From: Bacteroidota bacterium | Lineage (GTDB): Bacteria; Bacteroidota; Bacteroidia; NS11-12g; UBA9320 | Reading direction: 5' to 3' | DNA length: 64,000 bases | Assembly (NCBI GenBank): GCA_947468275.1 | Contig: CANIKO010000010.1 | Coordinates: forward strand, 13,114-77,113 | In this document: piece by piece, positions 1 through 64,000 of the stretch | Layout of the letters: every line of letters starts with the position of its first letter | Position numbering within the stretch: the stretch's first letter is position 1 | Program-made: the position numbers and the translations under genes | Notes under the pieces: generated by a model | What the model was told of the DNA's origin: nothing | The model's input: the letters and a program-made list of their open reading frames with translations, nothing else | The model's database searches: none

Positions 1-651
1 ACTCTGTTCTTCCATTTTAGAGTAATCCAAACTTCTACCGTCAATTCTTGGAGGGGTTCCAGTTTTCATTCTGCCACTTTCGAATCCGAGTTTATTTAAG
101 CATGCTGTTATTCCGTAAGATGCTGATTCTGAGGCACGACCTCCGCCAAAATTCTTTTTACCGATGTGTATCAACCCGTTTAGAAATGTCCCGCTGGTAA
201 CAACAATAGCCTTCGTTTTAAAGGTTATACCCAAGGATGTTATAATCCCTTCAACTCGACCATCAATTGTTAAAATTTGATCCACATTATCTTGCCAGAA
301 ATCGATGTTTTCATTTCTTTCTAAAGCTAGGCGCCATTCCCAGCTGAACATCATTCTATCACATTGCGATCTTGGGCTCCACATTGCAGGACCTTTTGAT
401 CTATTTAACATCCTAAATTGAATTGAAGTTTTGTCTGTTATTCTACCAGTTAACCCCCCAAGAGCATCAATTTCTCTAACAATCTGACCTTTTGCTACAC
501 CACCAATTGCTGGGTTACAACTCATTTTGGCTATAGTTTCCATGTTCATGGTAATAAGCAAAACACTTGAACCAAGTTTTGCGGCCGCATTGGCGGCTTC
601 GCAACCAGCATGACCTGCACCAATTATTATAATATCGTAAGTGCTTTTCAT
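1..651 (-). CDS. mnmG: tRNA uridine 5-carboxymethylaminomethyl modification enzyme MnmG (GidA), N-terminal part only (gene continues beyond window start)
   Basis: Reverse-complement of 601-651 translates MKSTYDIIIIGAGHAGCEAANAAAKLG... (FAD Rossmann GxGxxG), continuing with typical MnmG sequence; no stop before position 1. Confidence 0.85.
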   Translation of the reverse strand, partial: MKSTYDIIIIGAGHAGCEAANAAAKLGSSVLLITMNMETIAKMSCNPAIGGVAKGQIVREIDALGGLTGRITDKTSIQFRMLNRSKGPAMWSPRSQCDRMMFSWEWRLALERNENIDFWQDNVDQILTIDGRVEGIITSLGITFKTKAIVVTSGTFLNGLIHIGKKNFGGGRASESASYGITACLNKLGFESGRMKTGTPPRIDGRSLDYSKMEEQS

Positions 652-1067
652 ATAGGTTTCACGTGAAACAGGTCGTTTAAATATTTTAATTCCAGTTTTC
701 TCATTATAATTTTTTGGGATCTTGTTTTATCGTCAATTCCGCTCAAATGTAAAAGTCCATGTATAAGCACGCGGTGTAGTTCTTCATCAGGTGAAATGTT
801 AAGAGTTATTGCATTTTCTATTACGCGTTCGAGGCTAATAAATATTTCCGCATCATTTGAATCCTCGTCGCGTAAATCAAAAGTGATGATATCGGTATAG
901 TAGTCATGATTTAAAAATTGTTGGTTTATATTTAATAACTCTTCATCAGATATTATGTGAAGATATAAGTGATCAATATTTAAATTAAGCAAACTATTTA
1001 ACTGAATAGCAATATTTATTAGGTGGGTGTTTGGTTTTTTATAAGGGTTTTCTATCTCTATTTGCAT
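648..1067 (-). CDS. ybeY: rRNA maturation endoribonuclease YbeY
   Basis: 139 aa; metal-binding motif HGLLHLSGIDD (H-x3-H-x5-D type) typical of YbeY/UPF0054; 4-bp overlap with mnmG start. Confidence 0.8.
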   Translation of the reverse strand: MQIEIENPYKKPNTHLINIAIQLNSLLNLNIDHLYLHIISDEELLNINQQFLNHDYYTDIITFDLRDEDSNDAEIFISLERVIENAITLNISPDEELHRVLIHGLLHLSGIDDKTRSQKIIMRKLELKYLNDLFHVKPI

Positions 1068-2800
1068 TATCTAATAATAAGTATTGTTCCTGTCTTTAAA
1101 TAATATTTATTTCTTTCATCGTAAAATGTAGCCTTATAAAGGTAAGAGCCTTGCATAACAAATTCGCCTTCTATTTTCCCGTTCCAACCCTCGTCCATCT
1201 TGTTTGTTTCGTATATTTTCTCGCCCCAGCGATTATATATTTGAATTAAACCTCTTTCAAGGTCTAATCCTTTCCCGTATATTTTAAATATGTTATTATT
1301 ACTATAAGGGTTAATTGTTTTTGGAAAATAAAATTCCCCGACACTAAATATACAATTAACATTTGAAGTAGAAACGGCGCTGGTATTATTGCTGTTAAGT
1401 GTTTCTATATTGTTTATTCTAAAACATAATGAATCGGATGTTATGTTTTTAGAGGAATAAGATAATAATGTATTGTTTATAGATTCGTTTTTTAATAAGT
1501 TCCACGTGAAACGGTCGGGAGAAATTTCAATTGATTGAAGGGAAACTCCCTTTTCCCAATCTTTATATAGATTCCATCTAAATTCATATAAATTACCATT
1601 TAGTATTGGCTTGGACAAGTGAATAGATCTTCCAATATTTGAAATAGAAGTAATGTTATTGCATTTATCGGTAGTTTTAACTCTATAAGAATAATAGTAA
1701 TTGTTAAAATTGGCGTTAATATCTTCGAATGAATAATTTGATTTATTAGGGTCGAAATCCATCTTTAAAAAAGGATTAAACGACAATTCAGCTTCCTGCT
1801 TATCAATATAAAAAGAATCTATATCTGCTTTGTTATCAGCTATAAAATAACCTTTAAGTAAAGTGTTATTTTCTATTGTGATATTGCTTAAGTAATTAAT
1901 TTTTGGATCTTTGATTTTTCTGGTGTAAAAACAAATTGTATTTGAGGATGAGGTGGCTCGGGTTAAAATATTTTCTGTCCGAATATAAAAACACACACTA
2001 TCCCCTAAGGTAATATTTGAAATCGTGTGATTTGTGCCGGAGGGTGCTAAAGAAACACTTTTAGCGAATCCTTTGTTGTTCAAGTTTTCAATAAGATATT
2101 GTTTAATATTTGTCCATCCTTGATAGGTTGTCCAGTTTATATAGATACTTTTTGCGCAAGTATCTATTTTCCCAGTCAAATATGCTGCTTGTTGGTCATT
2201 ACTTATTGGTGCATAATTATCACAACTGTCATAGGTTGCAATTGCTATTTTAGTTGGATTTGATTGATCATAGTTTTTAAACGTTACAAAAGTTGTTGAT
2301 GTATCTAAAATTTTATCATATACAGGACTAATATAATGGTATAATCTATATCCTTTAGTGTCTGCTGCAGGATTACTGTTCCATCCGGCAGATAGATTTT
2401 GTGTTCCATAGTCAAAACTAACAGAATCCAATTCAATAACAGATGGTTTATTTTGGTCAATAGATTGAGGATTAGAAATAAAGCTATCAATACCGTTACA
2501 AGAAGTATAGGTAACTATTTTGAATCTCCAATCAGAAGTTAAGTCAGGAATAAAGACTGGATATTCGATGGTATTAATGACAGAAATTGTGGTTTTAAGT
2601 ATCCACGGACCATTGTTTTCGGAGGAATATAATTTGTAGTATTTGAAAGAATTGCAATTATCTTTGGCTGAATGCCAATAAATAGTTGCAATGGAATTAT
2701 TATTGTCTAAACATATTCGTAAAATTTCAGGACCATTATCAAGGCCCTTGCATATAATGGATGCAATTAATAAAAATATGGTTAATAATCGGTGGATCAT
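1067..2800 (-). CDS. Secreted protein with T9SS type B (gliding motility-associated, CHU_C) C-terminal sorting domain
   Basis: N-terminal signal peptide; C-terminus ...IQIYNRWGEKIYE...WNGK...GSYLYKATF...GTILIIR matches the IYNRWG/WNG/...R type B CTD pattern. Confidence 0.7.
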   Translation of the reverse strand: MIHRLLTIFLLIASIICKGLDNGPEILRICLDNNNSIATIYWHSAKDNCNSFKYYKLYSSENNGPWILKTTISVINTIEYPVFIPDLTSDWRFKIVTYTSCNGIDSFISNPQSIDQNKPSVIELDSVSFDYGTQNLSAGWNSNPAADTKGYRLYHYISPVYDKILDTSTTFVTFKNYDQSNPTKIAIATYDSCDNYAPISNDQQAAYLTGKIDTCAKSIYINWTTYQGWTNIKQYLIENLNNKGFAKSVSLAPSGTNHTISNITLGDSVCFYIRTENILTRATSSSNTICFYTRKIKDPKINYLSNITIENNTLLKGYFIADNKADIDSFYIDKQEAELSFNPFLKMDFDPNKSNYSFEDINANFNNYYYSYRVKTTDKCNNITSISNIGRSIHLSKPILNGNLYEFRWNLYKDWEKGVSLQSIEISPDRFTWNLLKNESINNTLLSYSSKNITSDSLCFRINNIETLNSNNTSAVSTSNVNCIFSVGEFYFPKTINPYSNNNIFKIYGKGLDLERGLIQIYNRWGEKIYETNKMDEGWNGKIEGEFVMQGSYLYKATFYDERNKYYLKTGTILIIR

Positions 2801-3028
2801 TTTTATTAATAGAGGCTTTATTTTCTATAAACGTTGTTTATTCTAAAAAATTCTGCAAAATAATGACAAAGGAAGACAAACTTTAGCAATATTTTAAGAA
2901 TTGCTATCTAATAGAACACTAAAATGTGACCTTACGATACTTTTCAAAATATTAATTATTTTAAAAAAGAATAATTGTGAGTAAATAAGGTAAAAGCTCT
3001 TAATTTTGTAAATAGTAATATAAATTGA

Positions 3029-4159
3029 ATGAAAGATAACCTCAATGAAAATGAAAAGAGGACAAGAAAGCGAATCGTTGTGAAACGTGATTCTTTAAAA
3101 AGCAACTCAGATAGGCCATTGGACCATAAGGTTGCTAATGAGTATTCAACAAATAACCCTAATAACACAGATAGGGCTTATAAAACTATAGAAAACAGGG
3201 AAAATGAAGGGAAGAGAAATTACCCTTCATCCTATTCCGGTGGAAACGAAAGAAAACCGTTTGACCCTAAAAGACAAAGAGGGGATGGACAAAAGCGGTT
3301 TGACTCAGGTTTTAAAAAGGAGTTTGTTGAAAATCCCCTAATGAACCATCAGTTTTTTAAAAAGCATGAAAGCAATGGAGCCGTCGCTCCTATTAGTCCT
3401 AGTGTTGTAAGAAAGGATGGTGAACTCATCCGATTAAATAAATTTATTTCGAATGCCGGTATTTGTAGTCGCAGGGAAGCGGACGAATATATTATAAAAG
3501 GGGCGATTAAAGTGAATGGTGAGATAATTACAGAATTAGGACATAAGATAAAAGCAAAAGATATTGTTGAGTATAAGGGAAAGAGAATATTTGAAGCGAA
3601 TCATGTTTATATTTTGTTAAACAAGCCAAAGGACACAATAACCACAACCAGTGATCCTGAAAACAGACCCACGGTTATGGATTTGGTTCAAAAAGCAACA
3701 GATCAACGTATATTCCCGATAGGACGTTTGGACAGGAACACAACAGGCGTTATACTTATGACTAATGATGGAGATTTTGCCCAAAAACTTTCACACCCAT
3801 CTAGCGAAGTAAAAAAAGTTTATTATGCTATTTTGGACAAACCATTAGAAAGAGAACATTTTGATAAATTAATTGATGGTGTGGAATTAGAAGATGGCCC
3901 TATGAATGTAGACGAAATTGCATATGTTGATCCTAAAGACCACACAATGATTGGAGTTGAAATACACAGTGGTAAAAATCGTGTTATTCACCGCATGTTT
4001 GAATCGTTGGGGTATAAACTTAAAAAACTAGACCGTGTTGTATATGCCGGTCTTGATAAAGGAGGTTTAAGAAGAGGTAAATGGAGATTTTTGAAATTTA
4101 ATGAGGTTCAAATGGTTCTCAATACTATTAAATACCACGATGAAAAAACCGTTAATTAA
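3029..4159 (+). CDS. rluB: rRNA pseudouridine synthase (RluB/RsuA family) with ~130-aa basic low-complexity N-terminal extension
   Basis: S4 domain (LNKFISNAGICSRREADEYIIKGAIKVNG) followed by catalytic RLDRNTTGVILMTNDG motif; true start may be internal. Confidence 0.8.
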   Translation: MKDNLNENEKRTRKRIVVKRDSLKSNSDRPLDHKVANEYSTNNPNNTDRAYKTIENRENEGKRNYPSSYSGGNERKPFDPKRQRGDGQKRFDSGFKKEFVENPLMNHQFFKKHESNGAVAPISPSVVRKDGELIRLNKFISNAGICSRREADEYIIKGAIKVNGEIITELGHKIKAKDIVEYKGKRIFEANHVYILLNKPKDTITTTSDPENRPTVMDLVQKATDQRIFPIGRLDRNTTGVILMTNDGDFAQKLSHPSSEVKKVYYAILDKPLEREHFDKLIDGVELEDGPMNVDEIAYVDPKDHTMIGVEIHSGKNRVIHRMFESLGYKLKKLDRVVYAGLDKGGLRRGKWRFLKFNEVQMVLNTIKYHDEKTVN

Positions 4160-5045
4160 AATTTTTCTTTTAAATTTTCTTTTAGTTTTATTAATATCAG
4201 GGTGTAAGGAAACGCCTCCTTATATTGACTTTTCTAAAAAAATTATTGGATTAAGAGACACTAACTATGTGGGCACAAATACTCCTTCGCCTGTTATGAA
4301 GAAAATTTATATTGAAGATTTAACAGGAGTGAGGTGTAATAATTGCCCTAAAGCTGCTGTTAATATTCATGACATTTCGCTTGCCAATCCCGGAAAAGTA
4401 GTTGCCTTGGGGGTTTATGCCAGTACATTAACAAATTTTATGACACCTTGGCCAGGATTTCAAAACTTAAGTACAACAGTCGCAGATAATATTTTTAAAG
4501 ATATTTTTAAAAGCCCTGGAGCTATCCCTACAGGAGGAGTAAACAGAAAAGTATTTCCTGGAGAAGCTATTACTGTAAGTTATAATAGTTGGTCAGGTTT
4601 TGCAGATATTATAAAAATGGAAGAATCACCTGTTATAATAAAGGATTCTCTTATTGCTTATGATTCAATCCTGAGAAAAGCTAGGATTCTGGTAAAATTA
4701 ATTTTTACCAAAAAATATATTGAAGAAGTTAATCTTTCGCTTTATTTAATAGAAAGTAAAATTATTTCAAAACAGAGTATGCCGTCCCCCGCAACTGAGC
4801 CTAAAGATGACTATGAACACAATCATGTATTAAGAAAAGCCATAACAAATTTTAGTGGTTTGCCTTTAAAAATAAATTCTTCAACTATTGGCAATTACGA
4901 AGTGGGCCGAGTTTTTGAAAAGGAGTTTGAGGTTGATCTTGATGCTAATTGGAAAGTTAAAAATTGTGCTTTTGTTGTTTTGGTTAATAGATTTGACGAC
5001 AATAGCAAAGAGGTGCTTCAAGCCTCAGAACTTGATTTGCAATAA
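4140..5045 (+). CDS. Omp28-related outer-membrane lipoprotein (thioredoxin-like CxxCP motif)
   Basis: Lipoprotein signal MKKPLIKIFLLNFLLVLLISGC; EDLTGVRCNNCP motif; family call from memory, not verified. Confidence 0.45.
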   Translation: MKKPLIKIFLLNFLLVLLISGCKETPPYIDFSKKIIGLRDTNYVGTNTPSPVMKKIYIEDLTGVRCNNCPKAAVNIHDISLANPGKVVALGVYASTLTNFMTPWPGFQNLSTTVADNIFKDIFKSPGAIPTGGVNRKVFPGEAITVSYNSWSGFADIIKMEESPVIIKDSLIAYDSILRKARILVKLIFTKKYIEEVNLSLYLIESKIISKQSMPSPATEPKDDYEHNHVLRKAITNFSGLPLKINSSTIGNYEVGRVFEKEFEVDLDANWKVKNCAFVVLVNRFDDNSKEVLQASELDLQ

Positions 5046-5959
5046 TGCAATTATCAACGTATTACAACGGTTATAAGCTATATTTACAATTAGAAAAAAA
5101 CCTCTCAAAAAACACAGTTGAGGCCTATCTAAGAGATATTTCTAAAGTAGAAAAATATTGCTCTGAAAAAGGGGTAGATATAAATGTTTTAGATCCTTCC
5201 GTTGAGTTTTTTAATGATTTTATTAAGTGGATTGCAACCTCCGGAAGTTCCTCAACATCCCAATCTCGCATACTGTCTGGAATAAGGTCATTTTATGATT
5301 ATTTGTTGCTTGAAAAATACATTGATACTAATCCTACAGAAATAATCGAATTTCCTCGTTTAACACGAAAATTACCGAATGTACTAAGCACAGCAGAAAT
5401 AGAATTAATGCTCGCACAAATAGACTTGAGCAAGGAGGGAGGGTTTCGGAATAAGGTGATTTTAGAACTTTTGTTTGCATGTGGTCTAAGGGTTTCTGAA
5501 TTGGTAAATCTTGAAAAATCGAATATTTATTTTAAAGAAGAATTTATAATGGTAACGGGTAAAGGCAACAAACAAAGACTAGTTCCAATAAGTGATAATG
5601 CTTTAAATTTAATACAACTTTATTTGACTACGGAAAGAAATAAAATAGAGTCAAAACCCAAAGACCAGGAAATTCTTTTTTTGAATAGGAGGGGAGGGCG
5701 TCTTTCAAGAGTCTTTATTTTTACGATCGTTAAGGAGATGGCAGCAAGGGCTGGAATACGAAAAAATGTTGGCCCGCATACTTTTAGGCATTCGTTTGCC
5801 ACAGGATTAGTAATCAATGGTGCTGATTTACGGGCGGTACAGAGCATGCTGGGACACGAAAGTATAACCACCACTGAAATATATGCCCATTTAGATAAAA
5901 AGCATTTGCATGATGTTGTTGACCAATTTCACCCACGTTCTAAAAATAAACTTAAATAA
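5045..5959 (+). CDS. xerD: Site-specific tyrosine recombinase XerD/XerC
   Basis: 304 aa; C-terminal catalytic box HTFRHSFATGLVINGADLRAVQSMLGHESITTTEIYAHL with RHRY-type residues. Confidence 0.8.
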   Translation: MQLSTYYNGYKLYLQLEKNLSKNTVEAYLRDISKVEKYCSEKGVDINVLDPSVEFFNDFIKWIATSGSSSTSQSRILSGIRSFYDYLLLEKYIDTNPTEIIEFPRLTRKLPNVLSTAEIELMLAQIDLSKEGGFRNKVILELLFACGLRVSELVNLEKSNIYFKEEFIMVTGKGNKQRLVPISDNALNLIQLYLTTERNKIESKPKDQEILFLNRRGGRLSRVFIFTIVKEMAARAGIRKNVGPHTFRHSFATGLVINGADLRAVQSMLGHESITTTEIYAHLDKKHLHDVVDQFHPRSKNKLK

Positions 5960-5961
5960 AT

Positions 5962-6267
5962 ATGATACTATACAACGTAACCCTAAATGTTGATGAAGAA
6001 ATAAAAGAGGAGTGGCTTCAATGGATGAAAGAAATTCATCTTCCCGAAGTGATGGCTACAGGCAAATTTATTTCTTATGAAATGTATAAAATACAAAATC
6101 ACAATCCACAGGATTCGAGCAACAATTATAGTGTTCAATATAAGGCAAAATCATTCGTAGAATATGAAGATTATATCAACACTTATGGTCCTGCCTTGAA
6201 ACAAAAAACGCTTGAAAAATATGGAGAGAAAATTTTAGCCTTTAGAACTCTCTTGGAAAAAGTATAA
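5962..6267 (+). CDS. DUF4286-family small protein
   Basis: 101 aa; MILYNVTLNVDEEIKEEWLQWMKEIHLPEVM pattern resembles DUF4286; 2 bp after the xerD stop. Confidence 0.45.
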   Translation: MILYNVTLNVDEEIKEEWLQWMKEIHLPEVMATGKFISYEMYKIQNHNPQDSSNNYSVQYKAKSFVEYEDYINTYGPALKQKTLEKYGEKILAFRTLLEKV

Positions 6268-6360
6268 GTTTTGTTAAGGTCTATTAATTCCTAAAATGAC
6301 ACTGCAATAAACCCTAAAATTCTCTTTTGGTTTCTTGTTTAAGCATGAGGCACATATTAA

Positions 6361-7566
6361 CTAACCCAGCCTTTCCACTGCTAATTCAGCCACAGTATGA
6401 CCAATACTTAGCGATGATGTAGCTGCAGGAGAAGGAGCATTTAAAATATTAATGATTCCTGGATTTTCTACAATTTTAAAGTCATCTAAAAGTCCGCCAG
6501 TTCTATCGCAAGCCTGAGCCCTAACACCTGAACCCGCAGGAATTAAGTCATCTTTTTTTATGTCTGGTACTAACTTTTGCAAGGCCCTTGTGAATGCAGA
6601 TTTGGAAAAGGAGCGGTAATATTCGCCGATACCTGTTTTCCAATATTTCAAGGCAACTTTTCTGAATCCAGGCCAACTGAAACAGTTCCACAAGTCACCA
6701 AAATTAATATCCGTTTTTTTGTAACCTTCGCGTTTAAATGCAAACACAGCATTGGGCCCAGCCTCAACGCCACCATCTATCATACGAGTAAAATGCACTC
6801 CTAAAAACGGAAAATTAGGGTCGGGAACTGGGTATATGAGATTTTTCACCAAATGTTGCTTTTCGGGTTTTATCATATAATATTCTCCGCGGAAAGGGAT
6901 TATACGGGTATCTAAATGAGGCTCGTTAATTTCAGCAACTTTGTCGCTATATAAGCCGGCGCAGTTTATAACTAATCGAGTAACTATTTCCTGATTATCA
7001 GTTTTTACATGGCTTTCATTTTCATTCAAGTTAATTTTAGACACTTTAAAATTGAACAGAATTTCTCCACCCAAAAACTTAATCCTCTCCACCAACACAT
7101 CACATACTTTACTATAGTTGATAATACCTGTTTGAGGGACATATAATCCTTCTATGCCTCTGCAATTAGGTTCACGTTCTTTAATTTCGGATTCGCTAAG
7201 CTTAAGTATTCCTGTCAGGCCGTTTTCAAGCCCTCTTTCATATAACATTTCTAATTGCGCAAGTTCTTTTTCAGAAGTAGCTACTACTATTTTGCCACAT
7301 AAATCATATGCTATTTTATTGTTGTCGCAAAACTCAAGCAACATTTTATACCCTTTTATACAATTTATAGCTTTTAAACTTCCGGGTTTATAATATAGCC
7401 CGCTGTGAATTACACCGCTGTTATGTCCCGTTTGGTGGGCTGCGGCATGGCTTTCTTTTTCCAAAACAACAAGTTCCAAATCGGGCTTTAAAGTTAAAAG
7501 CTGGTAAGCTGTTGCCAGCCCAACAATCCCTCCGCCAATTATTGCTATATCATACTTTTTTGACAT
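6361..7566 (-). CDS. lhgO: L-2-hydroxyglutarate oxidase/dehydrogenase (FAD-dependent oxidoreductase)
   Basis: 401 aa; N-terminal MSKKYDIAIIGGGIVGLATAY dinucleotide-binding motif; overall LhgO-like. Confidence 0.7.
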   Translation of the reverse strand: MSKKYDIAIIGGGIVGLATAYQLLTLKPDLELVVLEKESHAAAHQTGHNSGVIHSGLYYKPGSLKAINCIKGYKMLLEFCDNNKIAYDLCGKIVVATSEKELAQLEMLYERGLENGLTGILKLSESEIKEREPNCRGIEGLYVPQTGIINYSKVCDVLVERIKFLGGEILFNFKVSKINLNENESHVKTDNQEIVTRLVINCAGLYSDKVAEINEPHLDTRIIPFRGEYYMIKPEKQHLVKNLIYPVPDPNFPFLGVHFTRMIDGGVEAGPNAVFAFKREGYKKTDINFGDLWNCFSWPGFRKVALKYWKTGIGEYYRSFSKSAFTRALQKLVPDIKKDDLIPAGSGVRAQACDRTGGLLDDFKIVENPGIINILNAPSPAATSSLSIGHTVAELAVERLG

Positions 7567-7652
7567 AGCGCAAAGGTAATTCGATTTTGGATATCCATTG
7601 CCTTTGGTTTAAACCATCAGCAATAAATATCTATTTTTGTGCTTTATTATTT

Positions 7653-8666
7653 ATGACCACAAAAGAAACCCTTCAAAATATTTTAGCCAAACGTATCATG
7701 GTAATTGATGGTGCTATGGGTACTATGATTCAGCAGTATAAATTGAGTGAAGAAGACTACCGCGGCGAACGTTTTAAAGATTATCCTCAATCGGTAAAAG
7801 GAAATAATGATCTTTTGGTTTTAACACAGCCTAAAATAATTGGCGATATTCATAAAGAATTTTTAAAAGCAGGGGCAGATATTATTGAAACAAATACCTT
7901 TAATGCTAACTTTTACAGCATGTCGGATTATGCGATGGAAAATTTGGTGACTGAAATAAATCTAGAAGCTGCTAAAATTGCACGTAAAGTAGCATTTGAA
8001 CAAACAGTATTAACTCCCGATAAACCTAGATTAGTGGCTGGAGCCATTGGCCCAACTAACAAAGCCGGTTCATTGTCACCAGATGTAAATAATCCCGGAT
8101 TTCGTTCCGTTACTTTCAATGATTTGGTTAAAGCTTACTCTGAACAAGTCAATGCATTACTAGATGGTGGAGTTGACCTGCTTTTGGTGGAAACCGTATT
8201 TGATACACTAAACAGCAAAGCAGCATTATTTGCGATTAATACCATTTTGGAACAGCGGCATATGGAAATGCCAGTAATGGTAAGTGGCACTATTACTGAT
8301 GCCAGCGGCCGAACACTTAGCGGACAAACCCCTGAAGCATTTTATATTTCGATAAGTCATGCAGGATTATTTAGTGTGGGATTAAATTGTGCCTTGGGAG
8401 CATCGCAAATGCGACCATTTATTGAAGAAATATCAGATGTGGCGGAATGTTATGTAAGTTGCTACCCCAATGCAGGCTTGCCTAACGAATTTGGTGAATA
8501 TGATGAAACACCAGAACACATGGCTAAAGTAATTGAAGATTTTGCAAAAAGCGGATTTTTAAACATTGTTGGTGGCTGCTGTGGAACCACTCCTGCTCAT
8601 ATAAAAGCTATAGCTGACACTGTATCTAAATATTCTCCGAGAGCACTTCCAATTATAGTAGATTAA
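7653..8666 (+). CDS. metH: Methionine synthase, homocysteine S-methyltransferase (Hcy-binding) module encoded as a separate gene
   Basis: [27 protein letters not shown]... and Zn-ligand region [11 protein letters not shown] are typical of the MetH N-terminal barrel; listed ORF begins upstream at 7587 but the likely start is ATG 7653. Confidence 0.8.
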
Positions 8667-8693
8667 GTTCTGCCACCATTTGTTTCGTGAATC

Positions 8694-9179
8694 TTAGTGT
8701 GTTTTAGTAATTATTTTCAATAAATCGTCTTCCAAATTTTTTATTGGACTTTCTACTATTCTTCCCTGTTCATTCCCTGTTTTATCAATAATAATAAAGG
8801 TTGGAACAAATTTGATTTGAAATTTTTCATAATCTTTGGGAATCTGTTTTTCTTGGTTTACAAAAACAATTTTAAGGTTTTCGGTTGAAAATTGTTTGGT
8901 TTCTAAAATTTTAATAAATCGTGGTAGTTGAAGCCTTGTATCGCTGCACCATTCTCCTCCAACGATAATAATTTTCAAATTGTTCAATCCCAAAAGAGAA
9001 TCATAACCTTTTTCTGAAAGCGTATAATTTTTGTATTCTTCCTTAAACCAAAGGTACTGTTTCAGTTCATTTAGGGAAACCACCCCGGTTTTATAGTCTT
9101 CCTTTCGTGGATGGTGTAAAAGCGTGCAGCCTAAAATAAGACTCAATAAAATAGGGATTAAAATTTTAAGTCGGCTCAT
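8694..9179 (-). CDS. Thioredoxin-fold lipoprotein
   Basis: Lipobox LILGC; GGEWCSDT thioredoxin-like monothiol motif. Confidence 0.55.
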   Translation of the reverse strand: MSRLKILIPILLSLILGCTLLHHPRKEDYKTGVVSLNELKQYLWFKEEYKNYTLSEKGYDSLLGLNNLKIIIVGGEWCSDTRLQLPRFIKILETKQFSTENLKIVFVNQEKQIPKDYEKFQIKFVPTFIIIDKTGNEQGRIVESPIKNLEDDLLKIITKTH

Positions 9180-9240
9180 TTATTGCTTTTTGTTCTTTGA
9201 AATTGAGCTGGTAAAAGTAATATTTGTCCTCAATAAATAA

Positions 9241-11058
9241 ATGAGTAAAACATCAAAAAATATTCTACCTAAGAAGGAAAAACAGACGGACTACTTTCTG
9301 TTTTTACTCTTTTTTGCCACCATTTTGGTGTTTATTAAAGGCATGTCCTCAGATATTTTAAATTTTGATGATAATGAGTATTTTGAAAATTACCCGGAGG
9401 TAATAAATCTAAGTTTTGAAAGCGTTAAAAAATACTTTTCAAGCTACTATGTTTTGATGTATCAGCCACTGCCAATATTGAGCTTTGCACTTACTTATTC
9501 CTTTTTTAAACTCGATCCAACAGCCCATCATATTATTAATTTAGGACTTCATCTTTTCAATATTTATTTGGTTTATATTTTTATTGGGAAACTTACCAAT
9601 AAGTCGATTATTAAAAAAATTGTTGCTTTTTTGTTTGCACTTCACCCTTTGGCTGTTGAGGCCGTTATGTGGTTTTCGTGTCGAAGCAGCGGTATGTATG
9701 TTTGCTTTTATTTGCTGGGGTTACTTGCTTATTTAAACTATCAACAGGAGAGTAAATTGAAATATTTGATATTTTGCGGTATTTGGTTCGTGTTTTCTCT
9801 TTTGTCAAAAGCGCATGCGGTTACTTTTCCTTTGGCCTTGATGGTTATTGATATTTTTATTTATAAAATTTCTATTGGAAAAAAACTAATTTTAAGTAAA
9901 ATTCCTTTTTTAATGCTCTCGCTTTTCTTTGGTATAATAACATTGCTCAACAAAGACACTGCCAACAATATCACTTACAGTGTAGCCAATTATTCTATAT
10001 TTGATTATTTCTTCTTACTAAACTATGAAATTTTATGGTATTTTTTAAAAGTTGTTTTGCCTACTAGTTTGGCTCCTATTTATGTTTATCCTCCTAAAAT
10101 GGAGGGTTTATTGCCAACCATATACTATTTGGCACCAATAATTATAGGGGCATTGGTTTATTTAGTTTATAAAAATTTTAAATCCCGTTCTTATGTTGCA
10201 TTCGGCATCTTATTGTTTTTTGCAATATTATCTGTAAGCCTTCAAATTTTGCCGTCACGCCAAGTGATTGTGGCCGACCGATATAGTTATTTACCCAATA
10301 TTGGTCTGTTTTTTATTATAGCAAATCTTTATGCCGAATGGGCGGAAGGAAAAATAAATTCCTTAAAAAAAATAAAAGGAAAACAGTATTTGCTGTATTT
10401 TTTAGCTTTTGTTTTAATGATTTTGTCATTTAAACAGGTAGGAATTTGGAAAAGTAATATGACTCTGGCCGACAGAATCATAGAATCTAATCCTGAAACA
10501 GATTACATAGGACGAGCATATGGAATACGAGCTAATTATAAAAAGGATGTTATAAAAGATGTAAATGCTGCACTTGTTGATTATCAAAAAGCATTGGATT
10601 TGGATTCAACCGACTGGATTGCTAGCTATCAGGCCGGGTTGATTTACAAATCGCTTGGTGATAACTCAAAAGCTATTGATTATTTTAACAAAGCCCACAA
10701 GAGCGATATGGAAAACCCTATGCCTTTGTGCGATATCGGGGTGATTCAACTAGAAATTAAAAATTACGATTTAGCTTTAAAATTTGCTGATTCAGCAATT
10801 AAGGTTTATCCCAATTCAGCAAAAGGTTTAAATTTAAAGGCGGTATGTTTGTTAAATTTAGGAAACGCTATGGATGCAGAAAGGTTTTTTACAAAAGCAA
10901 TTTTAGCCAACCCAAATTATACCGAAGCTATTAAAAACAGAGGTATTGTGCGGTTAAAAAATCTTAATAATAATGACGGTGCTTGTGCTGATTTTAGAAA
11001 AGCCGCTGAATTAGGGGAGCCCGGAATGGACTTAATATTGAAAGATTACTGTAATTAA
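9241..11058 (+). CDS. Polytopic membrane protein with C-terminal TPR repeats (PMT/TMTC-like architecture)
   Basis: ~400 aa with multiple hydrophobic helices followed by TPR-like repeats (KALDLDSTDWIASYQAGLIYKSLGDNSKAIDYFNKA...). Confidence 0.6.
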   Translation: MSKTSKNILPKKEKQTDYFLFLLFFATILVFIKGMSSDILNFDDNEYFENYPEVINLSFESVKKYFSSYYVLMYQPLPILSFALTYSFFKLDPTAHHIINLGLHLFNIYLVYIFIGKLTNKSIIKKIVAFLFALHPLAVEAVMWFSCRSSGMYVCFYLLGLLAYLNYQQESKLKYLIFCGIWFVFSLLSKAHAVTFPLALMVIDIFIYKISIGKKLILSKIPFLMLSLFFGIITLLNKDTANNITYSVANYSIFDYFFLLNYEILWYFLKVVLPTSLAPIYVYPPKMEGLLPTIYYLAPIIIGALVYLVYKNFKSRSYVAFGILLFFAILSVSLQILPSRQVIVADRYSYLPNIGLFFIIANLYAEWAEGKINSLKKIKGKQYLLYFLAFVLMILSFKQVGIWKSNMTLADRIIESNPETDYIGRAYGIRANYKKDVIKDVNAALVDYQKALDLDSTDWIASYQAGLIYKSLGDNSKAIDYFNKAHKSDMENPMPLCDIGVIQLEIKNYDLALKFADSAIKVYPNSAKGLNLKAVCLLNLGNAMDAERFFTKAILANPNYTEAIKNRGIVRLKNLNNNDGACADFRKAAELGEPGMDLILKDYCN

Positions 11059-11124
11059 GCGGAAAGTCAAATATTCGGTTTGTATTTAAAAACAATAAAT
11101 TTATATTTGCAGCCCTTTAAAAAA

Positions 11125-11197
11125 GGTGCGGTAGCTCAGTCGGTAGAGCAAAGGACTGAAAATCCTTGTGTCGCCGGTTCGATCCCGGCCCACACCA
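11125..11197 (+). tRNA. tRNA-Phe (anticodon GAA)
   Basis: Cloverleaf: acceptor GGTGCGG/CCACACC, D-arm AGCTCAGTCGGTAGAGC, anticodon loop CTGAAAA, T-arm GCCGGTTCGATCCCGGC; no encoded CCA. Confidence 0.85.
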
Positions 11198-11205
11198 CTT
11201 TTACT

Positions 11206-11237
11206 CCCGTCATTTTTTTAATGGCGGGATTTTTTTT
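11206..11237 (+). terminator. Rho-independent terminator after tRNA-Phe
   Basis: Hairpin cccgtcatt / aatggcggg followed by T8. Confidence 0.5.
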
Positions 11238-11245
11238 ATAAAGCA

Positions 11246-12262
11246 ATGCAACCCAGAGTTTCAATAGTCATCCTAAACTACAACACCCGGCATTTTTTAC
11301 AAAAATTCCTCCCGGGAGTATTGGCTACAGATTATGAAAATTTTGAAGTGGTATTGGCAGATAATGCATCCAAAGACGATTCGGTAGAATTTGTTAAACA
11401 AAATTTCCCAACAGTAAAAATTATAACCTTAGTTGAGAACTATGGATTTGCTGGAGGTTACAACAAAGCCTTGTCGGAAGTAAAGGCAGATTATTTTGTA
11501 TTACTTAATTCTGATGTAGAAGTTCCTTCAGATTGGTTAAATCCATTAGTGGAATTGGCTGAAAGTGATTCAAAAATTGCCGCTGTTCAACCAAAACTAT
11601 TGGATTATAAGGATAAAACAAAATTTGAATATGCCGGTGGTTCAGGCGGTTTTATTGATAAATACGGATACCCGTTTTGTCGCGGAAGATGGTTTAATTA
11701 TTTAGAAACCGACAATGGTCAATACAATGATAGTCGAGAAATATTCTGGGCAACCGGTGCTTGCTTTTTAATTCGATCCAAATATTGGGAAGAAGCCAAG
11801 GGGCTAGATGAGGACTTTTTTGCCCATATGGAAGAAATAGATTTATGCTGGCGACTAAAGAATGCGGGATATAAAATTATGGTTTGCCCTCAGTCTGTGG
11901 TTTATCATGTGGGTGGCGGAACGCTGCCAGTAGGCAATCCTCGAAAAACCTATCTTAATTTTAGAAATGGGTTATTTTTATTGTGCAAAAATCTTCATAG
12001 TTCAAGGCTTTGGCAGGTTTTGTTCATCCGCTTTGTATTGGATGGATTGGCTGGTATAAAGTTTTTAACGGAGTTTAAATTCCGTGAAATAGGAGCAATT
12101 CTTAAAGCTCACATGGTTTTTTATTCGCAACTTAGGTATTGGTTAAATAAACGAAAACTTTCAGCACCGCCATCCTTGCACCCTAAAAATATGTATCAAA
12201 GGAGCATGGTTTTTGATTTTTATTTAAAAGGAAAACGAAAGTTTACGGAAACCGGTTTGTAG
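11246..12262 (+). CDS. Family 2 glycosyltransferase
   Basis: VSIVILNYNTRHFL...LADNASKDDS...LLNSDVEV DxD-type GT2 motifs. Confidence 0.8.
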   Translation: MQPRVSIVILNYNTRHFLQKFLPGVLATDYENFEVVLADNASKDDSVEFVKQNFPTVKIITLVENYGFAGGYNKALSEVKADYFVLLNSDVEVPSDWLNPLVELAESDSKIAAVQPKLLDYKDKTKFEYAGGSGGFIDKYGYPFCRGRWFNYLETDNGQYNDSREIFWATGACFLIRSKYWEEAKGLDEDFFAHMEEIDLCWRLKNAGYKIMVCPQSVVYHVGGGTLPVGNPRKTYLNFRNGLFLLCKNLHSSRLWQVLFIRFVLDGLAGIKFLTEFKFREIGAILKAHMVFYSQLRYWLNKRKLSAPPSLHPKNMYQRSMVFDFYLKGKRKFTETGL

Positions 12263-12306
12263 TTTTTTTTAACACGGAGGGACTAAGAATATGGGCTTCA
12301 CGGAGT

Positions 12307-12744
12307 TTATAAAATGTTTTCTTTGTCTAACAAATAAAGCAATCCAAGCTTATACCCTTCCAATCCCAAGCCTGAAATATTTCCTTTGCAGGCTCCCAAC
12401 AGCAAATCATGGTGGCGAGCCGTTTCACGATTGTAAATATTAGAAATATGAATACCTAAGACGGGTGATTTAATAGATTTTACAGCATCGGCAATAGCTA
12501 CGCTGGTGTGGCTATAGCCTCCGGCATTTAGTAAAATACCGTCCATTTCAAATCCCCATTCCTGTATTTTATTAATTAATTCTCCTTCAATATTACTTTG
12601 AAAATAGTGTACTACTGTTGTGTCCTTAAACTGGCTTTTAAGTTCCTTAAAGTAATCTTCAAAGGATTTATCTCCATAAATTTCCGGTTCGCGTTTGCCC
12701 AATAGATTAAGGTTGGGGCCATTTATGATTCCTATTTTTTTCAA
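12307..12744 (-). CDS. aroQ: Type II 3-dehydroquinate dehydratase
   Basis: (TTG-start) MKKIGIINGPNLNLLGKREPEIYG... canonical AroQ N-terminus; 145 aa. Confidence 0.9.
   Translation of the reverse strand: MKKIGIINGPNLNLLGKREPEIYGDKSFEDYFKELKSQFKDTTVVHYFQSNIEGELINKIQEWGFEMDGILLNAGGYSHTSVAIADAVKSIKSPVLGIHISNIYNRETARHHDLLLGACKGNISGLGLEGYKLGLLYLLDKENIL
12675..12743. repeat. Direct repeat copy 1 (aroQ 5' end, functional copy); partner at 13295-13363
   Basis: 69 bp, ~5 mismatches to 13295-13363: gttcgcgtttgcccaa[t/g]agattaaggttggggccatttatgattcctatttttttca. Confidence 0.85.
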
Positions 12745-12809
12745 ATAAAATTATTGAACCACAAAGAAACAATTTAAATAGTTTAGTGTAAATATTTTAT
12801 TTTTGATTT

Positions 12810-13058
12810 ATGATTTCAGATTATTTAAATGCTGCTATGCATCTAGCCAAATATGAATTTCTTCCAAACGACAAATTGTATTATGGCGAGATTGATGAGT
12901 TTAAAGGGCTTTATGCGAGTGCTACCAATTTAGAATTATGCCGGGATGAATTGATGTCAACTCTTGAGGATTGGGTGCTTTTCAGCATTCATAAAAATCT
13001 GCCATTACCAATTATAAATAATCTTAACTTGCAAATTAAGGATTTGGCAGATGCCTGA
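12810..13058 (+). CDS. hicB: Putative HicB-like antitoxin (UPF0150-like)
   Basis: 82 aa, overlaps downstream HicA gene by 8 bp; weak similarity to HicB/UPF0150 small antitoxins. Confidence 0.45.
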   Translation: MISDYLNAAMHLAKYEFLPNDKLYYGEIDEFKGLYASATNLELCRDELMSTLEDWVLFSIHKNLPLPIINNLNLQIKDLADA

Positions 13059-13275
13059 TTTTGGAAATATTTCCAGAAAGGACTTAATAAAGGCCTTGCA
13101 ATTACTCGGTTTTGAAGGTCCGTTTTCAGGTGGAAAACATCAATTTATGTTGAAAAGCGGATTGCGGCTTACCATTCCCAATCCCCATCAGTCAGACATT
13201 GGAATAGATTTGCTCAATAAAATTTTAAAACAAGCAGATATTTCAAAAATAGAATGGAGAAATTTAAAACTTTAA
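13051..13275 (+). CDS. hicA: HicA (YcfA-like) mRNA-interferase toxin
   Basis: 74 aa; LLGFEGPFSGGKHQFMLKSGLRLTIPNPHQSDIGIDLLNKILKQADIS matches the HicA G-(S/K)-H...IP.H....IG..L...ILKQ pattern. Confidence 0.65.
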   Translation: MPDFGNISRKDLIKALQLLGFEGPFSGGKHQFMLKSGLRLTIPNPHQSDIGIDLLNKILKQADISKIEWRNLKL

Positions 13276-13294
13276 CGTATCAAATCTTATAGAT

Positions 13295-13363
13295 CATAAA
13301 TCTCTAGTTCGCGTTTGCCCAAGAGATTAAGGTTGGGGCCATTTATGATTCCTATTTTTTTCA
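13295..13363. repeat. Direct repeat copy 2: remnant duplicate of aroQ 5' end (would encode VKKIGIINGPNLNLLGKRELEIYDL*)
   Basis: Near-identical to 12675-12743; reading frame stops after ~25 codons. Confidence 0.85.
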
Positions 13364-13690
13364 CTTGTCTCCTTTTTCTTTAGCTTTTTTCTTTAGCAAC
13401 TTTTTTATTAATTCCGATTGTTCAGCAACTAATTTAATAAGATATTTTAAAGTTGTTTTGTCTTCCTTTTCTAGCTCATTTATGGGATTAAAATCATCAA
13501 TAAAACTATCAAATTCCTCCTTTGTTATTTTTAATGCTGTAAATATTTCACTTAGTTTTTCATCATTTATAACGATTCTGTGTTCCAAATCTGAATATGC
13601 TTTTTGCGATATACCCAATTTAAGAGCTATATAGTCTTGAGAAAAATCTCCTTGTCGTCTTATTTTACGAAGTGTTTCGCCGTGGTGCAT
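13361..13690 (-). CDS. XRE-family helix-turn-helix transcriptional regulator
   Basis: 109 aa; LRKIRRQGDFSQDYIALKLGISQKAYSDLE HTH_3 motif; C-terminal Lys-rich tail. Confidence 0.7.
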   Translation of the reverse strand: MHHGETLRKIRRQGDFSQDYIALKLGISQKAYSDLEHRIVINDEKLSEIFTALKITKEEFDSFIDDFNPINELEKEDKTTLKYLIKLVAEQSELIKKLLKKKAKEKGDK

Positions 13691-13698
13691 ATTTGCTT

Positions 13699-13813
13699 GG
13701 GTATAAGTTAGAAGTAAAACTACTAACTTAGAAGTTATCCAGCTAGCTTATGCCAAAAATAAACTATTTACTTTGTTCTTGTATTGCAATACAAAAAATC
13801 AAATGCCTTGAAC
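13699..13813 (+). promoter_or_regulatory. Repeated leader element R, copy 1 (contains perfect palindrome TTGTATTGCAATACAA at 13779-13794)
   Basis: 115 bp ~93% identical to 15781-15897; lies in the divergent region between XRE regulator and Cys-rich protein gene. Confidence 0.6.
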
Positions 13814-13853
13814 AAATGATAGGCATTAAAAAAAATTTAAATTAAATACAAAA

Positions 13854-14393
13854 ATGAAAAGATTATTTAAACTCTTTGTTATAAGCAGTTTCTTATTATT
13901 CTCTTCGAATTCGTACTCAAGGGCAATTGGGACATTGATTAATGGTGTCCCAACAGTATCAGTAACAAATGAAGAATTTCAAACTCAATTGAATCTTCTG
14001 TCAAGCTGCACTTGTGGTATTTCAAATATTAACCTTGTTAGCACCTCAATAAGCTATAATCCTTCATCAGGAGGATTATTAAAACTGTCGTTTACGTGCA
14101 ATATAGCCAATGAGGTAGGGTTAATGAGAGTCAATATTACTAAGGAATTATCTTATGATAGTGGTAATAACGAATTCCATGTAATAAACGGTGGTGCAAG
14201 TAGAACTTGTATTGGTAAAAATTGTCTAAGTCGTTGTGACGTTGAAGGAGTAGGCTGTACCCCATGTGGTAGAGCCGACAATACTGAGATGCCCGCAACT
14301 TGCACAATGGCAACAGCTGAACAAGAAGGATGTATCTGGGGTTGTCTAGGAACGCTTTTTTTTGGCTGGTTAATTAGTTTATTTTGTTGCTAA
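13854..14393 (+). CDS. Secreted cysteine-rich protein (13 Cys) with hydrophobic C-terminal tail ending in CC
   Basis: Signal peptide MKRLFKLFVISSFLLFSSNSYS; C-terminal third TCIGKNCLSRCDVEGVGCTPCG...CTMATAEQEGCIWGCLGTLFFGWLISLFCC. Confidence 0.6.
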   Translation: MKRLFKLFVISSFLLFSSNSYSRAIGTLINGVPTVSVTNEEFQTQLNLLSSCTCGISNINLVSTSISYNPSSGGLLKLSFTCNIANEVGLMRVNITKELSYDSGNNEFHVINGGASRTCIGKNCLSRCDVEGVGCTPCGRADNTEMPATCTMATAEQEGCIWGCLGTLFFGWLISLFCC

Positions 14394-14453
14394 GTTTATT
14401 CTTGAGGGATACAATATCTTTCAAAGTTCTTTCTATTTCAACGTTAAAATTTT

Positions 14454-15581
14454 ATGATAAGAAAAATCTCTCTTTTTTTAGTTAACACTATACTGAGCTA
14501 CTTCCTTTCAGATATAGCTTTTTCTCAAAATATTAGAGAAGTAGAAATAAGAAATCATAATTATTTTAGTTCTACTAATCAAGTCATAGAAATTAAATAT
14601 ACATCAAAAACGAGAGATAATGCTAATTCCATCACAAGGCGTTATTTATTAAATTTAGAGAGCCTTAATAAAGGTTCTCTAAATTTAAATTATGTTGAAA
14701 ATAACTCTAAACTATATTTTAAATTTGTTAATAATGACTTGTATTTCAAACATCCTGATAGCATTAACTATATATTATTTGAACCAATAAATAAAAAAAG
14801 GAAGCCACCAAGTAATGTTTTTTTTTTAAAATATCTGCCTTTGTCTTGCACTTCCTTTTTTTTAAAAAATAGTTTTGAATCAGAGGATAGTAATTTTCAA
14901 ACTTGCGCCGGTGACACTTTTATTTTGGAACAAGTATCAAAGAAATTAGAAGTTGTACGAAAATTATACCTTGACAAAAATTTGCAGATTTTTAAAACAG
15001 AATATACTAGTACAGATTCAAATAGCCTTCAAGAAAAATGGCAATATGAATATAAAATATATAAAAATATTGAATTGAGTCAACTGGCAGATTCATTAAA
15101 ATTTGGCCCATTTAATAAAGAAAATTTTATAAAGAATAGTTATATTAATAAAGAAAGTACTATAATTTATGACGGCAAGACACATGTTCCATTGACAAAT
15201 AAAAAAACACTAATCCTTGATACAACTAAAATTAAATATTATATAATTGACTTATGGTATATAGGCTGCAAACCATGCAGTATGTTAAGACCTTATCTTG
15301 AAAAAATTTACACGAATATCGATACTTCAAAAGCAATTATGTTAGGATATAACGAATTTGATATTATGGAGGATATTAACACATATTTAAAAAGAAAAAA
15401 TTTTCAAATTCCAGAAATTGATAACTCTTCATTTTATTTGGAACAATTTCATACAAATATGCACCCTACCGTTCTTATCCTTGATAAAAAATTCAAGGTG
15501 ATAGAGACTTATGTTGGATATTCTACTTTAAATATTCTTAAAATTAGAACATTTCTCAAAGCAAAGAAATTGTTTTTGTGA
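14454..15581 (+). CDS. Secreted DUF4369-like + TlpA-like thioredoxin-fold thiol-disulfide oxidoreductase (CKPC active site)
   Basis: Signal peptide; C-terminal ~130 aa LILDTTKIKYYIIDLWYIGCKPCSMLRPYLEKIY...HPTVLILDKKFKVIETYVGY fits TlpA/AhpC-TSA fold with CxxC. Confidence 0.6.
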   Translation: MIRKISLFLVNTILSYFLSDIAFSQNIREVEIRNHNYFSSTNQVIEIKYTSKTRDNANSITRRYLLNLESLNKGSLNLNYVENNSKLYFKFVNNDLYFKHPDSINYILFEPINKKRKPPSNVFFLKYLPLSCTSFFLKNSFESEDSNFQTCAGDTFILEQVSKKLEVVRKLYLDKNLQIFKTEYTSTDSNSLQEKWQYEYKIYKNIELSQLADSLKFGPFNKENFIKNSYINKESTIIYDGKTHVPLTNKKTLILDTTKIKYYIIDLWYIGCKPCSMLRPYLEKIYTNIDTSKAIMLGYNEFDIMEDINTYLKRKNFQIPEIDNSSFYLEQFHTNMHPTVLILDKKFKVIETYVGYSTLNILKIRTFLKAKKLFL

Positions 15582-15626
15582 TAAAGACAAACTCGTTAGC
15601 ACATTTCTTGTAAAAATGCAATCCAA

Positions 15627-15786
15627 TGTCACCTATCTTTGCGGCAATGCGGCACATAGCATTTCTCCTTTTTACTTTCCCTCTTCTTTTGTTGGCACAA
15701 AACAAAGAACCTATTACTATTAATAATGCCGATTATCTGGATTTTAATAAAAACTATGCCAATGCCGAGCGGTTAGTAGTGGTATA
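15627..15786 (+). pseudogene. Duplicated 5' fragment of the OstA-like gene at 17429 (MSPIFAAMRHIAFLLF...NKNYANAERLVVV*)
   Basis: ~165 bp (15615-15780) ~88% identical to 17418-17582; frame terminates inside repeat R copy 2. Confidence 0.75.
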
Positions 15787-15897
15787 AGTTAGAAGTAAAA
15801 ACTACTAACTTAGAAGTTATCCAGCTAGCTTATGCCAAAAATAAACTATTTTCTTTGTTCTTGTATTGCCATACAAAAAAAAGGAAGAGCCTTGAAC
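15781..15897 (+). promoter_or_regulatory. Repeated leader element R, copy 2 (imperfect palindrome TTGTATTGCCATACAA at 15861-15876)
   Basis: Aligns to 13699-13813 with one 1-bp indel and a divergent 8-bp patch. Confidence 0.6.
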
Positions 15898-15934
15898 CTT
15901 TTAGATGGGCGTTAAAAATTTAAAAAAAATTATT

Positions 15935-16654
15935 ATGAACTTTTTTAAAAAATTATCTATACCCTTTCTTCTTTCTTTTACCCTAATTTTTACAGAATGT
16001 AAGAAAGAAGCTATCACTGATGTAAATTACTCTGAAATTAAAACTCCTGAACAACTGCTTGATTCCCCAAATGATCCTATAAATGAAAATATGTATTATG
16101 TAAAGGATTTTAATTTTCATTTGGATGGAGTTCCTGTGGCATATGAAACAATAGATTCGCTTTTTGATAATATATTGTACTCGGATTTTCCTGACACATT
16201 AAATGTATTTTGCTTTACAAATCTTGCTGCTTTTGATGATTACTTAACAGGAAATCCTAATAAAGCAGATGTATTAAAGGATATAAATGATATGGATAGT
16301 ATTGCGGCATTAATTCCTGACTCTTTAGATGATGAAATGAAATCTCCTGTAAAGGTAATCCCAGGTCAAATTGCACTTCTAAATGGGTCGTATTCGATTT
16401 CTGGTTTTGATATGCCAACTCCAACCACTAATGGAGACGGATTTACATCATGGACGCCTAAACTTAATCTTGGAAGTATGAATAATCGTGTAACTGGAAT
16501 TACTTTTTGGGCAATTACTGGTTCATTTTCGGTTTGGTGTACAAAGAAAAATTTCAAAGGAATGAAAAATTTCTATTGGGGATTTCCCTTTTTTGGAGGA
16601 AGATATATTTTAACAGATGTTAGATGGAACAATAATTTCATGTCTGTTTATTAG
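15935..16654 (+). CDS. Hypothetical lipoprotein
   Basis: MNFFKKLSIPFLLSFTLIFTEC lipoprotein signal; no recognised domain. Confidence 0.5.
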   Translation: MNFFKKLSIPFLLSFTLIFTECKKEAITDVNYSEIKTPEQLLDSPNDPINENMYYVKDFNFHLDGVPVAYETIDSLFDNILYSDFPDTLNVFCFTNLAAFDDYLTGNPNKADVLKDINDMDSIAALIPDSLDDEMKSPVKVIPGQIALLNGSYSISGFDMPTPTTNGDGFTSWTPKLNLGSMNNRVTGITFWAITGSFSVWCTKKNFKGMKNFYWGFPFFGGRYILTDVRWNNNFMSVY

Positions 16655-16717
16655 GGTTATAGATAATTTATAGTATTAAAAGTTAATGTGTAAATTGGCA
16701 TTGTAAATAAAAGTGTA

Positions 16718-17359
16718 ATGACTAAGGTAAAAAAAACAGTATTATTTTTTACAATTATTTTTCAATTTATCGCAATGAGGAGTTTTTGTAATGATACTTC
16801 TAATCTTAAAAAGTCCCAATTAAAAACCAAAAATTTTTACATTGGAATTCTGCTTGCACCTGCATATTTAGGTGGCTATGAGCAAAAATCTTTAGGAAAA
16901 AAATCAGGCCATATACCTTTTTTGTATAATCTAGGAAGTATTTTTTCTGAATACACTATCCTTAATAGGTATTCAGTTTTTGCAGGTTTTTCCTACGGTT
17001 ATAATTACTTCAGAGACACTATTAATGTCGGAAGCCTTGGTGGAACTTGTGGATTAAGATATAATATTCCACTTACAACAAAAAAGAAAAAGGAAGAAAA
17101 TAAACCAACATTACTTTATGCGCAAATTGGGCTTGGTTACACTAAAGGTTATTATTATAATGCCCCTAATTTAATAAGAATAAACAGACAAATAGAATGT
17201 TTTGGTCTAAACTTAGGTGTGAGTTTTATCCCATCTAAATTGTTTAAAAAAGCAAATTCTAATTTTATTATTGATTATTCAGTTGTCAAACCTTTTTATA
17301 ATGTGAAAAATAAAGAAGATCAATTTTTCGGTGGATTTGGAATTAAGTATAAGATTTAA
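16718..17359 (+). CDS. Putative outer-membrane beta-barrel protein
   Basis: Signal peptide, alternating aromatic/Gly-rich strands (GFSYGYNYF, GLGYTKGYYYN), C-terminal GGFGIKYKI. Confidence 0.4.
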   Translation: MTKVKKTVLFFTIIFQFIAMRSFCNDTSNLKKSQLKTKNFYIGILLAPAYLGGYEQKSLGKKSGHIPFLYNLGSIFSEYTILNRYSVFAGFSYGYNYFRDTINVGSLGGTCGLRYNIPLTTKKKKEENKPTLLYAQIGLGYTKGYYYNAPNLIRINRQIECFGLNLGVSFIPSKLFKKANSNFIIDYSVVKPFYNVKNKEDQFFGGFGIKYKI

Positions 17360-17363
17360 TCTA

Positions 17364-17402
17364 AAGAAAAGCTTACAATTTTTTGTAAGCTTTTCTTTTT
17401 TG
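17364..17402 (+). terminator. Rho-independent terminator
   Basis: Perfect 13-bp stem gaaaagcttacaa/ttgtaagcttttc, 4-nt loop, T-run. Confidence 0.7.
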
Positions 17403-17428
17403 AATATTGCTTTTTTAAATCCAATGCA

Positions 17429-18934
17429 ATGTTTCCTATCTTTGCCGCAATGCGGATACTAGCATTTCTTATTTTTTGTTTTCCGGTTCTTTTGTTGGCA
17501 CAAGACAAAGAACCCATTACTATTAACAACGCCGATTATCTGGATTTTAATAAAAACTATGCCAATGCTGAGCGCTTGGTAGGCCATGTGAGTATGAGCC
17601 AAGGCAATATGACCCTAACCTGCGACAGTGCCTGGTTTTGGAAAGATGAAAACAAAATGGAAGCGTTTGGTCATGCGTTTTTAAACCAATCGGGAGGAAC
17701 CATGGTGTGGAGCGACTACATGTTGTATAACGGCAATACCAAAATGGCCAGCGCCCAGCGCAATGTGAGAATGACTGACGGAAAAATGAGCCTAACCACA
17801 GATGCCATTCAATACGATGTAACCAATAAAATAGCCTATTATACCACCGGTGGAAATATTAAAGATGGCGAAAATACCATGACCAGCCGCTCGGGAAGTT
17901 ATTATTCCAAAAGCCGGGAGTATTTTTTTAAAGGAAAAATAAAATTGGTAAACCCCGAATATACAATGACAAGTGATACCTTGAATTATAACGGAAATAC
18001 AGAAACCGCTTATTTCTTTGGGCCAACGTATATAACAAGTACCGATAATCTTCTTTTTTGCAACTATGGCTGGTATGATACCAAAAAAAATACCTGTCAG
18101 TTTAGCAAACGAGCCTATATATTGAGTAAGGAAAACCGAATTGATTCAGACAGTTTTTTATACAATCGCAATACGGGCATTGGTCGGGCATTTGGAAATA
18201 TTACCTTGACCGATACGGTTCAAAAAATTGTAATTAAAGGCAAAAAAGGAATTCACAAGCGCTTTGAAAAAACTACTTTGGTTAGCGGGAATGCTATAGC
18301 CTTTAAAAAACTAGAAGATGATTCTCTGTTTATAAAAGCCGATTATTTTTTTGATAAACTGGATACTGCCAGCAAAAAAAGAACTTTAGCAGCTTATGGT
18401 GGTGCCAAAATTTTTAAACCTGATTTGCAAGGAATGGCGGATAGTTTAAGTTATTCTTTAACCGATTCGGTCATTCGGTTTTTTAAAGAACCTGTACTAT
18501 GGAACGAAGCCAATCAAACCACCGGCGATACTATTTTTATTTTTCAGAAAGGAAAAACCATTGACAGAATGGTGGTGTTGCAAAATGCAATGGTGGTAAT
18601 GGAAGATGCCCCGGGATTATACAATCAGATAAAAGGCAAAAAACTGTATGGATTGTTTGCAAAAAACAAATTGTACAGGGTAAATGTGCGTGGCAACGGG
18701 CAAAGTGTGTATTATGCCAAAGAAAATGAAAATAAATATTCGGGTGTAAATTATGTGGAATGCACCAATATGATTATAGCCATTGATTCTAATAAGGTTA
18801 AAAAAGTAACTTTTTTGGTGTCGCCCAAAAGCACCTTTTATCCTATTGATAAATTTCCGGCCGAACGGGCCAAACTTCGGGGGTTTAGCTGGCTGATAGA
18901 AAAACGTCCCAAACGGAAAGATTTCGAGTTTTAG
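17429..18934 (+). CDS. OstA-like (LptD N-terminal/LptA-fold repeat) periplasmic protein
   Basis: 501 aa; signal peptide then repeated OstA_N-like beta-jellyroll segments (MTLTCDSAWFWKDENKMEAFGHAFLNQ...); Bacteroidetes 'OstA-like protein' family. Confidence 0.65.
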   Translation: MFPIFAAMRILAFLIFCFPVLLLAQDKEPITINNADYLDFNKNYANAERLVGHVSMSQGNMTLTCDSAWFWKDENKMEAFGHAFLNQSGGTMVWSDYMLYNGNTKMASAQRNVRMTDGKMSLTTDAIQYDVTNKIAYYTTGGNIKDGENTMTSRSGSYYSKSREYFFKGKIKLVNPEYTMTSDTLNYNGNTETAYFFGPTYITSTDNLLFCNYGWYDTKKNTCQFSKRAYILSKENRIDSDSFLYNRNTGIGRAFGNITLTDTVQKIVIKGKKGIHKRFEKTTLVSGNAIAFKKLEDDSLFIKADYFFDKLDTASKKRTLAAYGGAKIFKPDLQGMADSLSYSLTDSVIRFFKEPVLWNEANQTTGDTIFIFQKGKTIDRMVVLQNAMVVMEDAPGLYNQIKGKKLYGLFAKNKLYRVNVRGNGQSVYYAKENENKYSGVNYVECTNMIIAIDSNKVKKVTFLVSPKSTFYPIDKFPAERAKLRGFSWLIEKRPKRKDFEF

Positions 18935-19052
18935 TTTTGCTAGACCTTTTGCAATGGTTTAAAACCATTAATCCCCATAAACCCAACCCTTCATCGAATG
19001 TTAAAACCAACACCCAAATTTTTTTATTGGTTTGTCCTTTTAAAAAATTATT

Positions 19053-21197
19053 ATGTTCAAAAAACTAGCCTTCTTTTTAGTTCCTTCGCTGCTTGTAGCC
19101 TCCTGCATGACTGATTCAAAAAAAACACCTCCCGTTACTTTCGGAACGCCACCTGTAACTAAATCCGTAAATATATCCGATGATTATTTCGGGACAAAAA
19201 TAGCCGACCCATACCGTTGGCTGGAATATGATACTGCAGCAGATGTGGCCGATTGGGTAAAAAAGCAAAATGAATACACCTACGGATATTTAAAGCAAAT
19301 ACCGTATCGAGATAAAATAAAAGCACGATTGGAAAAAATTTGGAACTATGCCAAATACAGCAGCCCCTTTAAAAAAGGCGATAATTATTTCTTTTATAAA
19401 AATGATGGCCTGCAAAACCAAAGCGTTTTGTATATCCAAAAAGGACTGAAAGCCGAACCTAAAGTATTACTTGACCCAAACACTTTATCTAAGGATGGAA
19501 CAGTTTCATTGGGCGGAATTTCATTCAGTCACGACAATAAATACATGGCCTATAGCCTCGGAAAAGCTGGCAGCGACTGGCAGGATATATATGTGATGGA
19601 AGTGGACAACGGCAAAACATTAGCCGACAATGTAGAGTGGACAAAATTTGGCGGAGCCAGCTGGAGAGGCAATGGTTTTTACTACAGCCGCTATGACAAG
19701 CCGGCCAGTGGCAGCGGATTATCCGAAGCTAATAAATATCAAAAAGTATATTTTCATCAAATAGGACAAGCCCAGGAAAAAGACCTTTTGGTGTATCAGG
19801 ATGCCAAATATCCGTTGCGCTATTACTGGCCATCCGTTACAGAGGATGAAGATTATTTATTTATAAATATTTCGGAAGGAACCAGCGGTGGCGAAATTTG
19901 GTTTGCCGACCTTAAAAATGGAAAAGACACCGATTTGAAACTTTTGGTAAAAGGTTTTGAAAACAACCCAGGAGTGGTAGAAACCCTGAACGGAAAAATA
20001 CTGGTAATGACCGACCACAATGCTCCAAAGTATAAATTAGTAGCTATTGACCCAAAAAATACAGCCATTGAAAACTGGCAAACTGTAATACCCGAAGGAA
20101 AACATTTGCTGGAATGGGTAAGTTTGGTAGGTAATAAATTTTTTGCAGGCTATCAGCAGGATGTGAGCAGCCATATTTACCAATACAGCCTAGAAGGAAA
20201 ACAAGAAAAAGAAATAGACTTGCCGGGTATTGGAACAGCCGGTGGTTTTGGTGGAAGCAAAAAAGATATGGAAACATTTTATCAGTTTACTTCCTTTACC
20301 GTTCCCAATATTATTAACCGTTATGATATTGCAACCGGGAAATCGGATTTATTTAAAACTATTGATTTTCCAACGGATTTAAACGGCTATGAAACCAAAC
20401 AGGTTTTTTACCCAAGCAAAGACGGAACAAAAGTCCCTATGTTTATTATTAGCAAAAAAGGTTTAAATTTAGATGGAACAAACCCTACGGTTTTATACGG
20501 TTATGGTGGATTTAATATCAGTATTACTCCATCCTTTAGCACCAGCAATATTGTGTTTTTGGAACAAGGCGGTGTGTATGCTATAGCCAACCTTAGAGGT
20601 GGAGGTGAGTATGGCGAAGACTGGCACAAAGCTGGAATGCTTGAAAAAAAGCAAACTGTATTTAATGATTTTATAGCTGCTGCCGAATATCTTATAAAAG
20701 AAAAATATACCTCTAGCAATAAACTGGCTATAAAAGGGCGAAGCAATGGCGGATTGTTAGTTGGTGTAGTAATGACCCAACGTCCCGATTTATTTAAAGT
20801 AGCCTTGCCGGGAGTAGGTGTTTTGGATATGTTGCGTTATCACAAAAGCACAGTTGGCTGGGGTTGGGCCGTAGAATATGGTAAAAGCGATGTAAAAGCA
20901 GAGTTTGATTATTTAATAAAATATTCACCACTTCATAATATTAAGGATAGCGTGAAATACCCTGCCACCTTAGTAACCACTGGTGATCATGACGATAGGG
21001 TCGTTCCTTCTCACTCCTTTAAATTTATAGCTACATTGCAAGCCAAGGCGTCAGTCAATAACCGAGCCACCCCTTACATGGTTAGAATTGATACCAACGC
21101 AGGACACGGAGCCGGTAAACCCACTTCAAAACTGATAGAGGAAGAAGCCGATGTCTGGTCGTTTGTAATGTATAACCTAGGAATGAACTTGGAATAA
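19053..21197 (+). CDS. Prolyl oligopeptidase (S9A family) lipoprotein
   Basis: 714 aa; N-terminal beta-propeller, C-terminal catalytic domain with GRSNGGLLVG nucleophile elbow and DHDDRVVPSHS; lipobox LVASC. Confidence 0.85.
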   Translation: MFKKLAFFLVPSLLVASCMTDSKKTPPVTFGTPPVTKSVNISDDYFGTKIADPYRWLEYDTAADVADWVKKQNEYTYGYLKQIPYRDKIKARLEKIWNYAKYSSPFKKGDNYFFYKNDGLQNQSVLYIQKGLKAEPKVLLDPNTLSKDGTVSLGGISFSHDNKYMAYSLGKAGSDWQDIYVMEVDNGKTLADNVEWTKFGGASWRGNGFYYSRYDKPASGSGLSEANKYQKVYFHQIGQAQEKDLLVYQDAKYPLRYYWPSVTEDEDYLFINISEGTSGGEIWFADLKNGKDTDLKLLVKGFENNPGVVETLNGKILVMTDHNAPKYKLVAIDPKNTAIENWQTVIPEGKHLLEWVSLVGNKFFAGYQQDVSSHIYQYSLEGKQEKEIDLPGIGTAGGFGGSKKDMETFYQFTSFTVPNIINRYDIATGKSDLFKTIDFPTDLNGYETKQVFYPSKDGTKVPMFIISKKGLNLDGTNPTVLYGYGGFNISITPSFSTSNIVFLEQGGVYAIANLRGGGEYGEDWHKAGMLEKKQTVFNDFIAAAEYLIKEKYTSSNKLAIKGRSNGGLLVGVVMTQRPDLFKVALPGVGVLDMLRYHKSTVGWGWAVEYGKSDVKAEFDYLIKYSPLHNIKDSVKYPATLVTTGDHDDRVVPSHSFKFIATLQAKASVNNRATPYMVRIDTNAGHGAGKPTSKLIEEEADVWSFVMYNLGMNLE

Positions 21198-21428
21198 GCT
21201 GAAAGTGAACAGCTAAAAAAGTAATAAGTTAAAAGGTTTAGTAGAATAAAAGTCTTTAAATAGCTTATTTCCTTTGTTTTTTAACTATTTGCCAAATTCC
21301 ACCCTTATAATATGGTTTGTTTAACACATAATTGTAAAAAGACTTAAAAGTGAGAGTTTTGACAATTGTTGAGGGGTTTATCCTGATCTATATTCCTCTA
21401 TATTTGGAAAATATTTTTAAAGGGGTTT

Positions 21429-22463
21429 ATGAAAAATAAAATAAGTTATTCCATAACTATAGCTTTAGTTATTGTGAGTTGTGGATTAACCTATCTAATT
21501 GAAGAATATATTCATCACTATATAAACCAAGCAACGAATAAAACCATAGCCCTCATTGAAGAAACCAATTCTACTGAGAGTTCAGAACTTAACCCGAGTT
21601 CAATAAAAAGATTTAGATTTATTAAGCCGCATATTTTATTTGACCTTAAATACGAATCTCCCACATTTAACGGGTTAAAATTAAAAATTAAAAATTACAT
21701 TGAAATTCTTAAAAAAGATCATAAGCTAATTAATGCTTCGGTATATCTGCGTTATTATGGACATGGAACTCAAATGAGCCTTAATCCTAACGAAACCTAT
21801 AGTCCAGGTTCATTGTTTAAGGTCGTCAATTTGATCCTATATCTTAAGTGGAGCGAACAAAATCCGGGATTGTTGGATAAAAAAATGGTTTACAATACCC
21901 CGAATTATCCTATTCCTGTTCAAACCTTTAATTCAAGGCAAATTGAAACAGGAAAAGAATATACAATAAAAGAGTTACTTAAATATATGGTTGAATACTC
22001 AGATAATAAAGCTACAACTTGGTTGGTGGCAAATATGGGAAGCGACCTTTACTTTAAAATGATGAATGAACTTCATATTCCAATGTCTCATACAAAAGAG
22101 GGTTTGCCTATTATGTCAGCTTCTCAATATTCGCAAATTATTAGAATATTATATCGTTCAACATACTTGAACAATGACAATTCGGAATTCGCCCTTAGTT
22201 TATTAAATCAAAGTGATTTTAGTTTGGGGTTGGTAAAAGGACTGCCTGATAATGTGAGTGTGGCCCATAAATTTGGAGAAGCAGGAACAAAGCGTCAACC
22301 TGAACTGCATGAAAGCGGATTGGTTTATATGGATTATGGTCCTTACCTTGTTACCATTATGACCAAAGGCTATAAAACAACCGACCTTCCTTTAGTAATT
22401 AGCACTATATCCAGAATGGTGTATGATGACATTTCGCTAAAAGAAGAGGCACCCTCCAATTAG
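21429..22463 (+). CDS. Class A beta-lactamase-related serine hydrolase
   Basis: SPGSLFKV (SxxK), YSDNKAT (SDN) motifs. Confidence 0.55.
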   Translation: MKNKISYSITIALVIVSCGLTYLIEEYIHHYINQATNKTIALIEETNSTESSELNPSSIKRFRFIKPHILFDLKYESPTFNGLKLKIKNYIEILKKDHKLINASVYLRYYGHGTQMSLNPNETYSPGSLFKVVNLILYLKWSEQNPGLLDKKMVYNTPNYPIPVQTFNSRQIETGKEYTIKELLKYMVEYSDNKATTWLVANMGSDLYFKMMNELHIPMSHTKEGLPIMSASQYSQIIRILYRSTYLNNDNSEFALSLLNQSDFSLGLVKGLPDNVSVAHKFGEAGTKRQPELHESGLVYMDYGPYLVTIMTKGYKTTDLPLVISTISRMVYDDISLKEEAPSN

Positions 22464-22616
22464 GGATTTTGACTATTACTTTAGTCGCGGCAATTCAATA
22501 TTTTGTTTTAAATCTTTAATGGATTTTTTTGGTTTCCTCAAAAATACACTCTCACCCTCAGGCAAATCTCAAATAACCGCTTCGCAATTATTATCTTTGC
22601 CCCCTAAATAGTTAAG

Positions 22617-23609
22617 GTGGTAAAAATTGGCAACATACAATTGGGTGAATTTCCCTTATTGCTGGCTCCTATGGAGGATGTAAGTGACCCTCCGTTTCGT
22701 GCCGTTTGCAAGGCTAACGGAGCCGACCTTATGTATACTGAGTTTATTTCATCTGAAGGTCTTATCCGCGATGCTGCAAAGAGCCGCAAAAAGCTTGATA
22801 TTTTTGAATACGAACGCCCAATTGGTATACAACTTTTTGGAAGTGATATAGAAAGCATGAGTGAAGCGGCCAGAATTGCTACATTGGTAAATCCTGATTT
22901 GATAGATATAAATTATGGATGTCCAGTAAAAGCTGTGGCATGTAAAGGCGCAGGTGCTGCATTGTTGCAAGATGTTCCAAAAATGGTGGCAATGACTAAA
23001 GCCGTTATTGACAGTACACATTTACCGGTTACAGTAAAAACGCGTTTGGGTTGGGATGAATCGACCAAAAATATTGTTGAAGTAGCAGAGCGATTACAAG
23101 ATATTGGGATTAGTGCATTGAGTATTCATGGCCGAACACGAGTGCAGCTTTATAAAGGCGATGCTGATTGGACGTTAATAGGTAAGGTTAAAAATAATCC
23201 AAGGATTCAGATTCCGATATTTGGTAATGGGGATGTGGATAGCCCCGAAAAGGCGTTTGAATTAAAAAATCGCTATGGAGTGGATGGTGTAATGATTGGT
23301 CGAGCTTCAATTGGAAATCCCTGGATTTTTAGAGAGGTAAAATACTTTATGAAACATGGTGAACACATGCAAGGCCCCACAGTTCATGAACGCGTTGCGG
23401 CCTGTAAACAACATCTTTTAGAGGCAGTAAAATGGAAAAACCCAAAAGTGGGCATATTAGAAATGCGACGCCATTATTCCAATTATTTTAAGGGGTTTCC
23501 GCATTTTAAGGATACCCGAATGAAGTTAGTTTTATCAGAAGATTTACAGGAAATAATGCAAATATTAGATAACATTGAACTAGGAATATTTGAAATGGAG
23601 GTTGTGTAA
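22617..23609 (+). CDS. dusB: tRNA-dihydrouridine synthase B
   Basis: GTG start; MVKIGNIQLGEFPLLLAPMEDVSDPPFR... TIM-barrel Dus family, catalytic Cys in ...NYGCPV... Confidence 0.85.
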   Translation: MVKIGNIQLGEFPLLLAPMEDVSDPPFRAVCKANGADLMYTEFISSEGLIRDAAKSRKKLDIFEYERPIGIQLFGSDIESMSEAARIATLVNPDLIDINYGCPVKAVACKGAGAALLQDVPKMVAMTKAVIDSTHLPVTVKTRLGWDESTKNIVEVAERLQDIGISALSIHGRTRVQLYKGDADWTLIGKVKNNPRIQIPIFGNGDVDSPEKAFELKNRYGVDGVMIGRASIGNPWIFREVKYFMKHGEHMQGPTVHERVAACKQHLLEAVKWKNPKVGILEMRRHYSNYFKGFPHFKDTRMKLVLSEDLQEIMQILDNIELGIFEMEVV

Positions 23610-23645
23610 TTAAGAATTGAGAATTAGAAATATAAAATTTAACAT

Positions 23646-26330
23646 TTGAAAGAAATACACCAATACATGCGCCTCAGTGGACTTGAGCCGCTGATAGTTA
23701 CCCCACAGACCAATTTTATGAATATTGGGGAACGAACCAATATTACAGGATCCAAACAGTTTGCTCGGCTTATTTTAAATGAAAAATATGATGAGGCTGT
23801 TTCTGTTGCTCGTCAACAGGTAGAAAATGGAGCTCAGGTAATTGATATAAATATGGATGAAGGAATGTTGGACGGGGTAGCTGCCATGACTAAATTTATA
23901 AATCTGATAGCCGCTGAACCCGATATTTGCAAAGTTCCTATTATGGTGGATAGTTCCAAATGGGAAATAATAGAAGCCGGATTGCAGTGCATGCAAGGAA
24001 AAGGAATTGTAAATTCAATTAGTTTAAAAGGGGGAGAGGAAGAATTTATACGTCAGGCGAAATTGGTAAAACGCTATGGCGCTGCAGCAGTAGTCATGGC
24101 TTTTGACGAACAAGGTCAGGCCGATAGTTATGAACGTCGAATTGAAATATGTCAAAGATGTTATGATATTTTAACAAAAAAAGTAAAATTCCCAGCAGAG
24201 GATATCATTTTTGACCCCAATATTTTAACGGTAGCCACAGGAATGGATGAGCATAATAATTATGCGGTTGATTACATTCGAGCGACCAAATGGATAAAAG
24301 AAAATCTCCCATATGTGAAGGTCAGCGGAGGTGTAAGCAATATTTCGTTTTCATTTAGAGGAAACGACCCAGTTAGGGAAGCTATGCATTCCGCATTTTT
24401 ATACCACGCCATTCAGGCAGGGATGGATATGGGTATTGTAAATGCTGGAATGATTGAGGTTTATGATGAAATTCCAAAGGATCTACTCGAAAGAGTTGAG
24501 GATGTTTTGCTAAACCGCAGATCAGATGCAACTGAACGATTAATCGAATTTGCTGAAACTGTAAAAGCAAAAGGTAAAAAGGAAGAGGAAGTTTTAGAGT
24601 GGAGAAATGCAAGTGTTGAAGAACGTTTAAAACATGCCTTGATTAAAGGAATTACTGATTTTATTGATGAAGATACTGAAGAAGCCAGAGTAAAACTTGG
24701 TAAACCACTTTTGGTAATAGAAGGTCCTCTAATGGCCGGAATGAACGTTGTGGGGGATTTGTTTGGCAGCGGTAAGATGTTTTTACCTCAAGTAGTAAAA
24801 AGTGCCCGTGTGATGAAAAAATCGGTGGCCTATTTGGAACCGTATTTATTAGAAGAAAAGGAAAGACTTATAGCCTTAGGTGGAGAACGAAAGGAAGACA
24901 GAGGAGCAGGAAGAGTTTTGATGGCCACAGTAAAAGGCGATGTTCATGATATTGGAAAAAATATAGTAGGAGTGGTGCTAGCATGCAACAATTATGAAAT
25001 AGTTGATTTGGGTGTAATGGTGAGTTGTGAAACTATTTTGCAAAAAGCCCGTGAAATTAATGTTGATATTATTGGTTTAAGTGGATTGATAACCCCAAGT
25101 TTGGATGAGATGGTTCACGTAGCAAAAGAAATGCAACGACAAGGATTTACAACTCCTTTGTTGATAGGTGGAGCCACCACCTCTCGTATTCATGCGGCTG
25201 TAAAAATAGCTCCTGAATATGATGGGCCAATGGTTCATGTCTTAGATGCTAGCAGAAGTGTTCCTGTGGCTGGTAACTTATTAAGTCCAGAAACTAAAGA
25301 GGAGTTTGCTAAAAAAATTAAGGCCGAATATAAAGTGCTCTCAGAAAATCATGCTTTACGTCAATTGGACAAAAATATTTTAACCCTTGAACAAGCAAGA
25401 GCGAATAAATTAATTATTGACGAAACAAAGTTAGAGAAGCCAAATTTTTTAGGAGTTAAAATTTTAAAGGATTTTGATCTTGCCGTTTTAAGAGAAGTAA
25501 TAGATTGGACGCCATTTTTCCAAACATGGGAACTTGCAGGTAAATACCCTAAAATTTTAAGCGATGTTTTGGTCGGAGCCGAGGCCACTCAACTTTTTAC
25601 GGAAGTAAATGCTCTAATGGATAAACTGATCGCTGGTAAACAGTTTACCGCCAACGCGGTTTTTGGAATTTTTCCTGCAGAATCTAAGGGAGATGATGTG
25701 ATAATTTTTAAAGATGAAACTCGTTTGGAGCCTTTAGAAACCTTTAATTTTTTGCGCCAGCAAAGGCAAATGGGACTAGGAATTCCAAATATCTGCTTGA
25801 GTGATTTCGTGGCGCAAAAAAATGATTATATAGGATTATTTGCCGTAACAGCAGGTATTGGAATAGATGAGTTGGCCAAGGAATACGAGAAGGATCATGA
25901 CGATTACCATAGTATAATGGTGAAAGCAATCGGTGACCGTTTTGCAGAAGCCTTTGCCGAATATCTACATAAATTGATGAGGACAGAATATTGGGGTTAT
26001 GCTAAAGAAGAAAATTTAACAAATGATGAGTTAATAAAAGAGTCATATCAAGGAATTCGTCCAGCGCCAGGCTATCCGGCTTGCCCAGAGCATTCAGAGA
26101 AGGTTAAATTGTTTCGTTTGTTGAGTGCTAAAGAAAGTGTCGGAATTGAGCTTACAGATAGTTTTGCGATGTTTCCAGCCGCATCCGTTTCAGGTTTTTA
26201 TTTTGCAAATTCACAAAGCAAATATTTTGCAGTTGGCCGTATTGGTAAAGATCAGGTTGCTGATTATGCCGAACGAAAAGGATTACAGATTGAGCAAGCA
26301 GAAAGACTTTTAGGTCCATTATTATTTTAA
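23646..26330 (+). CDS. metH: Methionine synthase (pterin-binding, B12-binding and AdoMet-reactivation modules; lacks Hcy module)
   Basis: 894 aa; begins at the pterin-binding module ([10 protein letters not shown]...), B12 region [14 protein letters not shown] (DxHxxG), C-terminal activation domain. Confidence 0.9.
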
Positions 26331-26512
26331 AATTTATTATTCATTCCTGAGTGATATTTAGAAAGGGTTTTCCCGCAAAATTATAACTCATTCCTAAATG
26401 AAAACTAGGTGTGTTAGGTTGTATTTAAATCAATCTCTGAATTTGAAAATTACCCAAAGGAACGTTAAAAATAAAGTTGAGTAAACTAGTTTAGTATCAA
26501 AAAATTAATATA

Positions 26513-26550
26513 ATAAAAAAACCCGCTTCTATTAGAAGCGGGTTTTTTTA
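26513..26550. terminator. Bidirectional rho-independent terminator between convergent metH and lipoprotein gene
   Basis: A-run, hairpin aacccgcttct/agaagcgggtt, T-run. Confidence 0.7.
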
Positions 26551-26572
26551 TTATATTAATTTAGTAAATGAA

Positions 26573-27430
26573 TTAATCGAAGGCTTTATTTTCGCCTAAT
26601 TTAACACGTTGCACATTTTCAATATAAGGAGCACTTACACTTTTGAAATAAACATAAGCTACAACATCAACAGTAGAAATATCTATTCCAGCTAAGTCTA
26701 CATCATAGCTATATTCACTTAATGAACCAGCTTTCATGTTAGCAGGATCAATAACTGTTCCTGTCATAGTACCTAAAGCTTTCATAAATACATGACCATG
26801 CTCATAATTTAAAATTGGATTTCCTTTGCCAAATAATGCGTGACCAGATGTTCCATTATATCCATTAGCTTGATCCCATCCAGAACCAGATCCTTTCATC
26901 ATTTTGTTTACCAAATAACCAATTACATAATATTTACCGGCAGGTAAATCAGCAGCACCTACACCAACCTTAACTTTTACGTTAAACTTGTTTACGCCAG
27001 TTGATTTAGAAGCATCAATAGATAGTCCACATTTTGCATCAGATGTTGTAACGTCACTACATTTTGCATCCCATTGGTCGCGTCCTACACATTTTCCAGT
27101 TATACGGTTAACAGCACCAGTAGGGTTACCTGCAGACCAAGCATCAGAAAAGGCTTTACTATCATCGCTAGCCATACCATCAGCACCTTGATAAAGGTTG
27201 TGCATAGATACATCATAAACTACGTCAGCACCATATTTAGTTTCCACTTTTGCTGCATAAATTTCACCATCAGGGCAATAAGGACATCCTGCACAAGTCG
27301 TCCATTCAATTAAAGCTTTTGCTGTGTAAGTTGCAGGGGCCTTGGTAACTGTTCCAGGGTCGTCTGTTTTCTTTTTGCAAGAAAAAAGGGCTAAACTAGC
27401 AATTGTTGCTAATACGAATAATTTTTTCAT
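26573..27430 (-). CDS. Lipoprotein with CxxCPYCP motif (possibly Omp28-related/thioredoxin-like)
   Basis: Lipobox LALFSC; TTCAGCPYCPDG motif; weak resemblance to 4140-5045 product. Confidence 0.4.
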   Translation of the reverse strand: MKKLFVLATIASLALFSCKKKTDDPGTVTKAPATYTAKALIEWTTCAGCPYCPDGEIYAAKVETKYGADVVYDVSMHNLYQGADGMASDDSKAFSDAWSAGNPTGAVNRITGKCVGRDQWDAKCSDVTTSDAKCGLSIDASKSTGVNKFNVKVKVGVGAADLPAGKYYVIGYLVNKMMKGSGSGWDQANGYNGTSGHALFGKGNPILNYEHGHVFMKALGTMTGTVIDPANMKAGSLSEYSYDVDLAGIDISTVDVVAYVYFKSVSAPYIENVQRVKLGENKAFD

Positions 27431-27474
27431 TTTTATGTTTTTATAATTTAGAATTCAAATGTATATTTTATTTT

Positions 27475-28641
27475 TTAAAAATTCCAACTCAATGTCTCAT
27501 TTCTGTAAAAAATCGACAAAATTTTACCATCGGCCGGTTTACAGTAACCAATAACTTGACTTTCAATGCCAAATGAGGATGAAATTTCAATGATTTTTTC
27601 TGCAGTTTTTCTGTCAGTATAAATTTCCATTCGATGGCCCATATTAAATACCTCAAACATTTCTTTAGAAGAAGTACTGGTCGTTTCTTGTATGGTTTTA
27701 AATAATGGAGGCACCGGGAATAAATTATCTTTTACTATCTCCAATTGATCAACAAATTTCATAACTTTGGTTTGAGCACCGCCTGTACAGTGAATTATAC
27801 CATTAATTTGTTTGCGATAGTTTTTTATTACCTCTTTTAGTAGTGGGGCATAAGTTCGGGTTGGTGATAAAATTGCCTTACCAATAGATATTTCAGTTTC
27901 AGGTAATGGATCTGTTAATTTAAAATTGCCGGTATAAAAATAGTCACTTTCGGCTATTGAATCAAAACTTTCAGGGTATTTTGATTTATAAGTTTCATTT
28001 AATATATCGTGTCTTGCCGAAGTAAGGCCATTGCTACCCATGCCGGCATTATATTCCGTTTCATAATTTGCTTTTCCATAGGAGGCTAACCCGACAATAA
28101 CATCGTCAGGCTGTATATTAATTTCAATGACATCCTCGCGTTTAAGTCGGGCGGCAAAGGTTGAATCAACTATGACGGTTCTAACTAAATCTCCAACATC
28201 TGCAGTTTCGCCACCCATGTTGTGAATATTAATTCCAAATTCTCTCATCGATTGACAAAAGGCTTCAGTGCCATTGATAATTTCAGCTACTACCTCACCT
28301 GGAATTTTGAATTTATTTCGACCTAATGTGCTAGACAACAAAAAATTATCGGTGGCTCCAACACAAAGCATATCGTCAAGATTCATAACCAAAGCATCCT
28401 GCGAGATGCCTCTCCAGACACTTATATCACCTGTTTCTTTCCAATAAAGGTAAGCTAAACTTGATTTAGTGCCGGCTCCATCTGCATGCATTATATTGCA
28501 CCATTCGGTATCATTGCCAAGATAATCTGGTGTTAGCTTGCAAAATGCGTTAGGAAAAAGACCTTTATCAAGGTTTTTTATGGCATTATGAACATCTTCT
28601 TTTTGCGATGAAACACCGCGCTTTAAATAACGATCGGACAT
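27475..28641 (-). CDS. purM: Phosphoribosylformylglycinamidine cyclo-ligase (AIR synthetase)
   Basis: 388 aa; PurM-family motifs (ADGAGTKS..., GGETADVGD, NIHCTGGAQTK). Confidence 0.85.
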   Translation of the reverse strand: MSDRYLKRGVSSQKEDVHNAIKNLDKGLFPNAFCKLTPDYLGNDTEWCNIMHADGAGTKSSLAYLYWKETGDISVWRGISQDALVMNLDDMLCVGATDNFLLSSTLGRNKFKIPGEVVAEIINGTEAFCQSMREFGINIHNMGGETADVGDLVRTVIVDSTFAARLKREDVIEINIQPDDVIVGLASYGKANYETEYNAGMGSNGLTSARHDILNETYKSKYPESFDSIAESDYFYTGNFKLTDPLPETEISIGKAILSPTRTYAPLLKEVIKNYRKQINGIIHCTGGAQTKVMKFVDQLEIVKDNLFPVPPLFKTIQETTSTSSKEMFEVFNMGHRMEIYTDRKTAEKIIEISSSFGIESQVIGYCKPADGKILSIFYRNETLSWNF

Positions 28642-28701
28642 GAGAAAAGCAAAGGTAATTCTATTTGAGTTGTTAGATTTATGATTTTAACTTTATGGAA
28701 T

Positions 28702-28740
28702 AAAAAAACCGTTTGAAATGGTTTCAAACGGTTTTTTTTA
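28702..28740. terminator. Bidirectional rho-independent terminator
   Basis: A7, hairpin ccgtttgaaa-tggt-ttcaaacgg, T8. Confidence 0.7.
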
Positions 28741-28755
28741 ATGTGATTTCTTATT

Positions 28756-31311
28756 TTATTTTGGTTTTTTCTCCAATAAAATATTGGTGTCTTCTAATTT
28801 AATTGAAAGATAATTTTCAAATAACCCATAGCCTAAGATTGCTTTTTTCAAAGTGCCTGTTCCTACCACACATCTCACATTAGTGATTTTAACATCACCA
28901 AATGCAATTTCTTTAACATCAAAAGATTTACTTTTTATTTTGGTGCCATCAGGTAAAATATAGGTTTTTGTTCCATCTGCAAAATCTGCAATTGTAATAA
29001 CTTTTGCAGCTAATAACTGAACAACAGCAGCTTCTGGTATTATAGTACTTGATTCTTCTGGATCATACTCAAATTTAACTGTTTTTTTACCAATTTTTCC
29101 TGTAGTTGTATATTTATCTCTCGATTTAATTACAGGAATCATATCATACTTCTCTTTCGTAGCTTCCAATTCTGCTCTTTTAGCTTCAGGGCTATTAGGA
29201 GCTAATATATCTTTAGGTAAATTCTTTTTTTCTAGTAGGTATTTCTTTTTTTCTTCTTCAAGGAATGGGCTTGAAACTGGGCCACCAGAAAGGGCAGAAT
29301 CATTAAACATTTTAATAACTTCTTTGGTCCATTGGAAATTACAATTTAATACCTTTACGACAGCTCGACGATTTTGTTGATGTTCTTCTTCAGTACAAGG
29401 GAAAGCTTTTCCTCCTTCACATTCACATTTGTTTACTAATTGTGATTCGCCATATCCCATAGCAGCTAAACGGAAAGGATTAATTCCGGCTTTCATAATG
29501 TAGGCTACTGCAGAGTCGGCACGACGCTGAGACAAAGCTCTGTTGTATTCAAATGGTGACCGGCAATCCGTATGCGTTCCTAACTCAATAGCCATTTTTG
29601 GGTACTTTTTAAGGGTTGCAATCAAATCATCCAACACTCTTTTGGATTCAGAACGGGTATAAATATTAGAGGAATCCAATCCATAATAAATTGGAAGTAT
29701 AAAGATATCACTGCACTGATTTTTCAAACAAAAATCTTTTCTAAAATCTTGTGATTGTTCAAGACCCATGGTACTCACAAATTCTTCTTTACTATCATAA
29801 TAATATTCTTCTCGTTTAGAGGCGAACAACTCATATTTAGTATTTACTTGAACTACAGTTTTGTAATAACCTTTTGCGTCGGTATAAAGTCTAATTTTAG
29901 ATGAATCGTGATTATTGCTGATTATAATTAATGATTTGGCCAAAGGTTTTCCATCCTTACAATCTGTAACAATACCTGAAAGATGAAAAATTAAAGGATC
30001 CATATAAAATTCATAGATATTATCATCTACTTTACCTCCTCCACTTCTATTGGATGAAAAATACCCTTTCTCTTTGGTGTCGTCCATTATTATCCCAAAA
30101 TCATCCCCATTCGAATTAATAGGAGCCTTCATATTCTCTGGTTTTTCCCAATCAACACCTGTTCCTTTACTAAAAAAAATATCTAATGCGCCTATTCCTG
30201 GATGTCCATCAGATGAAAAATAAAGGGTTCCATCTGAAGAAACATAGGGAAATACTTCATTTTCTTTAGTGTTAATGACTGGGCCAAGATTGATAGGGTC
30301 GCCCCATGTTTTGCCACGTTTTACATAATTTACAACATACAAATCGTGGGTATTGGTATCCCCAAATCCACCTGGCATATCTGATGCAAAATATAATTTA
30401 TCACCATCAGGGGATAATGATGGGTGTCCAAAATTTGATTTATCATTGCAAAAAGGAAGTGGCTTAGGGGTTATGTCCCATTCTTTACCGCTTTTGCGGG
30501 CCTCATAAATTTTACATTTCTTTTCGTCTCCTTTAATACCATTGCATTGAGTAAAATACATTTTGGTGAATTTTTCATCAAAGGTTACAGTACCGTCATT
30601 AAAGTTGGTATTTGCTCCAGGCACAGGTACAGCTTCACCCCATTTAACACTGTTTTTTTTACCTTGCGCTTCTATCATCCATAAATCACTATATTTTCTA
30701 CCGGTCCAATTGTATTGACCTTTGCTTTCTCCTCCCGGCCTGTCAGAAGTAAAAACGATTGTGGTTTTCTTTTTATTAGCCCACATTGGTGAATAGTCAT
30801 CATATTTAATTTTAGAGCCGCCTTGGTCGTTAGCTGGTTTAAATTCGGCCACATGATAACGGGTTTTTGCATCTTTCCATTTCATTCCCAATTCACATCC
30901 TTCAATCATAATAGCGGTATTAGGATCATCGGGTTGCATTTTTTGGTATTCCTGAAATTTTATTAATGCTTCGGTATATTTACCTGTCATTTTTAGGCAC
31001 TCACCCATTTTATAATAAAATATAGGATCTTTAGCGCCTTTTTGAATAGCGGTAGAATACCATTTCAAGGCATTTTTATAATCGTGATTGTAATAATACG
31101 ATTGCGCCGCATTAATACAAGACGAAAGTTTTTCTTTTTTTGTTGATTTTGCATTTTTGTAAACCTTGGAATACATATCTGCCGCCACTGCATACTCCTT
31201 CACTTTATAGCGGTTATTTGCATCTGAAAACGAAGGCTGACCACATTTGGCGCTAAGAAGCAAGACCGCAAATAATGAATAGAATAGTGATTTTATTAAT
31301 GTTTTTGACAT
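28756..31311 (-). CDS. OmpA-family lipoprotein with PorE-like architecture (TPR + TolB-like beta-propeller + CarbopepD_reg-like + OmpA_C)
   Basis: TPR N-terminus, propeller repeats, OmpA_C motif (NRALSQRRADSAVAYI), extra ~170-aa C-terminal tail; likely start MSKTLIKS at 31311. Confidence 0.55.
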   Translation of the reverse strand: MSKTLIKSLFYSLFAVLLLSAKCGQPSFSDANNRYKVKEYAVAADMYSKVYKNAKSTKKEKLSSCINAAQSYYYNHDYKNALKWYSTAIQKGAKDPIFYYKMGECLKMTGKYTEALIKFQEYQKMQPDDPNTAIMIEGCELGMKWKDAKTRYHVAEFKPANDQGGSKIKYDDYSPMWANKKKTTIVFTSDRPGGESKGQYNWTGRKYSDLWMIEAQGKKNSVKWGEAVPVPGANTNFNDGTVTFDEKFTKMYFTQCNGIKGDEKKCKIYEARKSGKEWDITPKPLPFCNDKSNFGHPSLSPDGDKLYFASDMPGGFGDTNTHDLYVVNYVKRGKTWGDPINLGPVINTKENEVFPYVSSDGTLYFSSDGHPGIGALDIFFSKGTGVDWEKPENMKAPINSNGDDFGIIMDDTKEKGYFSSNRSGGGKVDDNIYEFYMDPLIFHLSGIVTDCKDGKPLAKSLIIISNNHDSSKIRLYTDAKGYYKTVVQVNTKYELFASKREEYYYDSKEEFVSTMGLEQSQDFRKDFCLKNQCSDIFILPIYYGLDSSNIYTRSESKRVLDDLIATLKKYPKMAIELGTHTDCRSPFEYNRALSQRRADSAVAYIMKAGINPFRLAAMGYGESQLVNKCECEGGKAFPCTEEEHQQNRRAVVKVLNCNFQWTKEVIKMFNDSALSGGPVSSPFLEEEKKKYLLEKKNLPKDILAPNSPEAKRAELEATKEKYDMIPVIKSRDKYTTTGKIGKKTVKFEYDPEESSTIIPEAAVVQLLAAKVITIADFADGTKTYILPDGTKIKSKSFDVKEIAFGDVKITNVRCVVGTGTLKKAILGYGLFENYLSIKLEDTNILLEKKPK

Positions 31312-31454
31312 ACCCTTTTTGGCTATTATTTTAATAATCTTCAAACATGCAAAAAATTAGACAATTATCAAAGAATTCCGAAAAAATAGCTGTTATAAAT
31401 AACGAAGTTAAGTTGTAATTAGTGTTTAAATTAAAAGGCTGAGGTCAGAATAGG

Positions 31455-32792
31455 TTAATCTTTGAAGTTTTCTTCTTTGATAATTTTCCCTTCGCGGTCA
31501 AATAATTTAAAGGAACCGGTAAATGCAGGTTTAAAATAACTGTCTTTGCTATAAAATGCTTCTATGATGGAGGATCGCTTTTTACCTGAGTTGTCTCCGT
31601 TGTAAGGATGAATTTCAGGGTCTCCTTCTTTCATCGGAAATTTTCCATAATTGTAAATATTTAAAGTGCATTCCAAGGCAACTTTACCATTTTCATAATA
31701 ACCTTTCCATTGGCCAATTGGGGCATAGTTTGTAAACAGAAAACTATCTATTAAACTCATTGGATAAGTATAAAGTCCTGCGAACATAAATTGTTCCCCA
31801 TAATTTACAGCCATTGAATTATTTTTTACAACCAATTGCCCAAATGATTTTATCATTCCATTTTCATGGTAACTTTTTGCTGTTCCCATCGAGTCATTAT
31901 TTTCGAAATTGAATCTCGCTTTTAATTTCCCTGAGGAGTAGTAGTATTTTTCCCAAAGCACTTTTTTATTTTGTCGATTAATTTCTAATTTCAATAGTGT
32001 ATCTCCACATTGTATTTTATAGCCCTTTTCTAATATTGGTCCACTATTTTTAAATATCGTAGAATTCTCCGGATTATAATTTGTGTCAATCTTTGTAATA
32101 TTATTTTCCCGATAGGTAAACGTAGTAAAATCGGAAATATCAAGTAATTTTTTTTCTTGTCCCATAATGGTGATAGCTATAGGAGGTAATCTTTTGTCTA
32201 TTTCTCCTGGGCCAATAGCCGTTATATCATCCACCAAAATCTTATCGCCATGCCATGAGTATGCAATTAGCCGTTTTAATTCCAATGGAATTTGATTGCC
32301 AATTACAGAAAAAGCTACGGGATTACCACTTTTGGGAACAAATAGAATTTCACATTTTATAACTTTATATGTAATGCCTTGAAAAGAAAAATTTGGCATT
32401 ACAGCCCGAATTGTATTTTGAGCCAACAAAGCAACAGCGGCATAGTTACCAGATTCCAATGTTCCAAACATGGATTCAGGTTTTGGAACAGATTTTACCC
32501 TAAAAAATATAGTATCAGTCTTTCTAAAACGTCTTTTTTTATAGCTAACGATTACTTTGCAGGTTCCAGTTGTTGTTGCTTTCAAAAAATAATTTTGAGA
32601 AGTTTTAACAATCGTGCAATTTTCGCAACCAACCGCAAGTTGGTTATTGGTATATCCTTCCACCGCTATTTGCACCGGATTATCCAACCCGATATAAACA
32701 ACATTCATGGCCGGCAAAGCCACCACTGGTTTTTGGGCTTGGGATAAATGAATTAATAAAAAGGTCGTGATAAAAAGAAGAATTTTTTTCAT
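31455..32792 (-). CDS. Secreted hypothetical protein with C-terminal MORN/YwqK-like repeats
   Basis: Signal peptide MKKILLFITTFLLIHLSQAQ; repeats YHENGMIKSFGQ / YYENGKVALECT. Confidence 0.45.
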   Translation of the reverse strand: MKKILLFITTFLLIHLSQAQKPVVALPAMNVVYIGLDNPVQIAVEGYTNNQLAVGCENCTIVKTSQNYFLKATTTGTCKVIVSYKKRRFRKTDTIFFRVKSVPKPESMFGTLESGNYAAVALLAQNTIRAVMPNFSFQGITYKVIKCEILFVPKSGNPVAFSVIGNQIPLELKRLIAYSWHGDKILVDDITAIGPGEIDKRLPPIAITIMGQEKKLLDISDFTTFTYRENNITKIDTNYNPENSTIFKNSGPILEKGYKIQCGDTLLKLEINRQNKKVLWEKYYYSSGKLKARFNFENNDSMGTAKSYHENGMIKSFGQLVVKNNSMAVNYGEQFMFAGLYTYPMSLIDSFLFTNYAPIGQWKGYYENGKVALECTLNIYNYGKFPMKEGDPEIHPYNGDNSGKKRSSIIEAFYSKDSYFKPAFTGSFKLFDREGKIIKEENFKD

Positions 32793-32985
32793 GATAAAAA
32801 GAAAACGATTGGCTAAACGAAAATAGTACTTTTTGCAGGAAAATTTAGTTTAGAAGGAAGCACATCCCCCAGCCCCCTTCCATGGGGGACGGCTGACCTA
32901 CCAGTATTGAACATTGAGAATTGAGCGTTGTTTATTGGATATTTTCTTTAGAAATTAACCATTAATAATTTAGCATTAACAATTA

Positions 32986-34017
32986 TCAACCCCATCCTTG
33001 TGCCTTAATATCAAACTGACTTCCTGATGGAGTAATCAATTGGCATATATTGGCTTGATTGGTTGCAAAACCAATGACAGAGATGTCCATATTGGATTTT
33101 ATTTTTTCAAAATCGGTTTGGTCAATGGTAAATAATAGTTCAAAATCTTCGCCACCATTTAAGGCACACATAGTGGCATCCAAATTAAATTCACTGGCCA
33201 TTTCAAGGGTTTGTGTATCTACAGGAAGTTTTTCTTCATAAATAGAAAAACCAACATTGGATTGCAATGCCAAATGTTTCAGTTCAGACGCCAAACCATC
33301 ACTAATATCAATCATTGAAGTTGGTTTTATATTTAACTCGGCCAAGAGTTCAATAACGTCCTTACGAGCTTCGGGTTTAAGTTGTCGGCCTACTATGTAA
33401 TCGTAACCTTCTAAATCGGGCTGCATCTCTGGGTTGGCTAAAAAAACGCGTTTTTCGCGTTCCATGAGCTGATGGCCTAGGTAAGCGCCACCTAAATCGC
33501 CAGTTACACAAAGTAAATCATTGACTTTGCAACCTGCTCGAGTTACATATTTATCCGGCGCCACTTCACCAATAGCGGTTATTGAAATGGTGAGTCCCTG
33601 TGGCGAAGTGTTGGTATCCCCACCAATTAAATCCACTTCATATTTTTCGCATGCAAGGTATATTCCGGTGTAAAATTCTTCCAAAGCTTCCAAAGTGTAT
33701 TTACTGGATAAGGCAATAGAAAGAGTTATAAATTTTGGGATGGCATTCATGGCATAAATATCACTGATATTAGCAACCACTGCTTTGTAGCCTAAATGTT
33801 TGAGAGGAGTGTAGGCCAAATCAAAGTTTATATTTTCTACCATCAAATCGGTAGTTATAACCTGCAATTTTTCAGAATTTGGTTTTAAAATAGCGGCATC
33901 ATCGCCAATACCTTTAATAATATTAGGGTTTTTGGGACTGTAATTTTCGGTTAGTTTTTTAATTAGGCCAAATTCGCCAAAAGATTCAAGCGTAGTTTTT
34001 GATGAGTTTTCAAACAT
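32986..34017 (-). CDS. thiL: Thiamine-monophosphate kinase
   Basis: 343 aa; PurM-like fold with ThiL N-terminal EFGLIKKL...GIGDDAAIL motif. Confidence 0.75.
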   Translation of the reverse strand: MFENSSKTTLESFGEFGLIKKLTENYSPKNPNIIKGIGDDAAILKPNSEKLQVITTDLMVENINFDLAYTPLKHLGYKAVVANISDIYAMNAIPKFITLSIALSSKYTLEALEEFYTGIYLACEKYEVDLIGGDTNTSPQGLTISITAIGEVAPDKYVTRAGCKVNDLLCVTGDLGGAYLGHQLMEREKRVFLANPEMQPDLEGYDYIVGRQLKPEARKDVIELLAELNIKPTSMIDISDGLASELKHLALQSNVGFSIYEEKLPVDTQTLEMASEFNLDATMCALNGGEDFELLFTIDQTDFEKIKSNMDISVIGFATNQANICQLITPSGSQFDIKAQGWG

Positions 34018-34123
34018 TCTGCGAATTTAGTTCACTAAAATGCGAAGTAACCAAAGCTAACTAAATAATTTTCTTTGAATTGTAATTATCCTTCATTTTA
34101 TTTACATAAATATTCAAAGCATT

Positions 34124-34810
34124 ATGAAGCTTTTTACGGGGATATTAGACCTTATATTTCCAGTGGTTTGCGTTAATTGTGGAAATTCCTTGGTATTAAA
34201 TGAAACCATACTCTGCACTATTTGTATTGTAAAATTACCCATTACCAATTTTCATAAAGACCCTGATAATGATATAGCCAAAGCCTTATGGGGAAGAGTT
34301 AATATAGATTTTGCTACCGCATTTCTTTATTTTAAAAAAGCAGGAATAACCCAACAATTGCTTCATCAATTAAAATATCGAGGTAGAAAAGACATTGGAG
34401 TATATTTGGGGAGGCAATTTGGAAATAAGATCAGGGGTATAGATTTTATTTCAACGGTAGATTATATAATTCCGGTGCCATTGCATAAATCAAAAGCCAA
34501 ATCCAGAGGCTATAATCAAAGCCAACTTATTTGTGAGGGAATGAGCGAGGTGCTATCCATACCTGTTTGTAATAATTTAATAAGAATTAGCTTCACTGAT
34601 ACTCAAACTCGCAAACGCAGATTTGATCGATGGCTCAATGTTTCAGAAAAATTTGTTTTAAACGAACCGGAACTCTTGGAAGGAAAACGTATACTTTTAG
34701 TAGATGATGTTTTTACCACCGGAGCAACGATTGAAGCATGTTGCCAAGCATTTAAAAATGTAAATAATATTAGTATTGGAGTGGCAACGCTAGCAATGGC
34801 GGCCCATTAA
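34124..34810 (+). CDS. comF: ComF-family phosphoribosyltransferase
   Basis: N-terminal Zn-finger CVNCGN...CTIC; C-terminal PRTase motif ILLVDDVFTTGATIEAC. Confidence 0.75.
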   Translation: MKLFTGILDLIFPVVCVNCGNSLVLNETILCTICIVKLPITNFHKDPDNDIAKALWGRVNIDFATAFLYFKKAGITQQLLHQLKYRGRKDIGVYLGRQFGNKIRGIDFISTVDYIIPVPLHKSKAKSRGYNQSQLICEGMSEVLSIPVCNNLIRISFTDTQTRKRRFDRWLNVSEKFVLNEPELLEGKRILLVDDVFTTGATIEACCQAFKNVNNISIGVATLAMAAH

Positions 34811-37239
34811 TTCACTGTTATTTTTTTTGCAGCGTATCCTTTTGTCTGGATGATATATAGTCCTTTTACCATACTCATTGTAGATACACTCAACGTGCTT
34901 TCGGCGGCAACTATTTTTGATAAAATAGTTTGGCCTATTGCATTAATAATAGTAATGTTTATTGGTGACTTTAAAGGGTTAACAATATTAATATAATCAT
35001 TTGCAGGATTTGGGTATATTGTTAATTGACCCATTGGTATAAGTGGTTTAACCCCGTTTTCCAATGACACAATATTTTTAGCAGTATTGGTAATTATAGC
35101 TTCCTGAAAATCGAAATTAATGAAAGCTCGATTGGTTATTTCGGTGCCAATCGGCAATGTGCCTGCCAAATTAAGTTTGTAATTTATGTAACCTTGGCTA
35201 GCAGATTCATTGGTTTTAGTATCGACCAATAAAATATTATTAAACATCCATGAGAACATATACTGATATTTTCCATTAGGTTGTTTCCAATACGTCATAA
35301 CCGATTGGAAATTTTTTAAATGACTTGGATCTTCCTCTGTACCTAGTGGACCAATGGACAAATCAGAATCAATAGTGTCGGTAATTAGAATATTGTAGGC
35401 GGTGTCAATACCTGTATTTTGAAACCTTATTTTGTAATCAATAACTTTTGTATTAGGTTCAATAAAATATTTTTGTTGAGTTTTTTTGTCATTTGGGTCA
35501 ATGGCTGCAACAATTTTTTGTTTTAAAATACTGGAGTTGTTGGTCATATCCTCATCTTGCAAATCACCAATAACGATTTTAGCGTCAAAAAGTATTTCGC
35601 TTTCTAGAGCAATCTCAACAGGTATAGTAACTTTTACATTTACACAATATCTTTCGTTTGCTAGTAATGGTTTAATATTCCACTTGGCCGTATTATTTAT
35701 AAAAGTTTGGGGTTGGTCGCTAAATACCCAATTTGTTAGTCTGTCATCCGTTTTAAAAATCAGCTGTCCTGATTCTATTTTTTGAGTTCCTTTATTTTCA
35801 ACACAAATTTTATAATTTTCATCAAACCCTTGTCTGGCTCGCCAACCAGTAAAGTCGCATACTTGCACTGCTGCATCCGTATGTGTTCCATTGGGTCTTA
35901 ATCCAAAATCAATATTTGCGATGGTTAATTTGGACGTGATAATAGCGGGCTTAATACTTCCGCAAGTGGCCTCCCTATATTTAGGAAGTTGCAATTCGAT
36001 AAGATGCTGGATTTTAGAATTGCTGTCAATAGGGAAGTAATAGCGACCGTTATAATCAGTCATTATAAAAATATTTTCAGGAGTTAATTTAACTATTACG
36101 CCCGGAGTGTTGCTTTCGCCGAATTCTTGAGTGCAGTTTTGGTTCACATCATTAAATACTTTTCCGGCAACGATGGCACTTCCAAAATCTAATTTTCCAG
36201 TGTGATTAAGCAGTAACCCTTGATAGTTTTCAAAAGCACCTGAAATGAATACCTGATCTTTTCCATTAAAAATAATGTCATTACCTATATAATCAAAGGT
36301 GGGAACGGTCCAAGTGTTGCCATTCCAAAAGGCCAAACTGGCAATATTATTTGTAATGGTATTTGTAAATTTACCTGCGGCCCAAAAGTTTTTTCCTATT
36401 TGGCGCAAGTCAGAAATTGAATTTATTTTCCAATTCGTTAATCCATTTGATATTTGCTCCCATGTGGTATCCGTTTTTTGAATAGAAAATGAATTTTGAT
36501 TATCAAAATCAACACCAGCCATTACAAGCTTGTTCTGGAATTTTCCTATAGCAATATTTCCGTTAGCAAATGGCGCATTTGAAACTATGCTCCAAGTGTT
36601 GTTTTCAAATTTGGCAAAATATCGATTGTCTAAGTTAATGGGAGATGTGAACGAGCCAATAGCCCAAATGATGTTATCTTTATATTCGAAATTTGAATAA
36701 TAATCATTGGCTCCATAATTCGCCGGAAGACCTGCATAAATAGAACAGTCGCTTTGTCCAATTTTAAGAATCGTGATTAATTGTCCTGCAACAGTAATCT
36801 TGCCACAAAGTAACAAGCCATTATTCGTGTTTAGAAAAGTAAGTTTCTTGGAAACTTTTGTTTCGGCTGTTGTTATGGTTTCCCATTTTCTTCCCGAATT
36901 TTTAATTAAAAGCAGCTTGTCGTTATTTTTATTGGTTAAAGCTAGGTATAACGTGTTATTAATATAATAAACAGCCTTGGCTTCAATGGATTGAGGAATG
37001 GTAGAAATTGTATTTAATAAACTTGTGGGTATGTCATTATAGCGAATCCAAAAATTACCATCCCACTTGTTTACAGCAAATTTTTCATTTTCATTGCTCA
37101 CCACCCACATTTTATCTCCTTCTGAGCAGGAAATATTTAAGGAGTTTTTTTGACCTAAACCCATTGGTAAAATAACCTGAGCCTTAGTAATATTTACTAA
37201 TACCAATAAAAGTATAAATAATTTTACAATAGCTTTCAT
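34807..37239 (-). CDS. Secreted beta-propeller-repeat protein with T9SS type A C-terminal sorting domain
   Basis: Signal peptide; Reg_prop-like repeats (NxxW); CTD LTIYPNPANDYINIVNP...GLYIIQTKGYAAKKITVN. Confidence 0.7.
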   Translation of the reverse strand: MKAIVKLFILLLVLVNITKAQVILPMGLGQKNSLNISCSEGDKMWVVSNENEKFAVNKWDGNFWIRYNDIPTSLLNTISTIPQSIEAKAVYYINNTLYLALTNKNNDKLLLIKNSGRKWETITTAETKVSKKLTFLNTNNGLLLCGKITVAGQLITILKIGQSDCSIYAGLPANYGANDYYSNFEYKDNIIWAIGSFTSPINLDNRYFAKFENNTWSIVSNAPFANGNIAIGKFQNKLVMAGVDFDNQNSFSIQKTDTTWEQISNGLTNWKINSISDLRQIGKNFWAAGKFTNTITNNIASLAFWNGNTWTVPTFDYIGNDIIFNGKDQVFISGAFENYQGLLLNHTGKLDFGSAIVAGKVFNDVNQNCTQEFGESNTPGVIVKLTPENIFIMTDYNGRYYFPIDSNSKIQHLIELQLPKYREATCGSIKPAIITSKLTIANIDFGLRPNGTHTDAAVQVCDFTGWRARQGFDENYKICVENKGTQKIESGQLIFKTDDRLTNWVFSDQPQTFINNTAKWNIKPLLANERYCVNVKVTIPVEIALESEILFDAKIVIGDLQDEDMTNNSSILKQKIVAAIDPNDKKTQQKYFIEPNTKVIDYKIRFQNTGIDTAYNILITDTIDSDLSIGPLGTEEDPSHLKNFQSVMTYWKQPNGKYQYMFSWMFNNILLVDTKTNESASQGYINYKLNLAGTLPIGTEITNRAFINFDFQEAIITNTAKNIVSLENGVKPLIPMGQLTIYPNPANDYINIVNPLKSPINITIINAIGQTILSKIVAAESTLSVSTMSMVKGLYIIQTKGYAAKKITVN

Positions 37240-38489
37240 TTTTTACTTCCTCCTATACTATAGTTAAGGTTCACATTTAATCCGTAATTGTAATATCTGG
37301 TTTTTACTGGATAATCTTTAACCCTTGCAGAACTTAACAAGGTTGAAAAATTGGGTTCAACTGTAAAAATAAGATTATTATTTGTTTTAATAAATACTCC
37401 TGTTGAAATAGACAGACTTGAATTCCATTTTTTGATAGAATTATTACTATTGATGTCTTCTAAATTTAAATAAGTTGGATTGACGGTTTGTCCACTGGCG
37501 CACCAAAGTTTTGAAACATTAACACCAACTTTGCTCTCAATACCCCATTTTTTATTAATATAGGTTCTGTTTCCCGCCAATAATGGAATCGAAATGTATT
37601 TAATGGACGCTTTGCTGATTTTTTGTATATGTAAATAATCGCTAGGGTTTAATGGGTTATACCCCGTTATGCCTCTTCCTACTATTACATTAGGAAAATC
37701 AGTTATAGTATAGTTAAAATCATTATTAACGCTATATGTAGTGCTATATATTCCCTGACGAATATACCAGTGTTTTCCAATGTTTACTTGCCCATGAACA
37801 CCATTATTAAATCCGCTGCCAAATGAAGCGCTGTTGGCAATAGAAGAAAAATAGTTGTGGTTAATCCAGTTGTTTTTATTTTGTTTAATTGCGTCTATAC
37901 CCATAGCAGGAGACACATTTATACCAAATTCATAACTGAAGCGGCTTGGTTTTTTATTGTTAGGTTTGGGTAATTCTAATTCTTTAATTTTTTCAACAAT
38001 TGGTAAGGATAGCTTCCAGATATTACCTAGTGATTTTGATATTAAATAAATGGATTCAAAAGGATTGTTTGTTATTGCAGTATTAGCTTCAGTAATTTCA
38101 ATTTTTGAATCCTTGTTGAGTTTATAAATATTGTTTTTCGCAAATGAGGTAACAGTTTTGGTCTTAATGTTATTTGTGCTATTGAATGATTGGGAAACAA
38201 TTTTATCATTAGTTGCATCTTTCTTAACAATTAAATCATATGTGGTTTTTTCCTTTTGAACTGTGATTTTTTTTGTAAATGTATTAGAGTCTTTCTTTAT
38301 TAGCAAAGAATAAATACTTAATCCGGCAACTAATAATAATGGTAGAGCTGCCCACCAAATCCAAGCAAAACGTTTTTTATTGTTTAATTTTTCTTCAATT
38401 GCAAACCAATCAGACATAGGAATTTCTCCCTCAAAGGAGGAAAACGTATCCCTTAATAAATTGTCCATATCGTTGCGTTGGTTAATCAA
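37236..38489 (-). CDS. Putative anti-sigma factor with single TM helix and C-terminal outer-membrane beta-barrel-like domain
   Basis: Short cytoplasmic N-term, TM (FAWIWWAALPLLLVAGLSIYSLLI), long periplasmic region; 4-bp overlaps with sigma gene upstream and cargo gene downstream. Confidence 0.5.
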   Translation of the reverse strand: MINQRNDMDNLLRDTFSSFEGEIPMSDWFAIEEKLNNKKRFAWIWWAALPLLLVAGLSIYSLLIKKDSNTFTKKITVQKEKTTYDLIVKKDATNDKIVSQSFNSTNNIKTKTVTSFAKNNIYKLNKDSKIEITEANTAITNNPFESIYLISKSLGNIWKLSLPIVEKIKELELPKPNNKKPSRFSYEFGINVSPAMGIDAIKQNKNNWINHNYFSSIANSASFGSGFNNGVHGQVNIGKHWYIRQGIYSTTYSVNNDFNYTITDFPNVIVGRGITGYNPLNPSDYLHIQKISKASIKYISIPLLAGNRTYINKKWGIESKVGVNVSKLWCASGQTVNPTYLNLEDINSNNSIKKWNSSLSISTGVFIKTNNNLIFTVEPNFSTLLSSARVKDYPVKTRYYNYGLNVNLNYSIGGSKK

Positions 38490-39052
38490 TTTTCTTTTTC
38501 TTTAATTAAGTCGATAAGTAATTGTCTAGCTCTGCTCAATCTGCTTTTTGACGAACCAATTTGTATGTCTAATGCTTCTGCAATTTGTTGGTGTGAATAA
38601 CCATCAATTGAATACATATTAAGCACTATTTTGTATTTTTCAGGCAACTGATTAATATATTCTAATACGGCAGTTACAGGTAAGTTTTTTATAGAATTTT
38701 CAACTACCTCCTCATTCCCAATACTATTCTCAGTAGTGTATTGTACGTTAAGGTCATTGATATCTAAATGTATACTTTTATTTTCTAATTTATTAATATG
38801 AGAAAGGCAGGTATTAATAAATATTCTGGTCATCCAAGTTTGAACTGCACTATCGCCTTTAAAATCATTAATTTTGGTGTATACCTTTACAAACCCATCC
38901 TGAACCATATCTCGTGCGGTTTCATAATTATAACAATATCTAAGGCAAACTCCCATCATTTTTTTTGAAAACAATTCAAACAACAACTTTTGGCAATTGC
39001 GATCATTTTTTTTGCATCCTTTAATGATTTCATCAATATTGCTGTTGTTCAA
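38486..39052 (-). CDS. ECF-type RNA polymerase sigma-70 factor
   Basis: 188 aa; region 2 (FSKKMMGVCLRYCYNYETARDMVQDGFVKVY) and region 4 HTH (SHQQIAEALDIQIGSSKSRLSRARQLL). Confidence 0.85.
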   Translation of the reverse strand: MNNSNIDEIIKGCKKNDRNCQKLLFELFSKKMMGVCLRYCYNYETARDMVQDGFVKVYTKINDFKGDSAVQTWMTRIFINTCLSHINKLENKSIHLDINDLNVQYTTENSIGNEEVVENSIKNLPVTAVLEYINQLPEKYKIVLNMYSIDGYSHQQIAEALDIQIGSSKSRLSRARQLLIDLIKEKEN

Positions 39053-39123
39053 AGTGTGTTATATTAATAGACTGCGATTTAAACAAAGGTTGCATTTTTT
39101 ATTGCAATTTTTTTGTTAAACAT

Positions 39124-39152
39124 AAAAAAGGGGCCTATTCGGCCCCTTTTTT
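39124..39152. terminator. Bidirectional rho-independent terminator
   Basis: A6, hairpin ggggcc-tattc-ggcccc, T6. Confidence 0.7.
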
Positions 39153-39172
39153 ATTAAAGATAATTATATAAA

Positions 39173-42100
39173 TTATTTTATAACAGAAACTTTACGGGTA
39201 GTTTGTCTACCGTTAGTTAAGATTCTTACAGTGTATAATCCGTTAGCCTCATTGCTAAGGTCAATGGTTTGAACACCATTTTGACCATGAATAGCATTGA
39301 TTTGAGCAACCAAAGTACCAGTAGCATTATAAACTTGTACATCCATAGTTTCTGGAGTAGCAAAGTTGTAGCTGATATTTACTAAACCTTTAGAAGGATT
39401 AGGGAATACATTGATAGTTTTTTCTAAATCCATAGAAGCAACACTTCCTTGAATTGTAGGGAACATGCGGCTTACCCAGATATTTCTTTCGTAAGGTGCA
39501 CTCCAGTTACCGCTCAAGTCAGAAACTCGGAACGTAACAGAGTATAGACCTTCAGCATATGTATTAAGGTTATTGCTTATTACGATTAAACGTGGACGCA
39601 AAACAGAAGGAGCATCATAGTTATCTGTAATAGTTAAACCAGCAGAAGCATCTACAGTAGAGAATAATCCAACGTTCATGGCAGAACCATTAATAACAGG
39701 AGCATCCATATCTACTACTCTCACCCAACGGTTACGAATAGTTATATTACCACTACCATCAGTTGCAGTATAAACATCACTGTATTTTCCTAATTTGTAA
39801 GGATTAACATTGCTTGTTTTTGTTAAAGATACTTGAGAGTTATCATAGTAGTTATCACCAGTACTTGCTTGAACAGAAGCATATGCTTTATTAACTGGCC
39901 AAATAACGGTATCAGAAGTGTTTAAGTTAATTGTTGGTCCAACATAATCGTCAACGATGTATTTGTAAGTTTGAGTAACAGCTTTGTTACCTGAGATATC
40001 AGTTGCATTGTAAACCATTGGGTAAGTTCCTTTGAAACGTGTATCTACAGTACCTGATGTTCCTGGAGTTACAACTAAAGTTGGGTTATCATAATTATCG
40101 GATACTTTAGTACGGTCAATAAAGATAGAAATGATTTGCACTTTTACCTCGCTGTTTACATCTGCATCAGAATTAGCTATAACAGGTTTTTGAGAGTCAC
40201 GTACAATAACAATACGCACTTTTACTGCTTGATTACCAGCCACGTCATTAACAACATAATTAAGCTTGTAAGTTCCTAAAACGCTAGAATTAACTGAACC
40301 TTGAATTACAATAGCATTGGTAATGTTACCATCTTTGTTATCCATAGCTTTAGCGCCATCTTCAGTATAGGTACCGAAAACTTCCACAAAAACTGTATCA
40401 CTACCGTTAAGTGTAAGTGCTGGTTTGGTTTGATCTTTTACTACATAAACCACACGAGTTACAGGCACGGCAGCATTTCCACCAGCATCTACAACACTAT
40501 AGGTAACATAATATACACCAGTAAAAGCCATATCCACATCTGAAGTTTTGGTAATATTAATACTAATATCACCTTCTGTAGGATCAATAGCTGTAGCACC
40601 GTATTCAGTATAAGTAGAACCTACTTCTAGGTGAAGAGTATCTTTGTTGATAAGTTTTAATACCGGAGGTTTGCCATCATTTACAAGATAAATTTTATAA
40701 TCTTCAAACTCACCGATACGGTTGGCATTATTAACACCACTCGCAGCACCACAAGGTTTGTTAGGGTCTGTTGAATAACTAGTACCAATTCTCATTCTAG
40801 TTTTGCCTAAGAAAGCAACGGTTGAGTTAGGTACAGTAAAATTAGCTGAGAAAGAAGCGGTTTTGGCAGTAGCTTCTGAAGCTACTTCTTCACCTGCATC
40901 ATCAAAATCACCGTCAATATTGTAATCAATCCACACCTTACGGCTCATTGGGTTAATGTTAGTTGCGCGGCTAGTAAAGATGGTATAAGTACCACCATAA
41001 GTTAGATCGGCAGAAAGGCTAGTATTGGTATAATCATCATAACCTTGAGAGTTATTACCTGAAGTGTTATCAATTAGAACAACATTTTTATTATTTGATA
41101 ATTTCACATTGTTAATAGCAACATCCGTAGATGAAGAAACACCTAATAAAGGAGTGCAATGTTCAACTACAATTTCATAATCTGCTTTAATATTAGAAGC
41201 TACAGTAGCAGCAGAATCTAAACTATTCCAACCTTTAAGAGAAACAGTGTATTTTCCTTTAGCATTAAATTTAACCGTAGCAACTCCCCATGCGTCTTGA
41301 GTTAATATTTGCACAGTACTGGCTGGGAAGAAACTCCATATAAATTTATTGGCTTTTATCGCTTTATTTTTTAGTGGGCAGAAAGGAGTAAGAGTTACTA
41401 TTTCACCCGTAGTTGGACGACGGTTGCTGCTAGTAAAATCTAATTCCGCTTTTTTATGTGGAGTTACCACAACTACAGATTTTGTAAATGAACTATGACC
41501 TACACAAGTGGTAGCATCCAAGTTTACATCATATTTATTATCGGTTAAAAGAGCATAATCCAAATTTTTGCCATACCCTACTTGACCATATCCTGGTTCG
41601 ATATCCCATATATAATCGGTTTTACCCATTACATTTTGAGACGTGTTGGTGTATGTATAACTAATAGGGTTATAAAGTGTATCAGGAACAGTAAAGCTTG
41701 CAACAGGCGCAGCAGTTGATCCTTTTTCAGTAGTCCAGCTAGCAATAAATCCTGAATCTACACCAGTACCGTTAGTACTGTAATAAAGATACATGGCACC
41801 TGAGGTTGCTACGATTGTAGTACCCATTGGTGAAACGCCTGCAGTAAATCCAAGACCTGGATGTAATGGTGTTCCTCCAGCATCGGTTCCATCATAAATT
41901 TTAAGATAGTCGCCGGCTTGAACTTTGAATTGAGAGAATTTTAGATTTATTTTTTTAGCACCGCAAGGAATAATAGTTGCATAGTCAATACGGTTATTAG
42001 AATAGTTACCTGTTCTTCCGCCGTCATCAAGAATATTACCACTTGATTCATAAATAGGCTGAACTGTACCGGCACCCATGTTATTATCTTTAAAAGGAGT

Positions 42101-43258
42101 ACATCTTACATAAAGGGGTTTACACAACAAACTAGAAGGACCTTGATTGTTTGAAGTTTGCAAACACACAGTATAGTTACCAATTTTATTAAAGAATACA
42201 CTTGGACTAGAGTTGGTATATGGATTATTACCCACTAAGTTAGAATTATATGTTTCAATATCTTGACGAGTTGCAGCCGAGTCGGCCTTGTCGTACATAT
42301 ACCAGCTCCAATAAGTTGGGCCGTTGGTAGAAAGATCTAAGAAATTAACTGTACCAAAACGCTCTACTTCGTTTGTGTTAGATGCAAAATCTACCACTGG
42401 TTTAGAAGATGGGCTAACAATATTAATACATTTTAAAACAGAGTCACGACCTAAACAATTCCAGCTTCTCAAACGAACACAGTTAGTACCTGCAGTTTTA
42501 AAGATATTGGTAGCATCGGTAGTAGTATATTCAATAGAACTGTTATCATCTACGTCCCAAGAGTGACCGATATAGCCGCTTTGGTTATTATTGGTCATTT
42601 TTACAGGAGTTCCAATATAAGCTTGGCTAGCCATGTAAAATCCAGCAGAAAGACTGGTTGAAGTACCAATTTTGATTGTATAATCTTCTGTTTCACCATA
42701 AGAAATACTACGACATGCGTCACCTGCAGCCCAAGCGCCCATTCCATAATATTCACTTCTCACTCTCATGCGGGTAGTTCCTGATACAATACCATTACAA
42801 GCAATTGTGGCAGTTCTAGACTGTACGTTTCCAACACCGTTAGAAATGTCAGACCAACCTGAAGATACCCATTCACCCGCATCATTAAAGTCATAATCTC
42901 CGTTTAAATCTACCCAAACACCAATGTGTATAGGATAAGACGGACCGGTACTAAATGAAAACGTGTAGTTGCCCCCACCGCTTAAAGCGAAAGAAGGTGA
43001 TGATGACATCATTGTGTAACCACCTGAAGTGGTATTACATTGGTCATCCGCTTTGTTAAACAAAACATTAGACCCTTGTTGAACCCTAACTGTACCTACG
43101 TACATTGACCAAGAGGAACAAGGAGAATTGGTTGTAGGAGCCGAGCAATACGGAGATTGCGCATGGCTAAGATTGTAGGCTGAAGAGCCTAACATGCCAA
43201 TAAGGATAAGTAAGTACCCTAACACTTTTGAGTTTTTGAAAGTAATTTTTTGTGTCAT
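39173..43258 (-). CDS. Large surface adhesin-like protein (GEVED-like and DUF5011/HYR-like Ig repeats) with T9SS type A C-terminal sorting domain
   Basis: 1361 aa; signal peptide; CRSISYGETEDY (GEVED-like); repeated ...DNKDGNITNAI...VNDVAGN... Ig-like modules; CTD INVFPNPSKGLVNISY...GLYTVRILTNGRQTTRKVSVIK. Confidence 0.75.
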   Translation of the reverse strand: MTQKITFKNSKVLGYLLILIGMLGSSAYNLSHAQSPYCSAPTTNSPCSSWSMYVGTVRVQQGSNVLFNKADDQCNTTSGGYTMMSSSPSFALSGGGNYTFSFSTGPSYPIHIGVWVDLNGDYDFNDAGEWVSSGWSDISNGVGNVQSRTATIACNGIVSGTTRMRVRSEYYGMGAWAAGDACRSISYGETEDYTIKIGTSTSLSAGFYMASQAYIGTPVKMTNNNQSGYIGHSWDVDDNSSIEYTTTDATNIFKTAGTNCVRLRSWNCLGRDSVLKCINIVSPSSKPVVDFASNTNEVERFGTVNFLDLSTNGPTYWSWYMYDKADSAATRQDIETYNSNLVGNNPYTNSSPSVFFNKIGNYTVCLQTSNNQGPSSLLCKPLYVRCTPFKDNNMGAGTVQPIYESSGNILDDGGRTGNYSNNRIDYATIIPCGAKKINLKFSQFKVQAGDYLKIYDGTDAGGTPLHPGLGFTAGVSPMGTTIVATSGAMYLYYSTNGTGVDSGFIASWTTEKGSTAAPVASFTVPDTLYNPISYTYTNTSQNVMGKTDYIWDIEPGYGQVGYGKNLDYALLTDNKYDVNLDATTCVGHSSFTKSVVVVTPHKKAELDFTSSNRRPTTGEIVTLTPFCPLKNKAIKANKFIWSFFPASTVQILTQDAWGVATVKFNAKGKYTVSLKGWNSLDSAATVASNIKADYEIVVEHCTPLLGVSSSTDVAINNVKLSNNKNVVLIDNTSGNNSQGYDDYTNTSLSADLTYGGTYTIFTSRATNINPMSRKVWIDYNIDGDFDDAGEEVASEATAKTASFSANFTVPNSTVAFLGKTRMRIGTSYSTDPNKPCGAASGVNNANRIGEFEDYKIYLVNDGKPPVLKLINKDTLHLEVGSTYTEYGATAIDPTEGDISINITKTSDVDMAFTGVYYVTYSVVDAGGNAAVPVTRVVYVVKDQTKPALTLNGSDTVFVEVFGTYTEDGAKAMDNKDGNITNAIVIQGSVNSSVLGTYKLNYVVNDVAGNQAVKVRIVIVRDSQKPVIANSDADVNSEVKVQIISIFIDRTKVSDNYDNPTLVVTPGTSGTVDTRFKGTYPMVYNATDISGNKAVTQTYKYIVDDYVGPTINLNTSDTVIWPVNKAYASVQASTGDNYYDNSQVSLTKTSNVNPYKLGKYSDVYTATDGSGNITIRNRWVRVVDMDAPVINGSAMNVGLFSTVDASAGLTITDNYDAPSVLRPRLIVISNNLNTYAEGLYSVTFRVSDLSGNWSAPYERNIWVSRMFPTIQGSVASMDLEKTINVFPNPSKGLVNISYNFATPETMDVQVYNATGTLVAQINAIHGQNGVQTIDLSNEANGLYTVRILTNGRQTTRKVSVIK

Positions 43259-43426
43259 ATAAGTTGTTATTATAAAAATTAATTTTTACAGCTTTCAAAC
43301 ATATGAATTCTGTTGATATATTTGACCGTTACTTAATGAATGGTTGCAAAAGATTTCTAAAATTAATTTTGATTAGAATGTAATAGCTTGATATTCAGTA
43401 ATATTTAATTTATTTATGACATAAAA

Positions 43427-46400
43427 ATGATACTAAATCCCGCACAAAATAAGGCTGTAGAAGCAATTGATGGTCCATTAATGACAATCGCTGGTCCAGG
43501 AACTGGCAAAACACAACTTTTAAGTGCTAGAGTTAAGAGTATTTTAGAAAAAACGGATTTACATGCCGAAAATATACTTTGTCTCACGTTTACTGATGCT
43601 GCCGCTGTGGCTATGAGAAAACGACTCATTGATTTTATGAAGGCAAATGCACACCGGGTTCCAATTTTTACCTTCCATTCATTTTGCCAAAAAGTAATTA
43701 CGGATTATCAAAATGAACTTGGTATACAATCGCTAGAGCCTATTTCGGAATTAGAAACCATTCAATTCTATAATAAGATTATAGACAATTTTGAATTTGG
43801 CAATCCCCTTAAAAATTATAAACTGCCATATGTTTATCGAAAAAATTTAGTGGAATTGAATCGCTTGTTAAAGCAGGAGCGGATAACAAAAGAGCAGCTT
43901 TTTGATATAATTGATAAACAAATGGAAGAATTGCCTTTTAATGAAAAGGTATTGTATAAAAGGGCTTATAAAGGAAATAAGGCTGGTGATGTAAATAAAA
44001 ACAATTACGATAAAGAACTTGATAAGCTAAACAAATTAAAAGCGGCTACCGAAGCCTGTTATAGTTATCGCCAAAAATTATCAGAAAATGGCCGCTACGA
44101 TTTTGATGATATGATTCTTTGGGTTATTCAATTTTTGAAAGACAATGAATTTGCGCTGCTTCGATATCAAGAGCAATATCTATATATAATGGTGGATGAA
44201 TATCAGGATACCAACAAGGCACAAAATGAATTGATGCTTTTGTTGGCTTCGTATTGGGAAAGTCCGAATCTTATGGTGGTGGGTGATGACGACCAATCCA
44301 TTTATAGGTTTCAGGGAGCCAATGTAGAAAACCTACATGATTTTAAAAGTCGGTTTGCTAAAGATTTACTTGAAGTGGTGTTAAGTGAAAATTACCGTTC
44401 ATCGCAAGCCATACTAGATTCGTCAAGTGCGGTAATTAATATTAATACAACACGACTTATTGCCGATAAAAAATTAGAATCGAAAAGTAATAAACTTTTA
44501 TCCAATGAAGCGCCATTAGTTATTGAATGCACCAATCAGTTGTATGAAACTGCATATATTGTAAATGAAATAAGTAAGGCATTAAATAAAGGTGTCCCTT
44601 TGTCTGAAATAGCTGTGATTTATAGAAATCACAGTCAGGTTGACTATTTAAAGACGTATTTAAGCCTAAAAAATATTCCCTTTTATCTTAAGAAAAGAAC
44701 AGACATTCTTAGCATGCCGTTCATTTCCAATATTATTGAATTGCTATATTATATAAAGGATGAAAAAGCCAAATCTTACTCAGGTGAGCATCGATTGTTT
44801 AAAATTTTGCACTATGATTTTTGGGAAATAGCCCCGGCCGATTTGGCCAAGTTGGCTTTTTACCTCAAACAAGAGCGATTGCCTTGGCGTGATACTATGA
44901 ATGGCTTAGGCAATAATGAATCTTTGCTTAAAATAATTTCAAATGAGTCGGTACAAAAAATAATAAAGCTGGCTTCGGATATCGAATACTGGATTGGAAA
45001 ATCGTTTAATTTTACGTTGCAGCAATTGCTTGAAAAAGTGATAGCCAAAGGCGGCATTTTATCGTTTGTGCTGCAAGCATCCAACAAGCTATTTATGCTG
45101 CAAGCACTGCAAACATTCTTTGATTCTTTAAAAGAAGAAACCCGAAAAAATCCAACGCTGAGCCTTGAAGATTTTTTGAAAAATATAAAACTAATGCAGG
45201 ACAATGCAATTGCATTGGAGGCCGAAGAAATAATTGAAAAAAGTGATGCTGTAAATTTGCTCACAGCTCATGCCAGTAAAGGGTTGGAATTTGAAATGGT
45301 ATTTGTGATGGGGTGTAATGATAAAATTTGGGATAAAAGCAAAGATCGTTTGCCATTTAATATTCGTGAAGTAATTGTTGGGGCCTCTGCCGATTCGCTT
45401 ACCGAAGAAAACCGCCGCTTGTTTTATGTGGCTTGCACCCGCGCCAAATCGTGGCTGTATGTTACCTATAATAACAAAGATTTAAATTTAAAAGATCTTC
45501 AGGAGTCGTTATTTGTTACCGAGTTTTTACAATCTGAAATTCCTCAAAAAATTAAAGCTGAAATTGACGATGAACAAATCCTAGAGATACAAACGTCTAT
45601 TTTTGGGACGGATACTGCCGACAAGGATTTTGAGCCCATTGACAAGGAGTTCCTAAATAAGTTTACCGAAAACTATGTTTTAAGCGCTACGCATTTAGAT
45701 AATTACTTGGAATGCCCAATAAAATTTTATTATCGCAATTTGTTGCAAATTCCATCGGCCAAAACCGGTCCTTTAAGTTTTGGAAACGCTATACACCGAG
45801 CCTTGGAATTGTTTTTTAAAACCATGTTAAAACATCCGCAAAAACTTTATCCATCCTTGGAACAAATGGTTTTATGGTTTAAACTGGATTTGCAAAAACA
45901 TGCGGATTCGTTTAATAACGAAGATTTAATTCGAACGTTAGAATATGGATCTGAAAAAGTATTGCCACAATTGTATAAAACCTTTTTACCCGAATGGGAA
46001 GAAAATAAAAACCGTGAGCCTGAAAAAAACCTAGTGGACATCGTGGTAAACAATGTTCCGATAAAAGGAAAGTTAGATCAATTGGTATTTCATGATAGTC
46101 ATTCGGTGCATGTAATTGATTTTAAAACCGGGAAATTTAGCAGCGAAAAAAAGAAAACACTTTTGCCGCCGGTAATTGGCGTAAACCCTGAAACTGCAAA
46201 ATTTGAAGAATTATATGGAGGTAACTATTGGCGACAAGTAGCGTTTTATCATTTACTCATAAATAATGACCCATTGCATAATTATAAAACCCTTTCGGGC
46301 GAAATGTTTTTTGTAGAACCCGATAACAAAGGAAACTTTAATAGAGAAAAGATTTTTATACAGCCACATGAACATAAATTTATGGAGCAATTGATAGCCG

Positions 46401-46540
46401 AAGTTTATGAAAAAATCAAAAACCATGAGTTTACAAAAGGCTGCGGTGAAAAGGACTGTGAATGGTGTAATTTTAATAGCTACTATTTAAAAAGAGAAAT
46501 TTATAGCAGTGAAGGATTGATGGAAAGCAGTGATGAATAG
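43427..46540 (+). CDS. UvrD-family helicase fused to C-terminal PD-(D/E)xK Fe-S nuclease domain (AddA/AddB/Cas4-like)
   Basis: Motif I AGPGTGKT, motif II VDEYQDT, ...VIDFKTGK nuclease motif, Cys cluster C-x(n)-CGEKDCEWC. Confidence 0.75.
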   Translation: MILNPAQNKAVEAIDGPLMTIAGPGTGKTQLLSARVKSILEKTDLHAENILCLTFTDAAAVAMRKRLIDFMKANAHRVPIFTFHSFCQKVITDYQNELGIQSLEPISELETIQFYNKIIDNFEFGNPLKNYKLPYVYRKNLVELNRLLKQERITKEQLFDIIDKQMEELPFNEKVLYKRAYKGNKAGDVNKNNYDKELDKLNKLKAATEACYSYRQKLSENGRYDFDDMILWVIQFLKDNEFALLRYQEQYLYIMVDEYQDTNKAQNELMLLLASYWESPNLMVVGDDDQSIYRFQGANVENLHDFKSRFAKDLLEVVLSENYRSSQAILDSSSAVININTTRLIADKKLESKSNKLLSNEAPLVIECTNQLYETAYIVNEISKALNKGVPLSEIAVIYRNHSQVDYLKTYLSLKNIPFYLKKRTDILSMPFISNIIELLYYIKDEKAKSYSGEHRLFKILHYDFWEIAPADLAKLAFYLKQERLPWRDTMNGLGNNESLLKIISNESVQKIIKLASDIEYWIGKSFNFTLQQLLEKVIAKGGILSFVLQASNKLFMLQALQTFFDSLKEETRKNPTLSLEDFLKNIKLMQDNAIALEAEEIIEKSDAVNLLTAHASKGLEFEMVFVMGCNDKIWDKSKDRLPFNIREVIVGASADSLTEENRRLFYVACTRAKSWLYVTYNNKDLNLKDLQESLFVTEFLQSEIPQKIKAEIDDEQILEIQTSIFGTDTADKDFEPIDKEFLNKFTENYVLSATHLDNYLECPIKFYYRNLLQIPSAKTGPLSFGNAIHRALELFFKTMLKHPQKLYPSLEQMVLWFKLDLQKHADSFNNEDLIRTLEYGSEKVLPQLYKTFLPEWEENKNREPEKNLVDIVVNNVPIKGKLDQLVFHDSHSVHVIDFKTGKFSSEKKKTLLPPVIGVNPETAKFEELYGGNYWRQVAFYHLLINNDPLHNYKTLSGEMFFVEPDNKGNFNREKIFIQPHEHKFMEQLIAEVYEKIKNHEFTKGCGEKDCEWCNFNSYYLKREIYSSEGLMESSDE

Positions 46541-46634
46541 TTGGTTTTAACTATTTGACAAAAAACAAATCCGCCCGTCTCATGTTCACTATTAAAACAA
46601 TTATTATATCTTTGTAGAATAATTCTAAATAACG

Positions 46635-47198
46635 ATGGAATCAATTGATTTAGTAAACGTATATGCCGAAGCTACTCCCAATCCGGGCAGCATGAAATTT
46701 GTAATTAACCGTATGATTTGTCCTAACGAAAGTGTGGATTTTCGTAAGGCAGAAGAAGTTAAAAGCAGCCCGTTGGCCACCGCATTATTTGAGTATCCTT
46801 ATGTAAAAGGAATTTTTATAATGAACAATTTTATAACTATTACCAAAACTGAAGAGCACGAATGGGTGGATGTGATATCTGAAATGCGCCAGTTTTTGAA
46901 AGATTATATTGAAGCAGGAAAAGTAGTGTTGGAAAAAAGGACCGATCTTACTGAAGAAGAAGAAACGGAAGTTATTACCAAAATAAAAAAATTATTGGAT
47001 GATCATGTAAGGCCAGCTGTGGAAATGGATGGTGGTGCTATTGATTTCAAAAAATTTGAACACGGTGTGGTAACAGTTACCATGAAAGGTTCGTGCAGTG
47101 GATGTCCTTCATCTACTTTAACCCTAAAAGCCGGAATTGAGAATTTGTTAAAACGCATGGTTCCTGAAGTGGAAGCCGTAGAAGCTGAAGCAGTTTAG
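46635..47198 (+). CDS. NifU/Nfu-family Fe-S cluster scaffold protein
   Basis: Nfu N-domain plus C-terminal NifU motif GSCSGCPSSTLTLKAGIE. Confidence 0.8.
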   Translation: MESIDLVNVYAEATPNPGSMKFVINRMICPNESVDFRKAEEVKSSPLATALFEYPYVKGIFIMNNFITITKTEEHEWVDVISEMRQFLKDYIEAGKVVLEKRTDLTEEEETEVITKIKKLLDDHVRPAVEMDGGAIDFKKFEHGVVTVTMKGSCSGCPSSTLTLKAGIENLLKRMVPEVEAVEAEAV

Positions 47199-47287
47199 GA
47201 AGGAACGGGTTATTAAGTTAGAAGGGGTTATTAAGTTATTTGTTATTGGAAATAATATTCGGAGTAACTCAATAACCCAATAACAAA

Positions 47288-49246
47288 TTACCGAATCAAA
47301 TGAACAATTCCTCTTTGGAAATTCATATTCCCTTTGGAGCAATTTGATTTTACATTAAGACTCCAAATATACACTCCGTTTTCACACAGTTTATTTTCAA
47401 AATAGCCGTTCCAGGCCGCATTTGGGTCGGTGGTGTCAAATAATTTTTGCCCCCATCGGTCAAATACCAAAAACCGGTAATAATTATAGCTTTGGATATC
47501 TGAAACGGGTTTGAAGCTTACATTTATATTATCATTTTCGCCTGGAGTAAATGCATTAGGAATCCAAACATTGCCGGCACCTTCATATACTTTAACCACT
47601 GCACTGTCGGAAGCTTTAAAATTACACAACTTATCGCGAACGGTTACCTTATATGTGCCGGAGGTAGATATATAAATGGTAGAACTTGTTTCACCTGTAC
47701 TCCACTTTGTGGCATAATTAACTGTATCGCGTATTCCGGTTCTCAAACTCACAGTATCATTTTCGCAAATTTCAAGTAAGGGGTTTCCAATATTTACGGT
47801 AAGTAGTTTTCGTTGTGCAATAGTAATAGTATCGCGGTTGGAACAATTTTTATTAATTGACAAAACACTGTATGGCCCAGGTTTTACAACATGAATCCGA
47901 ATGGTAGTATCGCCCGTGTTCCAAATATATTTTGAAGCAATTTCTTTGGCACTAAGTATTAAATCTACCTGCCCACAAACGGTAGTGTCTTTTCCGAGAT
48001 TAATTTTGGGCAATGGTTCAAGGGTCAGGATAATGCTATCTCTTTTTTTACACCCTCCTTTATCTATTTCAAGCCAATAGATTCCTGGTTTTTTAGCCAT
48101 AATCGTATCACCGGTAGAACCATCCGACCATAAATAACTATCAAAGATTCTATTTTTAACTTCTAATTTCTTAATTAGTGAATCGCCACAAAAAGCAGTG
48201 TCTTGGCCTAAAGAAATTTCCTTTACCCCTGGTAATATTTTTTTCTTAGCTATAAAACTTCCGCAATCGGTAAATATTTCAACTTCGTAGGTTCCGAATG
48301 CGGTAACTTTTATTTTTTGAGCGGTATCGTTTTTTATAACAATGTTTCCTCCTTTGATATCGGTTCCCTTCCATTTTACTTTTCGGGTGGGGTTGCCGGC
48401 ATCCAGTTCTAAATCAAAATTTTCTGCACAAATAAAGGTGTCTCGGCCAAGGCGGGTTTTGTGCTGAAAACTTCCGGCTTCAATAAAGACATAGGAATCC
48501 AATAATGGGTCGCCAACATCTGCAATGGCTAATTTTATTGTATATGTTTTACAGGGTTCTAATTTTAAATTAGCTTTTAAAATAGTGGTGTATCCATCGG
48601 CTTGCAAAGTCTTTTCTCCTAAATAATTATATCGGAAATATTGTGTATTTCGCTTTTGATTTATATTGTCAATACTTACCGGAAGGGTTTTTCCTGGAAC
48701 CAATGCAACATTTTGTTCTCCAGTAATTCCTGGCCCACTAATAAAAAATCCGAAAATATCGCTCACTCCTTTGTCTACATATTCGATATATTCTTCCGAA
48801 GCAAAAATGTAGTTAAATTCAATATCTTCTGTCTGTGGAATAAAGTCAAACTGAAGTGTTGCCGCATCATAGGTAGGTTGGGATGCATATAAATCTAGCA
48901 AAGCGCTGCCGGATGATTTGACTTCAGAGGTAGAGGAACTTCCTGAATTATTTGGCCCCTTAGCTCCCACAGCGATGCCGCTGGAAAGTATAATTCCAGC
49001 TTCCATTTGTAATTTGGACTCCATTCCGTTTTCAAAAAAACCGCAGGAACGTTTGTATCCAGTAAAAACAATATTATTCGTGGTAATGCCTTTTCCTACT
49101 AACACATTAGTTACTAAAATATAAGGAGCAGCTTCGCCAATTATTATTTGCGAATGGACAAAAAAAGACACCAACAGTAAAACTATTGTGACACTAAATT
49201 TGCGCAGCCATATAAACAGATTATTCACAGTGATTTGAATATACAA
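47288..49246 (-). CDS. Secreted protein (choice-of-anchor-like N-domain) with T9SS type B (CHU_C) C-terminal domain
   Basis: CTD NVWIPNAFTPGENDNINVSF...VFDRWGQKLF...WNGYF...GVYIWSL...RGIVHLIR. Confidence 0.7.
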   Translation of the reverse strand: MYIQITVNNLFIWLRKFSVTIVLLLVSFFVHSQIIIGEAAPYILVTNVLVGKGITTNNIVFTGYKRSCGFFENGMESKLQMEAGIILSSGIAVGAKGPNNSGSSSTSEVKSSGSALLDLYASQPTYDAATLQFDFIPQTEDIEFNYIFASEEYIEYVDKGVSDIFGFFISGPGITGEQNVALVPGKTLPVSIDNINQKRNTQYFRYNYLGEKTLQADGYTTILKANLKLEPCKTYTIKLAIADVGDPLLDSYVFIEAGSFQHKTRLGRDTFICAENFDLELDAGNPTRKVKWKGTDIKGGNIVIKNDTAQKIKVTAFGTYEVEIFTDCGSFIAKKKILPGVKEISLGQDTAFCGDSLIKKLEVKNRIFDSYLWSDGSTGDTIMAKKPGIYWLEIDKGGCKKRDSIILTLEPLPKINLGKDTTVCGQVDLILSAKEIASKYIWNTGDTTIRIHVVKPGPYSVLSINKNCSNRDTITIAQRKLLTVNIGNPLLEICENDTVSLRTGIRDTVNYATKWSTGETSSTIYISTSGTYKVTVRDKLCNFKASDSAVVKVYEGAGNVWIPNAFTPGENDNINVSFKPVSDIQSYNYYRFLVFDRWGQKLFDTTDPNAAWNGYFENKLCENGVYIWSLNVKSNCSKGNMNFQRGIVHLIR

Positions 49247-49379
49247 AGAAACGTTAATTTTAGTTTAAATAAATGATGCGACCCATTCATAAATGCACTG
49301 CATATTGAATTATTGCAATTATTGTACATAATTGTGTTCAAACTATTCTGAATATGCATAAAAAAAGTATGTTTGTAAT

Positions 49380-50039
49380 ATGAAAAAAATATTTACTCTT
49401 ATTGGACTGTTAATTTGTTTGAATAGTTACTCGCAATCTGTATTTGTGCCGGCATCGGCCTACAATTCTCATTTTTGTTCTGAATTTGATATTACTGTTC
49501 ACAGTAAATTTACCAATAAGTTTGTTACTAATAAACTTGAATTTATAAGAATTCAAAAAACGGTAACCTCTAATTGGACCACTGCCTATTGTGATTGTGA
49601 ATTGTGTCACGATATAAATACAGATACTGGAAAATTTTCTGTTGCCATTGGCCAAACCTGTGAAACTTCAGCGCATTTTTATCCTGATGGAGCCAAAGGT
49701 ATAGGGTATATAAAAATTAAAGTTTTTCCTGAAGGCGACCCTGCTAATTTTGTAATAGGTGAATACAGTGCTAGCTGCTGGGGTGTTTCGGCCACGTTTA
49801 TCGAAAACCAAAAATTAGCAGTTTCCCCAAATCCTGCCAATACAGTTTTAAACATTGGTTTTGGTGCGGGAGGTGAGTATACCATCAGTATTATAAACAC
49901 CGAAGGAAAAGTAATTGTAAATGAAAAAGTAGAAAATTTAGTAAACACTTTAGATATTTCTAACTTTAACTCAGGCTTATATTCCGTAAAAATAGAAAGT
50001 GCCGGAAAGGTATTTTATTCTAAATTTATAAAGCTTTAA
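49380..50039 (+). CDS. Small secreted protein with T9SS type A C-terminal sorting domain
   Basis: Signal peptide; CTD VSPNPANTVLNIGF...GLYSVKIESAGKVFYSKFIKL. Confidence 0.65.
   Translation: MKKIFTLIGLLICLNSYSQSVFVPASAYNSHFCSEFDITVHSKFTNKFVTNKLEFIRIQKTVTSNWTTAYCDCELCHDINTDTGKFSVAIGQTCETSAHFYPDGAKGIGYIKIKVFPEGDPANFVIGEYSASCWGVSATFIENQKLAVSPNPANTVLNIGFGAGGEYTISIINTEGKVIVNEKVENLVNTLDISNFNSGLYSVKIESAGKVFYSKFIKL
49965..50039 (+). repeat. 75-bp near-identical repeat (CTD 3' end), partner at 54570-54644
   Basis: 1 mismatch over 75 bp while upstream CTD sequence is divergent. Confidence 0.85.
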
Positions 50040-50057
50040 AAAAATAAAATAAGTTAT

Positions 50058-50096
50058 AAAAAAAGAGGTCGGTAGTTTTTACTGACCTCTTTTTTG
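50058..50096 (+). terminator. Rho-independent terminator
   Basis: Hairpin agaggtcggtag-ttttt-actgacctct then T6. Confidence 0.6.
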
Positions 50097-50221
50097 TGAT
50101 TTTTTTTTCTAACTTATTGTTTTAGGAAGAGAAAAAACAGAAACTATAAAATAGTAATCCTTGCAATACCAAAAAAAATAATGTAATCTTTGATAAAAAA
50201 TTAAACTCTAATTAAAAAATT

Positions 50222-50668
50222 ATGAAAAAATTTATCTTACTCCTTACTTTAATCGGCTTTGGTTTTAGTAATAGAATAGAGGCACAGTGTATTAATTATA
50301 ATTGGACAAATAATTCTGGTTGCGATTGGAATATTAAGTTCTACGATAATGCAGGTAATAATATTGCAATATCAAATGCTACTGCTACCGCCAGTAGTGG
50401 AACTCCTACCGTACCTTCTGGAGGAGGATGTTTTGGGTGCAATTCTCTGATGGCTGGAGGGAGGATTGATTTCACAAATAGTTGTGGGTGTACCATTTCT
50501 ATTCCTTTGTTAGCTGGCACTACTGTTACAACCGTGATTGCAGATTGTGCCTTGCAAGGATGCAGTACTATAAGTTGCAGTGGAACTCCAGTTACTTCAA
50601 GCATTGCCGCAATTAGGTCTACTCCGGGATTTCCTTGTGCTAATTTTTATACTATAACCCTTAATTAG
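50222..50668 (+). CDS. Small secreted Cys/Gly/Thr-rich hypothetical protein
   Basis: Signal peptide MKKFILLLTLIGFGFSNRIEAQ; 14 Cys in 126 mature residues. Confidence 0.5.
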   Translation: MKKFILLLTLIGFGFSNRIEAQCINYNWTNNSGCDWNIKFYDNAGNNIAISNATATASSGTPTVPSGGGCFGCNSLMAGGRIDFTNSCGCTISIPLLAGTTVTTVIADCALQGCSTISCSGTPVTSSIAAIRSTPGFPCANFYTITLN

Positions 50669-50729
50669 CGTTTAATAGAAAATCTTGGTTTGTCATTTGA
50701 CAATTACTCTGAATAAATTTATTCAATCT

Positions 50730-53700
50730 ATGCTTCGTTTTATCTGGGCGTTTTTATTAATATTTTTGATACAATTATGCCCTTTCAAATCAACAGCAGA
50801 AATAAATAAAATTTATGGAGATGCATCTTTAACCTATTTTAAATCTAATGCTGGACAGTGGGATAAAGATGTTCATTACAGGCTTATCAGTAATGGATAT
50901 GCAATTAGTTTTTTTAACAATAAAGTATCTTTTGCTATAAGCCGACAATCTGATGATAAGATACAAAATACTTTTAAAGAAAAATTAAAACTACCAGAAC
51001 TAGATTATTTAGTTTGGGAAATTGTCTTTGAAGGTTCTGAACACTGCATTCCAATTGGAGAAGGAAATATCCCTTCTATTTATCGTTTTTTTGGTAACGG
51101 TTCCTGTAATGGTAAAACTATAGATTTATTTAAAAAAATAGTTTACAAAAATATTTATCCTCAAACCGACCTCGTATTTTATGTTGATTCCAAAAAGCAA
51201 ATTAAATATGATTTTATTCTTCATCCTGGAGGCGATATTTCTAAAATTAAAATGAAATATAATGGAATTGAGGGCTTGAAATTAAATGAACACAACGATT
51301 TGAATATTAAAACGGTATGGGGTGATTTTAAAGAAAACACGCCTTTTTCTTTTCAACAAATTAATGGGCAAGAAATGATTGTAGATGTTAAATATTTTTT
51401 GGCCAATAATAATACATTAACTTTTGAATCTATTAAGGATTTGGATAGAACAAAAACTTTAATTATTGACCCTGTTCTATTAGACTGGAGTACCTATTTT
51501 TATGGAAATTCACGATTTAATATAGATAATTCAAATCAAATTGTACAATATGTTGGTGGGGTAGATATTGACTCTAAAGGGTACACGTATGTTGCAGGAA
51601 CAACCAATCAAGATTTTCCAAAAATACCAGGGTTACACAACTCAAAACCAGGTAATTTTCCTTCAAGTAAGACGGATGCTTATTATTGTAAAATATCTCC
51701 AAAAGGCGATTCGTTTTTGTTTTTTAATTATTTGGGAGGAGCTAATAATGATATGGTTAATACGCTTCATATTAATTCAAAAGAAGAAGCTGTAATAACA
51801 GGTTATGGAGGACCTGGATTCCCATTCACTAAAGGAGCTTTGGATACTAATTACGGAGGTTTTGTAACAACATTTAATAGCACAGGCGATTCCATAAGAT
51901 TTTCAACATTCTTTCATCCATTTTCGGGAAATAATGCAATTATTACAGAATCGGGCGAAGTAATTATTGCAGGGGCGTGTTCAGGAGGAATGTTAGTTAC
52001 TTCGGGTGCTTATCAAAATAAATATCAAGGAGGATCAGTTGATGGTTTTGTTGCAAAAATAAAGTCAGATGGTAAAAGTCTATCTTTTTCAACCTATATC
52101 GGTGGAGATGATATGGAAGAAATTTATGGTATTAGTATTAATTCAAAAGAAGATATTTATTTAGTAGGTTACACACGCTCAAACAATTTCCCAATAAATA
52201 CATCTAATAATTCTTTTAAATACTTAAAAGGTGGTGCAGATGGATTTTTACTAAAATTGGATAATAGCGGCTCAAAAGTTCTTTTTAGCGATGTTATTGG
52301 GGGTAGCTATGATGATTTTTTGCAAAGTATTTTTATAAATCCCAAAGAAGAAATATTTGTTTCAGGTTTTACCAATTCTAATAATTTTCCAGTAAGTGTT
52401 TATCCTATTGCACATCAAGCTTCAAACGCAGGTAAATATGATCTTGTTGCAATGAAGTTTTTACCCAATGGTTCTAACTACAAGTATTCAACCTACATTG
52501 GAGGAAGTGATAATGAATATTGTAATAATTGGATTAATGGCATGATTACCCAAATAGCAGTAAATGCAAAGGATGAAGCGATAATTATGGGGGTTAGCCA
52601 ATCTAACGATTTTCCGGTGACAAGTGATGCGCTTCAAAAAACGAATAAGGCAAAAGCGAAAATACAAGAACCGCTTAATTTAACATTAACAAAGTTATCC
52701 TTTGGAGGTGATAAATTGATTTATAGTACTTATTTTGGAGGAGGTTATTCCGATAATTTATTATCTGGACGAATTAAACGATTTAATTGTGTCACAAATA
52801 TTGTAATCGCAGGAGCCACAATGTCACGCGATTTCCCTACAACTACTGGAAGTATATACCCAAATGCACCAAAGGATACTTTATTTGGCAATGGAAAACA
52901 TTTCACATACGCTTATGTGAGTTTCATTTCCAAATTTTCAGATACACTAAAAGTTGAGAAACCAAGTTTTGGCAATAGAACTAAAACTCGGTGCAATGAT
53001 TTTTTAGAGATATTGGACGGATTAAATCAGGGAAGTTATAGGCGGTGGAGCACGGGTGACAGCAGCCAGTTTCTTTTGGTAAATAAAGCGGGCACCTACT
53101 GGGTAGCAACCACCTATGGCTGCGATACAATTCGCGACAGCATTACCATTATTAACCCAATTAATAAAGCTAATTTTACGATTTTGGATACGGCCCAATG
53201 CCTAGCCGGAAATAGTTTTACATTTAAAGAAACTACACAATTTAAAAATACAAAGCATAAAGAAAGTAGTTGGTATTTTGATGATAGCACCAGTATAATG
53301 GATACTATTGCCAAAAAATCATTTACCACACCCGGCATTCATTTTATAAAACTAGTATCTCAAAGTACCGCTGATTGCATGGATTCCATCACCACAACAG
53401 TTCATGTGTACCCCAATACACAACCCAATTTTGTTATTAACGATACATCTCAATGTTTAAAAAATCAAAACTTTAATTACACGAACACCTCTACCGACAC
53501 CGGCAAAATAAGCTACCAATGGGATTTGGGCGACCAAACCTTTAGCAACCAAAAAAATATTTCAGCTAAAACCTATCTAAAAGACAGCAGCTATGTTATT
53601 AAACTTATAAGCACCACCGACAAAAATTGTGAGGATACAGCTACCAAAATAATCTCGATAAAACCAAGCCCCGTGGCTGATTTTAAATGGGATATAGCCT

Positions 53701-54644
53701 GTAGCCGAACCGTCACAAATTTTAAATACACCGGTTCAAAACCTATTCAATCATTTCACTGGAATTTTAACAACGAAGCCACTTCCACCCTCGAAAATCC
53801 CTCCCATAAATTTGCCGCCGCAGGAACCTCAATCTCAACCTTAACCTTAACCTCAAGCAACGGATGCTCTGATACGCTTAAAAAATCCATTGACATAAAA
53901 CCCCAATCGCAAGCCGATTTTACGACCCAAGATGTGTGTGAAAACACCACCACAGATTTTGTAAATACATCCAAAGATGCCACAAGCTATAATTGGAAAT
54001 TTGGAGATGGAAATACCTCCAATCTTCAATCCCCCAAACACCAATATCAAATCAGCGGAAAATCTACTACCTTTAATGTTACCTTGGTAGCCATAGTAGC
54101 CAATGGTTGTTCCGATTCCATAAGCAAAGCCACCACAGTAAATGCCAATCCAAGCGCAGATTTTAGCTATACCACCGGCGGCAAGCAAGTAAATTTTACA
54201 GCTACCGAAACCGCAGCTACCCTATACCAATGGACTTTTGGCGATGGAGGAACCGTCAATACCGCAACCCCAAAAACCACTTACAACTACACCAAATTTC
54301 CTTCAGGCAAATACACCGCTTGCCTCAAAGTTATCAATGCCGCCAACTGTTTTTCAGAATCGTGCAAGGAAATTGTTATTACAGGTGGCATTGCAAACCT
54401 CTCAGAAAAAAGCTTTAAAATTTACCCCAATCCCAACAATGGAAGTTTTACCATTGAAATTGAAAATCCTGAAAACGATGGAATAATTAGTATTTACAAT
54501 ACGATAGGGATGCAAATTAAAACTATAGAAACCAATTCATCCCAAAGCCAATATTTAATAAAATTAGATTTTAACTCAGGATTATATTCCGTAAAAATAG
54601 AAAGTGCCGGAAAGGTATTTTATTCTAAATTTATAAAGCTTTAG
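50730..54644 (+). CDS. Large secreted protein with SBBP-like beta-propeller repeats, multiple PKD-like domains and T9SS type A C-terminal sorting domain
   Basis: Likely start MLRFIWAFLL at 50730; repeated ...FTxxxxCxxxxFxFxNTS...WxFGDG... PKD signatures; CTD KIYPNPNNGSFTIEI...GLYSVKIESAGKVFYSKFIKL. Confidence 0.75.
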   Translation: MLRFIWAFLLIFLIQLCPFKSTAEINKIYGDASLTYFKSNAGQWDKDVHYRLISNGYAISFFNNKVSFAISRQSDDKIQNTFKEKLKLPELDYLVWEIVFEGSEHCIPIGEGNIPSIYRFFGNGSCNGKTIDLFKKIVYKNIYPQTDLVFYVDSKKQIKYDFILHPGGDISKIKMKYNGIEGLKLNEHNDLNIKTVWGDFKENTPFSFQQINGQEMIVDVKYFLANNNTLTFESIKDLDRTKTLIIDPVLLDWSTYFYGNSRFNIDNSNQIVQYVGGVDIDSKGYTYVAGTTNQDFPKIPGLHNSKPGNFPSSKTDAYYCKISPKGDSFLFFNYLGGANNDMVNTLHINSKEEAVITGYGGPGFPFTKGALDTNYGGFVTTFNSTGDSIRFSTFFHPFSGNNAIITESGEVIIAGACSGGMLVTSGAYQNKYQGGSVDGFVAKIKSDGKSLSFSTYIGGDDMEEIYGISINSKEDIYLVGYTRSNNFPINTSNNSFKYLKGGADGFLLKLDNSGSKVLFSDVIGGSYDDFLQSIFINPKEEIFVSGFTNSNNFPVSVYPIAHQASNAGKYDLVAMKFLPNGSNYKYSTYIGGSDNEYCNNWINGMITQIAVNAKDEAIIMGVSQSNDFPVTSDALQKTNKAKAKIQEPLNLTLTKLSFGGDKLIYSTYFGGGYSDNLLSGRIKRFNCVTNIVIAGATMSRDFPTTTGSIYPNAPKDTLFGNGKHFTYAYVSFISKFSDTLKVEKPSFGNRTKTRCNDFLEILDGLNQGSYRRWSTGDSSQFLLVNKAGTYWVATTYGCDTIRDSITIINPINKANFTILDTAQCLAGNSFTFKETTQFKNTKHKESSWYFDDSTSIMDTIAKKSFTTPGIHFIKLVSQSTADCMDSITTTVHVYPNTQPNFVINDTSQCLKNQNFNYTNTSTDTGKISYQWDLGDQTFSNQKNISAKTYLKDSSYVIKLISTTDKNCEDTATKIISIKPSPVADFKWDIACSRTVTNFKYTGSKPIQSFHWNFNNEATSTLENPSHKFAAAGTSISTLTLTSSNGCSDTLKKSIDIKPQSQADFTTQDVCENTTTDFVNTSKDATSYNWKFGDGNTSNLQSPKHQYQISGKSTTFNVTLVAIVANGCSDSISKATTVNANPSADFSYTTGGKQVNFTATETAATLYQWTFGDGGTVNTATPKTTYNYTKFPSGKYTACLKVINAANCFSESCKEIVITGGIANLSEKSFKIYPNPNNGSFTIEIENPENDGIISIYNTIGMQIKTIETNSSQSQYLIKLDFNSGLYSVKIESAGKVFYSKFIKL

Positions 54645-54674
54645 TACCAAATAGCGTTTGAAATTTATATAAAA

Positions 54675-54697
54675 AGCCCCGTTTTGGGGCTTTTTTG
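54675..54697 (+). terminator. Rho-independent terminator
   Basis: agccccgttttggggct + T6. Confidence 0.65.
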
Positions 54698-54874
54698 TTG
54701 GATGTATAATTTCATTAGTATTGATCTCTTAAACAACAATGTTTTGCAGATTTGCTGGGATCAAGTTGAGTGGTTACTAGACTTAACAACTTCAATTCTT
54801 TATATATGACTTAAATCATATTTTTATAATAATTATTTTCATCTATTTGTTAAGAATTTAAACAAATTATCTAT

Positions 54875-55450
54875 ATGAAAACAACAAACAAAAGTTACGC
54901 AAAAGGATTAATTGCATGTGCCTTATTAATTTTCTCATTTCAACTTTCTTTCGCCCAATGGTCAACTTCAGGTAATTCATTGAGTACTGGAAATTTTTTG
55001 GGTTCTACAAATGCGACCGATTTAGTATTTAAAACTAACAATACAACACGGATGATCATTAAATCAGATGGAAATGTGGGGATTGGTACAACTAACACCA
55101 GCGGTTTTCTCCTTTCTGTAGATGGTAAAATCCGTGCAAGAGAGGTGAGAATAAATATGGACACATGGGCTGATTATGTATTTGCTGATACTTATAAGCC
55201 GATGAATCTTACCGAACTTGAATTATTTATTAAAAAAAATAAGCACTTGCCTGGTATTCCGTGTGAGCAAGAAGTAATTACTTCTGGAATTTCAATTAAT
55301 GAAATAACGTTATCTTTAATTCAAAAAATAGAGGAAATAACACTTTATACTATTGAAATAAATAAAAAAATGGCTGATTTACAATTGTTGGTGGCTAAAC
55401 AGCAAGCAGAGTTAGAATTATTGAAAAATCCACAACCTGTTAAACCTTAA
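54875..55450 (+). CDS. Secreted Bacteroidetes-specific small protein (N-terminal Gly/Thr/Asn-rich repeat region, conserved WADYVF...KKNKHLPGIP core, C-terminal coiled coil)
   Basis: Signal peptide; motif DTWADYVFADTYKPMNLTELELFIKKNKHLPGIPCEQEV recalled as a recurrent uncharacterised Flavobacteriia family. Confidence 0.5.
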   Translation: MKTTNKSYAKGLIACALLIFSFQLSFAQWSTSGNSLSTGNFLGSTNATDLVFKTNNTTRMIIKSDGNVGIGTTNTSGFLLSVDGKIRAREVRINMDTWADYVFADTYKPMNLTELELFIKKNKHLPGIPCEQEVITSGISINEITLSLIQKIEEITLYTIEINKKMADLQLLVAKQQAELELLKNPQPVKP

Positions 55451-55462
55451 CTCTCAATAGTT

Positions 55463-58400
55463 ATGAAAAAAAGGTGTCTTTTTTTATTTGTTTTTGGGAT
55501 AAGTATGTTAATTGCAAATTTAACGTATGCTCAACCCAGATATGTAACTCCACAAGAAGGTTTTCGAGAACTTTTTTTGCCACTTACACGAGGGATTCCT
55601 AGTGCCCCTATTCTGTATGAAATGAACTTACATGAACTGGAAGATACTTTTTATAGGGCTATATGCCATAAATCAATTGATGCTGATGGGTGGATTACCT
55701 TAATGAATACGCTTTGGTGGTGTGCTTATGATACCCTTGATGTGCCCGATATGTCAGTAATGGAAGATACAGTTGAAAAAATTATTAAGGCCGACCCTTT
55801 AATGGTACCTATTGGCATAGCGGCATACGATTATCATAGATATAATGAAAATGTTTTTAATGTAAACGGAGAGTACTTTGATTGGACGGATAGTACAATT
55901 GTAGATCATGCTGGACGCATAGAGCCATTTGATGTAAATCCATTTGACCTGTCGAGAGGTATTCTGCAAGACTTATTTAGTGCATCCCCCCTTGTTACAT
56001 CTCATCCTTATAAAAAAGTTAAATACAGGCTTGATCCTTATTTTTTTAATTTTGGATTATCTACTTTAGTAGGCTTACCTACTACTTTTACTTGGAAAAT
56101 TGACTTTGGTGATGGTAATGGATTTATAACTTTTGATCCATCATCTTTAATTATTCAAGAAGTTAATTATACTAGTGGGGGAATAAAAACATTAACGGTT
56201 CAGGTTGAAAAAGATGCTGTTCCTATAGCCATTTCAGTTTCCGAAATCTACATTGAAGGGTTTGATAAATTAGTGCCAAATGAGAATATTAAAGTAGGTA
56301 ATGTAAATGCCGACCTTTTTACAGCTTGCAATTCATCGGGGAAACTGGTAATGGTTGTTACGGGATTTGACCCTTTGGGAACAAATACAAATGAAAAGAC
56401 TGCAAATAATTTAATTATAAATTCAAAAATAAATATGCTATTAAATTATGGTTATGATATAGCTGTTGTTGAATTTACAGAACCACACACCGGGATATTA
56501 GCTTTGGCCGATGAACTAATTGAATTTATTGAACATATGAAATGCCGTTATGATAATGACCACCCATTTGTTATTTTTAGTTCAAGTTTAGGTGGCCCCG
56601 TGACACGGGTAGCCCTTACAAAAATGGAAAAAACTGATTATATGACTGCTGCATTTGCTAATGCATCCATATGCAATCCTTTACGTATGCATAATACACG
56701 TCTTTGGATAAGCCTAGATGGTGAAATGGATGGGGCAAATGTTCCTATTGGACTGCAAGAATCAATAAAAGGAAGTGTGGAGGTAGCTAATTTTATTGAA
56801 GGATTAGGGAAAATAAAAACAGGTATGGGTGTAATGCTTCGGCAGGTTAAAAGAATAAAAATGCAAGAAAAATTTGATAAGGCGATAGCAAACCAAACCG
56901 CTCGTGAATTATTTAGTGTTCATGTGGATACTAAAAACGGCATGAATGAATATACTCACGACCCTGAATTTGACACAACATGGGCAGAGATAAGAGCACT
57001 CAACCCTGCCACAAATGGGTATCCTAAGTATTGTAAAAAAGTTGCATTATCTAACGGTTTATTTGACGGAAAAAGACAGGTAGCAATTGGTGATAGAGTA
57101 GCGCAAGGTGGTGATACTATGAATTTTTTAAGCATGAATACAAAATTGCGATATCAAAGATTTAACCCGCTATACCTATCGTTTACAACCATGCATTATG
57201 CCTATTATTTGGCTCCCAATTTTGCTACAGACACTGTTTCTCGCATTCATGTATCTGTAAATAAAGTTAATTTCAAGAAACTAATGAAGGCTATCGCTGC
57301 TTCTATTGCTTTAAATTCAACTTCCCCTTTTAATGCTATTTATAATACTCATGTATTTGATAGAACCGCAATAATGAATAACGACAGCCATAAAAGTTGG
57401 GATATTGTAGGTGGAGGCCGCGAGGGGCATTGGGTTTCAGAATTAAAAAGTGTTCCACCAGGTTTTAACATTAATCCAATAACCTTAAGACCATTTAAAA
57501 AGTTTCCGGGTTTAGGCTACACCATTTTTGACATAAATACAAGTCTTGATACTGTAAATGGATTTTTTGCAGCCACAACAGGTTGGCCAATAGAGTATTT
57601 TAACTTAAACAGCCGATGTGTGGCTACCGATTGGACACTTGCTTATACCAAAAACACCTTTGATATGGTAAGAACGGGTTTTGATACCGATATGGAAAGC
57701 GAAGGAATAGACAGCAACTTAGCCCGAACCCCTTTTGATGTAATAATAGCCGGAGTTACCAATGCTAATTACCCCAAAACATGGAGCAGCACGGGTGGCC
57801 GCCCCTATTGGCACAGAAGTGTGAGAACAACAGAAGCTGATAATGGAGCAGGTGATAATCTTACAATGATTGTTAGGGAAATTGGCGATAAGTATCATTA
57901 TTTAGATAACAGAATAGTAAACCGCACGGAGATGTACAGATGCCATGATAGTATTGTTGCTGGAAGTTCTTCAAATCCAAAATATTATTATGCGCTTGGA
58001 AGTCCAGCCGGAAAATATCCTGCATTGCAATCAAAAACAAATCAATTCAATGTAGTTGATAGTGGCTTTTTACATTTAATAAGTACCCGCGAAATAATAT
58101 TACGGCCTGGTTTTAATGTACTTGATAGTGGCGAAATGATAGCCGAAATAGACTCGGTTCCGGTTTGCAATTTAACCTATGAAGAGATAACAGAAATAAT
58201 GCAAACGGAATTTGGTGCCTCCCCTTTAAAATTAGATGCCCTACCCAATGATGAACTGAAAAAAAGGGAAGGATTTAAATTATATCCCAATCCGGCAGGT
58301 AAAGTGGTGAATCTAATTGGAAGCTCAGTCAATTTTGAAGCAACGTTTATTGATTCACATGGAAAGAATATCAACAAATATCGAGGATGGAAATCAATAG

Positions 58401-58492
58401 AAATAAATCTTGAAAATTTACCACAAGGAGTTTATTATTTTAATATTACCTTTGATAATCAAGAGCAACATCTTAAATTTATTAAATTATGA
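55463..58492 (+). CDS. Secreted putative alpha/beta-hydrolase (lipase/esterase-like SxSxG) with T9SS type A C-terminal sorting domain
   Basis: Signal peptide; HPFVIFSSSLGGPVTRVAL nucleophile-elbow-like motif; CTD FKLYPNPAGKVVNLIGSSVNFEA...GVYYFNITFDNQEQHLKFIKL. Confidence 0.6.
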   Translation: MKKRCLFLFVFGISMLIANLTYAQPRYVTPQEGFRELFLPLTRGIPSAPILYEMNLHELEDTFYRAICHKSIDADGWITLMNTLWWCAYDTLDVPDMSVMEDTVEKIIKADPLMVPIGIAAYDYHRYNENVFNVNGEYFDWTDSTIVDHAGRIEPFDVNPFDLSRGILQDLFSASPLVTSHPYKKVKYRLDPYFFNFGLSTLVGLPTTFTWKIDFGDGNGFITFDPSSLIIQEVNYTSGGIKTLTVQVEKDAVPIAISVSEIYIEGFDKLVPNENIKVGNVNADLFTACNSSGKLVMVVTGFDPLGTNTNEKTANNLIINSKINMLLNYGYDIAVVEFTEPHTGILALADELIEFIEHMKCRYDNDHPFVIFSSSLGGPVTRVALTKMEKTDYMTAAFANASICNPLRMHNTRLWISLDGEMDGANVPIGLQESIKGSVEVANFIEGLGKIKTGMGVMLRQVKRIKMQEKFDKAIANQTARELFSVHVDTKNGMNEYTHDPEFDTTWAEIRALNPATNGYPKYCKKVALSNGLFDGKRQVAIGDRVAQGGDTMNFLSMNTKLRYQRFNPLYLSFTTMHYAYYLAPNFATDTVSRIHVSVNKVNFKKLMKAIAASIALNSTSPFNAIYNTHVFDRTAIMNNDSHKSWDIVGGGREGHWVSELKSVPPGFNINPITLRPFKKFPGLGYTIFDINTSLDTVNGFFAATTGWPIEYFNLNSRCVATDWTLAYTKNTFDMVRTGFDTDMESEGIDSNLARTPFDVIIAGVTNANYPKTWSSTGGRPYWHRSVRTTEADNGAGDNLTMIVREIGDKYHYLDNRIVNRTEMYRCHDSIVAGSSSNPKYYYALGSPAGKYPALQSKTNQFNVVDSGFLHLISTREIILRPGFNVLDSGEMIAEIDSVPVCNLTYEEITEIMQTEFGASPLKLDALPNDELKKREGFKLYPNPAGKVVNLIGSSVNFEATFIDSHGKNINKYRGWKSIEINLENLPQGVYYFNITFDNQEQHLKFIKL

Positions 58493-59148
58493 GACCACTA
58501 CTTTATGGTTTAACACTATCATTAGTTGTATTAACAAATTGCAAGCCTCAAGAGGATAGCACCCCGCAATTTACTTTTAAAGGCCAAATACTTAATGCTA
58601 CAACCAACGAAGTTCCTGTAGGACTTTCGGTTACTCTTCAAGCCACATCATCTCCTGATTTGTTCACAAAATTTAAAAAAGAAATACTGGGAACCGCCAT
58701 TACTGATAGTATGGGGAGGTTTTCTATTACTTATAAGAAAACTAGTTTACCCATTTTAACACTATTATCTCAATTTCTTACTTATAATGATCTTCCAATA
58801 AATAAAAATGTGGATACTATTTTCTATAGAAGTACAAAAGGTACAATTTCTTTTATTTTAACAGCAATTAACCCATTAAAAATTGAAGACACTTTATATT
58901 TAGCTATTCCAGCATTAGATATTGGAAAAGATGTAACCTTAGAAAAAATTTCAGGGCCATTTCCTCAAAAAAAGATTATTCAATATCGAACTCTCACGGA
59001 TAGGGGTAGTTTACAATATTTCTGGGCAATAGGATATACTCAATGGGATAGTGTAATGAGGTTTTCACATCTTTATTCCAAGAATAAATTAATTTACAAT
59101 ATGCGCGGAGACCCATATATAGATACAATAAAGATAAAATATAGGTAG
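58489..59148 (+). CDS. Lipoprotein, copy 1 (candidate cognate immunity/partner protein of upstream T9SS cargo)
   Basis: ATGA overlap with upstream stop; lipobox LVVLTNC; 219 aa; paralog at 59339-59998. Confidence 0.55.
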   Translation: MRPLLYGLTLSLVVLTNCKPQEDSTPQFTFKGQILNATTNEVPVGLSVTLQATSSPDLFTKFKKEILGTAITDSMGRFSITYKKTSLPILTLLSQFLTYNDLPINKNVDTIFYRSTKGTISFILTAINPLKIEDTLYLAIPALDIGKDVTLEKISGPFPQKKIIQYRTLTDRGSLQYFWAIGYTQWDSVMRFSHLYSKNKLIYNMRGDPYIDTIKIKYR

Positions 59149-59153
59149 CCAAG

Positions 59154-59342
59154 ATGGTCAATATTACTGGAAGCTCAGTCAATTTTGAAGCAACGCTTAT
59201 TGATTCACGTGGAAAGTATATTAACAAATATCGAGGATGGAAATCGATAGAAATAAATTTAGACTGCTTACCTCAGGGTATTTATTATTTTTCCATTACC
59301 TTTGATAATCAAGAGCAACATCTTAAATTTATTAAATTATGA
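59154..59342 (+). pseudogene. Orphan duplicated fragment of T9SS CTD 3' end (last 62 codons of 55463-58492 gene)
   Basis: MVNITGSSVNFEATLIDSRGKYINKYRGWKSIEINLDCLPQGIYYFSITFDNQEQHLKFIKL vs upstream ...VNLIGSSVNFEATFIDSHGKNINKYRGWKSIEINLENLPQGVYYFNITFDNQEQHLKFIKL. Confidence 0.7.
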
Positions 59343-59998
59343 GACTACTAATTTATTGCCTTGTTTTTTCGGTTTTATTTATCTGTAATTGCAAGTCAGA
59401 TGACGAGAGTGTTCCTGAATTTACTTTTAAAGGTCAGTACATTGATGTAATAAATAATAAAGTTCCTGTGGGGCTTGCAGTTACTCTGCAAGCCACCTCA
59501 TCTCCTGATTTGTTCACAAAATTCAAAAAGGAAATACTAGGAACTGCCATTACTGATAGCATGGGTAGATTCTCAATAACTTATAAAAAGACTAATTTGC
59601 CAATTTTGACATTAATGTCACAGTATTTTACGCACGAAAATTTACCTATTAATAAGAATATTGATACAGTTTTTTACATTAGTAATTATGGTACTTTAAT
59701 TTTTGTTTTAACAGCAGATATCCCATTAAAAAATCAAGACACTTTATATTTAGGAATTCCACCTTTTAAATTAAATCAAACTGAAAATATAGTTAAGCTT
59801 TCAGGGCCTTTTTCTCCTCAAGAAGTCATTAAATTTCGTCTAATAGTGGAAAATGGGGGTATACAACATTTTTGGGCAATTGGTCGTTCACAATGGGATA
59901 GTGTAACTTATTTTCCACATAAATATCTGGGAAATAAGTTGCAAATAAGTATGAGAGGAGACCCATATGTAGATACGATAAAAATAAAGTATAGATAA
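59339..59998 (+). CDS. Lipoprotein, copy 2 (paralog of 58489-59148)
   Basis: 219 aa; shared core VPVGLAVTLQATSSPDLFTKFKKEILGTAITDSMGRFSITYKKT; ATGA-type overlap with the fragment ORF. Confidence 0.55.
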   Translation: MRLLIYCLVFSVLFICNCKSDDESVPEFTFKGQYIDVINNKVPVGLAVTLQATSSPDLFTKFKKEILGTAITDSMGRFSITYKKTNLPILTLMSQYFTHENLPINKNIDTVFYISNYGTLIFVLTADIPLKNQDTLYLGIPPFKLNQTENIVKLSGPFSPQEVIKFRLIVENGGIQHFWAIGRSQWDSVTYFPHKYLGNKLQISMRGDPYVDTIKIKYR

Positions 59999-60052
59999 TA
60001 TGAGACTACTACTTTATGGTTTAATACTATCATTACAATGTATATAAATAAA

Positions 60053-60084
60053 GGCTGGTAATCAATTGCCAGCCTTTATTTTTT
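60053..60084 (+). terminator. Rho-independent terminator ending the + strand cargo/lipoprotein array
   Basis: ggctggtaat-caat-tgccagcc then T-rich run. Confidence 0.65.
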
Positions 60085-60107
60085 AGATAAAATTCTTAGG
60101 AAGAAAA

Positions 60108-60131
60108 CTCCCCTCTCATAGAGGAGAGGGG
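60108..60131 (-). terminator. Hairpin terminator downstream of moxR
   Basis: ctcccctctc-atag-aggagagggg; T-rich on minus strand transcript. Confidence 0.5.
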
Positions 60132-60145
60132 CCGGGGGTGAGGTC

Positions 60146-61111
60146 TTAATACAACTTCTTAATAATATCATTGATGCTGATTCCTTCAGCTTCAGCTTTG
60201 TAGTTTTTTAATACCCTGTGACGCAATACCGATTCGGCTACTGCCTGCACGTTTTCAATGTCCGGTGAATATTTTCCTTGAATAAGGGCATTACATTTTG
60301 CGCCCATTATAAGGTATTGGCTGGCACGAGGCCCTGCGCCATAGCTCACGTATTTATTTACTTCGGCAGTTGCCATGGGGTAACCCGGGCGGGTTTTGCT
60401 CACCAGTTTCACAGCATATTCATACACATTATCAGCCACCGGCACTTTACGTATCAAATCCTGAAAGTATAAAATTTCGGCAGCACCAAATACTTTTGTA
60501 GGGGTGGTGGTGACATTGGTTGTTGTATTTTTTACCACCTTTATTTCCTCTTCAAAACTTGGATAGTCTAAAAAAAGATTGAACATAAAACGGTCTAATT
60601 GAGCCTCCGGCAAAGGATAGGTTCCTTCCTGCTCAATAGGATTTTGAGTAGCCAATACAAAAAATGGATTGGGCAATATATGATTGGTTCCTCCCACGGT
60701 TACGGTTTTTTCTTGCATGGCTTCTAACAAAGCTGCTTGAGTTTTGGGAGGGGTACGGTTTATTTCATCGGCCAAAATTATATTGGCAAACAATGGCCCT
60801 TTTGAAAAACGGAAATTCTTTTGGTCGTCTAAAATTTCGGAGCCTGTAATATCACCGGGCATAAGGTCGGGAGTGAATTGTATTCGGTTAAAACTTAAAT
60901 CCAGAGATTCGGAAATGGTTTTTACCAATAAGGTTTTTGCCAATCCGGGCACTCCTACTAATAAACTATGACCTTTGCAAAAAATAGAAGTTAGCACCCC
61001 ATCCACCACTTCATCCTGCCCCACAATTACTCGTGCTATTTCTTTTTTTAAGTTTTTAACTTGTTCTTTAAAAGCTTCGGCAGCTTCTACTTCATTTTTA
61101 TATTCTTGCAT
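60146..61111 (-). CDS. MoxR-family AAA+ ATPase
   Basis: 321 aa; Walker A GVPGLAKT, typical MoxR length and VIVGQDEVV motif. Confidence 0.85.
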   Translation of the reverse strand: MQEYKNEVEAAEAFKEQVKNLKKEIARVIVGQDEVVDGVLTSIFCKGHSLLVGVPGLAKTLLVKTISESLDLSFNRIQFTPDLMPGDITGSEILDDQKNFRFSKGPLFANIILADEINRTPPKTQAALLEAMQEKTVTVGGTNHILPNPFFVLATQNPIEQEGTYPLPEAQLDRFMFNLFLDYPSFEEEIKVVKNTTTNVTTTPTKVFGAAEILYFQDLIRKVPVADNVYEYAVKLVSKTRPGYPMATAEVNKYVSYGAGPRASQYLIMGAKCNALIQGKYSPDIENVQAVAESVLRHRVLKNYKAEAEGISINDIIKKLY

Positions 61112-61129
61112 TCTTTTACAAATATGTCT

Positions 61130-62500
61130 TTAATCGTTTGTTTTCCATCGATTCATTTCCTTACAATTGGTATAGCTAGGTTCAATGCGGATGTAAACGG
61201 TTTTTTTAAATTTTGCAGCCCAATCTTCCATCGCTTTTTGTTTCTTTTGTTCCAAAGCAAAAGCTTGAATTTTTTGATAATCATCTTTCATATTGGCACG
61301 GTGAGGTTTCATTTCCGACTTAAGATATAAAATACGATAGGCCGAAGAACCGTCCTGAGCCTGAATAGGGGTGGGCTTTGAAAAATCTCCCGGCTTCATT
61401 TTTTGTATTTGTAAAACTACATCTTGGTCCAATAATTCAATTTCTACTTTATTTGAACCTACATTAGGATCGGAAAAAAAACCGCAATTGGATTTGGTAA
61501 GTTCGTCTTCACTGTATTTTCCGGCAGCCTTACAAAAGGTTAATGAATCGGCCTTTATTTTAACAATTAAATTTTTTAAAAATGTTTCTGTTTCGGCTAG
61601 GTCGCGGGTAATAATAGTGGGTTTAATAAGAATATGGCGAATGTTTATTTTTTCTCCTTTTCGATCAATTAATTTAAGAATATGGTATCCAAATTGAGTT
61701 TCGACAATGGAAGAAATAGAGTCGGGTTTTAGTTTAAAAGCCATGGTTTCGAAGGCTGGTACCATATCTCCTCGTTTAAAATAACCTAGTTCACCACCGT
61801 TCAATGCTGAACCTTTATCATCACTAAAAATTTTAGCAGTGAGTTCAAAATTTCGTTTTCCCGCTATTATTTCTTCTCTGTACTTTTTTAAAGTATTATA
61901 AGCGTATTCTTTGGCATATTGATTGGCCTTGGGAATCATAACAATTTGCCCCAATTCAACTGTTGCCCCAAAAAGCGGCAAACTGTCATAAGGTATTTCA
62001 TCAAAATATTTTTTTACTTCTGTTGGGGTAACTTTTACCGCATCCATCATTTTTTTTTGCACTTCCTGCACTTGCATTTGCTGCATAATGCGGGGTTTCA
62101 TTTCTTCTTTATATTGAAGGATGGTTTTTCCCAAATATTCTTCCAGCCGCTTTTCATCACCAATTTGAGAAACAAAATATCTTATTTTTCGGTCCATCTC
62201 ATAGCTTATCTGCTCATCTGTTATTATAACACTGTCCAATTCGGCTTTGTGAAGCATTAGTTTTTGCAATATAAGTTGGTTTAGAATTTCACATTTCAAA
62301 TTGCCTTTGTAATTTGTGTATTGATCTTTAACCTGAAGAAATTCAGCTTCCCATTCTGATTTTAAGATAATATTATCTCCAATAAGTGCTACTACTTCTT
62401 CCAAAATTTGTTTGGGTTGTGCAAATGCTGATGTAAAAGATAACATTACCATCAACAGGAACAAAGCTCCCCATTTTTTAAAGGATTTAAGTTTACTCAT
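61130..62500 (-). CDS. surA: Peptidyl-prolyl cis-trans isomerase SurA-like (SurA N-domain + PpiC parvulin domain)
   Basis: Signal peptide; parvulin-like GGELGYFKRGDMVPAFE... region. Confidence 0.75.
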   Translation of the reverse strand: MSKLKSFKKWGALFLLMVMLSFTSAFAQPKQILEEVVALIGDNIILKSEWEAEFLQVKDQYTNYKGNLKCEILNQLILQKLMLHKAELDSVIITDEQISYEMDRKIRYFVSQIGDEKRLEEYLGKTILQYKEEMKPRIMQQMQVQEVQKKMMDAVKVTPTEVKKYFDEIPYDSLPLFGATVELGQIVMIPKANQYAKEYAYNTLKKYREEIIAGKRNFELTAKIFSDDKGSALNGGELGYFKRGDMVPAFETMAFKLKPDSISSIVETQFGYHILKLIDRKGEKINIRHILIKPTIITRDLAETETFLKNLIVKIKADSLTFCKAAGKYSEDELTKSNCGFFSDPNVGSNKVEIELLDQDVVLQIQKMKPGDFSKPTPIQAQDGSSAYRILYLKSEMKPHRANMKDDYQKIQAFALEQKKQKAMEDWAAKFKKTVYIRIEPSYTNCKEMNRWKTND

Positions 62501-63386
62501 ATTGCGGTAAATTAATTTTGATTTTATTGTCTTTCAATGCCTTTTTCACTAATTGGTTTTCCAATTTTTCCATCAATTTTACTTTGCGTTTATTCAATAA
62601 TATCTGGTTTATGTTTTCTTCTACAAATTCAAACGGCGAAATATTGTCTTTAATTCTGAAATTTAAAATATTAATGTACCATACAAATTTTGCTTCTTCA
62701 ATTTTAAATACGCGGTTGTTATTAATAAAACTTTCCTGGTTATAAGTATTAATAGGAACCACCTTTAAAATATCATCAAATGCTAACCATTTATCTTTTT
62801 CAAGAAATGCGTTTCCCCCATTTTTTAAAGCAATGATAGCCATTTTGGTAATAGCCTCGTCATTAGCATTACTAAATTTGCTCCAAAATTTGTATTTATT
62901 TTCTAAATCTAATGGCATTTTAATAAATACGAATTGAATGATGTTTTGTTTCAATTCAAAATTTTCGGGGTATTGTTCATAATAGGCTTTAGTTTCGCCA
63001 AGCGTAATGTTGGTATCTAATTTTTCAGCCAATTTTTTTTTGAGAAACTCAAATGTAATAAGGTCTTGCCTGTAATTTTCTACTTTTTCATTGATCTCAT
63101 CGCTATTGCCCATGTCGCTATTTTGAGCATTGTTTAAAATCACCTGTTTTTGAATCCAATTGTCAATAAATTCCTTAATAAAGAAGAAGCTATCTTGGCG
63201 GTTCATATTTGGACCCAGCATCGATTCGATTTCAGCCATATGAAGCGTTTCGTCAAATGCCGTAGCAACTATATTTTGGCCTGTTTCCTGTTGTTTATTG
63301 CCTTGGCATGAGCTTATTGAAAAAACCAACCCTATTGCTGTGATAAAGCATGAATATATTAAATATAAGGAGGTTTTTGGGATCAA
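62493..63386 (-). CDS. SurA-N-domain-like periplasmic chaperone lipoprotein (hypothetical)
   Basis: Lipobox ISSCQG; 8-bp overlap with surA; operon context with PPIases. Confidence 0.45.
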   Translation of the reverse strand: MIPKTSLYLIYSCFITAIGLVFSISSCQGNKQQETGQNIVATAFDETLHMAEIESMLGPNMNRQDSFFFIKEFIDNWIQKQVILNNAQNSDMGNSDEINEKVENYRQDLITFEFLKKKLAEKLDTNITLGETKAYYEQYPENFELKQNIIQFVFIKMPLDLENKYKFWSKFSNANDEAITKMAIIALKNGGNAFLEKDKWLAFDDILKVVPINTYNQESFINNNRVFKIEEAKFVWYINILNFRIKDNISPFEFVEENINQILLNKRKVKLMEKLENQLVKKALKDNKIKINLPQYE

Positions 63387-63391
63387 AGATT

Positions 63392-64000
63392 TTACTTAAA
63401 CAACCTATTTACACCGTCAGTATTTATAGCCACGGGGTATTTGCCTTTTAATTCTTTTATCCAGTTTTCTTCTAAATAGGCTTGATAATCAGAAGTTGCC
63501 ACTCCCATAATTTCACTAAGTTCCTTTGGGGTAGGCTGCATAACTTCATATATTTTCACGAAGCTTTGTTTTTTTCCGTTAGGAGGTAAGTCGGTAATTC
63601 CTTCTTCCCAAACCAATTTGTCTACGATTTCGTTTTGTCCTTTTTCGTACTTTCCTCGTGTAATGGTAACTGCTAATGGATCTTTGGCATTTATTTTTTT
63701 ATAAATAAGTGTGTCAGGTAAATTTTTCTTTATGAGTTTTTTAACTGCCTTGGCAACCTTAGCGTCAGCACAATCAAATACTGCTGCATTTGCTCTGGTT
63801 CCCCACATATATTTAGTTTTGTTTGATTCGTAGTAACCCTTAAGTCCAATGGTATCTTCTACCGATTTGCTCCAAACCATCTTGTCGGTTAGTTCAAATA
63901 ATAAAATTCCATCTCGGTATTCTTTCATTAGATTTTTAAAGTCGGCATATTTTTCTTCTAAATGATCTTCTTCGTAAGCAAAGTTCATTTTTTCAACATA
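63392..64000 (-). CDS. Peptidyl-prolyl isomerase/chaperone family protein, C-terminal part (N-terminus likely beyond window end)
   Basis: ORF runs to window edge without credible start context; PPIase-operon context. Confidence 0.4.
   Translation of the reverse strand, partial: YVEKMNFAYEEDHLEEKYADFKNLMKEYRDGILLFELTDKMVWSKSVEDTIGLKGYYESNKTKYMWGTRANAAVFDCADAKVAKAVKKLIKKNLPDTLIYKKINAKDPLAVTITRGKYEKGQNEIVDKLVWEEGITDLPPNGKKQSFVKIYEVMQPTPKELSEIMGVATSDYQAYLEENWIKELKGKYPVAINTDGVNRLFK

What the first reader, a model, noticed from the sequence alone, without database searches (positions are those of the whole stretch)
12675..17582. Mosaic accessory island inserted into the aroQ / ostA-like divergent promoter region, carrying duplicates of both flanking genes' 5' ends
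Between aroQ (minus strand, start at 12744) and the OstA-like gene (plus strand, start at 17429) lies ~4.7 kb of non-housekeeping DNA. In order it contains hicBA, an aroQ-5' remnant, an XRE regulator, leader R, a Cys-rich secreted protein, a DUF4369/TlpA-like oxidoreductase, an ostA-5' remnant, leader R', a lipoprotein and a putative OM barrel. The island contains a 69-bp copy of the aroQ 5' end (13295-13363) and a ~165-bp copy of the ostA-like 5' end including its start codon and signal peptide (15615-15780). Duplication of the target on both sides suggests repeated recombinational insertion of modules at gene starts or promoters (an integron-like or homology-driven cassette slot) rather than a classical transposon. 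No integrase or transposase is present inside the island.
Basis: seen in the sequence. Interest (0 to 1): 0.8.

Follow-up and report, generated by a model that had tools for sequence, protein, structure and literature searches.

The report
Homology-driven gene cassette slot with scars

Summary
All three duplications are real: aroQ 5' end (12675-12744 vs 13295-13364, 65/70), control region R (13700-13798 vs 15781-15880, 97%), and ostA 5' end (15596-15779 vs 17399-17582, 84%). In about 20 related loci the aroQ-ostA interval is empty, holds hicBA only, or holds an XRE regulator plus R driving at least six unrelated secreted-protein sets. Three genomes of one species (97-99% identical flanks) carry three different contents. 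Replacement boundaries fall in aroQ nt 1-70, R and the first 130-400 nt of ostA. These segments are mosaic or homogenised between lineages that are 75-85% identical elsewhere.

No integrase, transposase, attC site or terminal inverted repeat occurs in any locus. The locus therefore fits a "minimal mobile element": an integrase-less slot serviced by host homologous recombination. It is not integron-like.

The window genome is an additive product. A hicBA cassette sits between aroQ and the fossil start of the aroQ once translationally coupled to XRE. Two cargo cassettes are stacked, leaving an extra R and an extra ostA start joined illegitimately at 15779/15781. The arrangement is fixed in this population: 100% identical in the two assemblies compared, and of the 24 contigs read 22 were filed as the same gene arrangement.

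Verdict: a new variant of a known kind, of moderate interest.

The parts
12307..12744 (-). aroQ (type II 3-dehydroquinate dehydratase), TTG start at 12744. Left conserved flank of the slot.
   Evidence: Pfam DHquinase_II, E 7e-49. Syntenic in L001-L036.
12675..12744 (-). Arm 'a': aroQ nt 1-70. This is the segment that is duplicated and is homogenised between lineages.
   Evidence: Mean pairwise identity is 95% (third codon positions 86%) among 11 lineages, against 72.5% (53%) for nt 70-135. Third positions are 46% identical to outgroups. Diversity steps up between nt 60 and 73.
12810..13275 (+). hicB (12810-13058) and hicA (13051-13275), an overlapping type II toxin-antitoxin pair. This is the cassette in the 'TA slot'.
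   Evidence: Pfam UPF0150 (E 2e-24) and HicA_toxin (E 8e-11). The same pair lies next to aroQ in L003 and L031-34.
13295..13364 (-). a': fossil copy of aroQ nt 1-70. Its GTG start overlaps the XRE stop. It reads as a 25-codon ORF and then stops.
   Evidence: 65 of 70 identical to a. XRE + a' (403 nt) is 95% identical to, and colinear with, the intact XRE-aroQ junction of L020.
13361..13690 (-). XRE-family HTH regulator (109 aa). It is the constant gene of the module.
   Evidence: Pfam HTH_3. 94-97% aa identity to the L020 XRE, which drives a different cargo. Homologues of 36-56% identity occur in L002, L018, L019, L026, L028, L033 and L035.
13700..13853 (.). R: divergent control region between XRE and the cargo.
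- Two direct boxes TAAsTTAGAAGT (13704-13715, 13724-13735).
- CAAAAATA (13754-13761).
- TTTG followed by the palindrome TTGTATTGCAATACAA (13779-13794).
- A leader hairpin (13802-13827).
   Evidence: Conserved in 8 independent XRE modules that carry unrelated cargo. Coordinates. Hairpin folds at -7.6 kcal/mol, z -3.5.
13854..15581 (+). Cargo cassette A. It holds a Cys-rich secreted protein (13854-14393, 179 aa, 13 Cys, C-terminal hydrophobic tail) and a 375-aa protein with a C-terminal thioredoxin-like CKPC domain (14454-15581).
   Evidence: The same pair (40-49% aa) follows XRE-R and precedes ostA in L018 and L019.
15596..15779 (+). o': stump of an ostA gene. It keeps the conserved upstream motif GCACATTTCTTGTAAAAATGC (15599-15619), both ATGs, the signal peptide and about 110 nt more. 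It reads as a 53-aa ORF (15626-15787).
   Evidence: 154 of 184 identical to o. 11 mismatches to L001 ostA, against 21-22 to the functional copy and to L026.
15779..15781 (.). Illegitimate joint between ostA nt ~+155 and the first base of R, which lies 10 nt before where the XRE start codon would be.
   Evidence: Read from the sequence. At most 1-2 nt of microhomology.
15781..15934 (+). R': second copy of the control region, with all elements present (boxes 15785-15796 and 15806-15817; palindrome 15861-15876 with one mismatch). The first 100 nt are 97% identical to R. After 15897 it switches to the CTTTTAGATGGGC leader type of L002, L019, L026 and L018.
15935..17359 (+). Cargo cassette B. It holds a putative lipoprotein (15935-16654; alternative start 15905) and a 213-aa all-beta protein (16718-17359).
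   Evidence: The lipoprotein has no homologue but itself in 5.8e9 proteins. The 213-aa protein has 5 hits in 1.8e9 representatives. Its AF2 model has 8 long strands at pLDDT 53.
17363..17398 (+). Terminator-like hairpin with a 16-bp stem followed by a T-run. It closes cassette B about 30 nt before the first ostA ATG.
   Evidence: RNA fold -20.1 kcal/mol, z -6.4.
17399..17582 (+). Arm 'o': the functional ostA 5' end. Positions 17437-17568 have zero mismatches to L026, a clade that is only 79% identical in the rest of the gene.
17429..18934 (+). OstA_2/LptA-like gene, the right conserved flank. The probable start is 17450. The first ~400 nt are mosaic between clades, with a breakpoint near 17840.
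   Evidence: Pfam OstA_2, E 2e-47. Sliding identity.

Best explanation
The aroQ-ostA interval of this freshwater Bacteroidota clade is an integrase-less variable locus, a 'minimal mobile element'. Its contents are exchanged between strains and species by the host's homologous recombination.

Three conserved segments act as recombination arms:
- the first ~70 nt of aroQ (a);
- the XRE/R control region;
- the first 130-400 nt of ostA (o).

Between these arms lie two slots. One sits next to aroQ and holds a toxin-antitoxin pair or nothing. The other lies between R and ostA and holds one of many unrelated pairs of secreted or envelope proteins. These are expressed from R, probably under XRE control.

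Normal double crossovers replace a cassette cleanly. The window genome records two additive events.
1. hicBA plus a fresh aroQ start was placed in front of an aroQ that was translationally coupled to XRE. This left the 70-nt stump a'.
2. A second R-cargo-ostA-start unit was added in tandem through one illegitimate joint (15779/15781) plus homologous crossing-over. This left R' and o'.

The stumps are not inert. As direct repeats of the arms they are kept similar by gene conversion, can delete what lies between them, and can serve as landing pads for later swaps.

What is shown and what is inferred:
- Shown: the repeats, the variability, the mosaic flanks, the colinearity of stumps with intact genes elsewhere, and the absence of mobility genes.
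- Inferred: RecA-type recombination as the agent, the order of events, XRE control of both cassettes, and the route of DNA entry.
For: 1. Variability.
- The interval is empty in L001 (88 bp), L022/23 (78 bp), L006, L012 and L011.
- It holds hicBA only in L003.
- It holds XRE plus cargo C in L002 and L020, cargo A in L018 and L019, cargo D (a T9SS BNR/Sortilin protein) in L026, and cargo F (a T9SS Peptidase_S74 protein) in L028.
- It holds cargo E without XRE in L024 and L027.
- The cargo types share no detectable sequence similarity.

2. Same species, different content. L002, L019 and L024 share 97-99% identical flanks but have three different interiors.

3. XRE and cargo are uncoupled.
- The window XRE is 95.5% nt identical to that of L020, which carries cargo C, while their flanking genes are 87% identical.
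- The L019 and L026 XREs are 97% aa identical but carry cargo A and cargo D.

4. The arms are mosaic.
- Between clade {window, L001} and clade {L002, L024, L026}, ostA is 79% identical after nt ~410 but 92-94% before it. L019 belongs to the second clade by its flanks and ostA 5' end.
- There are 0 mismatches over 17437-17568 between the window and L026.
- aroQ nt 4-69 is 95% identical (third positions 86%) across 11 lineages. This drops to 72.5% (53%) immediately after. Outgroups show no synonymous constraint in this segment.

5. The stumps match intact genes elsewhere.
- Window XRE-a' equals L020 XRE-aroQ (95% over 403 nt, with the same GTGA overlap).
- L019 XRE-a' equals L026 XRE-aroQ (91.6% over 382 nt).
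- L024 a' plus its right side equals the real aroQ start plus right side of L027.
- a' stumps also occur in L024/25, L028/29, L031-34 and L035/36.

6. o' is of the L001 type (the window's sister lineage), whereas the functional copy is of the L026 type. R' is 97% identical to R for 100 nt and then switches leader type.

7. No mobility machinery is present. There are no integrase or transposase domains in the island or in the other loci's intervals (gene tables in 25, 36, 37, 44-47, 58-61). There are no significant inverted repeats. There is no match to phage or plasmid records or to viral contigs.

8. The structure is not an artefact. The window is 100% identical to contigs from two independent assemblies. 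Of the 24 contigs read that carry the exact aroQ or XRE protein, 22 were filed as the same gene arrangement.
Against: - No recombination event was observed directly. Everything is inferred from about 20 loci, most of them short metagenomic contigs from uncultured organisms.
- No close relative was found with the simple 'XRE-R-B-ostA' allele. No relative was found with cassette A followed by an intact ostA of the o' type. The order and direction of the additive event therefore remain open.
- Competence or any other DNA-uptake route in these bacteria is unknown.
- The a'-TA junction of the 74+95-aa pair is shared by several lineages. Part of the pattern is therefore vertical inheritance with differential loss rather than repeated insertion.
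- The sharp edge of the homogenised aroQ segment at nt ~70 is not predicted by simple allelic exchange.
- Regulation by XRE through R is untested.
Confidence: 0.7

Rival explanations
1. Self-propagating circular cassettes. Recombination between the direct repeats (a x a', R x R', o' x o) loops out a circle that carries the cassette plus one hybrid arm. Such a circle can re-enter any genome of the clade by a single RecA crossover at the matching arm (Campbell type). The captured gene start then acts as a portable att-like site, and the hicBA cassette behaves as a selfish element.
For: - Three presence/absence pairs are bounded exactly by a/a': window vs L020, L019 vs L026, and L024 vs L027.
- The homogenised part of aroQ (nt 1-~72) has the same length as the hicBA-type stump, which is 69-70 nt in the window and ~66 nt in L033.
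- The real aroQ is L033/L003-like upstream of its start but L020-like from about nt 40 onward.
- The perfect L026-type tract in ostA ends at 17568, 14 nt before the end of the o repeat. The longest identical block between o and o' is 17531-17568.
Against: - No circle or empty-site variant was seen among the contigs of the window's population.
- The same polymorphisms arise from deletion alone.
- In L033 both a and a' carry the same lineage-specific substitutions. This fits in-situ gene conversion better than an incoming arm.
- Arms of 57-70 nt are near the lower limit for RecA recombination (general knowledge).
- The 74+95-aa pair's junction looks like a single old event.
Confidence: 0.2
2. 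Tandem duplication followed by allele replacement. An illegitimate sister-strand exchange first duplicated R-cargo-ostA(1-155) in situ. A normal double crossover, in R' near 15897 and in ostA near 17570, then replaced the second cargo copy with cassette B from a donor of the L026-like clade.
For: - R and R' are 97% identical for 100 nt, although orthologous R in the nearest relative L020 is only ~89-90% identical.
- R' switches to the other leader type after 15897.
- The functional ostA start is L026-type and the stump is L001-type.
Against: - This needs two events.
- It gives no reason for the right crossover (at or before 17572) to lie next to the duplication end (17582).
- No genome with a duplicated cassette A was found.
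Confidence: 0.25
3. Site-specific recombination (integron-like, Xer/dif-module-like, or a trans-acting tyrosine recombinase such as the ORF at 5045-5959) inserts cassettes at defined sites in the gene starts.
For: - Cassettes are flanked by direct repeats.
- A 304-aa tyrosine recombinase gene lies 6.7 kb away (gene tables; ORF).
Against: - Stump ends differ: aroQ nt 57 for the 74+95-aa pair and nt ~66-69 for hicBA.
- The repeats are long, diverged gene fragments (84-97% identical), not short identical cores.
- There are no attC-like or other significant inverted repeats.
- No recombinase lies next to the slot in any of ~20 loci. In relatives the recombinase gene is absent from the same flank (L026 and L035 gene tables).
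Confidence: 0.04
4. An old, fixed structure with purely vertical descent. The composite arose once, and relatives differ only by independent deletions.
For: - The arrangement is invariant in all contigs of the population examined.
- The a'-TA junction of the 74+95-aa pair is shared by L019, L028 and L035.
Against: - Six or more unrelated cargo sets cannot derive from one another by deletion.
- Same-species genomes carry different cargo.
- XRE alleles and ostA or aroQ 5' segments contradict the phylogeny of the rest of the flanks.
Confidence: 0.05
5. Metagenome assembly artefact: two co-occurring strain alleles stitched in tandem.
For: The source is a MAG, and hypervariable loci are prone to misassembly.
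Against: - The window is 100% identical over 12.5 and 10.4 kb to contigs from two independent assemblies, an NCBI MAG and an ENA sample.
- The exact proteins are listed in 41-42 blocks of the collection, and 22 of the 24 contigs read were filed as the same gene arrangement.
- The repeat copies differ by 3-16%, so they are not one sequence traversed twice.
Confidence: 0.02

Closest known systems
Minimal mobile elements (MMEs) of Neisseria (Saunders & Snyder 2002; Snyder et al. 2007; definition quoted in PMC3082526)
   Same: [quoted passage not shown]
- No mobility genes of their own.
- Incorporation by homologous recombination in the flanks.
   Different: - Here the slot is subdivided. It has a TA sub-slot, a constant regulator and control region, and one or two cargo sub-slots.
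- Internal arms (R and the fossil a') are used as well as the flanking genes.
- Additive products with duplicated arms are fixed in a population.
- The organisms are uncultured freshwater Bacteroidota, and natural transformation has not been shown for them.
Homology-facilitated illegitimate recombination (de Vries & Wackernagel 2002; Prudhomme et al. 2002; Meier & Wackernagel 2003; cited through PMC5361080 and PMC3240628)
   Same: One homologous anchor plus one illegitimate joint adds DNA next to the anchor instead of replacing it. The joint 15779/15781, with at most 2 nt of microhomology, fits this.
   Different: HFIR is defined experimentally. Here it is only one of three ways to explain the joint. 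The 'foreign' DNA is itself partly homologous to the recipient (R and o).
Displacement arrays of polymorphic toxin loci: T6SS effector-immunity arrays of Vibrio cholerae, Rhs C-terminal displacement, orphan cdiA-CT/cdiI modules (PMC5361080)
   Same: - Successive incoming modules share a conserved upstream segment.
- The older module is pushed aside, leaving arrays in which each unit is preceded by a copy of the conserved segment.
- No integrase is involved, and HFIR has been proposed as the mechanism.
   Different: - The repeated segments here are a promoter/operator region and the 5' ends of two housekeeping genes, not the constant part of a toxin gene.
- There is no evidence that the cargo is a toxin-immunity pair: PADLOC, Pfam and NCBIfam give no hits.
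Integron
   Same: An array of promoter-proximal cassettes at one chromosomal site, with variable content between strains.
   Different: There is no IntI and no attI or attC. Cassettes are multi-gene, each with its own control region, and boundaries are gene fragments.
tRNA-stump-marked genomic islands, for example Prochlorococcus islands with repeated partial tRNA genes (recalled from general knowledge, not checked here)
   Same: Repeated partial copies of the target gene mark successive insertions at one hotspot.
   Different: Those stumps are att sites duplicated by phage-type integrases. Here no integrase is involved and the targets are protein-gene starts.

Membership tests
Minimal mobile element (MME) | Two conserved genes flank the site | tested here: met
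   aroQ and ostA flank the interval in L001-L006, L011, L012, L019, L022-24, L026 and L027.
Minimal mobile element (MME) | Different whole-gene cassettes lie between the flanks in different strains | tested here: met
   There are at least 10 configurations and 6 unrelated cargo sets. Three different contents occur within one species.
Minimal mobile element (MME) | No mobility genes of its own | tested here: met
   Pfam and NCBIfam scans of all island ORFs and of the relatives' cargo find no integrase or transposase. No inverted repeats were found.
Minimal mobile element (MME) | Incorporated by homologous recombination in the flanks | tested here: inconclusive
   The indirect signature is strong: mosaic ostA 5' end, homogenised aroQ nt 1-70, and XRE alleles uncoupled from cargo. 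No experiment is possible with these tools.
Integron | intI tyrosine recombinase adjacent to the array | tested here: not met
   None lies in or next to the interval in any locus. The nearest tyrosine recombinase is 6.7 kb away, and it is absent from that flank in relatives.
Integron | attC imperfect inverted repeats bound each cassette | tested here: not met
   The repeat finder returned only short AT-rich inverted matches of 70-86% complementarity. The cassette boundaries are direct repeats of gene fragments.
Transposon / IS element | Transposase, terminal inverted repeats and a short target-site duplication | tested here: not met
   No transposase domain was found and no TIRs. The duplications are 70-184 bp long and diverged.
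HFIR product | A novel joint with little or no homology next to a homologous anchor | tested here: met
   The joint 15779/15781 links ostA +155 to the start of R with at most 2 nt of microhomology. It is flanked by the arms R and o.
HFIR product | Generated during uptake of linear DNA (transformation or conjugation), dependent on recA | not testable with these tools
   The organism is uncultured.
Type II toxin-antitoxin HicAB | Adjacent or overlapping genes with a HicA toxin domain and a HicB/UPF0150 antitoxin domain | tested here: met
   PF07927 and PF21748 are both above the gathering score. The genes overlap by 8 nt.
Polymorphic-toxin displacement array | The cargo is a toxin (or effector) plus its cognate immunity gene | tested here: not met
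   No toxin, immunity or defence family hit was found for any cargo protein in Pfam, NCBIfam or PADLOC. The absence of a hit is weak evidence, because most of these proteins are orphans.

The most novel reading that the evidence does not exclude
The direct repeats are working parts, not only scars. A cassette plus one arm (for example the 620-bp unit made of aroQ nt 1-69, hicB and hicA) loops out by host recombination between the repeats. It can then re-insert into any related genome at the same gene start by a single RecA crossover. A captured piece of an essential gene would thus serve as a portable attachment site for an integrase-free, selfish toxin-antitoxin cassette. This traffic would explain why exactly those 70 nt of aroQ are synonymously homogenised across at least 11 lineages. 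The XRE-R unit would be a shared 'expression dock' into which orphan secreted-protein genes are plugged.
Probability: 0.2. Interest if true: 0.7.

Novelty: new variant of a known kind. Interest (0 to 1): 0.5.

Why it matters
How accessory genes move when no integrase, transposase or phage is involved is still argued mostly from model pathogens. This locus is a compact natural example from abundant, uncultured lake bacteria. Several features make it useful.
- Every layer is legible: clean replacements, additive events, fossil gene starts, and flanks whose synonymous sites have been overwritten.
- Stumps of essential-gene starts appear to persist through gene conversion and can plausibly be re-used as recombination arms.
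- A toxin-antitoxin pair sits exactly where a crossover between the repeats would remove it.
- One regulator/operator platform drives at least six unrelated sets of secreted or surface proteins. This marks the site as a candidate for diversifying selection at the cell surface, for example by phage or competitors.

For annotation, the practical lesson is that the 25-codon and 53-codon 'genes' here are gene stumps. The interval should also be treated as one variable locus rather than as a foreign island.

Tried and rejected
- Rfam (E-value mode) found only the tRNA and sub-threshold chance hits. R is not a known RNA family.
- PADLOC and NCBIfam gave no defence-system or named family for the cargo.
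- Phage and plasmid BLAST of the whole island found nothing. Two viral-contig scans (R box motif, XRE protein) also found nothing. A prophage or plasmid origin was therefore dropped.
- The homologue search for the lipoprotein returned only itself, so the donor of cassette B could not be traced.
- The Trx-like protein has only two homologues. Both proved informative for genomic context.
- AF2 models of the 213-aa protein (pLDDT 53) and the Trx-like protein (pLDDT 43.5) were too poor for fold searches, so none were run.
- The sigma-70 promoter scan was no better than shuffles (37 sites against 29 expected) and does not apply to Bacteroidota promoters.
- I first suspected that the insertion at the ostA start in L002 was a second ostA stump. 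Alignment showed it is an unrelated 85-155-bp insertion shared with L004 and L019.
- I considered that the duplicated gene starts supply promoters for the divergent neighbour. I rejected this because a' and o' are not placed next to the genes they would have to drive.
- A formal covariation count on the R hairpin was not run. The MAFFT alignment puts the window and L020 copies out of register, so the hairpin is reported only as seen by eye.

Full report
**1. Observation**

The three duplications are real.
- aroQ 5' end: 12675-12744 vs 13295-13364, 65 of 70 identical.
- Control region R: 13700-13798 vs 15781-15880, 97 of 100 identical, with weaker homology to 13813/15897.
- ostA 5' end: 15596-15779 vs 17399-17582, 154 of 184 identical.

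The R core occurs only twice in the 64-kb window, with none expected by chance.

Pfam confirms aroQ, HicB, HicA, an XRE-type HTH protein and an OstA_2/LptA-like protein. The 375-aa protein has only a sub-threshold thioredoxin match, but its CKPC motif is invariant in its two homologues. DUF4369 was not detected. No integrase or transposase domain lies in 12745-17398.

Island GC is 0.294, against 0.351 and 0.373 in the flanks.

The window is 100% identical over 12.5 kb to a contig of MAG GCA_947477415.1 and over 10.4 kb to an independent ENA assembly. The exact aroQ and XRE proteins are listed in 41-42 blocks of the collection. Of the 24 contigs read for each, 22 were filed as the same gene arrangement. 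The structure is therefore not an assembly artefact, and it is fixed in this population.

**2. Anatomy**

On the minus strand, the XRE stop codon overlaps a GTG that opens the aroQ stump a' (GTGA, 13361-13364).

R contains the following elements:
- two direct boxes TAAsTTAGAAGT, 20 nt apart;
- a CAAAAATA box, which reads TAnnTTTG on the XRE strand. This matches the Bacteroidota -7 consensus as I recall it, so it is an inference;
- a TTTG followed by the palindrome TTGTATTGCAATACAA;
- a small leader hairpin.

R' keeps all of these elements. It starts exactly where the conserved part of R starts, 10 nt short of an XRE start codon, and is fused directly to ostA nt ~+155. The joint is at 15779/15781 with at most 2 nt of microhomology.

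o' keeps the conserved ostA upstream motif GCACATTTCTTGTAAAAATGC. The functional ostA instead sits about 30 nt behind a strong terminator-like hairpin (17363-17398, -20.1 kcal/mol, z -6.4) and has a degenerate version of that motif.

**3. Comparative survey**

A genome scan and a metagenome scan were run with ostA. Exact-protein look-ups were run for aroQ homologues and for the two homologues of the Trx-like protein. Together these gave about 20 informative loci.

| Content of the interval | Loci |
|---|---|
| Empty | L001 (88 bp), L022/23 (78 bp), L006, L012, L011 |
| hicBA only | L003 |
| XRE translationally coupled to aroQ, plus cargo C (145 aa + 455-aa type) | L020/21 |
| XRE plus cargo D (182 aa + 680-aa BNR/Sortilin T9SS protein) | L026 |
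| XRE plus cargo C, with a remnant of a 74-aa gene | L002 |
| A 74+95-aa gene pair (TA-like layout, no family hit), then a', XRE and cargo A | L019 |
| The same pair, then a', XRE and cargo F (Peptidase_S74 T9SS protein) | L028/29 |
| The same pair, then a', XRE deleted, cargo E | L024/25 |
| Cargo E alone | L027 |
| The 74-aa gene alone, then a' and XRE | L035/36 |
| hicBA, then a', a stump of the 74-aa gene, and XRE | L031-34 |
| XRE plus cargo A before ostA, with a UvrD-type helicase gene (not aroQ) on the left | L018 |

The cargo sets share no detectable sequence similarity.

L002, L019 and L024 have 97-99% identical flanks and so belong to one species, yet they carry three different interiors.

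**4. Recombination signatures at the arms**

*ostA.* The clade {window, L001} and the clade {L002, L024, L026} are 79% identical after nt ~410 but 92-94% identical before it. L019 belongs to the second clade by its flanks and ostA 5' end. The window and L026 show no mismatch over 17437-17568, then about 8%.

*aroQ.* Among 11 lineages, nt 4-69 are 95% identical (third codon positions 86%). This compares with 72.5% (53%) for nt 70-135 and 81% (62%) for the rest of the gene. Against three outgroups, third positions of nt 4-69 are only 46% identical, so there is no intrinsic synonymous constraint. Diversity steps up 3-5-fold between nt 60 and 73.

*XRE and cargo are uncoupled.* The window XRE is 95.5% nt identical to the L020 XRE, while their flanking genes are 87% identical, and the two carry different cargo. 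The L019 and L026 XREs are 97% aa identical but carry cargo A and cargo D.

R is conserved in all eight XRE modules, whatever the cargo.

**5. Origin of the duplicates**

*a'.* Window XRE + a' is 95% identical to, and colinear with, the intact XRE-aroQ junction of L020 over 403 nt, including the GTGA overlap. L019 XRE + a' matches L026 XRE-aroQ in the same way (91.6% over 382 nt). L024 a' plus its right-hand side is colinear with the real aroQ start of L027. So a' is the stump of an aroQ that once followed XRE directly. The TA pair plus a new aroQ start now lie in front of it.
- The junction of the 74+95-aa pair (aroQ nt 57) is shared, in progressively decayed form, by L019, L028 and L035, and looks like one old event.
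- The hicBA junction (nt ~66-69) is shared by the window and L033.
- In L033 both a and a' carry the same lineage-specific substitutions. This points to gene conversion between the copies, and explains why a non-coding stump stays 86-95% identical to the live gene.
- Upstream of the real window aroQ, the sequence is of the L033/L003 (hicBA-lineage) type. From about nt 40 onward the gene is of the L020 type.

*o' and R'.* o' has 11 mismatches to L001, the window's sister lineage, against 21-22 to the functional copy and to L026. R' is 97% identical to R for 100 nt, whereas the orthologous R of L020 is about 89-90% identical. After 15897, R' switches to the leader type of L002, L019, L026 and L018. 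The segment from about 15898 to 17568 therefore looks imported. It is framed by crossovers in R and in ostA, and the older ostA start is preserved to its left.

**6. Mechanism**

The best-supported reading is an integrase-less slot serviced by host homologous recombination, with a, R and o as the arms. Clean double crossovers explain most differences between loci.

The window's tandem arrangement needs one illegitimate joint. Three routes fit, and I cannot separate them:
- homology-facilitated illegitimate recombination;
- tandem duplication followed by allele replacement;
- Campbell-type entry of a circularised R-cargo-o fragment.

The last route, extended to the TA cassette, is the most novel reading. 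It would also explain why the homogenised part of aroQ has the same length as the hicBA-type stump. No circles or excision variants were seen, and deletion plus gene conversion explain much of the same data.

The functional inferences are untested:
- a single XRE probably controls both cassettes through R and R';
- a' and the 53-codon o' ORF are most likely non-functional;
- hicBA lies where an a x a' crossover would delete it, so post-segregational killing may stabilise the arrangement.

**7. Comparison with known systems**

The locus meets the published definition of a minimal mobile element: two conserved genes, different whole-gene cassettes between them, and incorporation by homologous recombination (PMC3082526).

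The additive events resemble the displacement arrays of T6SS, Rhs and CDI loci, for which HFIR has been proposed (PMC5361080). There is no evidence, however, that the cargo here is a toxin-immunity pair.

It fails the defining tests for an integron and for a transposon. It has no phage, plasmid or viral-contig relatives.

**8. Verdict**

- The 'homology-driven cassette slot' interpretation is supported. The 'integron-like' and 'single inserted island' interpretations are not.
- Novelty: a new variant of a known kind. The subdivided slot, the re-used fossil arms, the shared regulator platform and the sharply bounded synonymous homogenisation are the new features.
- Interest is moderate (0.5).

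Noticed in passing
window 14649-14688: A perfect 18-bp-stem palindrome (TTAAATTTAGAGAGCCTTAATAAAGGTTCTCTAAATTTAA) lies inside the coding region of the Trx-like gene. Its RNA fold is -21.8 kcal/mol, z -8.1. Its purpose is unknown.
   Followed up: partly
window 17429-17450; L002 8121-8275; L004 ~998-1081; L019 4414-4567: Relatives carry an 85-155-bp insertion between the first and second ATG of ostA. The true start is therefore probably the second ATG (17450), and the conserved arm begins at about 17437.
   Followed up: partly
window 5045-5959 (+): A 304-aa tyrosine recombinase ORF (Phage_int_SAM_1 + Phage_integrase in the gene tables of L009/L037) lies 6.7 kb left of the island. It is not next to the slot in any locus, and it is absent from the corresponding flank of L026 and L035.
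   Followed up: partly
window 13802-13827 and the equivalent positions in L018, L019, L002, L026, L028: A small hairpin in the cargo leader is kept through compensatory changes: GCCCA/TGGGC in L019 and L028, GCTCA/TGGGC in L002 and L026, GCCTC/GAGGC in L018, and AATGCCT/AGGCATT in the window. It may be a conserved 5'-UTR element. There are too few sequences for a formal test.
   Followed up: partly
L020 1525-1528; window 13361-13364: The XRE stop codon overlaps the aroQ start codon (GTGA). This implies translational coupling of a regulator to a shikimate-pathway gene in the TA-free arrangement.
   Followed up: partly
L012 848-2788: About 1.9 kb of extra DNA lies between the GT2 gene and aroQ in this relative. 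This is a second variable spot one gene to the left of the slot.
   Followed up: no
L026 15373-16332 and 17648-18304: An IS110-family transposase and a HEPN_AbiU2 gene are present in the left flank of a relative but absent from the window's flank. This indicates further hotspots nearby.
   Followed up: no
window 15935-16654 and 16718-17359: Cassette B consists of near-orphans. The lipoprotein has no homologue other than itself among 5.8 billion proteins. The 213-aa beta protein has only 5 hits among 1.8 billion representatives.
   Followed up: yes
window 11125-11198: A tRNA-Phe(GAA) lies between the TPR membrane-protein gene and the GT2 gene. It is not associated with any island boundary.
   Followed up: yes
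L002 5669-5796: A 128-nt remnant of the 74-aa gene (74% identical to L019) is wedged between aroQ and XRE. This is another fossil of an earlier occupant of the TA sub-slot.
   Followed up: partly

Follow-up and report, generated by a model that had tools for sequence, protein, structure and literature searches.

A predicted hicBA toxin-antitoxin module between two aroQ starts: a probable old recombination scar in an intergenic hotspot

In this study, the surroundings of aroQ were characterized in a 64-kb stretch of DNA, referred to here as the window. The intact aroQ gene, which encodes a type II 3-dehydroquinate dehydratase of 145 aa, lies on the minus strand at 12307-12744, begins with TTG and matched both Pfam DHquinase_II (7.1e-49) and NCBIfam NF003807 (168.5 bits; cut-off 130). 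Nucleotides 2-70 of this gene (12675-12743), corresponding to its first 23 codons, served as the reference copy in the repeat search and form the proximal copy of a 69-nt direct repeat. The distal copy, on the minus strand at 13295-13363, is a displaced aroQ 5' end inside a stub ORF of 25 codons (13287-13364), which by itself still matched the Pfam DHquinase_II family, and the GTG of the stub overlaps the TGA of an XRE-family HTH regulator of 109 aa (13361-13690, minus strand; HTH_3, 6.6e-8) as GTGA. The following features were found between the two copies: the divergent aroQ-hicB intergenic region (12745-12809), which is cassette-linked and 83% conserved with the relative L007; hicB, encoding a short HicB-like antitoxin of 82 aa (12810-13058, plus strand); hicA, encoding a HicA-family toxin of 74 aa (13051-13275, plus strand); and a spacer of 19 nt from the hicA stop to the repeat (13276-13294), which constitutes the junction and is poorly conserved (9/19 aligned identities with L007).

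The repeat search reproduced both 69-bp copies of the aroQ 5' end at the positions given by a first-pass annotation of the same DNA, together with the remnant of 25 codons whose GTG lies over the XRE stop. That the copies differ was also borne out, although the number of mismatches is four (65/69 identical) and not the approximately five first counted. The segment between them, estimated earlier at about 550 bp with only an overlapping pair of small ORFs, measures 551 bp (12744-13294), and hicB and hicA are its sole ORFs. These two ORFs overlap by 8 nt, the hicA start lying over the hicB stop (ATGCCTGA), and the cassette boundaries are tight on the operon, with 66 nt from the repeat to hicB and 19 nt from hicA to the repeat. 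Just before the hicB ATG, the putative promoter element TATTTTTG (12798-12805) presumably represents a Bacteroidetes -7 box of the TAnnTTTG type, and approximately 40 nt of the intergenic region nearest aroQ aligned weakly to the aroQ upstream region of the relative L013. Only eight families of direct repeats of at least 45 nt were detected across the window, of which three lie in the island between aroQ and ostA, four derive from one tandem-paralogue pair and one is a shared 3' gene end, so the 69-nt repeat is not a chance occurrence. Furthermore, 24 contigs (42 index blocks) carried the XRE protein, with a similar neighbourhood on 23, and another lineage showed the homologous arrangement on no fewer than four independent ENA contigs, which excludes an assembly artefact. 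The XRE homologues formed only two clusters among 5.8 billion proteins, and this protein is therefore unusable for tracing the locus widely.

Profile searches supported the HicB-like and HicA-like identities first proposed for the two small proteins. HicA matched PF07927 (HicA_toxin) with 42.3 bits (cut-off 27; E 8e-11) over profile positions 2-58 of 58, and HicB matched PF21748 (UPF0150-like) with 85.4 bits (cut-off 27.3; E 2.4e-24) and the Thermus thermophilus protein TTHA0281 (PDB 2DSY) at 7.7e-12. A phmmer search of PDB with HicA alone returned just a spurious match to an ETV6 repeat, and a subfamily profile built from relatives matched PDB 1WHZ (E 1.1e-3). Residues G27, G28, K29 and H30 of HicA were invariant in 22 subfamily members, and H30 is the putative counterpart of the catalytic histidine of characterised HicA proteins. 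In addition, a HicB-like ORF of the window type was located directly upstream of hicA in 78 of 80 related loci, and PGAP names homologues at 53-57% identity HicA and HicB. A search for a C-terminal RHH or HTH DNA-binding domain in HicB found none, its only Pfam domain covering residues 4-67 of 82, and this domain content places HicB in the group of short, stand-alone HicB proteins that includes TTHA0281. Judged from the sequence, hicBA is an intact type II toxin-antitoxin module with a small, predicted RNase-type HicA toxin that would be neutralised by the short HicB. It resembles HicAB/HicBA systems of type II in the HicA_toxin match above the cut-off, the UPF0150/HicB-like partner, the two small overlapping genes and the invariant G-G-K-H; it differs in that the antitoxin gene comes first and that HicB is only 82 aa long and lacks the C-terminal RHH/HTH domain. 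A short HicB of this kind is apparently also present in the 78 of 80 relatives in which a window-type HicB stands beside hicA, and autoregulation, if any, must work differently with a HicB devoid of a DNA-binding domain. No HicA match was obtained in the phage collection, only two cyanobacterial records matched among plasmids, and the JGI metagenomes held no close relative above 69% identity. The hicBA module itself is ordinary; its insertion history is informative and moderately interesting.

An uninterrupted XRE-aroQ junction, which the first-pass annotation had suggested looking for, was found in a relative, L003. In L003, the XRE gene is translationally coupled through GTGA to a full-length aroQ. 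This relative aligned to window positions 11169-12743 and 13295-13813, and nothing in it matched 12744-13294; moreover, a single stretch of 69 nt (nt 439-507 of L003) matched both repeat copies of the window. The same was observed in L012-L014, where both window copies aligned to one copy and the insert was absent. The uninterrupted junction in L003 indicated that hicBA is an insertion polymorphism, and the empty L003 site could be either ancestral or the result of a secondary deletion. A repeat that proved to be a conserved regulatory element upstream of aroQ would have refuted the first-pass annotation; instead, the repeat is part of the coding sequence and occurs once in L003 and in L012-L015. 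The relatives are without exception metagenome contigs or MAGs, and many are short.

The relatives L005-L008 of another lineage carry the same hicBA insertion with matching junctions and the same repeat, and the insert measures 551 bp in both lineages. Nucleotide identity between the window and L005-L008 was 75-80% in the flanks and 83-84% in hicBA, and the proportion of differing synonymous sites (pS) was 0.58 for hicBA, 0.52 for aroQ and 0.74 for GT2, with a dN/dS of approximately 0.05 for hicBA. An insertion common to two well-diverged lineages must be an old event, and the earlier description of the insertion as recent had to be abandoned. The same observations bear on the idea that the cassette made a recent, transposon-like jump, in which staggered cleavage and fill-in would have produced a target-site duplication of 69 bp. 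Direct repeats of target sequence surround the cassette, an empty site is known and the cassette boundaries hug the operon, all of which would be expected from such a jump. However, this model is largely refuted on the word recent, because 58% of the hicBA synonymous sites differ in the lineage with the same insertion. Furthermore, the copies are mismatched at 4/69 positions and begin with different codons, a transposase is missing, and a search of the insert ends for terminal inverted repeats gave only weak AT-rich matches, none of them convincing. A duplication of 69 bp also far exceeds those that transposases are known to make. Hence the jump was considered most improbable. As for the claim that the cassette duplicated its target, the repeated aroQ 5' end and the empty site stand, whereas the transposon sense of the phrase is doubtful given the lack of a recombinase, the repeat boundary at the start codon and the differing starts. 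A DNA transposon or IS-like element was likewise rejected as a class, since both ORFs encode toxin-antitoxin proteins, no significant inverted repeat was present at the ends and the repeat length varies (69 nt here, 27-156 nt in relatives).

The start codons also distinguish the two copies. The live aroQ begins with TTG AAA AAA in both occupied lineages, as in L013 and L014, which have no XRE gene. The stub keeps the XRE-linked start, which is GTG AAA AAA in one lineage, as in L003, and ATG AAA ATA with a homologous spacer in the other, as in L012. One repeat boundary coincides exactly with the aroQ start codon, where the homology between the alternative upstream alleles ends; a repeat that stops at such a homology limit again speaks against a transposon-like jump. 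It was also considered that the aroQ start was duplicated in place, by slippage or unequal crossing-over, beside a pre-existing hicBA, with the hicBA-less genomes being secondary deletions. The occupied state in two deep lineages could indeed be ancestral, and recombination between the repeats would yield exactly the L003 and L012 junctions. Nevertheless, the start and upstream types of the two copies exist separately in single-copy genomes (GTG or ATG with XRE; TTG without XRE), and L013 and L014 showed no trace of the hicBA cassette, the spacer between ostA and aroQ being only about 87 nt in L013. Such a local origin is therefore judged unlikely, and the island beyond the XRE gene weakens it further.

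In the window, the gap from aroQ to the ostA/LptD_N-like gene holds 4.65 kb of accessory DNA with three nested repeat pairs, including the 69-nt one; in L013 and L014, aroQ and ostA are direct divergent neighbours, separated by 87 nt as measured in L013. Upstream of XRE lies copy a of the second repeat pair (13693-13800), whose 83-nt core (13716-13798) is 98% identical to 15798-15880. It is followed by a first cargo pair on the plus strand (13854-15581), comprising p179, which is Cys-rich and hydrophobic at its N-terminus, and p375, which gave a weak Thioredoxin_2 match. The truncated copy of the third repeat pair (15596-15779, plus strand) contains 30 nt of upstream sequence and the 5'-terminal 154 nt of the ostA/LptD_N-like gene and is 84% identical to the full copy at 17399-17582; its stub ORF extends over 61 codons (ATG at 15626), of which the first 51 are homologous to ostA. 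Copy b of the second pair (15776-15882) is joined directly to this truncated copy at a junction near 15779/15780, and a second cargo pair without Pfam matches, p249 and p213 (15905-17359, plus strand), precedes the full-length ostA/LptD_N-like gene (17399-18934, plus strand; CDS 17429-18934; OstA_2, 1.9e-47). At the 14 sites where the window and L013 differ, the truncated ostA copy agrees with L013 at 11 and with the window's gene at one (p=0.006; 12 informative). The truncated copy thus matches the allele of another lineage, which argues for additive recombination with foreign alleles and not for a target duplication in the manner of a transposase. An allele other than that of the resident gene also counts against duplication in place. 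Mosaic patches were located beside conserved gene starts, at nt 75-150 of the L013 aroQ and nt 1-400 of the L012 ostA. Import of an L012-like ostA 5' end by the window was considered and rejected, as L012 is the recombinant and the window gene is approximately 91% identical to that of L013 over its full length. Despite their close relationship (GT2 94.7% identical in nucleotides, dS 0.22), L003 and L013 differ by the XRE island. Illegitimate-looking joints were recognized at 13294/13295 and near 15779/15780. The space between aroQ and ostA is a recombination (gene-swapping) hotspot.

Integrative elements typically duplicate the end of their target gene and bring a replacement copy. Site-specific integration of a larger element, with an att site in the aroQ 5' end and later decay to hicBA or mobilisation in trans, would accordingly account for the intact copy, which in both lineages has a start and upstream region of another type, linked to the cassette, and a tRNA-Phe gene is situated 1.5 kb away. 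However, the genes between 8.7 and 21.2 kb include no integrase or other recombinase, the boundaries of the island are three unrelated repeat pairs instead of one att core, and the cassette is just 551 bp long in both lineages. Repeat-bracketed relatives, moreover, have unrelated repeats and no common end motif. Such integration was judged improbable. An integron gene cassette is improbable on similar grounds, because the repeat is aroQ coding sequence and not an attC-like palindrome, no integrase is adjacent and a common end motif is lacking.

The locus is probably an old additive recombination scar of the type called insertion with long target duplication (ILTD), which placed an intact hicBA and a second aroQ start in the hotspot. 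According to this scenario, the distal copy would be the old aroQ start, formerly coupled to XRE via GTGA, and the old aroQ would have been cut at nt 70 when hicBA joined together with a second start, consisting of TTG and its own upstream region. Most likely, the joint with aroQ formed through homology and the opposite joint illegitimately, either by homology-facilitated illegitimate recombination (HFIR) or, equivalently, by Campbell-type integration of a circularised fragment, and neither a transposase nor an integrase reaction would be involved. The polarity can be read either way: either hicBA entered an XRE-aroQ genome, or the XRE block entered a hicBA-aroQ genome. A donor genome carrying hicBA immediately before a stub-less aroQ was sought among the HicA homologues of at least 81% identity, all of which were examined, and none was found. 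The window aroQ, compared with L007, showed no mosaic boundary or donor tract and was native-like throughout, and the arm where homology is postulated thus left no visible trace. Once formed, the repeats could recombine to delete the cassette and restore the XRE-aroQ junction; addiction to the toxin-antitoxin module would select against such loss, which may explain the persistence of repeat-bracketed cassettes.

Under the scar hypothesis, the stub would no longer be coding, and its similarity to the live aroQ would have been kept by gene conversion. Lineage-specific variants occur in both copies (GCA, CCA, CTC and CTT in L007; AAT in the window), and these copy-shared variants fit gene conversion and, equally, separate recombinational introductions in each lineage. 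Between the lineages, the stub is approximately 84% conserved versus 47% for the adjacent spacer. With more than 50% of synonymous sites differing and the copies co-varying within each lineage, this conservation could also mean that the stub is functional, in that read-through hicBA mRNA would be antisense (65/69 nt) to the aroQ translation start and selection would keep the copies matched. XRE read-through would then be antisense to hicBA, and toxin-antitoxin expression would be linked to aroQ. Consistent with read-through, no terminator was predicted between hicA and the stub, and no terminator-like site was found within 12200-13900. On the other hand, gene conversion is the simpler account of the pattern, no stable RNA structure was predicted (z-scores 0.2-0.6) and the L007 stub contains indels, including one at the start-codon end, with a deletion of 1 nt that shifts the frame. 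A functional stub therefore appears very unlikely. The sole Rfam match in the whole window was tRNA-Phe.

ILTD has been described for restriction-modification gene units (Nobusato et al. 2000; Furuta, Abe & Kobayashi 2010, PMC2853133). Furuta et al. (2010) defined it by a complete gene unit, an insert of less than 20 kb, direct repeats of more than 30 bp, the absence of mobility genes and a single copy of the repeat in an insert-less relative. The hicBA locus falls within this definition, with an insert of 551 bp, a repeat of 69 nt, no recombinase nearby and a single copy in L003. Both cases concern a small addiction-type unit without a mobility gene and with repeats of variable length that often cover gene ends. 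They differ in that the insertion described here is old and its copies have different start-codon types. The ILTD authors, moreover, tied insertion to DNA breakage by the restriction enzyme (PMC2853133), a rationale that is inapplicable to HicA, which belongs to an RNase family. HFIR and displacement arrays have been reported for orphan T6SS immunity genes and displaced rhs/CDI tips (Kirchberger et al. 2017, PMC5361080). Cargo added where a variable region borders a conserved flank that serves as its anchor, together with truncated gene fossils and stacked events, suggests a likeness to these arrays; the fossils here, in contrast, are 5' ends of housekeeping genes flanking an intergenic island, whereas those of the arrays are 3' toxin tips that follow a conserved core. 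In Microcystis aeruginosa PCC 7806, a ParDE-like module lies between two identical direct repeats of 152 bp (Klemencic et al. 2021, PMC7935541). The two cases share a chromosomal type II toxin-antitoxin pair whose genes are separated from long direct repeats by distances of some tens of bp up to about 150 bp. The Microcystis module belongs to another toxin-antitoxin family and its repeats are intergenic with an inverted repeat, whereas the repeat here is the coding start of a neighbour.

Flanking direct repeats were also detected at 9 of 52 more distant related hicBA loci (17%). In the same contigs, 1 of 725 arbitrary positions and 4 of 184 other small ORFs (2%) were repeat-bracketed. The repeats of the relatives are 27-156 nt long and unrelated to one another in sequence, and no conserved cassette-end motif was found across 12 repeat-bracketed loci. 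The repeat-bracketed metagenomic loci are heterogeneous, three of them having multi-copy dispersed repeats and one lying in a YD-repeat gene. Bracketing at 17% versus 2%, with a toxin that does not cut DNA, argues for addiction and selection, or for illegitimate recombination in general, as the source of the signature, and against restriction-enzyme breaks. That the short-HicB/HicA cassettes are a class of selfish units which lack a recombinase and propagate by ILTD is a tentative and rather doubtful extension of these data.

In conclusion, the aroQ locus provides a natural example, with empty sites, of the start of a housekeeping gene being duplicated and displaced by accessory genes added alongside, and the three stacked scars represent successive events in one intergenic hotspot. 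The aroQ stub of 25 codons and the ostA stub of 61 codons are fossils and should not be annotated as genes, and the live aroQ starts at TTG. Insertion bracketed by long repeats, known for restriction-modification systems, is evidenced here for toxin-antitoxin modules of a family in which the toxin is not a DNA-cutting enzyme. If the short-HicB/HicA cassettes do form such a class, ILTD would extend beyond restriction-modification systems to addiction modules in general, as their route or as a signature of survivorship, the flanking repeats would permit excision as circles and re-integration, and the displaced aroQ start could be an antisense link from toxin-antitoxin expression to aroQ.

In this study, a 69-nt direct repeat was located by repeat search at 12675-12743 and 13295-13363, with 65 of 69 positions identical, and it brackets a 551-bp insert (12744-13294) holding two ORFs that overlap by 8 nt, namely hicB (12810-13058, 82 aa) and hicA (13051-13275, 74 aa). 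The proximal copy corresponds to nt 2-70 of aroQ, a minus-strand gene with a TTG start (12307-12744) that matched DHquinase_II at 7e-49 and the NCBIfam family of type II 3-dehydroquinate dehydratase. The distal copy, hereafter the stub, is a 25-codon ORF whose GTG start and the TGA stop of an XRE-family gene (13361-13690) overlap in the tetranucleotide GTGA. The first-pass annotation had described this structure accurately, except that the copies differ by 4 mismatches instead of about 5. The XRE protein was read on 24 contigs, which are listed under 42 index blocks, and a similar neighbourhood was found in 23 of these contigs; thus, the arrangement does not stem from misassembly.

The 82-aa ORF matched Pfam PF21748 (UPF0150-like, 2.4e-24) and, by phmmer, TTHA0281 of T. 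thermophilus (PDB 2DSY, 87 aa; 7.7e-12), and the 74-aa ORF matched PF07927 (HicA_toxin, 8e-11; 42.3 bits vs a cut-off of 27). In an alignment of 22 of the 465 HicA homologues, G27, G28, K29, H30, P43, P45 and H46 were invariant, and the profile built from it reached PDB 1WHZ (70 aa) at 1.1e-3. Moreover, NCBI names plasmid homologues at 53-57% identity HicA family toxin and HicB family antitoxin. The Pfam and PDB matches support the earlier assignment of the pair as HicB-like and HicA, and hicBA here is a new member of a known family. Among 80 metagenomic loci carrying HicA relatives at 56-69% identity to the window HicA, 78 had a window-type HicB-like ORF directly upstream, which indicates a conserved two-gene module with an antitoxin predicted to lack the DNA-binding domain of canonical HicB.

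Outside the source genome, the HicA most similar to that of the window is P0004 (89% aa), which is encoded on six ENA contigs, L005-L010. The locus order GT2 (the gene beyond aroQ), aroQ (minus strand), hicB, hicA was the same in at least four of them (L005-L008). In the three scanned for repeats (L005, L007 and L008), a second copy of the aroQ start lay 17 nt past hicA, and an XRE-like gene continued the locus in the two longer of these contigs. Between the window and this lineage, nucleotide identity was 75-80% in the flanks and 83-84% in hicBA, and synonymous differences were 0.58 for hicBA, 0.52 for aroQ and 0.74 for GT2. The insertion and its junction are therefore common to lineages near saturation at silent sites, and the earlier view of a recent insertion is thereby refuted. 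In the same comparison, the dN of 0.06 and dS of about 1.1 for hicBA point to long-standing purifying selection on both genes.

An uninterrupted XRE-aroQ junction, as sought in the first-pass annotation, was also found. The XRE protein had only two homologue clusters in a collection of 5.8 billion proteins, and one of them (89% identity) was located on Logan contig L003, where the start of a full-length aroQ overlaps the XRE stop (…GACAAGTGAAAAAAATAGG…) and the same GT2 gene follows on the other strand. By BLAST, L003 aligned to 11169-12743 and 13295-13813 with nothing matching 12744-13294, and its single-copy 69-mer matched both window repeat copies, which supports an insertion polymorphism. 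L003 is nearer to the window (85-88% nt) than the occupied L005-L008; therefore, its empty state reflects either later loss of the cassette or an exchange of alleles. A tRNA-Phe(GAA) at 11125-11198, between a TPR gene and GT2 and 1.5 kb from the accessory island next to aroQ, keeps its position in L003 and adjoins none of the repeats.

Alignment of all aroQ starts revealed two upstream types, each occurring alone in single-copy genomes. The XRE-linked type is GTG AAA AAA overlapping the XRE stop in L003 and ATG AAA ATA after a spacer of ~106 nt in L012, and the XRE-less type is TTG AAA AAA (L013 and L014). In both occupied lineages the stub carries the XRE-linked start proper to its own lineage, the L007 spacer being homologous to that of L012, whereas the live copy is of the TTG AAA AAA type, with an upstream region 83% conserved between the two lineages. 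Hence one repeat end is the homology limit of the upstream types, at the start codon. The other end is nt 70 (…ATTTATG|), joined to a 17-19-nt spacer after hicA that is poorly conserved (9/19 identities between lineages). Both stubs end distally in …A GAG ATT TAT where the live copies read …G GAA ATT TAT GG, which argues for a single origin of the stub junction. The 5' two-thirds of each stub share lineage-specific variants with their own live copy (GCA, CCA, CTC and CTT in L007; AAT in the window), and the stubs are about 84% identical between lineages, far above the neighbouring spacer or silent sites. This similarity is attributed to gene conversion, which would have kept the stub close to the constrained live copy. 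Selection on the stub itself might also keep the copies matched, but it is less likely, as no terminator or stable structure was found at the stub region and the L007 stub is frameshifted.

The simplest reading of these ends is additive recombination, in which incoming DNA carrying hicBA and an aroQ start would have recombined homologously within aroQ on one side and formed an illegitimate joint at nt 70 of a resident XRE-coupled aroQ on the other. Such an event could equally be described as homology-facilitated illegitimate recombination or as the integration of a 620-bp circle of the Campbell type. The mirror event, entry of an XRE block into a hicBA-aroQ genome, is equally possible; neither a donor-type genome nor a donor tract in the window's aroQ was found. 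The pattern of the additive event is the same as that of the insertion with long target duplication of R-M systems (PMC2853133), for which this insertion style is known, and of displacement arrays at T6SS and rhs loci (PMC5361080).

The aroQ gene and a 501-aa OstA_2/LptD_N-like gene (ostA) are direct divergent neighbours in L013 and L014 (87-nt spacer in L013), whereas in the window they lie 4.65 kb apart with three direct-repeat pairs in the interval. Besides the aroQ-start pair (94% identical), these are the region upstream of XRE (13693-13800 / 15776-15882; 98% in an 83-nt core, 13716-13798 / 15798-15880) and a 184-nt pair (15596-15779 / 17399-17582, 84%) spanning the ostA start, with 30 nt before it and the initial 154 nt of the gene. 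The order is aroQ, hicBA, aroQ' (the stub), XRE, R2a, p179, p375, ostA' (the truncated ostA), R2b, p249, p213, ostA. The second and third pairs flank two sets of cargo genes unrelated to each other, p179+p375 and p249+p213. Direct repeats of at least 45 nt across the window fall into eight families, of which three are those described above, four stem from a single pair of tandem paralogues and the eighth is a 3' gene end that is shared. Two otherwise different ORFs, at 49380-50039 (219 aa) and 50685-54644 (1319 aa), end in a 74-nt direct repeat (49965-50038 / 54570-54643, 99% identical) that covers their last ~24 codons and the stop. This repeat might be a C-terminal module common to both ORFs, or a scar left by recent conversion or insertion. 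A tandem duplication (58294-59148 / 59144-59998; 850-nt period, segments 73-86% identical) yields paralogous 219-aa ORFs at 58489-59148 and 59339-59998.

The truncated ostA differs at 11/154 positions from the L013 allele and at 21/154 from the window's own gene, and at the 14 sites separating these two it has the L013 state at 11 and the window state at 1 (p=0.006). Thus, the ostA duplication joined two alleles instead of copying the local target. L003 and L013 have near-identical flanks (GT2 94.7% nt, dS 0.22), yet the XRE island sets them apart. Furthermore, aroQ nt 75-150 of L013 (~4075-4150) is 77% identical to L003 against 93-100% elsewhere along aroQ and GT2; this patch, which directly follows the conserved block of 69 nt, resembles a recombination tract whose end coincides with the window's repeat end. 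In L012, the first ~400 nt of the ostA-like gene (1-1407) are 91-97% identical to the window and the remainder 74-85%, a mosaic import at the island edge. Together, these comparisons are evidence that the island is reshaped by recombination between lineages; the gene starts on either side, which are highly conserved, thus serve as recombination anchors for a variable island, and the truncated starts are remains of additive events. What the first-pass annotation took for a target duplication by the cassette is better read as an old scar of additive recombination at a hotspot.

The cargo next to XRE varies between lineages (window 13854-15581; L012 1599-3384), each comprising a small, apparently secreted protein with a hydrophobic N-terminus and a larger protein. 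Of these proteins, p179 is rich in Cys, p375 shows weak thioredoxin-like similarity and a CxxC motif, and a CPTCG motif occurs in L012 p144; the cargo might represent a polymorphic locus for secreted peptides controlled by XRE. A block of 33 nt preceding the ostA start shows 100% identity between the truncated copy in the window (15599-15631) and L012 (1558-1590), in genomes ~73% identical overall. It holds an imperfect hairpin, GGCAnATTT-CTTGT-AAAAATGCC, present also in the aroQ-ostA spacers of L013 (~3908-3940) and L014 (~3918-3950) and not conserved upstream of the window's full-length ostA, and it may be an operator or terminator.

Metagenomic hicBA relatives were scored for the best direct repeat within 300 nt on each side (score >=25). 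Repeats bracketed 9/52 hicBA pairs, compared with 1/725 arbitrary same-size positions (p about 1e-10) and 4/184 other 200-900-nt ORFs (odds ratio 9.4, p=2e-4) on the same contigs. The positive loci are mixed: clear gene ends at L082 (last 58 nt of a 342-aa ORF, 100% identical) and L077, the region just upstream of the next gene at L119, L122, L112 and L075, multi-copy dispersed repeats at three loci, and one in a YD-repeat gene. At L061 (2474-3442) the repeats are permuted, repeat-X upstream and X-repeat downstream (X = GCCAAATTGAAAACTTCATGGC), which simple target duplication does not explain. At L052 (625-990) and L054 (2193-2558), direct repeats (score 42) also flank another small ORF immediately upstream of hicBA, which suggests that small neighbouring cassettes entered in the same way. 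In Microcystis, a ParDE-like TA pair has been noted to be fenced by 152-bp direct repeats (PMC7935541), and long target duplication is credited to R-M systems alone in a review on the mobility of R-M and TA systems (PMC3874152). A site-specific system does not fit, since the repeats are unrelated in sequence, range from 27 to 156 nt across all positive loci (500-nt-flank loci included) and showed no common end motif. The bracketing agrees with illegitimate events, with preferential survival of repeat-bracketed inserts bearing an addiction module, or with both, and the data are suggestive, albeit heterogeneous, of long target duplication as a common style in this hicBA subfamily.

Follow-up and report, generated by a model that had tools for sequence, protein, structure and literature searches.

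A repeated candidate control region beside an XRE-family regulator gene and two stacked secreted-protein operons between aroQ and ostA in a Bacteroidota bacterium

HTH_3 dimers of the Cro/CI family typically bind inverted repeats. Autoregulated repressors of this type, such as phage repressors, the controller (C) proteins of restriction-modification systems with their C-boxes and SinR-type proteins, have palindromic operators in a divergent promoter region. Putative mobile promoters were defined as upstream segments of 50-100 nt with at least 80% identity in front of non-homologous coding sequences of the same genome (Matus-Garcia, Nijveen and van Passel 2012, PMC3488235). For the effector-immunity modules of the Vibrio cholerae type VI secretion system (T6SS) and for Rhs/CDI orphan arrays, homology-facilitated illegitimate recombination was proposed (Kirchberger et al. 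2017, PMC5361080); in this route cassette arrays form by homologous recombination on one side and an illegitimate join on the other, and displaced remnants stay behind (PMC5361080). In integrons, unrelated small gene units are stacked promoter-proximally at one chromosomal site.

The locus analysed here lies in a window of 64 kb, the whole stretch of DNA that was studied, and resembles each of these systems in part. As in the Cro/CI type, the gene of a small HTH_3 protein is divergent from the presumed target genes, a 14-16-bp palindrome overlaps both predicted core promoters, and more repeated sites lie near the regulator gene. Unlike those systems, it has no phage or restriction-modification context, its cargo consists of orphan secreted proteins, its predicted promoters are of the TAnnTTTG kind and its operator is a candidate. 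The two copies of the control region, R and R', are putative mobile promoters by the operational definition, but the route of R' is traceable, as recombination at a hotspot apparently brought it in together with a cassette, and R' is a complete operator set parted from the regulator gene. As in the T6SS and Rhs arrays, a conserved flank would serve as anchor while the far end joins illegitimately, the displaced occupant is kept, and repeated events would build an array; here, however, the place of toxin 3' tips or immunity genes as remnants is taken by 5' stubs of the housekeeping genes aroQ and ostA. The stacking of unrelated small units is integron-like, but intI, attC and attI are lacking, each unit has its own promoter region, and the junctions lie inside core genes. 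The regulatory module is of an ordinary type and its evolutionary history is instructive; the locus belongs to known kinds of system. We consider it probable that R is a bidirectional promoter/operator shared by the XRE gene and a secreted-protein operon, that R' is an imported copy lacking a regulator gene, and that the XRE protein could control both of the stacked cassettes in trans. The features are as follows.

12307-12744, minus strand: aroQ, type II 3-dehydroquinate dehydratase, the left core gene (Pfam DHquinase_II, E=7e-49)
12810-13275, plus strand: hicB-hicA toxin-antitoxin pair; hicB 12810-13058 (UPF0150, E=2e-24), hicA 13051-13275 (HicA_toxin, E=8e-11)
13295-13363, minus strand: aroQ 5' fragment of 69 nt (start codon and 22 codons), a stub between hicA and the XRE gene
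13361-13690, minus strand: XRE-family HTH regulator of 109 aa (Pfam HTH_3)
13691-13853, no strand: R, the full XRE-cargo intergenic control region, with the repeated core at 13700-13798
13703-13734, no strand: direct-repeat boxes ATAAGTTAGAAG (13703-13714) and CTAACTTAGAAG (13723-13734), at a spacing of 20 bp, in the predicted XRE 5' UTR
13754-13761, minus strand: TATTTTTG, putative Bacteroidota sigma-A -7 box for XRE, predicted start site near 13749
13768-13775, plus strand: TTACTTTG, one-mismatch -7-like box facing the cargo, predicted start site near 13780, within the palindrome
13779-13794, no strand: perfect 16-bp palindrome TTGTATTGCAATACAA, candidate operator, conserved in relatives
13854-15581, plus strand: cargo pair 1, a 179-aa Cys-rich signal-peptide protein (13854-14393) and a 375-aa protein (14454-15581)
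15596-15779, plus strand: ostA 5' fragment, start codon at 15647, 46 codons, stop inside R'
15781-15934, no strand: R', orphan control-region copy, with boxes at 15784-15795 and 15805-15816
15836-15876: promoter-type elements of R', minus-strand TATTTTTG (15836-15843) and TTTCTTTG (15850-15857), and the palindrome variant TTGTATTGCCATACAA (15861-15876)
15935-17359, plus strand: cargo pair 2, a 239-aa protein (15935-16654) and a 213-aa signal-peptide protein (16718-17359)
17429-18934, plus strand: ostA, OstA_2/LptD_N domain protein, the right core gene (Pfam OstA_2, E=2e-47)

Both copies of the repeat were found where the preliminary description had placed them. Over its coordinates (13699-13813 and 15781-15897) the identity was 91.5%, or 108 of 118 aligned columns; in the core, 13700-13798 against 15781-15880, it reached 97 of 100 aligned positions, ahead of unrelated downstream proteins, and it was 84% when the entire intervals of R and R' from XRE ATG to cargo ATG were compared. 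A 55-nt probe from R gave 0 chance matches in 100 shuffles. The search for further copies, which had been suggested along with the repeat, returned R and R' as the only two in the window when a profile of the control region was used, and the palindrome proved to be kept at the XRE loci of relatives. All matches of this profile lay upstream of XRE homologues or were orphan copies. The sequence on the right flank of R' (GGAAGAGCCTTGAACCTTTTAGATGGGCGTTAAAAA) recurs without any change in the XRE-linked region of the related locus L015.

The XRE reading frame, divergently oriented as had been described, starts at 13690, 9 nt from R. Residues 7-60 match HTH_3 (PF01381, E=6.6e-8) with 32.9 bits against a Pfam gathering score of 23, which places the protein in this family. 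A profile search with XRE collected 516 representative clusters at E<=1e-10, and the homologues P0002-P0009 are all divergent from secreted-protein or secreted-product operons. A scan of JGI metagenome contigs with an XRE profile found no relatives, and a PDB sequence search gave no match. A weak, sub-threshold resemblance to the RstR repressors of phages was also observed.

Counted from the XRE ATG, the control region has a fixed layout: two boxes stand at about +19 and +40, TAnnTTTG lies on the minus strand near +67, and the palindrome is centred at 98.5-101.5. The layout is common to the window, L019, L022 and L027, where the XRE proteins are only 36-38% identical, and L027 is an unrelated, rhomboid-linked locus with tyrosinase/T9SS cargo. 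Independent profile matches to the control region were obtained at L028 (E=3e-6) and L031 (E=5e-6), and the invariant alignment columns read TTTG-N5/6-GTATT..AATACA. The cargo and the segment from the palindrome to the cargo ATG are mosaic. As the layout is constant with respect to XRE and the cargo side varies, R is, as judged from these alignments, primarily a control region upstream of XRE that is conserved across loci, rather than a cargo-specific leader. The earlier view of R as a leader of the secreted-protein operons was therefore right about the repeat and wrong about its primary attachment. Recent recombination, and not selection, may account for much of the conservation seen among the aroQ-ostA loci. 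L027 is the sole fully independent locus with the palindrome.

The palindrome is perfect, as had been reported. In this AT-rich window five perfect 16-bp palindromes were observed against 2.7 expected, so that it is not significant alone and its weight comes from conservation elsewhere. It was found in the window in R and R' only. Among relatives it is kept in L007/L019, L022, L018, L015 (with one additional nucleotide at the centre) and L027 (centre swapped, TTGTATTCGAATACAA), and the changes across the loci of XRE homologues are limited to the central 2-3 nt. The R' site had been called degraded; it is not clearly so, since it differs by a single central change, at the place where homologous sites vary. 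Other loci depart further: the site of L028 is degenerate, L025 has no obvious one, the additional nucleotide of L015 would alter the half-site spacing for a rigid dimer, and L029 has a different palindrome (TGTAACGTTACA) with a recognition helix almost identical to that of the window XRE. A degenerate pattern of the palindrome core had 0 matches in viral contigs. The proposal of this site as a candidate operator holds up, as it is kept at a constant distance from the start codon beside XRE proteins of 36-38% identity, and we regard it as a credible candidate, centred at about -38 of the putative XRE promoter and lying over the predicted cargo start.

The boxes, which are TTTAGAGG-like, occur twice per control region and 20-22 bp apart in relatives (ATAAnTTAGARG twice). 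In L015, L019, L022, L027 and L031 their offsets from the XRE ATG are about +19 and +40, and in L028 they stand 10 nt further out, at +30 and +51. The second dyad of the preliminary description, TAAGTTAG with CTAACTTA, is present, but what relatives conserve is the direct repeat and not the dyad. More XRE homologues keep the boxes than keep the palindrome, and the boxes are an equally good candidate for the XRE binding site.

The -7 box of Bacteroidota sigma-A promoters, TAnnTTTG, spans -12 to -5 (PMC9723704). The suggested search for this motif found an exact TATTTTTG on the XRE strand in both R and R', by sequence a sigma-A promoter box with a predicted promoter role, and a minus-strand -7 box is at constant offset in L019, L022, L027 and L031. 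The box facing the cargo has TT for TA. Its TTTG is invariant 4-6 nt ahead of the palindrome in all aligned regions, and L029 has an exact TAATTTTG at this position; it may act as a promoter. A scan for sigma-70-type promoters and terminators gave results at shuffle level, the sigma-70 model being uninformative for this phylum.

Relatives show the aroQ-ostA site in several states. The site is empty in the close relative L006 (aroQ, 88 bp, ostA), hicBA is the sole insert in L008, and L007/L019 and L022 have XRE with other cargo there. The ostA 5' fragment of the preliminary description is real: 15596-15779 is 84% identical to 17399-17582, is most similar to L006-type ostA (88.5%) and keeps the promoter box TATCTTTG at 15634-15641. 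The same box precedes the intact gene (17437-17444), the true start of which is likely 17450. Sliding identity and informative sites showed the intact ostA to be a mosaic, L007-like from 17448 to ~17845 and L006-like in the remainder. Before ~17845, 22 informative sites were of L007 type and 8 of L006 type, and afterwards they were overwhelmingly of L006 type; this switch of lineage at ~17750-17850 is what a one-sided homologous crossover leaves. The join at 15780/15781 reads GCGGTTAGTAG followed by TGGTATAAG. The TTGGTA-like strings were found at all three of the places given before, and the partners have TTRGTA-like strings. Both partner strings are kept at the junction, which is thus no clean microhomology join, and the proposed crossover at TTGGTA is a possibility. 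The chance expectation for a 6-mer with one mismatch near the junction is ~0.07 as a rough estimate. Identical junctions were seen in at least 24 independent contigs carrying the same locus, and an assembly chimera was rejected for this reason.

The duplication of the aroQ 5' end and the hotspot context had been missed earlier. The aroQ stub is 94% identical to 12675-12743. L014 carries an 89%-identical XRE; the aroQ behind it is intact and overlaps it by 4 nt, as the stub does in the window, and the diagnostic CAAGAG is common to the stub and L014. Both aroQ copies have a private base in common, which is equally compatible with import, in-situ duplication and gene conversion.

Given these elements, we suggest the following course. 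The XRE gene would be transcribed from the minus-strand TATTTTTG with a 59-nt leader carrying both boxes, and the palindrome would lie near -38 of this promoter and also over the start of the weak cargo promoter TTACTTTG. Because it lies over both promoters, a dimeric XRE bound to it would act as a repressor of the cargo operon and also adjust the synthesis of XRE itself. R' would have arrived together with cargo pair 2 and a foreign (L007-like) ostA 5' end, by a homologous crossover within ostA (~17.75-17.85 kb) and an illegitimate join at 15780/15781, and the native ostA promoter with the first 46 codons would have remained as a stub. The position of hicBA between aroQ and the aroQ stub, which overlaps the XRE stop codon, suggests a parallel event on the aroQ side. 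The outcome would be cassettes stacked at the aroQ-ostA hotspot, with two cargo operons that share the same operator set, so that one XRE could control both in trans. Regulation of the second pair by the same XRE is plausible since R' holds all conserved elements. However, pair 2 need not depend on R', because it also lies downstream of the intact duplicated ostA promoter and a scan for terminators between the cassettes found none.

Other readings of the repeat were weighed against this one. The conserved core could be bound by another, possibly global, regulator, with XRE binding the boxes of its own leader or something else; we hold this to be unlikely, though not negligible. The wider occurrence of the boxes, including L028 and L031, speaks for it, as does the presence of the palindrome core, with no XRE close by, in L018 and in L013, a distant Bacteroidia genome where the core is just upstream of ostA. 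Comparison of recognition helices across XRE homologues did not discriminate between palindrome types, and their variation does not follow that of the palindrome. Yet a global regulon is a poor fit for a palindrome restricted to R and R' in the window, the distance to the XRE ATG is constant even at the unrelated L027, and inverted repeats are the typical targets of HTH_3 dimers. Alternatively, R could be a cis-acting RNA leader (an attenuator, a riboswitch or a stabilising 5' hairpin), the palindrome being an RNA hairpin. All variation falls in the would-be loop (A-to-C in R', one additional nucleotide in L015, GC-to-CG in L027), and the predicted cargo start would place the hairpin at the 5' end of the mRNA. 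Folding of the leaders and of R on both strands gave weak or inconsistent z-scores: -1.96 for the R leader and -2.66 for R 13700-13813, but +0.68 for the R' leader, which folds no better than shuffles. The stem is invariant and so offers no covariation, the palindrome-to-cargo-ATG segment is mosaic and variable, the 12-bp outer stem of R is missing in L015 and L019, the layout is tied to XRE, and the boxes have a DNA-helical spacing of 21 bp. Rfam at gathering level matched tRNA only in the window, and relaxing it to E<=10 for 13600-16000 added chance-level matches only. We hold an RNA leader to be quite improbable.

The sharp left edge of R' at the ostA break, the two duplications of gene 5' ends that flank the inserts, the mosaic left and right flanks that meet at the conserved core and the arrival of cargo genes as discrete units would all suit a small mobile element, similar to a MITE or an integron cassette, that inserts site-specifically into gene 5' ends and of which R is one end or the recombination site. 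We nevertheless judge this very improbable. There are two copies only, and the R 20-mer TTATCCAGCTAGCTTATGCC had 0 matches in genome contigs (185,579 species genomes) and in viral contigs; terminal inverted repeats and short target duplications are absent, as is an integrase or transposase in or beside the insert. In relatives, homology runs left from R into XRE, which makes the apparent end a limit of the duplication, and stubs of 69 and 184 nt with 94% and 84% identity are unlike target-site duplications. A MITE was rejected on the two copies at one locus and on the lack of inverted repeats of at least 40 nt in the window, and an integron on the lack of a recombinase gene between aroQ and ostA and of a shared repeat 3' of the cassettes. 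The nearest Phage_integrase gene, Xer-like and of 304 aa, is several kb away and is the sole one in the neighbourhood. Finally, the head-to-tail order of R, cargo, ostA 5' end and R', cargo, ostA 5' end in units of similar length (2082 and 1803 bp) could suggest an in-situ tandem duplication of one such unit followed by divergence. This is scarcely credible, as the cargo pairs have no detectable similarity, R and R' are 97% identical against 84% for the ostA copies, and the ostA 5' ends are from different lineages; the unequal divergence and the unrelated cargo effectively refute it.

With R as the shared promoter/operator and R' as its imported copy, the locus offers a natural example of regulon growth, in which an operator set is parted from its regulator and put before new genes, and two unrelated secreted-protein operons could fall under a single small XRE repressor. 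The aroQ-ostA hotspot of these uncultured, AT-rich lake Bacteroidota allows empty, single and multiple occupancy to be compared, and the aroQ and ostA stubs record the order of events. The practical value, a defined candidate operator and candidate promoters for a poorly studied phylum together with a set of orphan secreted proteins, is modest. A more speculative thought, to which we give little credence, is that the conserved core (TTTG and palindrome), besides being an operator, is the preferred crossover point of an integrase-less cassette-exchange system in these freshwater Bacteroidota. If so, shuffling of XRE and cargo sides would explain the orphan cores R' and L018 as well as the mosaic flanks of L015, L022, R and R', and a portable platform of regulator and operator would capture unrelated secreted-protein genes and stack them at the aroQ-ostA site in a functionally integron-like way.

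The statement that signal-peptide operons follow R and R' was borne out, as all four reading frames have hydrophobic signal-like N-termini by inspection; that of the 239-aa protein contains a Cys, and its longest reading frame runs from 15905. Pfam and NCBIfam searches with the cargo proteins of five loci gave nothing except a weak match of the 375-aa protein to a C-terminal thioredoxin/ResA-like CxxC domain, and pair 2 had no match in either. An 80%-identical copy of the 179-aa cargo gene adjoins the 89% XRE in L015, while no homologue of the 239-aa protein was found outside this organism and thus no donor locus was identified. An all-against-all BLASTP of the cargo proteins showed the cassettes to be mutually unrelated, and these orphan secreted proteins are probably related to niche or competition. 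Exact-protein look-ups of XRE, ostA and aroQ gave the same arrangement in every match, with no strain-level polymorphism seen. The GC content of the insert is 29.4%, against 36-39.5% in the flanking core genes.

The repeat R/R' exists, as the preliminary description had it at about 93% identity. Over the full extent first proposed identity is 91.5%, and over the core (R 13700-13798 against R' 15781-15880) 97 of 100 aligned positions are identical, the two sequences parting ways beyond the palindrome. An exact probe and a profile HMM both found only these two copies in the 64 kb window. The 16-bp palindrome is indeed perfect in R, and the degradation reported for R' amounts to a single mismatch, at the centre. 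Perfect palindromes of this length are not rare in the window (5 observed against 2.7 expected at 34% GC), so this one would be meaningless without outside support. The genes of the interval are arranged as follows:

12307-12744, minus strand: aroQ
12810-13275, plus strand: hicB-hicA
13295-13363, minus strand: copy of the aroQ 5' end (stub), 69 nt, 94% identical to 12675-12743
13361-13690, minus strand: XRE regulator (HTH_3), 109 aa, its stop overlapping the start of the aroQ stub (GTGA)
from 13700: R
13854-14393 and 14454-15581, plus strand: cargo pair 1, two signal-peptide ORFs, the second with a weak thioredoxin/ResA-like domain
15596-15779, plus strand: copy of the ostA promoter and first codons (stub), 84% identical to 17399-17582
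from 15781: R'
15935-16654 and 16718-17359, plus strand: cargo pair 2, two more signal-peptide ORFs
17429-18934, plus strand: full-length ostA (OstA_2)

The GC content of the inserted block is 29.4%, against 36-39.5% in the flanking core genes. At least 24 contigs assembled independently, the NCBI MAG GCA_947477415.1 among them, have the identical arrangement, and the locus is therefore not an assembly artefact.

Relatives (lake Bacteroidota) were gathered by searching species genomes and metagenomes with ostA, and every interval from an XRE start codon to the start codon of the divergent cargo was compared. The window and the relatives' loci L019, L022 and L027 have a common layout counted from the XRE ATG: two TTTAGAGG-like boxes spaced by 20-22 bp (about +19 and +40), a TAnnTTTG box on the minus strand at about +67, and the palindrome centre at 98.5-101.5. 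L031, where the contig ends before the palindrome, keeps the pair of boxes and the -7 box of the minus strand at unchanged offsets. The invariant columns of the alignment are TTTG, 5-6 bases, GTATT, 2-3 bases and AATACA. L027 is decisive for the layout, because its XRE is merely 36% identical, it lies at a different locus beside rhomboid genes and its cargo is a different one, a tyrosinase-type T9SS protein; a perfect TTGTATTCGAATACAA nevertheless stands at the matching distance from the XRE ATG. A profile of the control region matched XRE upstream regions outside the training set (L028, E=3e-6; L031, E=5e-6), and in the window and the relatives' loci every match covering the boxes and the -7 box belonged either to R' or to the upstream region of an XRE homologue. 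Hits to the palindrome core alone, which were weaker, came from L018 (E=0.004) and L013 (E=0.16), and one match in the window (33815-33892, E=4.6) is at chance level. The cargo proteins are unrelated from locus to locus, and the segment between palindrome and cargo ATG is a mosaic, being of the window-R type in L022 and of the R' type in L015, yet the L015 cargo is an R-type gene. Since the layout is kept with XRE while cargo and cargo side vary, the comparison indicates that R is the control region of the XRE gene and not, as had been proposed, a leader of secreted-protein operons, and that R' is a copy of this region without its regulator.

TAnnTTTG is the sigma-A -7 box of Bacteroidota, spanning -12 to -5 (PMC9723704). 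An exact match, TATTTTTG, is present on the XRE side (13761-13754, minus strand) and predicts an XRE transcript start near 13749, which would give a leader of 59 nt with both boxes inside and a palindrome centred near -38. On the opposite strand T(A/T)nnTTTG stands 4-6 bases ahead of the palindrome in every region compared, as TTACTTTG in R (13768-13775) and as an exact TAATTTTG in L029. If this string is the cargo -7 box, cargo transcripts would begin within the palindrome, and we infer that a single dimer bound there could obstruct the cargo promoter as well as adjust the promoter of the regulator. As R' retains every control element of R, the same XRE protein could act on it in trans, with two reservations. 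The orphan minus-strand promoter of R' would fire antisense into the ostA stub. In addition, the promoter of the stub is intact (TATCTTTG 15634-15641, start codon 15647) and lies upstream of cargo pair 2; no terminator-like site was found between them. In both copies of ostA the -7 box (TATCTTTG) falls between the first and second in-frame ATG (17429-17452; stub 15626-15649), so the true start is probably the second, at 17450 in the gene and 15647 in the stub. Transcripts would then probably be nearly leaderless.

A serious alternative is that another protein binds the palindrome, or that the boxes are the real XRE site. The boxes are conserved more widely, the palindrome centre is 1 nt longer in L015, the L028 site is degenerate, and L018 and the distant L013 possess the core with no XRE nearby. 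The reading of R as an RNA leader is weakly supported: the palindrome changes all fall in the would-be loop, but there is no Rfam match, covariation is absent and R' has no stable fold. A mobile element or integron-like site fails on copy number, on terminal repeats and on the lack of a recombinase, and in relatives the homology runs leftward into XRE. In-situ tandem duplication was also rejected, the cargo being unrelated and the divergence unequal. A further reading, of low probability, is that the conserved core itself is a crossover site of cassette exchange.

Several sites resembling the XRE control region were observed elsewhere. In L018 an orphan core, cGTATTGCAATACAA (1717-1730), preceded by TTGGTTTG, lies ahead of an unrelated two-gene secreted cargo adjoining ostA; no XRE or aroQ was found within 3 kb, and upstream there is a GC-rich stretch without coding sequence (about 1300-1560). 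In L013, a distant Bacteroidia MAG, a perfect TGTATTCGAATACA (9876-9889) lies 16 bp upstream of the start codon of ostA, in surroundings that lack an XRE homologue; its centre variant is that of the XRE-linked site in L027, and it may reflect either chance or a shared regulator. In L029 (2712-3902) and L030 the XRE homologue, P0009, is more distant. Small ORFs, an asparagine-synthase-like gene and a gene for a 182-aa protein are oriented divergently from it, a set that resembles a lasso-peptide-type cluster. L029 has its own palindrome, TGTAACGTTACA, directly after its exact TAATTTTG box.

The gap between aroQ and ostA is by these comparisons a hotspot that is empty, singly or multiply occupied depending on lineage, because in L006 (OstA 96% identical) the two genes are divergent direct neighbours with 88 bp between them, an empty site, L008 has hicBA only, and others carry XRE and cargo. 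L007 and L019-21 have an XRE 38% identical, a related control region and an unrelated two-gene cargo, followed by ostA, and L022-24 a different XRE with a cargo of three genes. In L014 an XRE 89% identical is followed by intact aroQ with the 4-nt overlap seen in the window's stub, and in L015 this XRE variant stands opposite a gene whose product is 80% identical to the 179-aa cargo protein. Variability reaches the other side of aroQ, since L017 has a different two-gene secreted-protein insert (955-2445) between a glycosyltransferase gene and aroQ. The hicA gene of L008 (9737-9958) has an apparent in-frame stop (CCTCATCAATAAGAT; CAATCAGAT in the window) and may be a pseudogene. An extra ~150 bp in L007 (8121-8274), perhaps a small insertion element or a structured insert, interrupts the ostA promoter region and contains the inverted repeat AATGCCCATT...AATGGGCATT.

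Full-length ostA has a mosaic structure. Between 17448 and about 17845, 22 informative sites side with the L007 lineage and 8 with L006, the first 100 nt being 98% identical to the L007 lineage and 89% to L006; beyond that point L006-type sites predominate overwhelmingly. The stub (15596-15779) is closest to L006 (88.5%). The simplest reading of mosaic and stub would be an import with one homologous and one illegitimate end: an L007-like donor would have supplied R', cargo pair 2 and the 5' part of ostA through homologous recombination within ostA and an illegitimate join at 15780/15781, leaving the native promoter and 46 codons as the stub. No donor sequence was found for cargo pair 2. TTGGTA, proposed earlier as the crossover point, does occur at all three places named for it, but the junction GCGGTTAGTAG/TGGTATAAG retains both partner strings. 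The duplication of the aroQ start region (12675-12743, 13295-13363), whose stub copy separates hicA from the XRE stop codon, had been overlooked. As in L014, this copy overlaps the XRE stop, it also has the CAAGAG variant of L014, and the hicBA-aroQ junction agrees with L008, which suggests an event parallel to that on the ostA side. Both aroQ copies share a private A (GGCCATTTATG) absent from all relatives, and for this reason the aroQ side may instead derive from in-situ duplication or gene conversion. The pattern at ostA and aroQ agrees with homology-facilitated illegitimate recombination, a process put forward for arrays of T6SS and Rhs genes (PMC5361080).

The locus is no new kind of system. 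Its regulator belongs to the HTH_3 family and has a common architecture, an HTH with a helix C-terminal to it (516 representative clusters, E<=1e-10); R/R' qualify as a putative mobile promoter as that term is operationally defined (PMC3488235), and the history of the locus resembles that of cassette displacement arrays. The novelty lies in this regulator/operator family with its orphan copy, and in the hotspot that these uncultured lake Bacteroidota have between aroQ and ostA.

Two other repeats were observed in the window. A 74-nt direct repeat of 99% identity (49965-50038, 54570-54643) forms the identical 3' ends, the last ~24 codons and stop, of the otherwise different genes 49380-50039 and 50685-54644; the encoded ending looks like a possible T9SS C-terminal sorting domain, and the repeat suggests recent gene conversion or module exchange. 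Tandem duplicated segments with a period of 850 bp (58294-59997, 73-86% identity) are probably paralogous genes in tandem.
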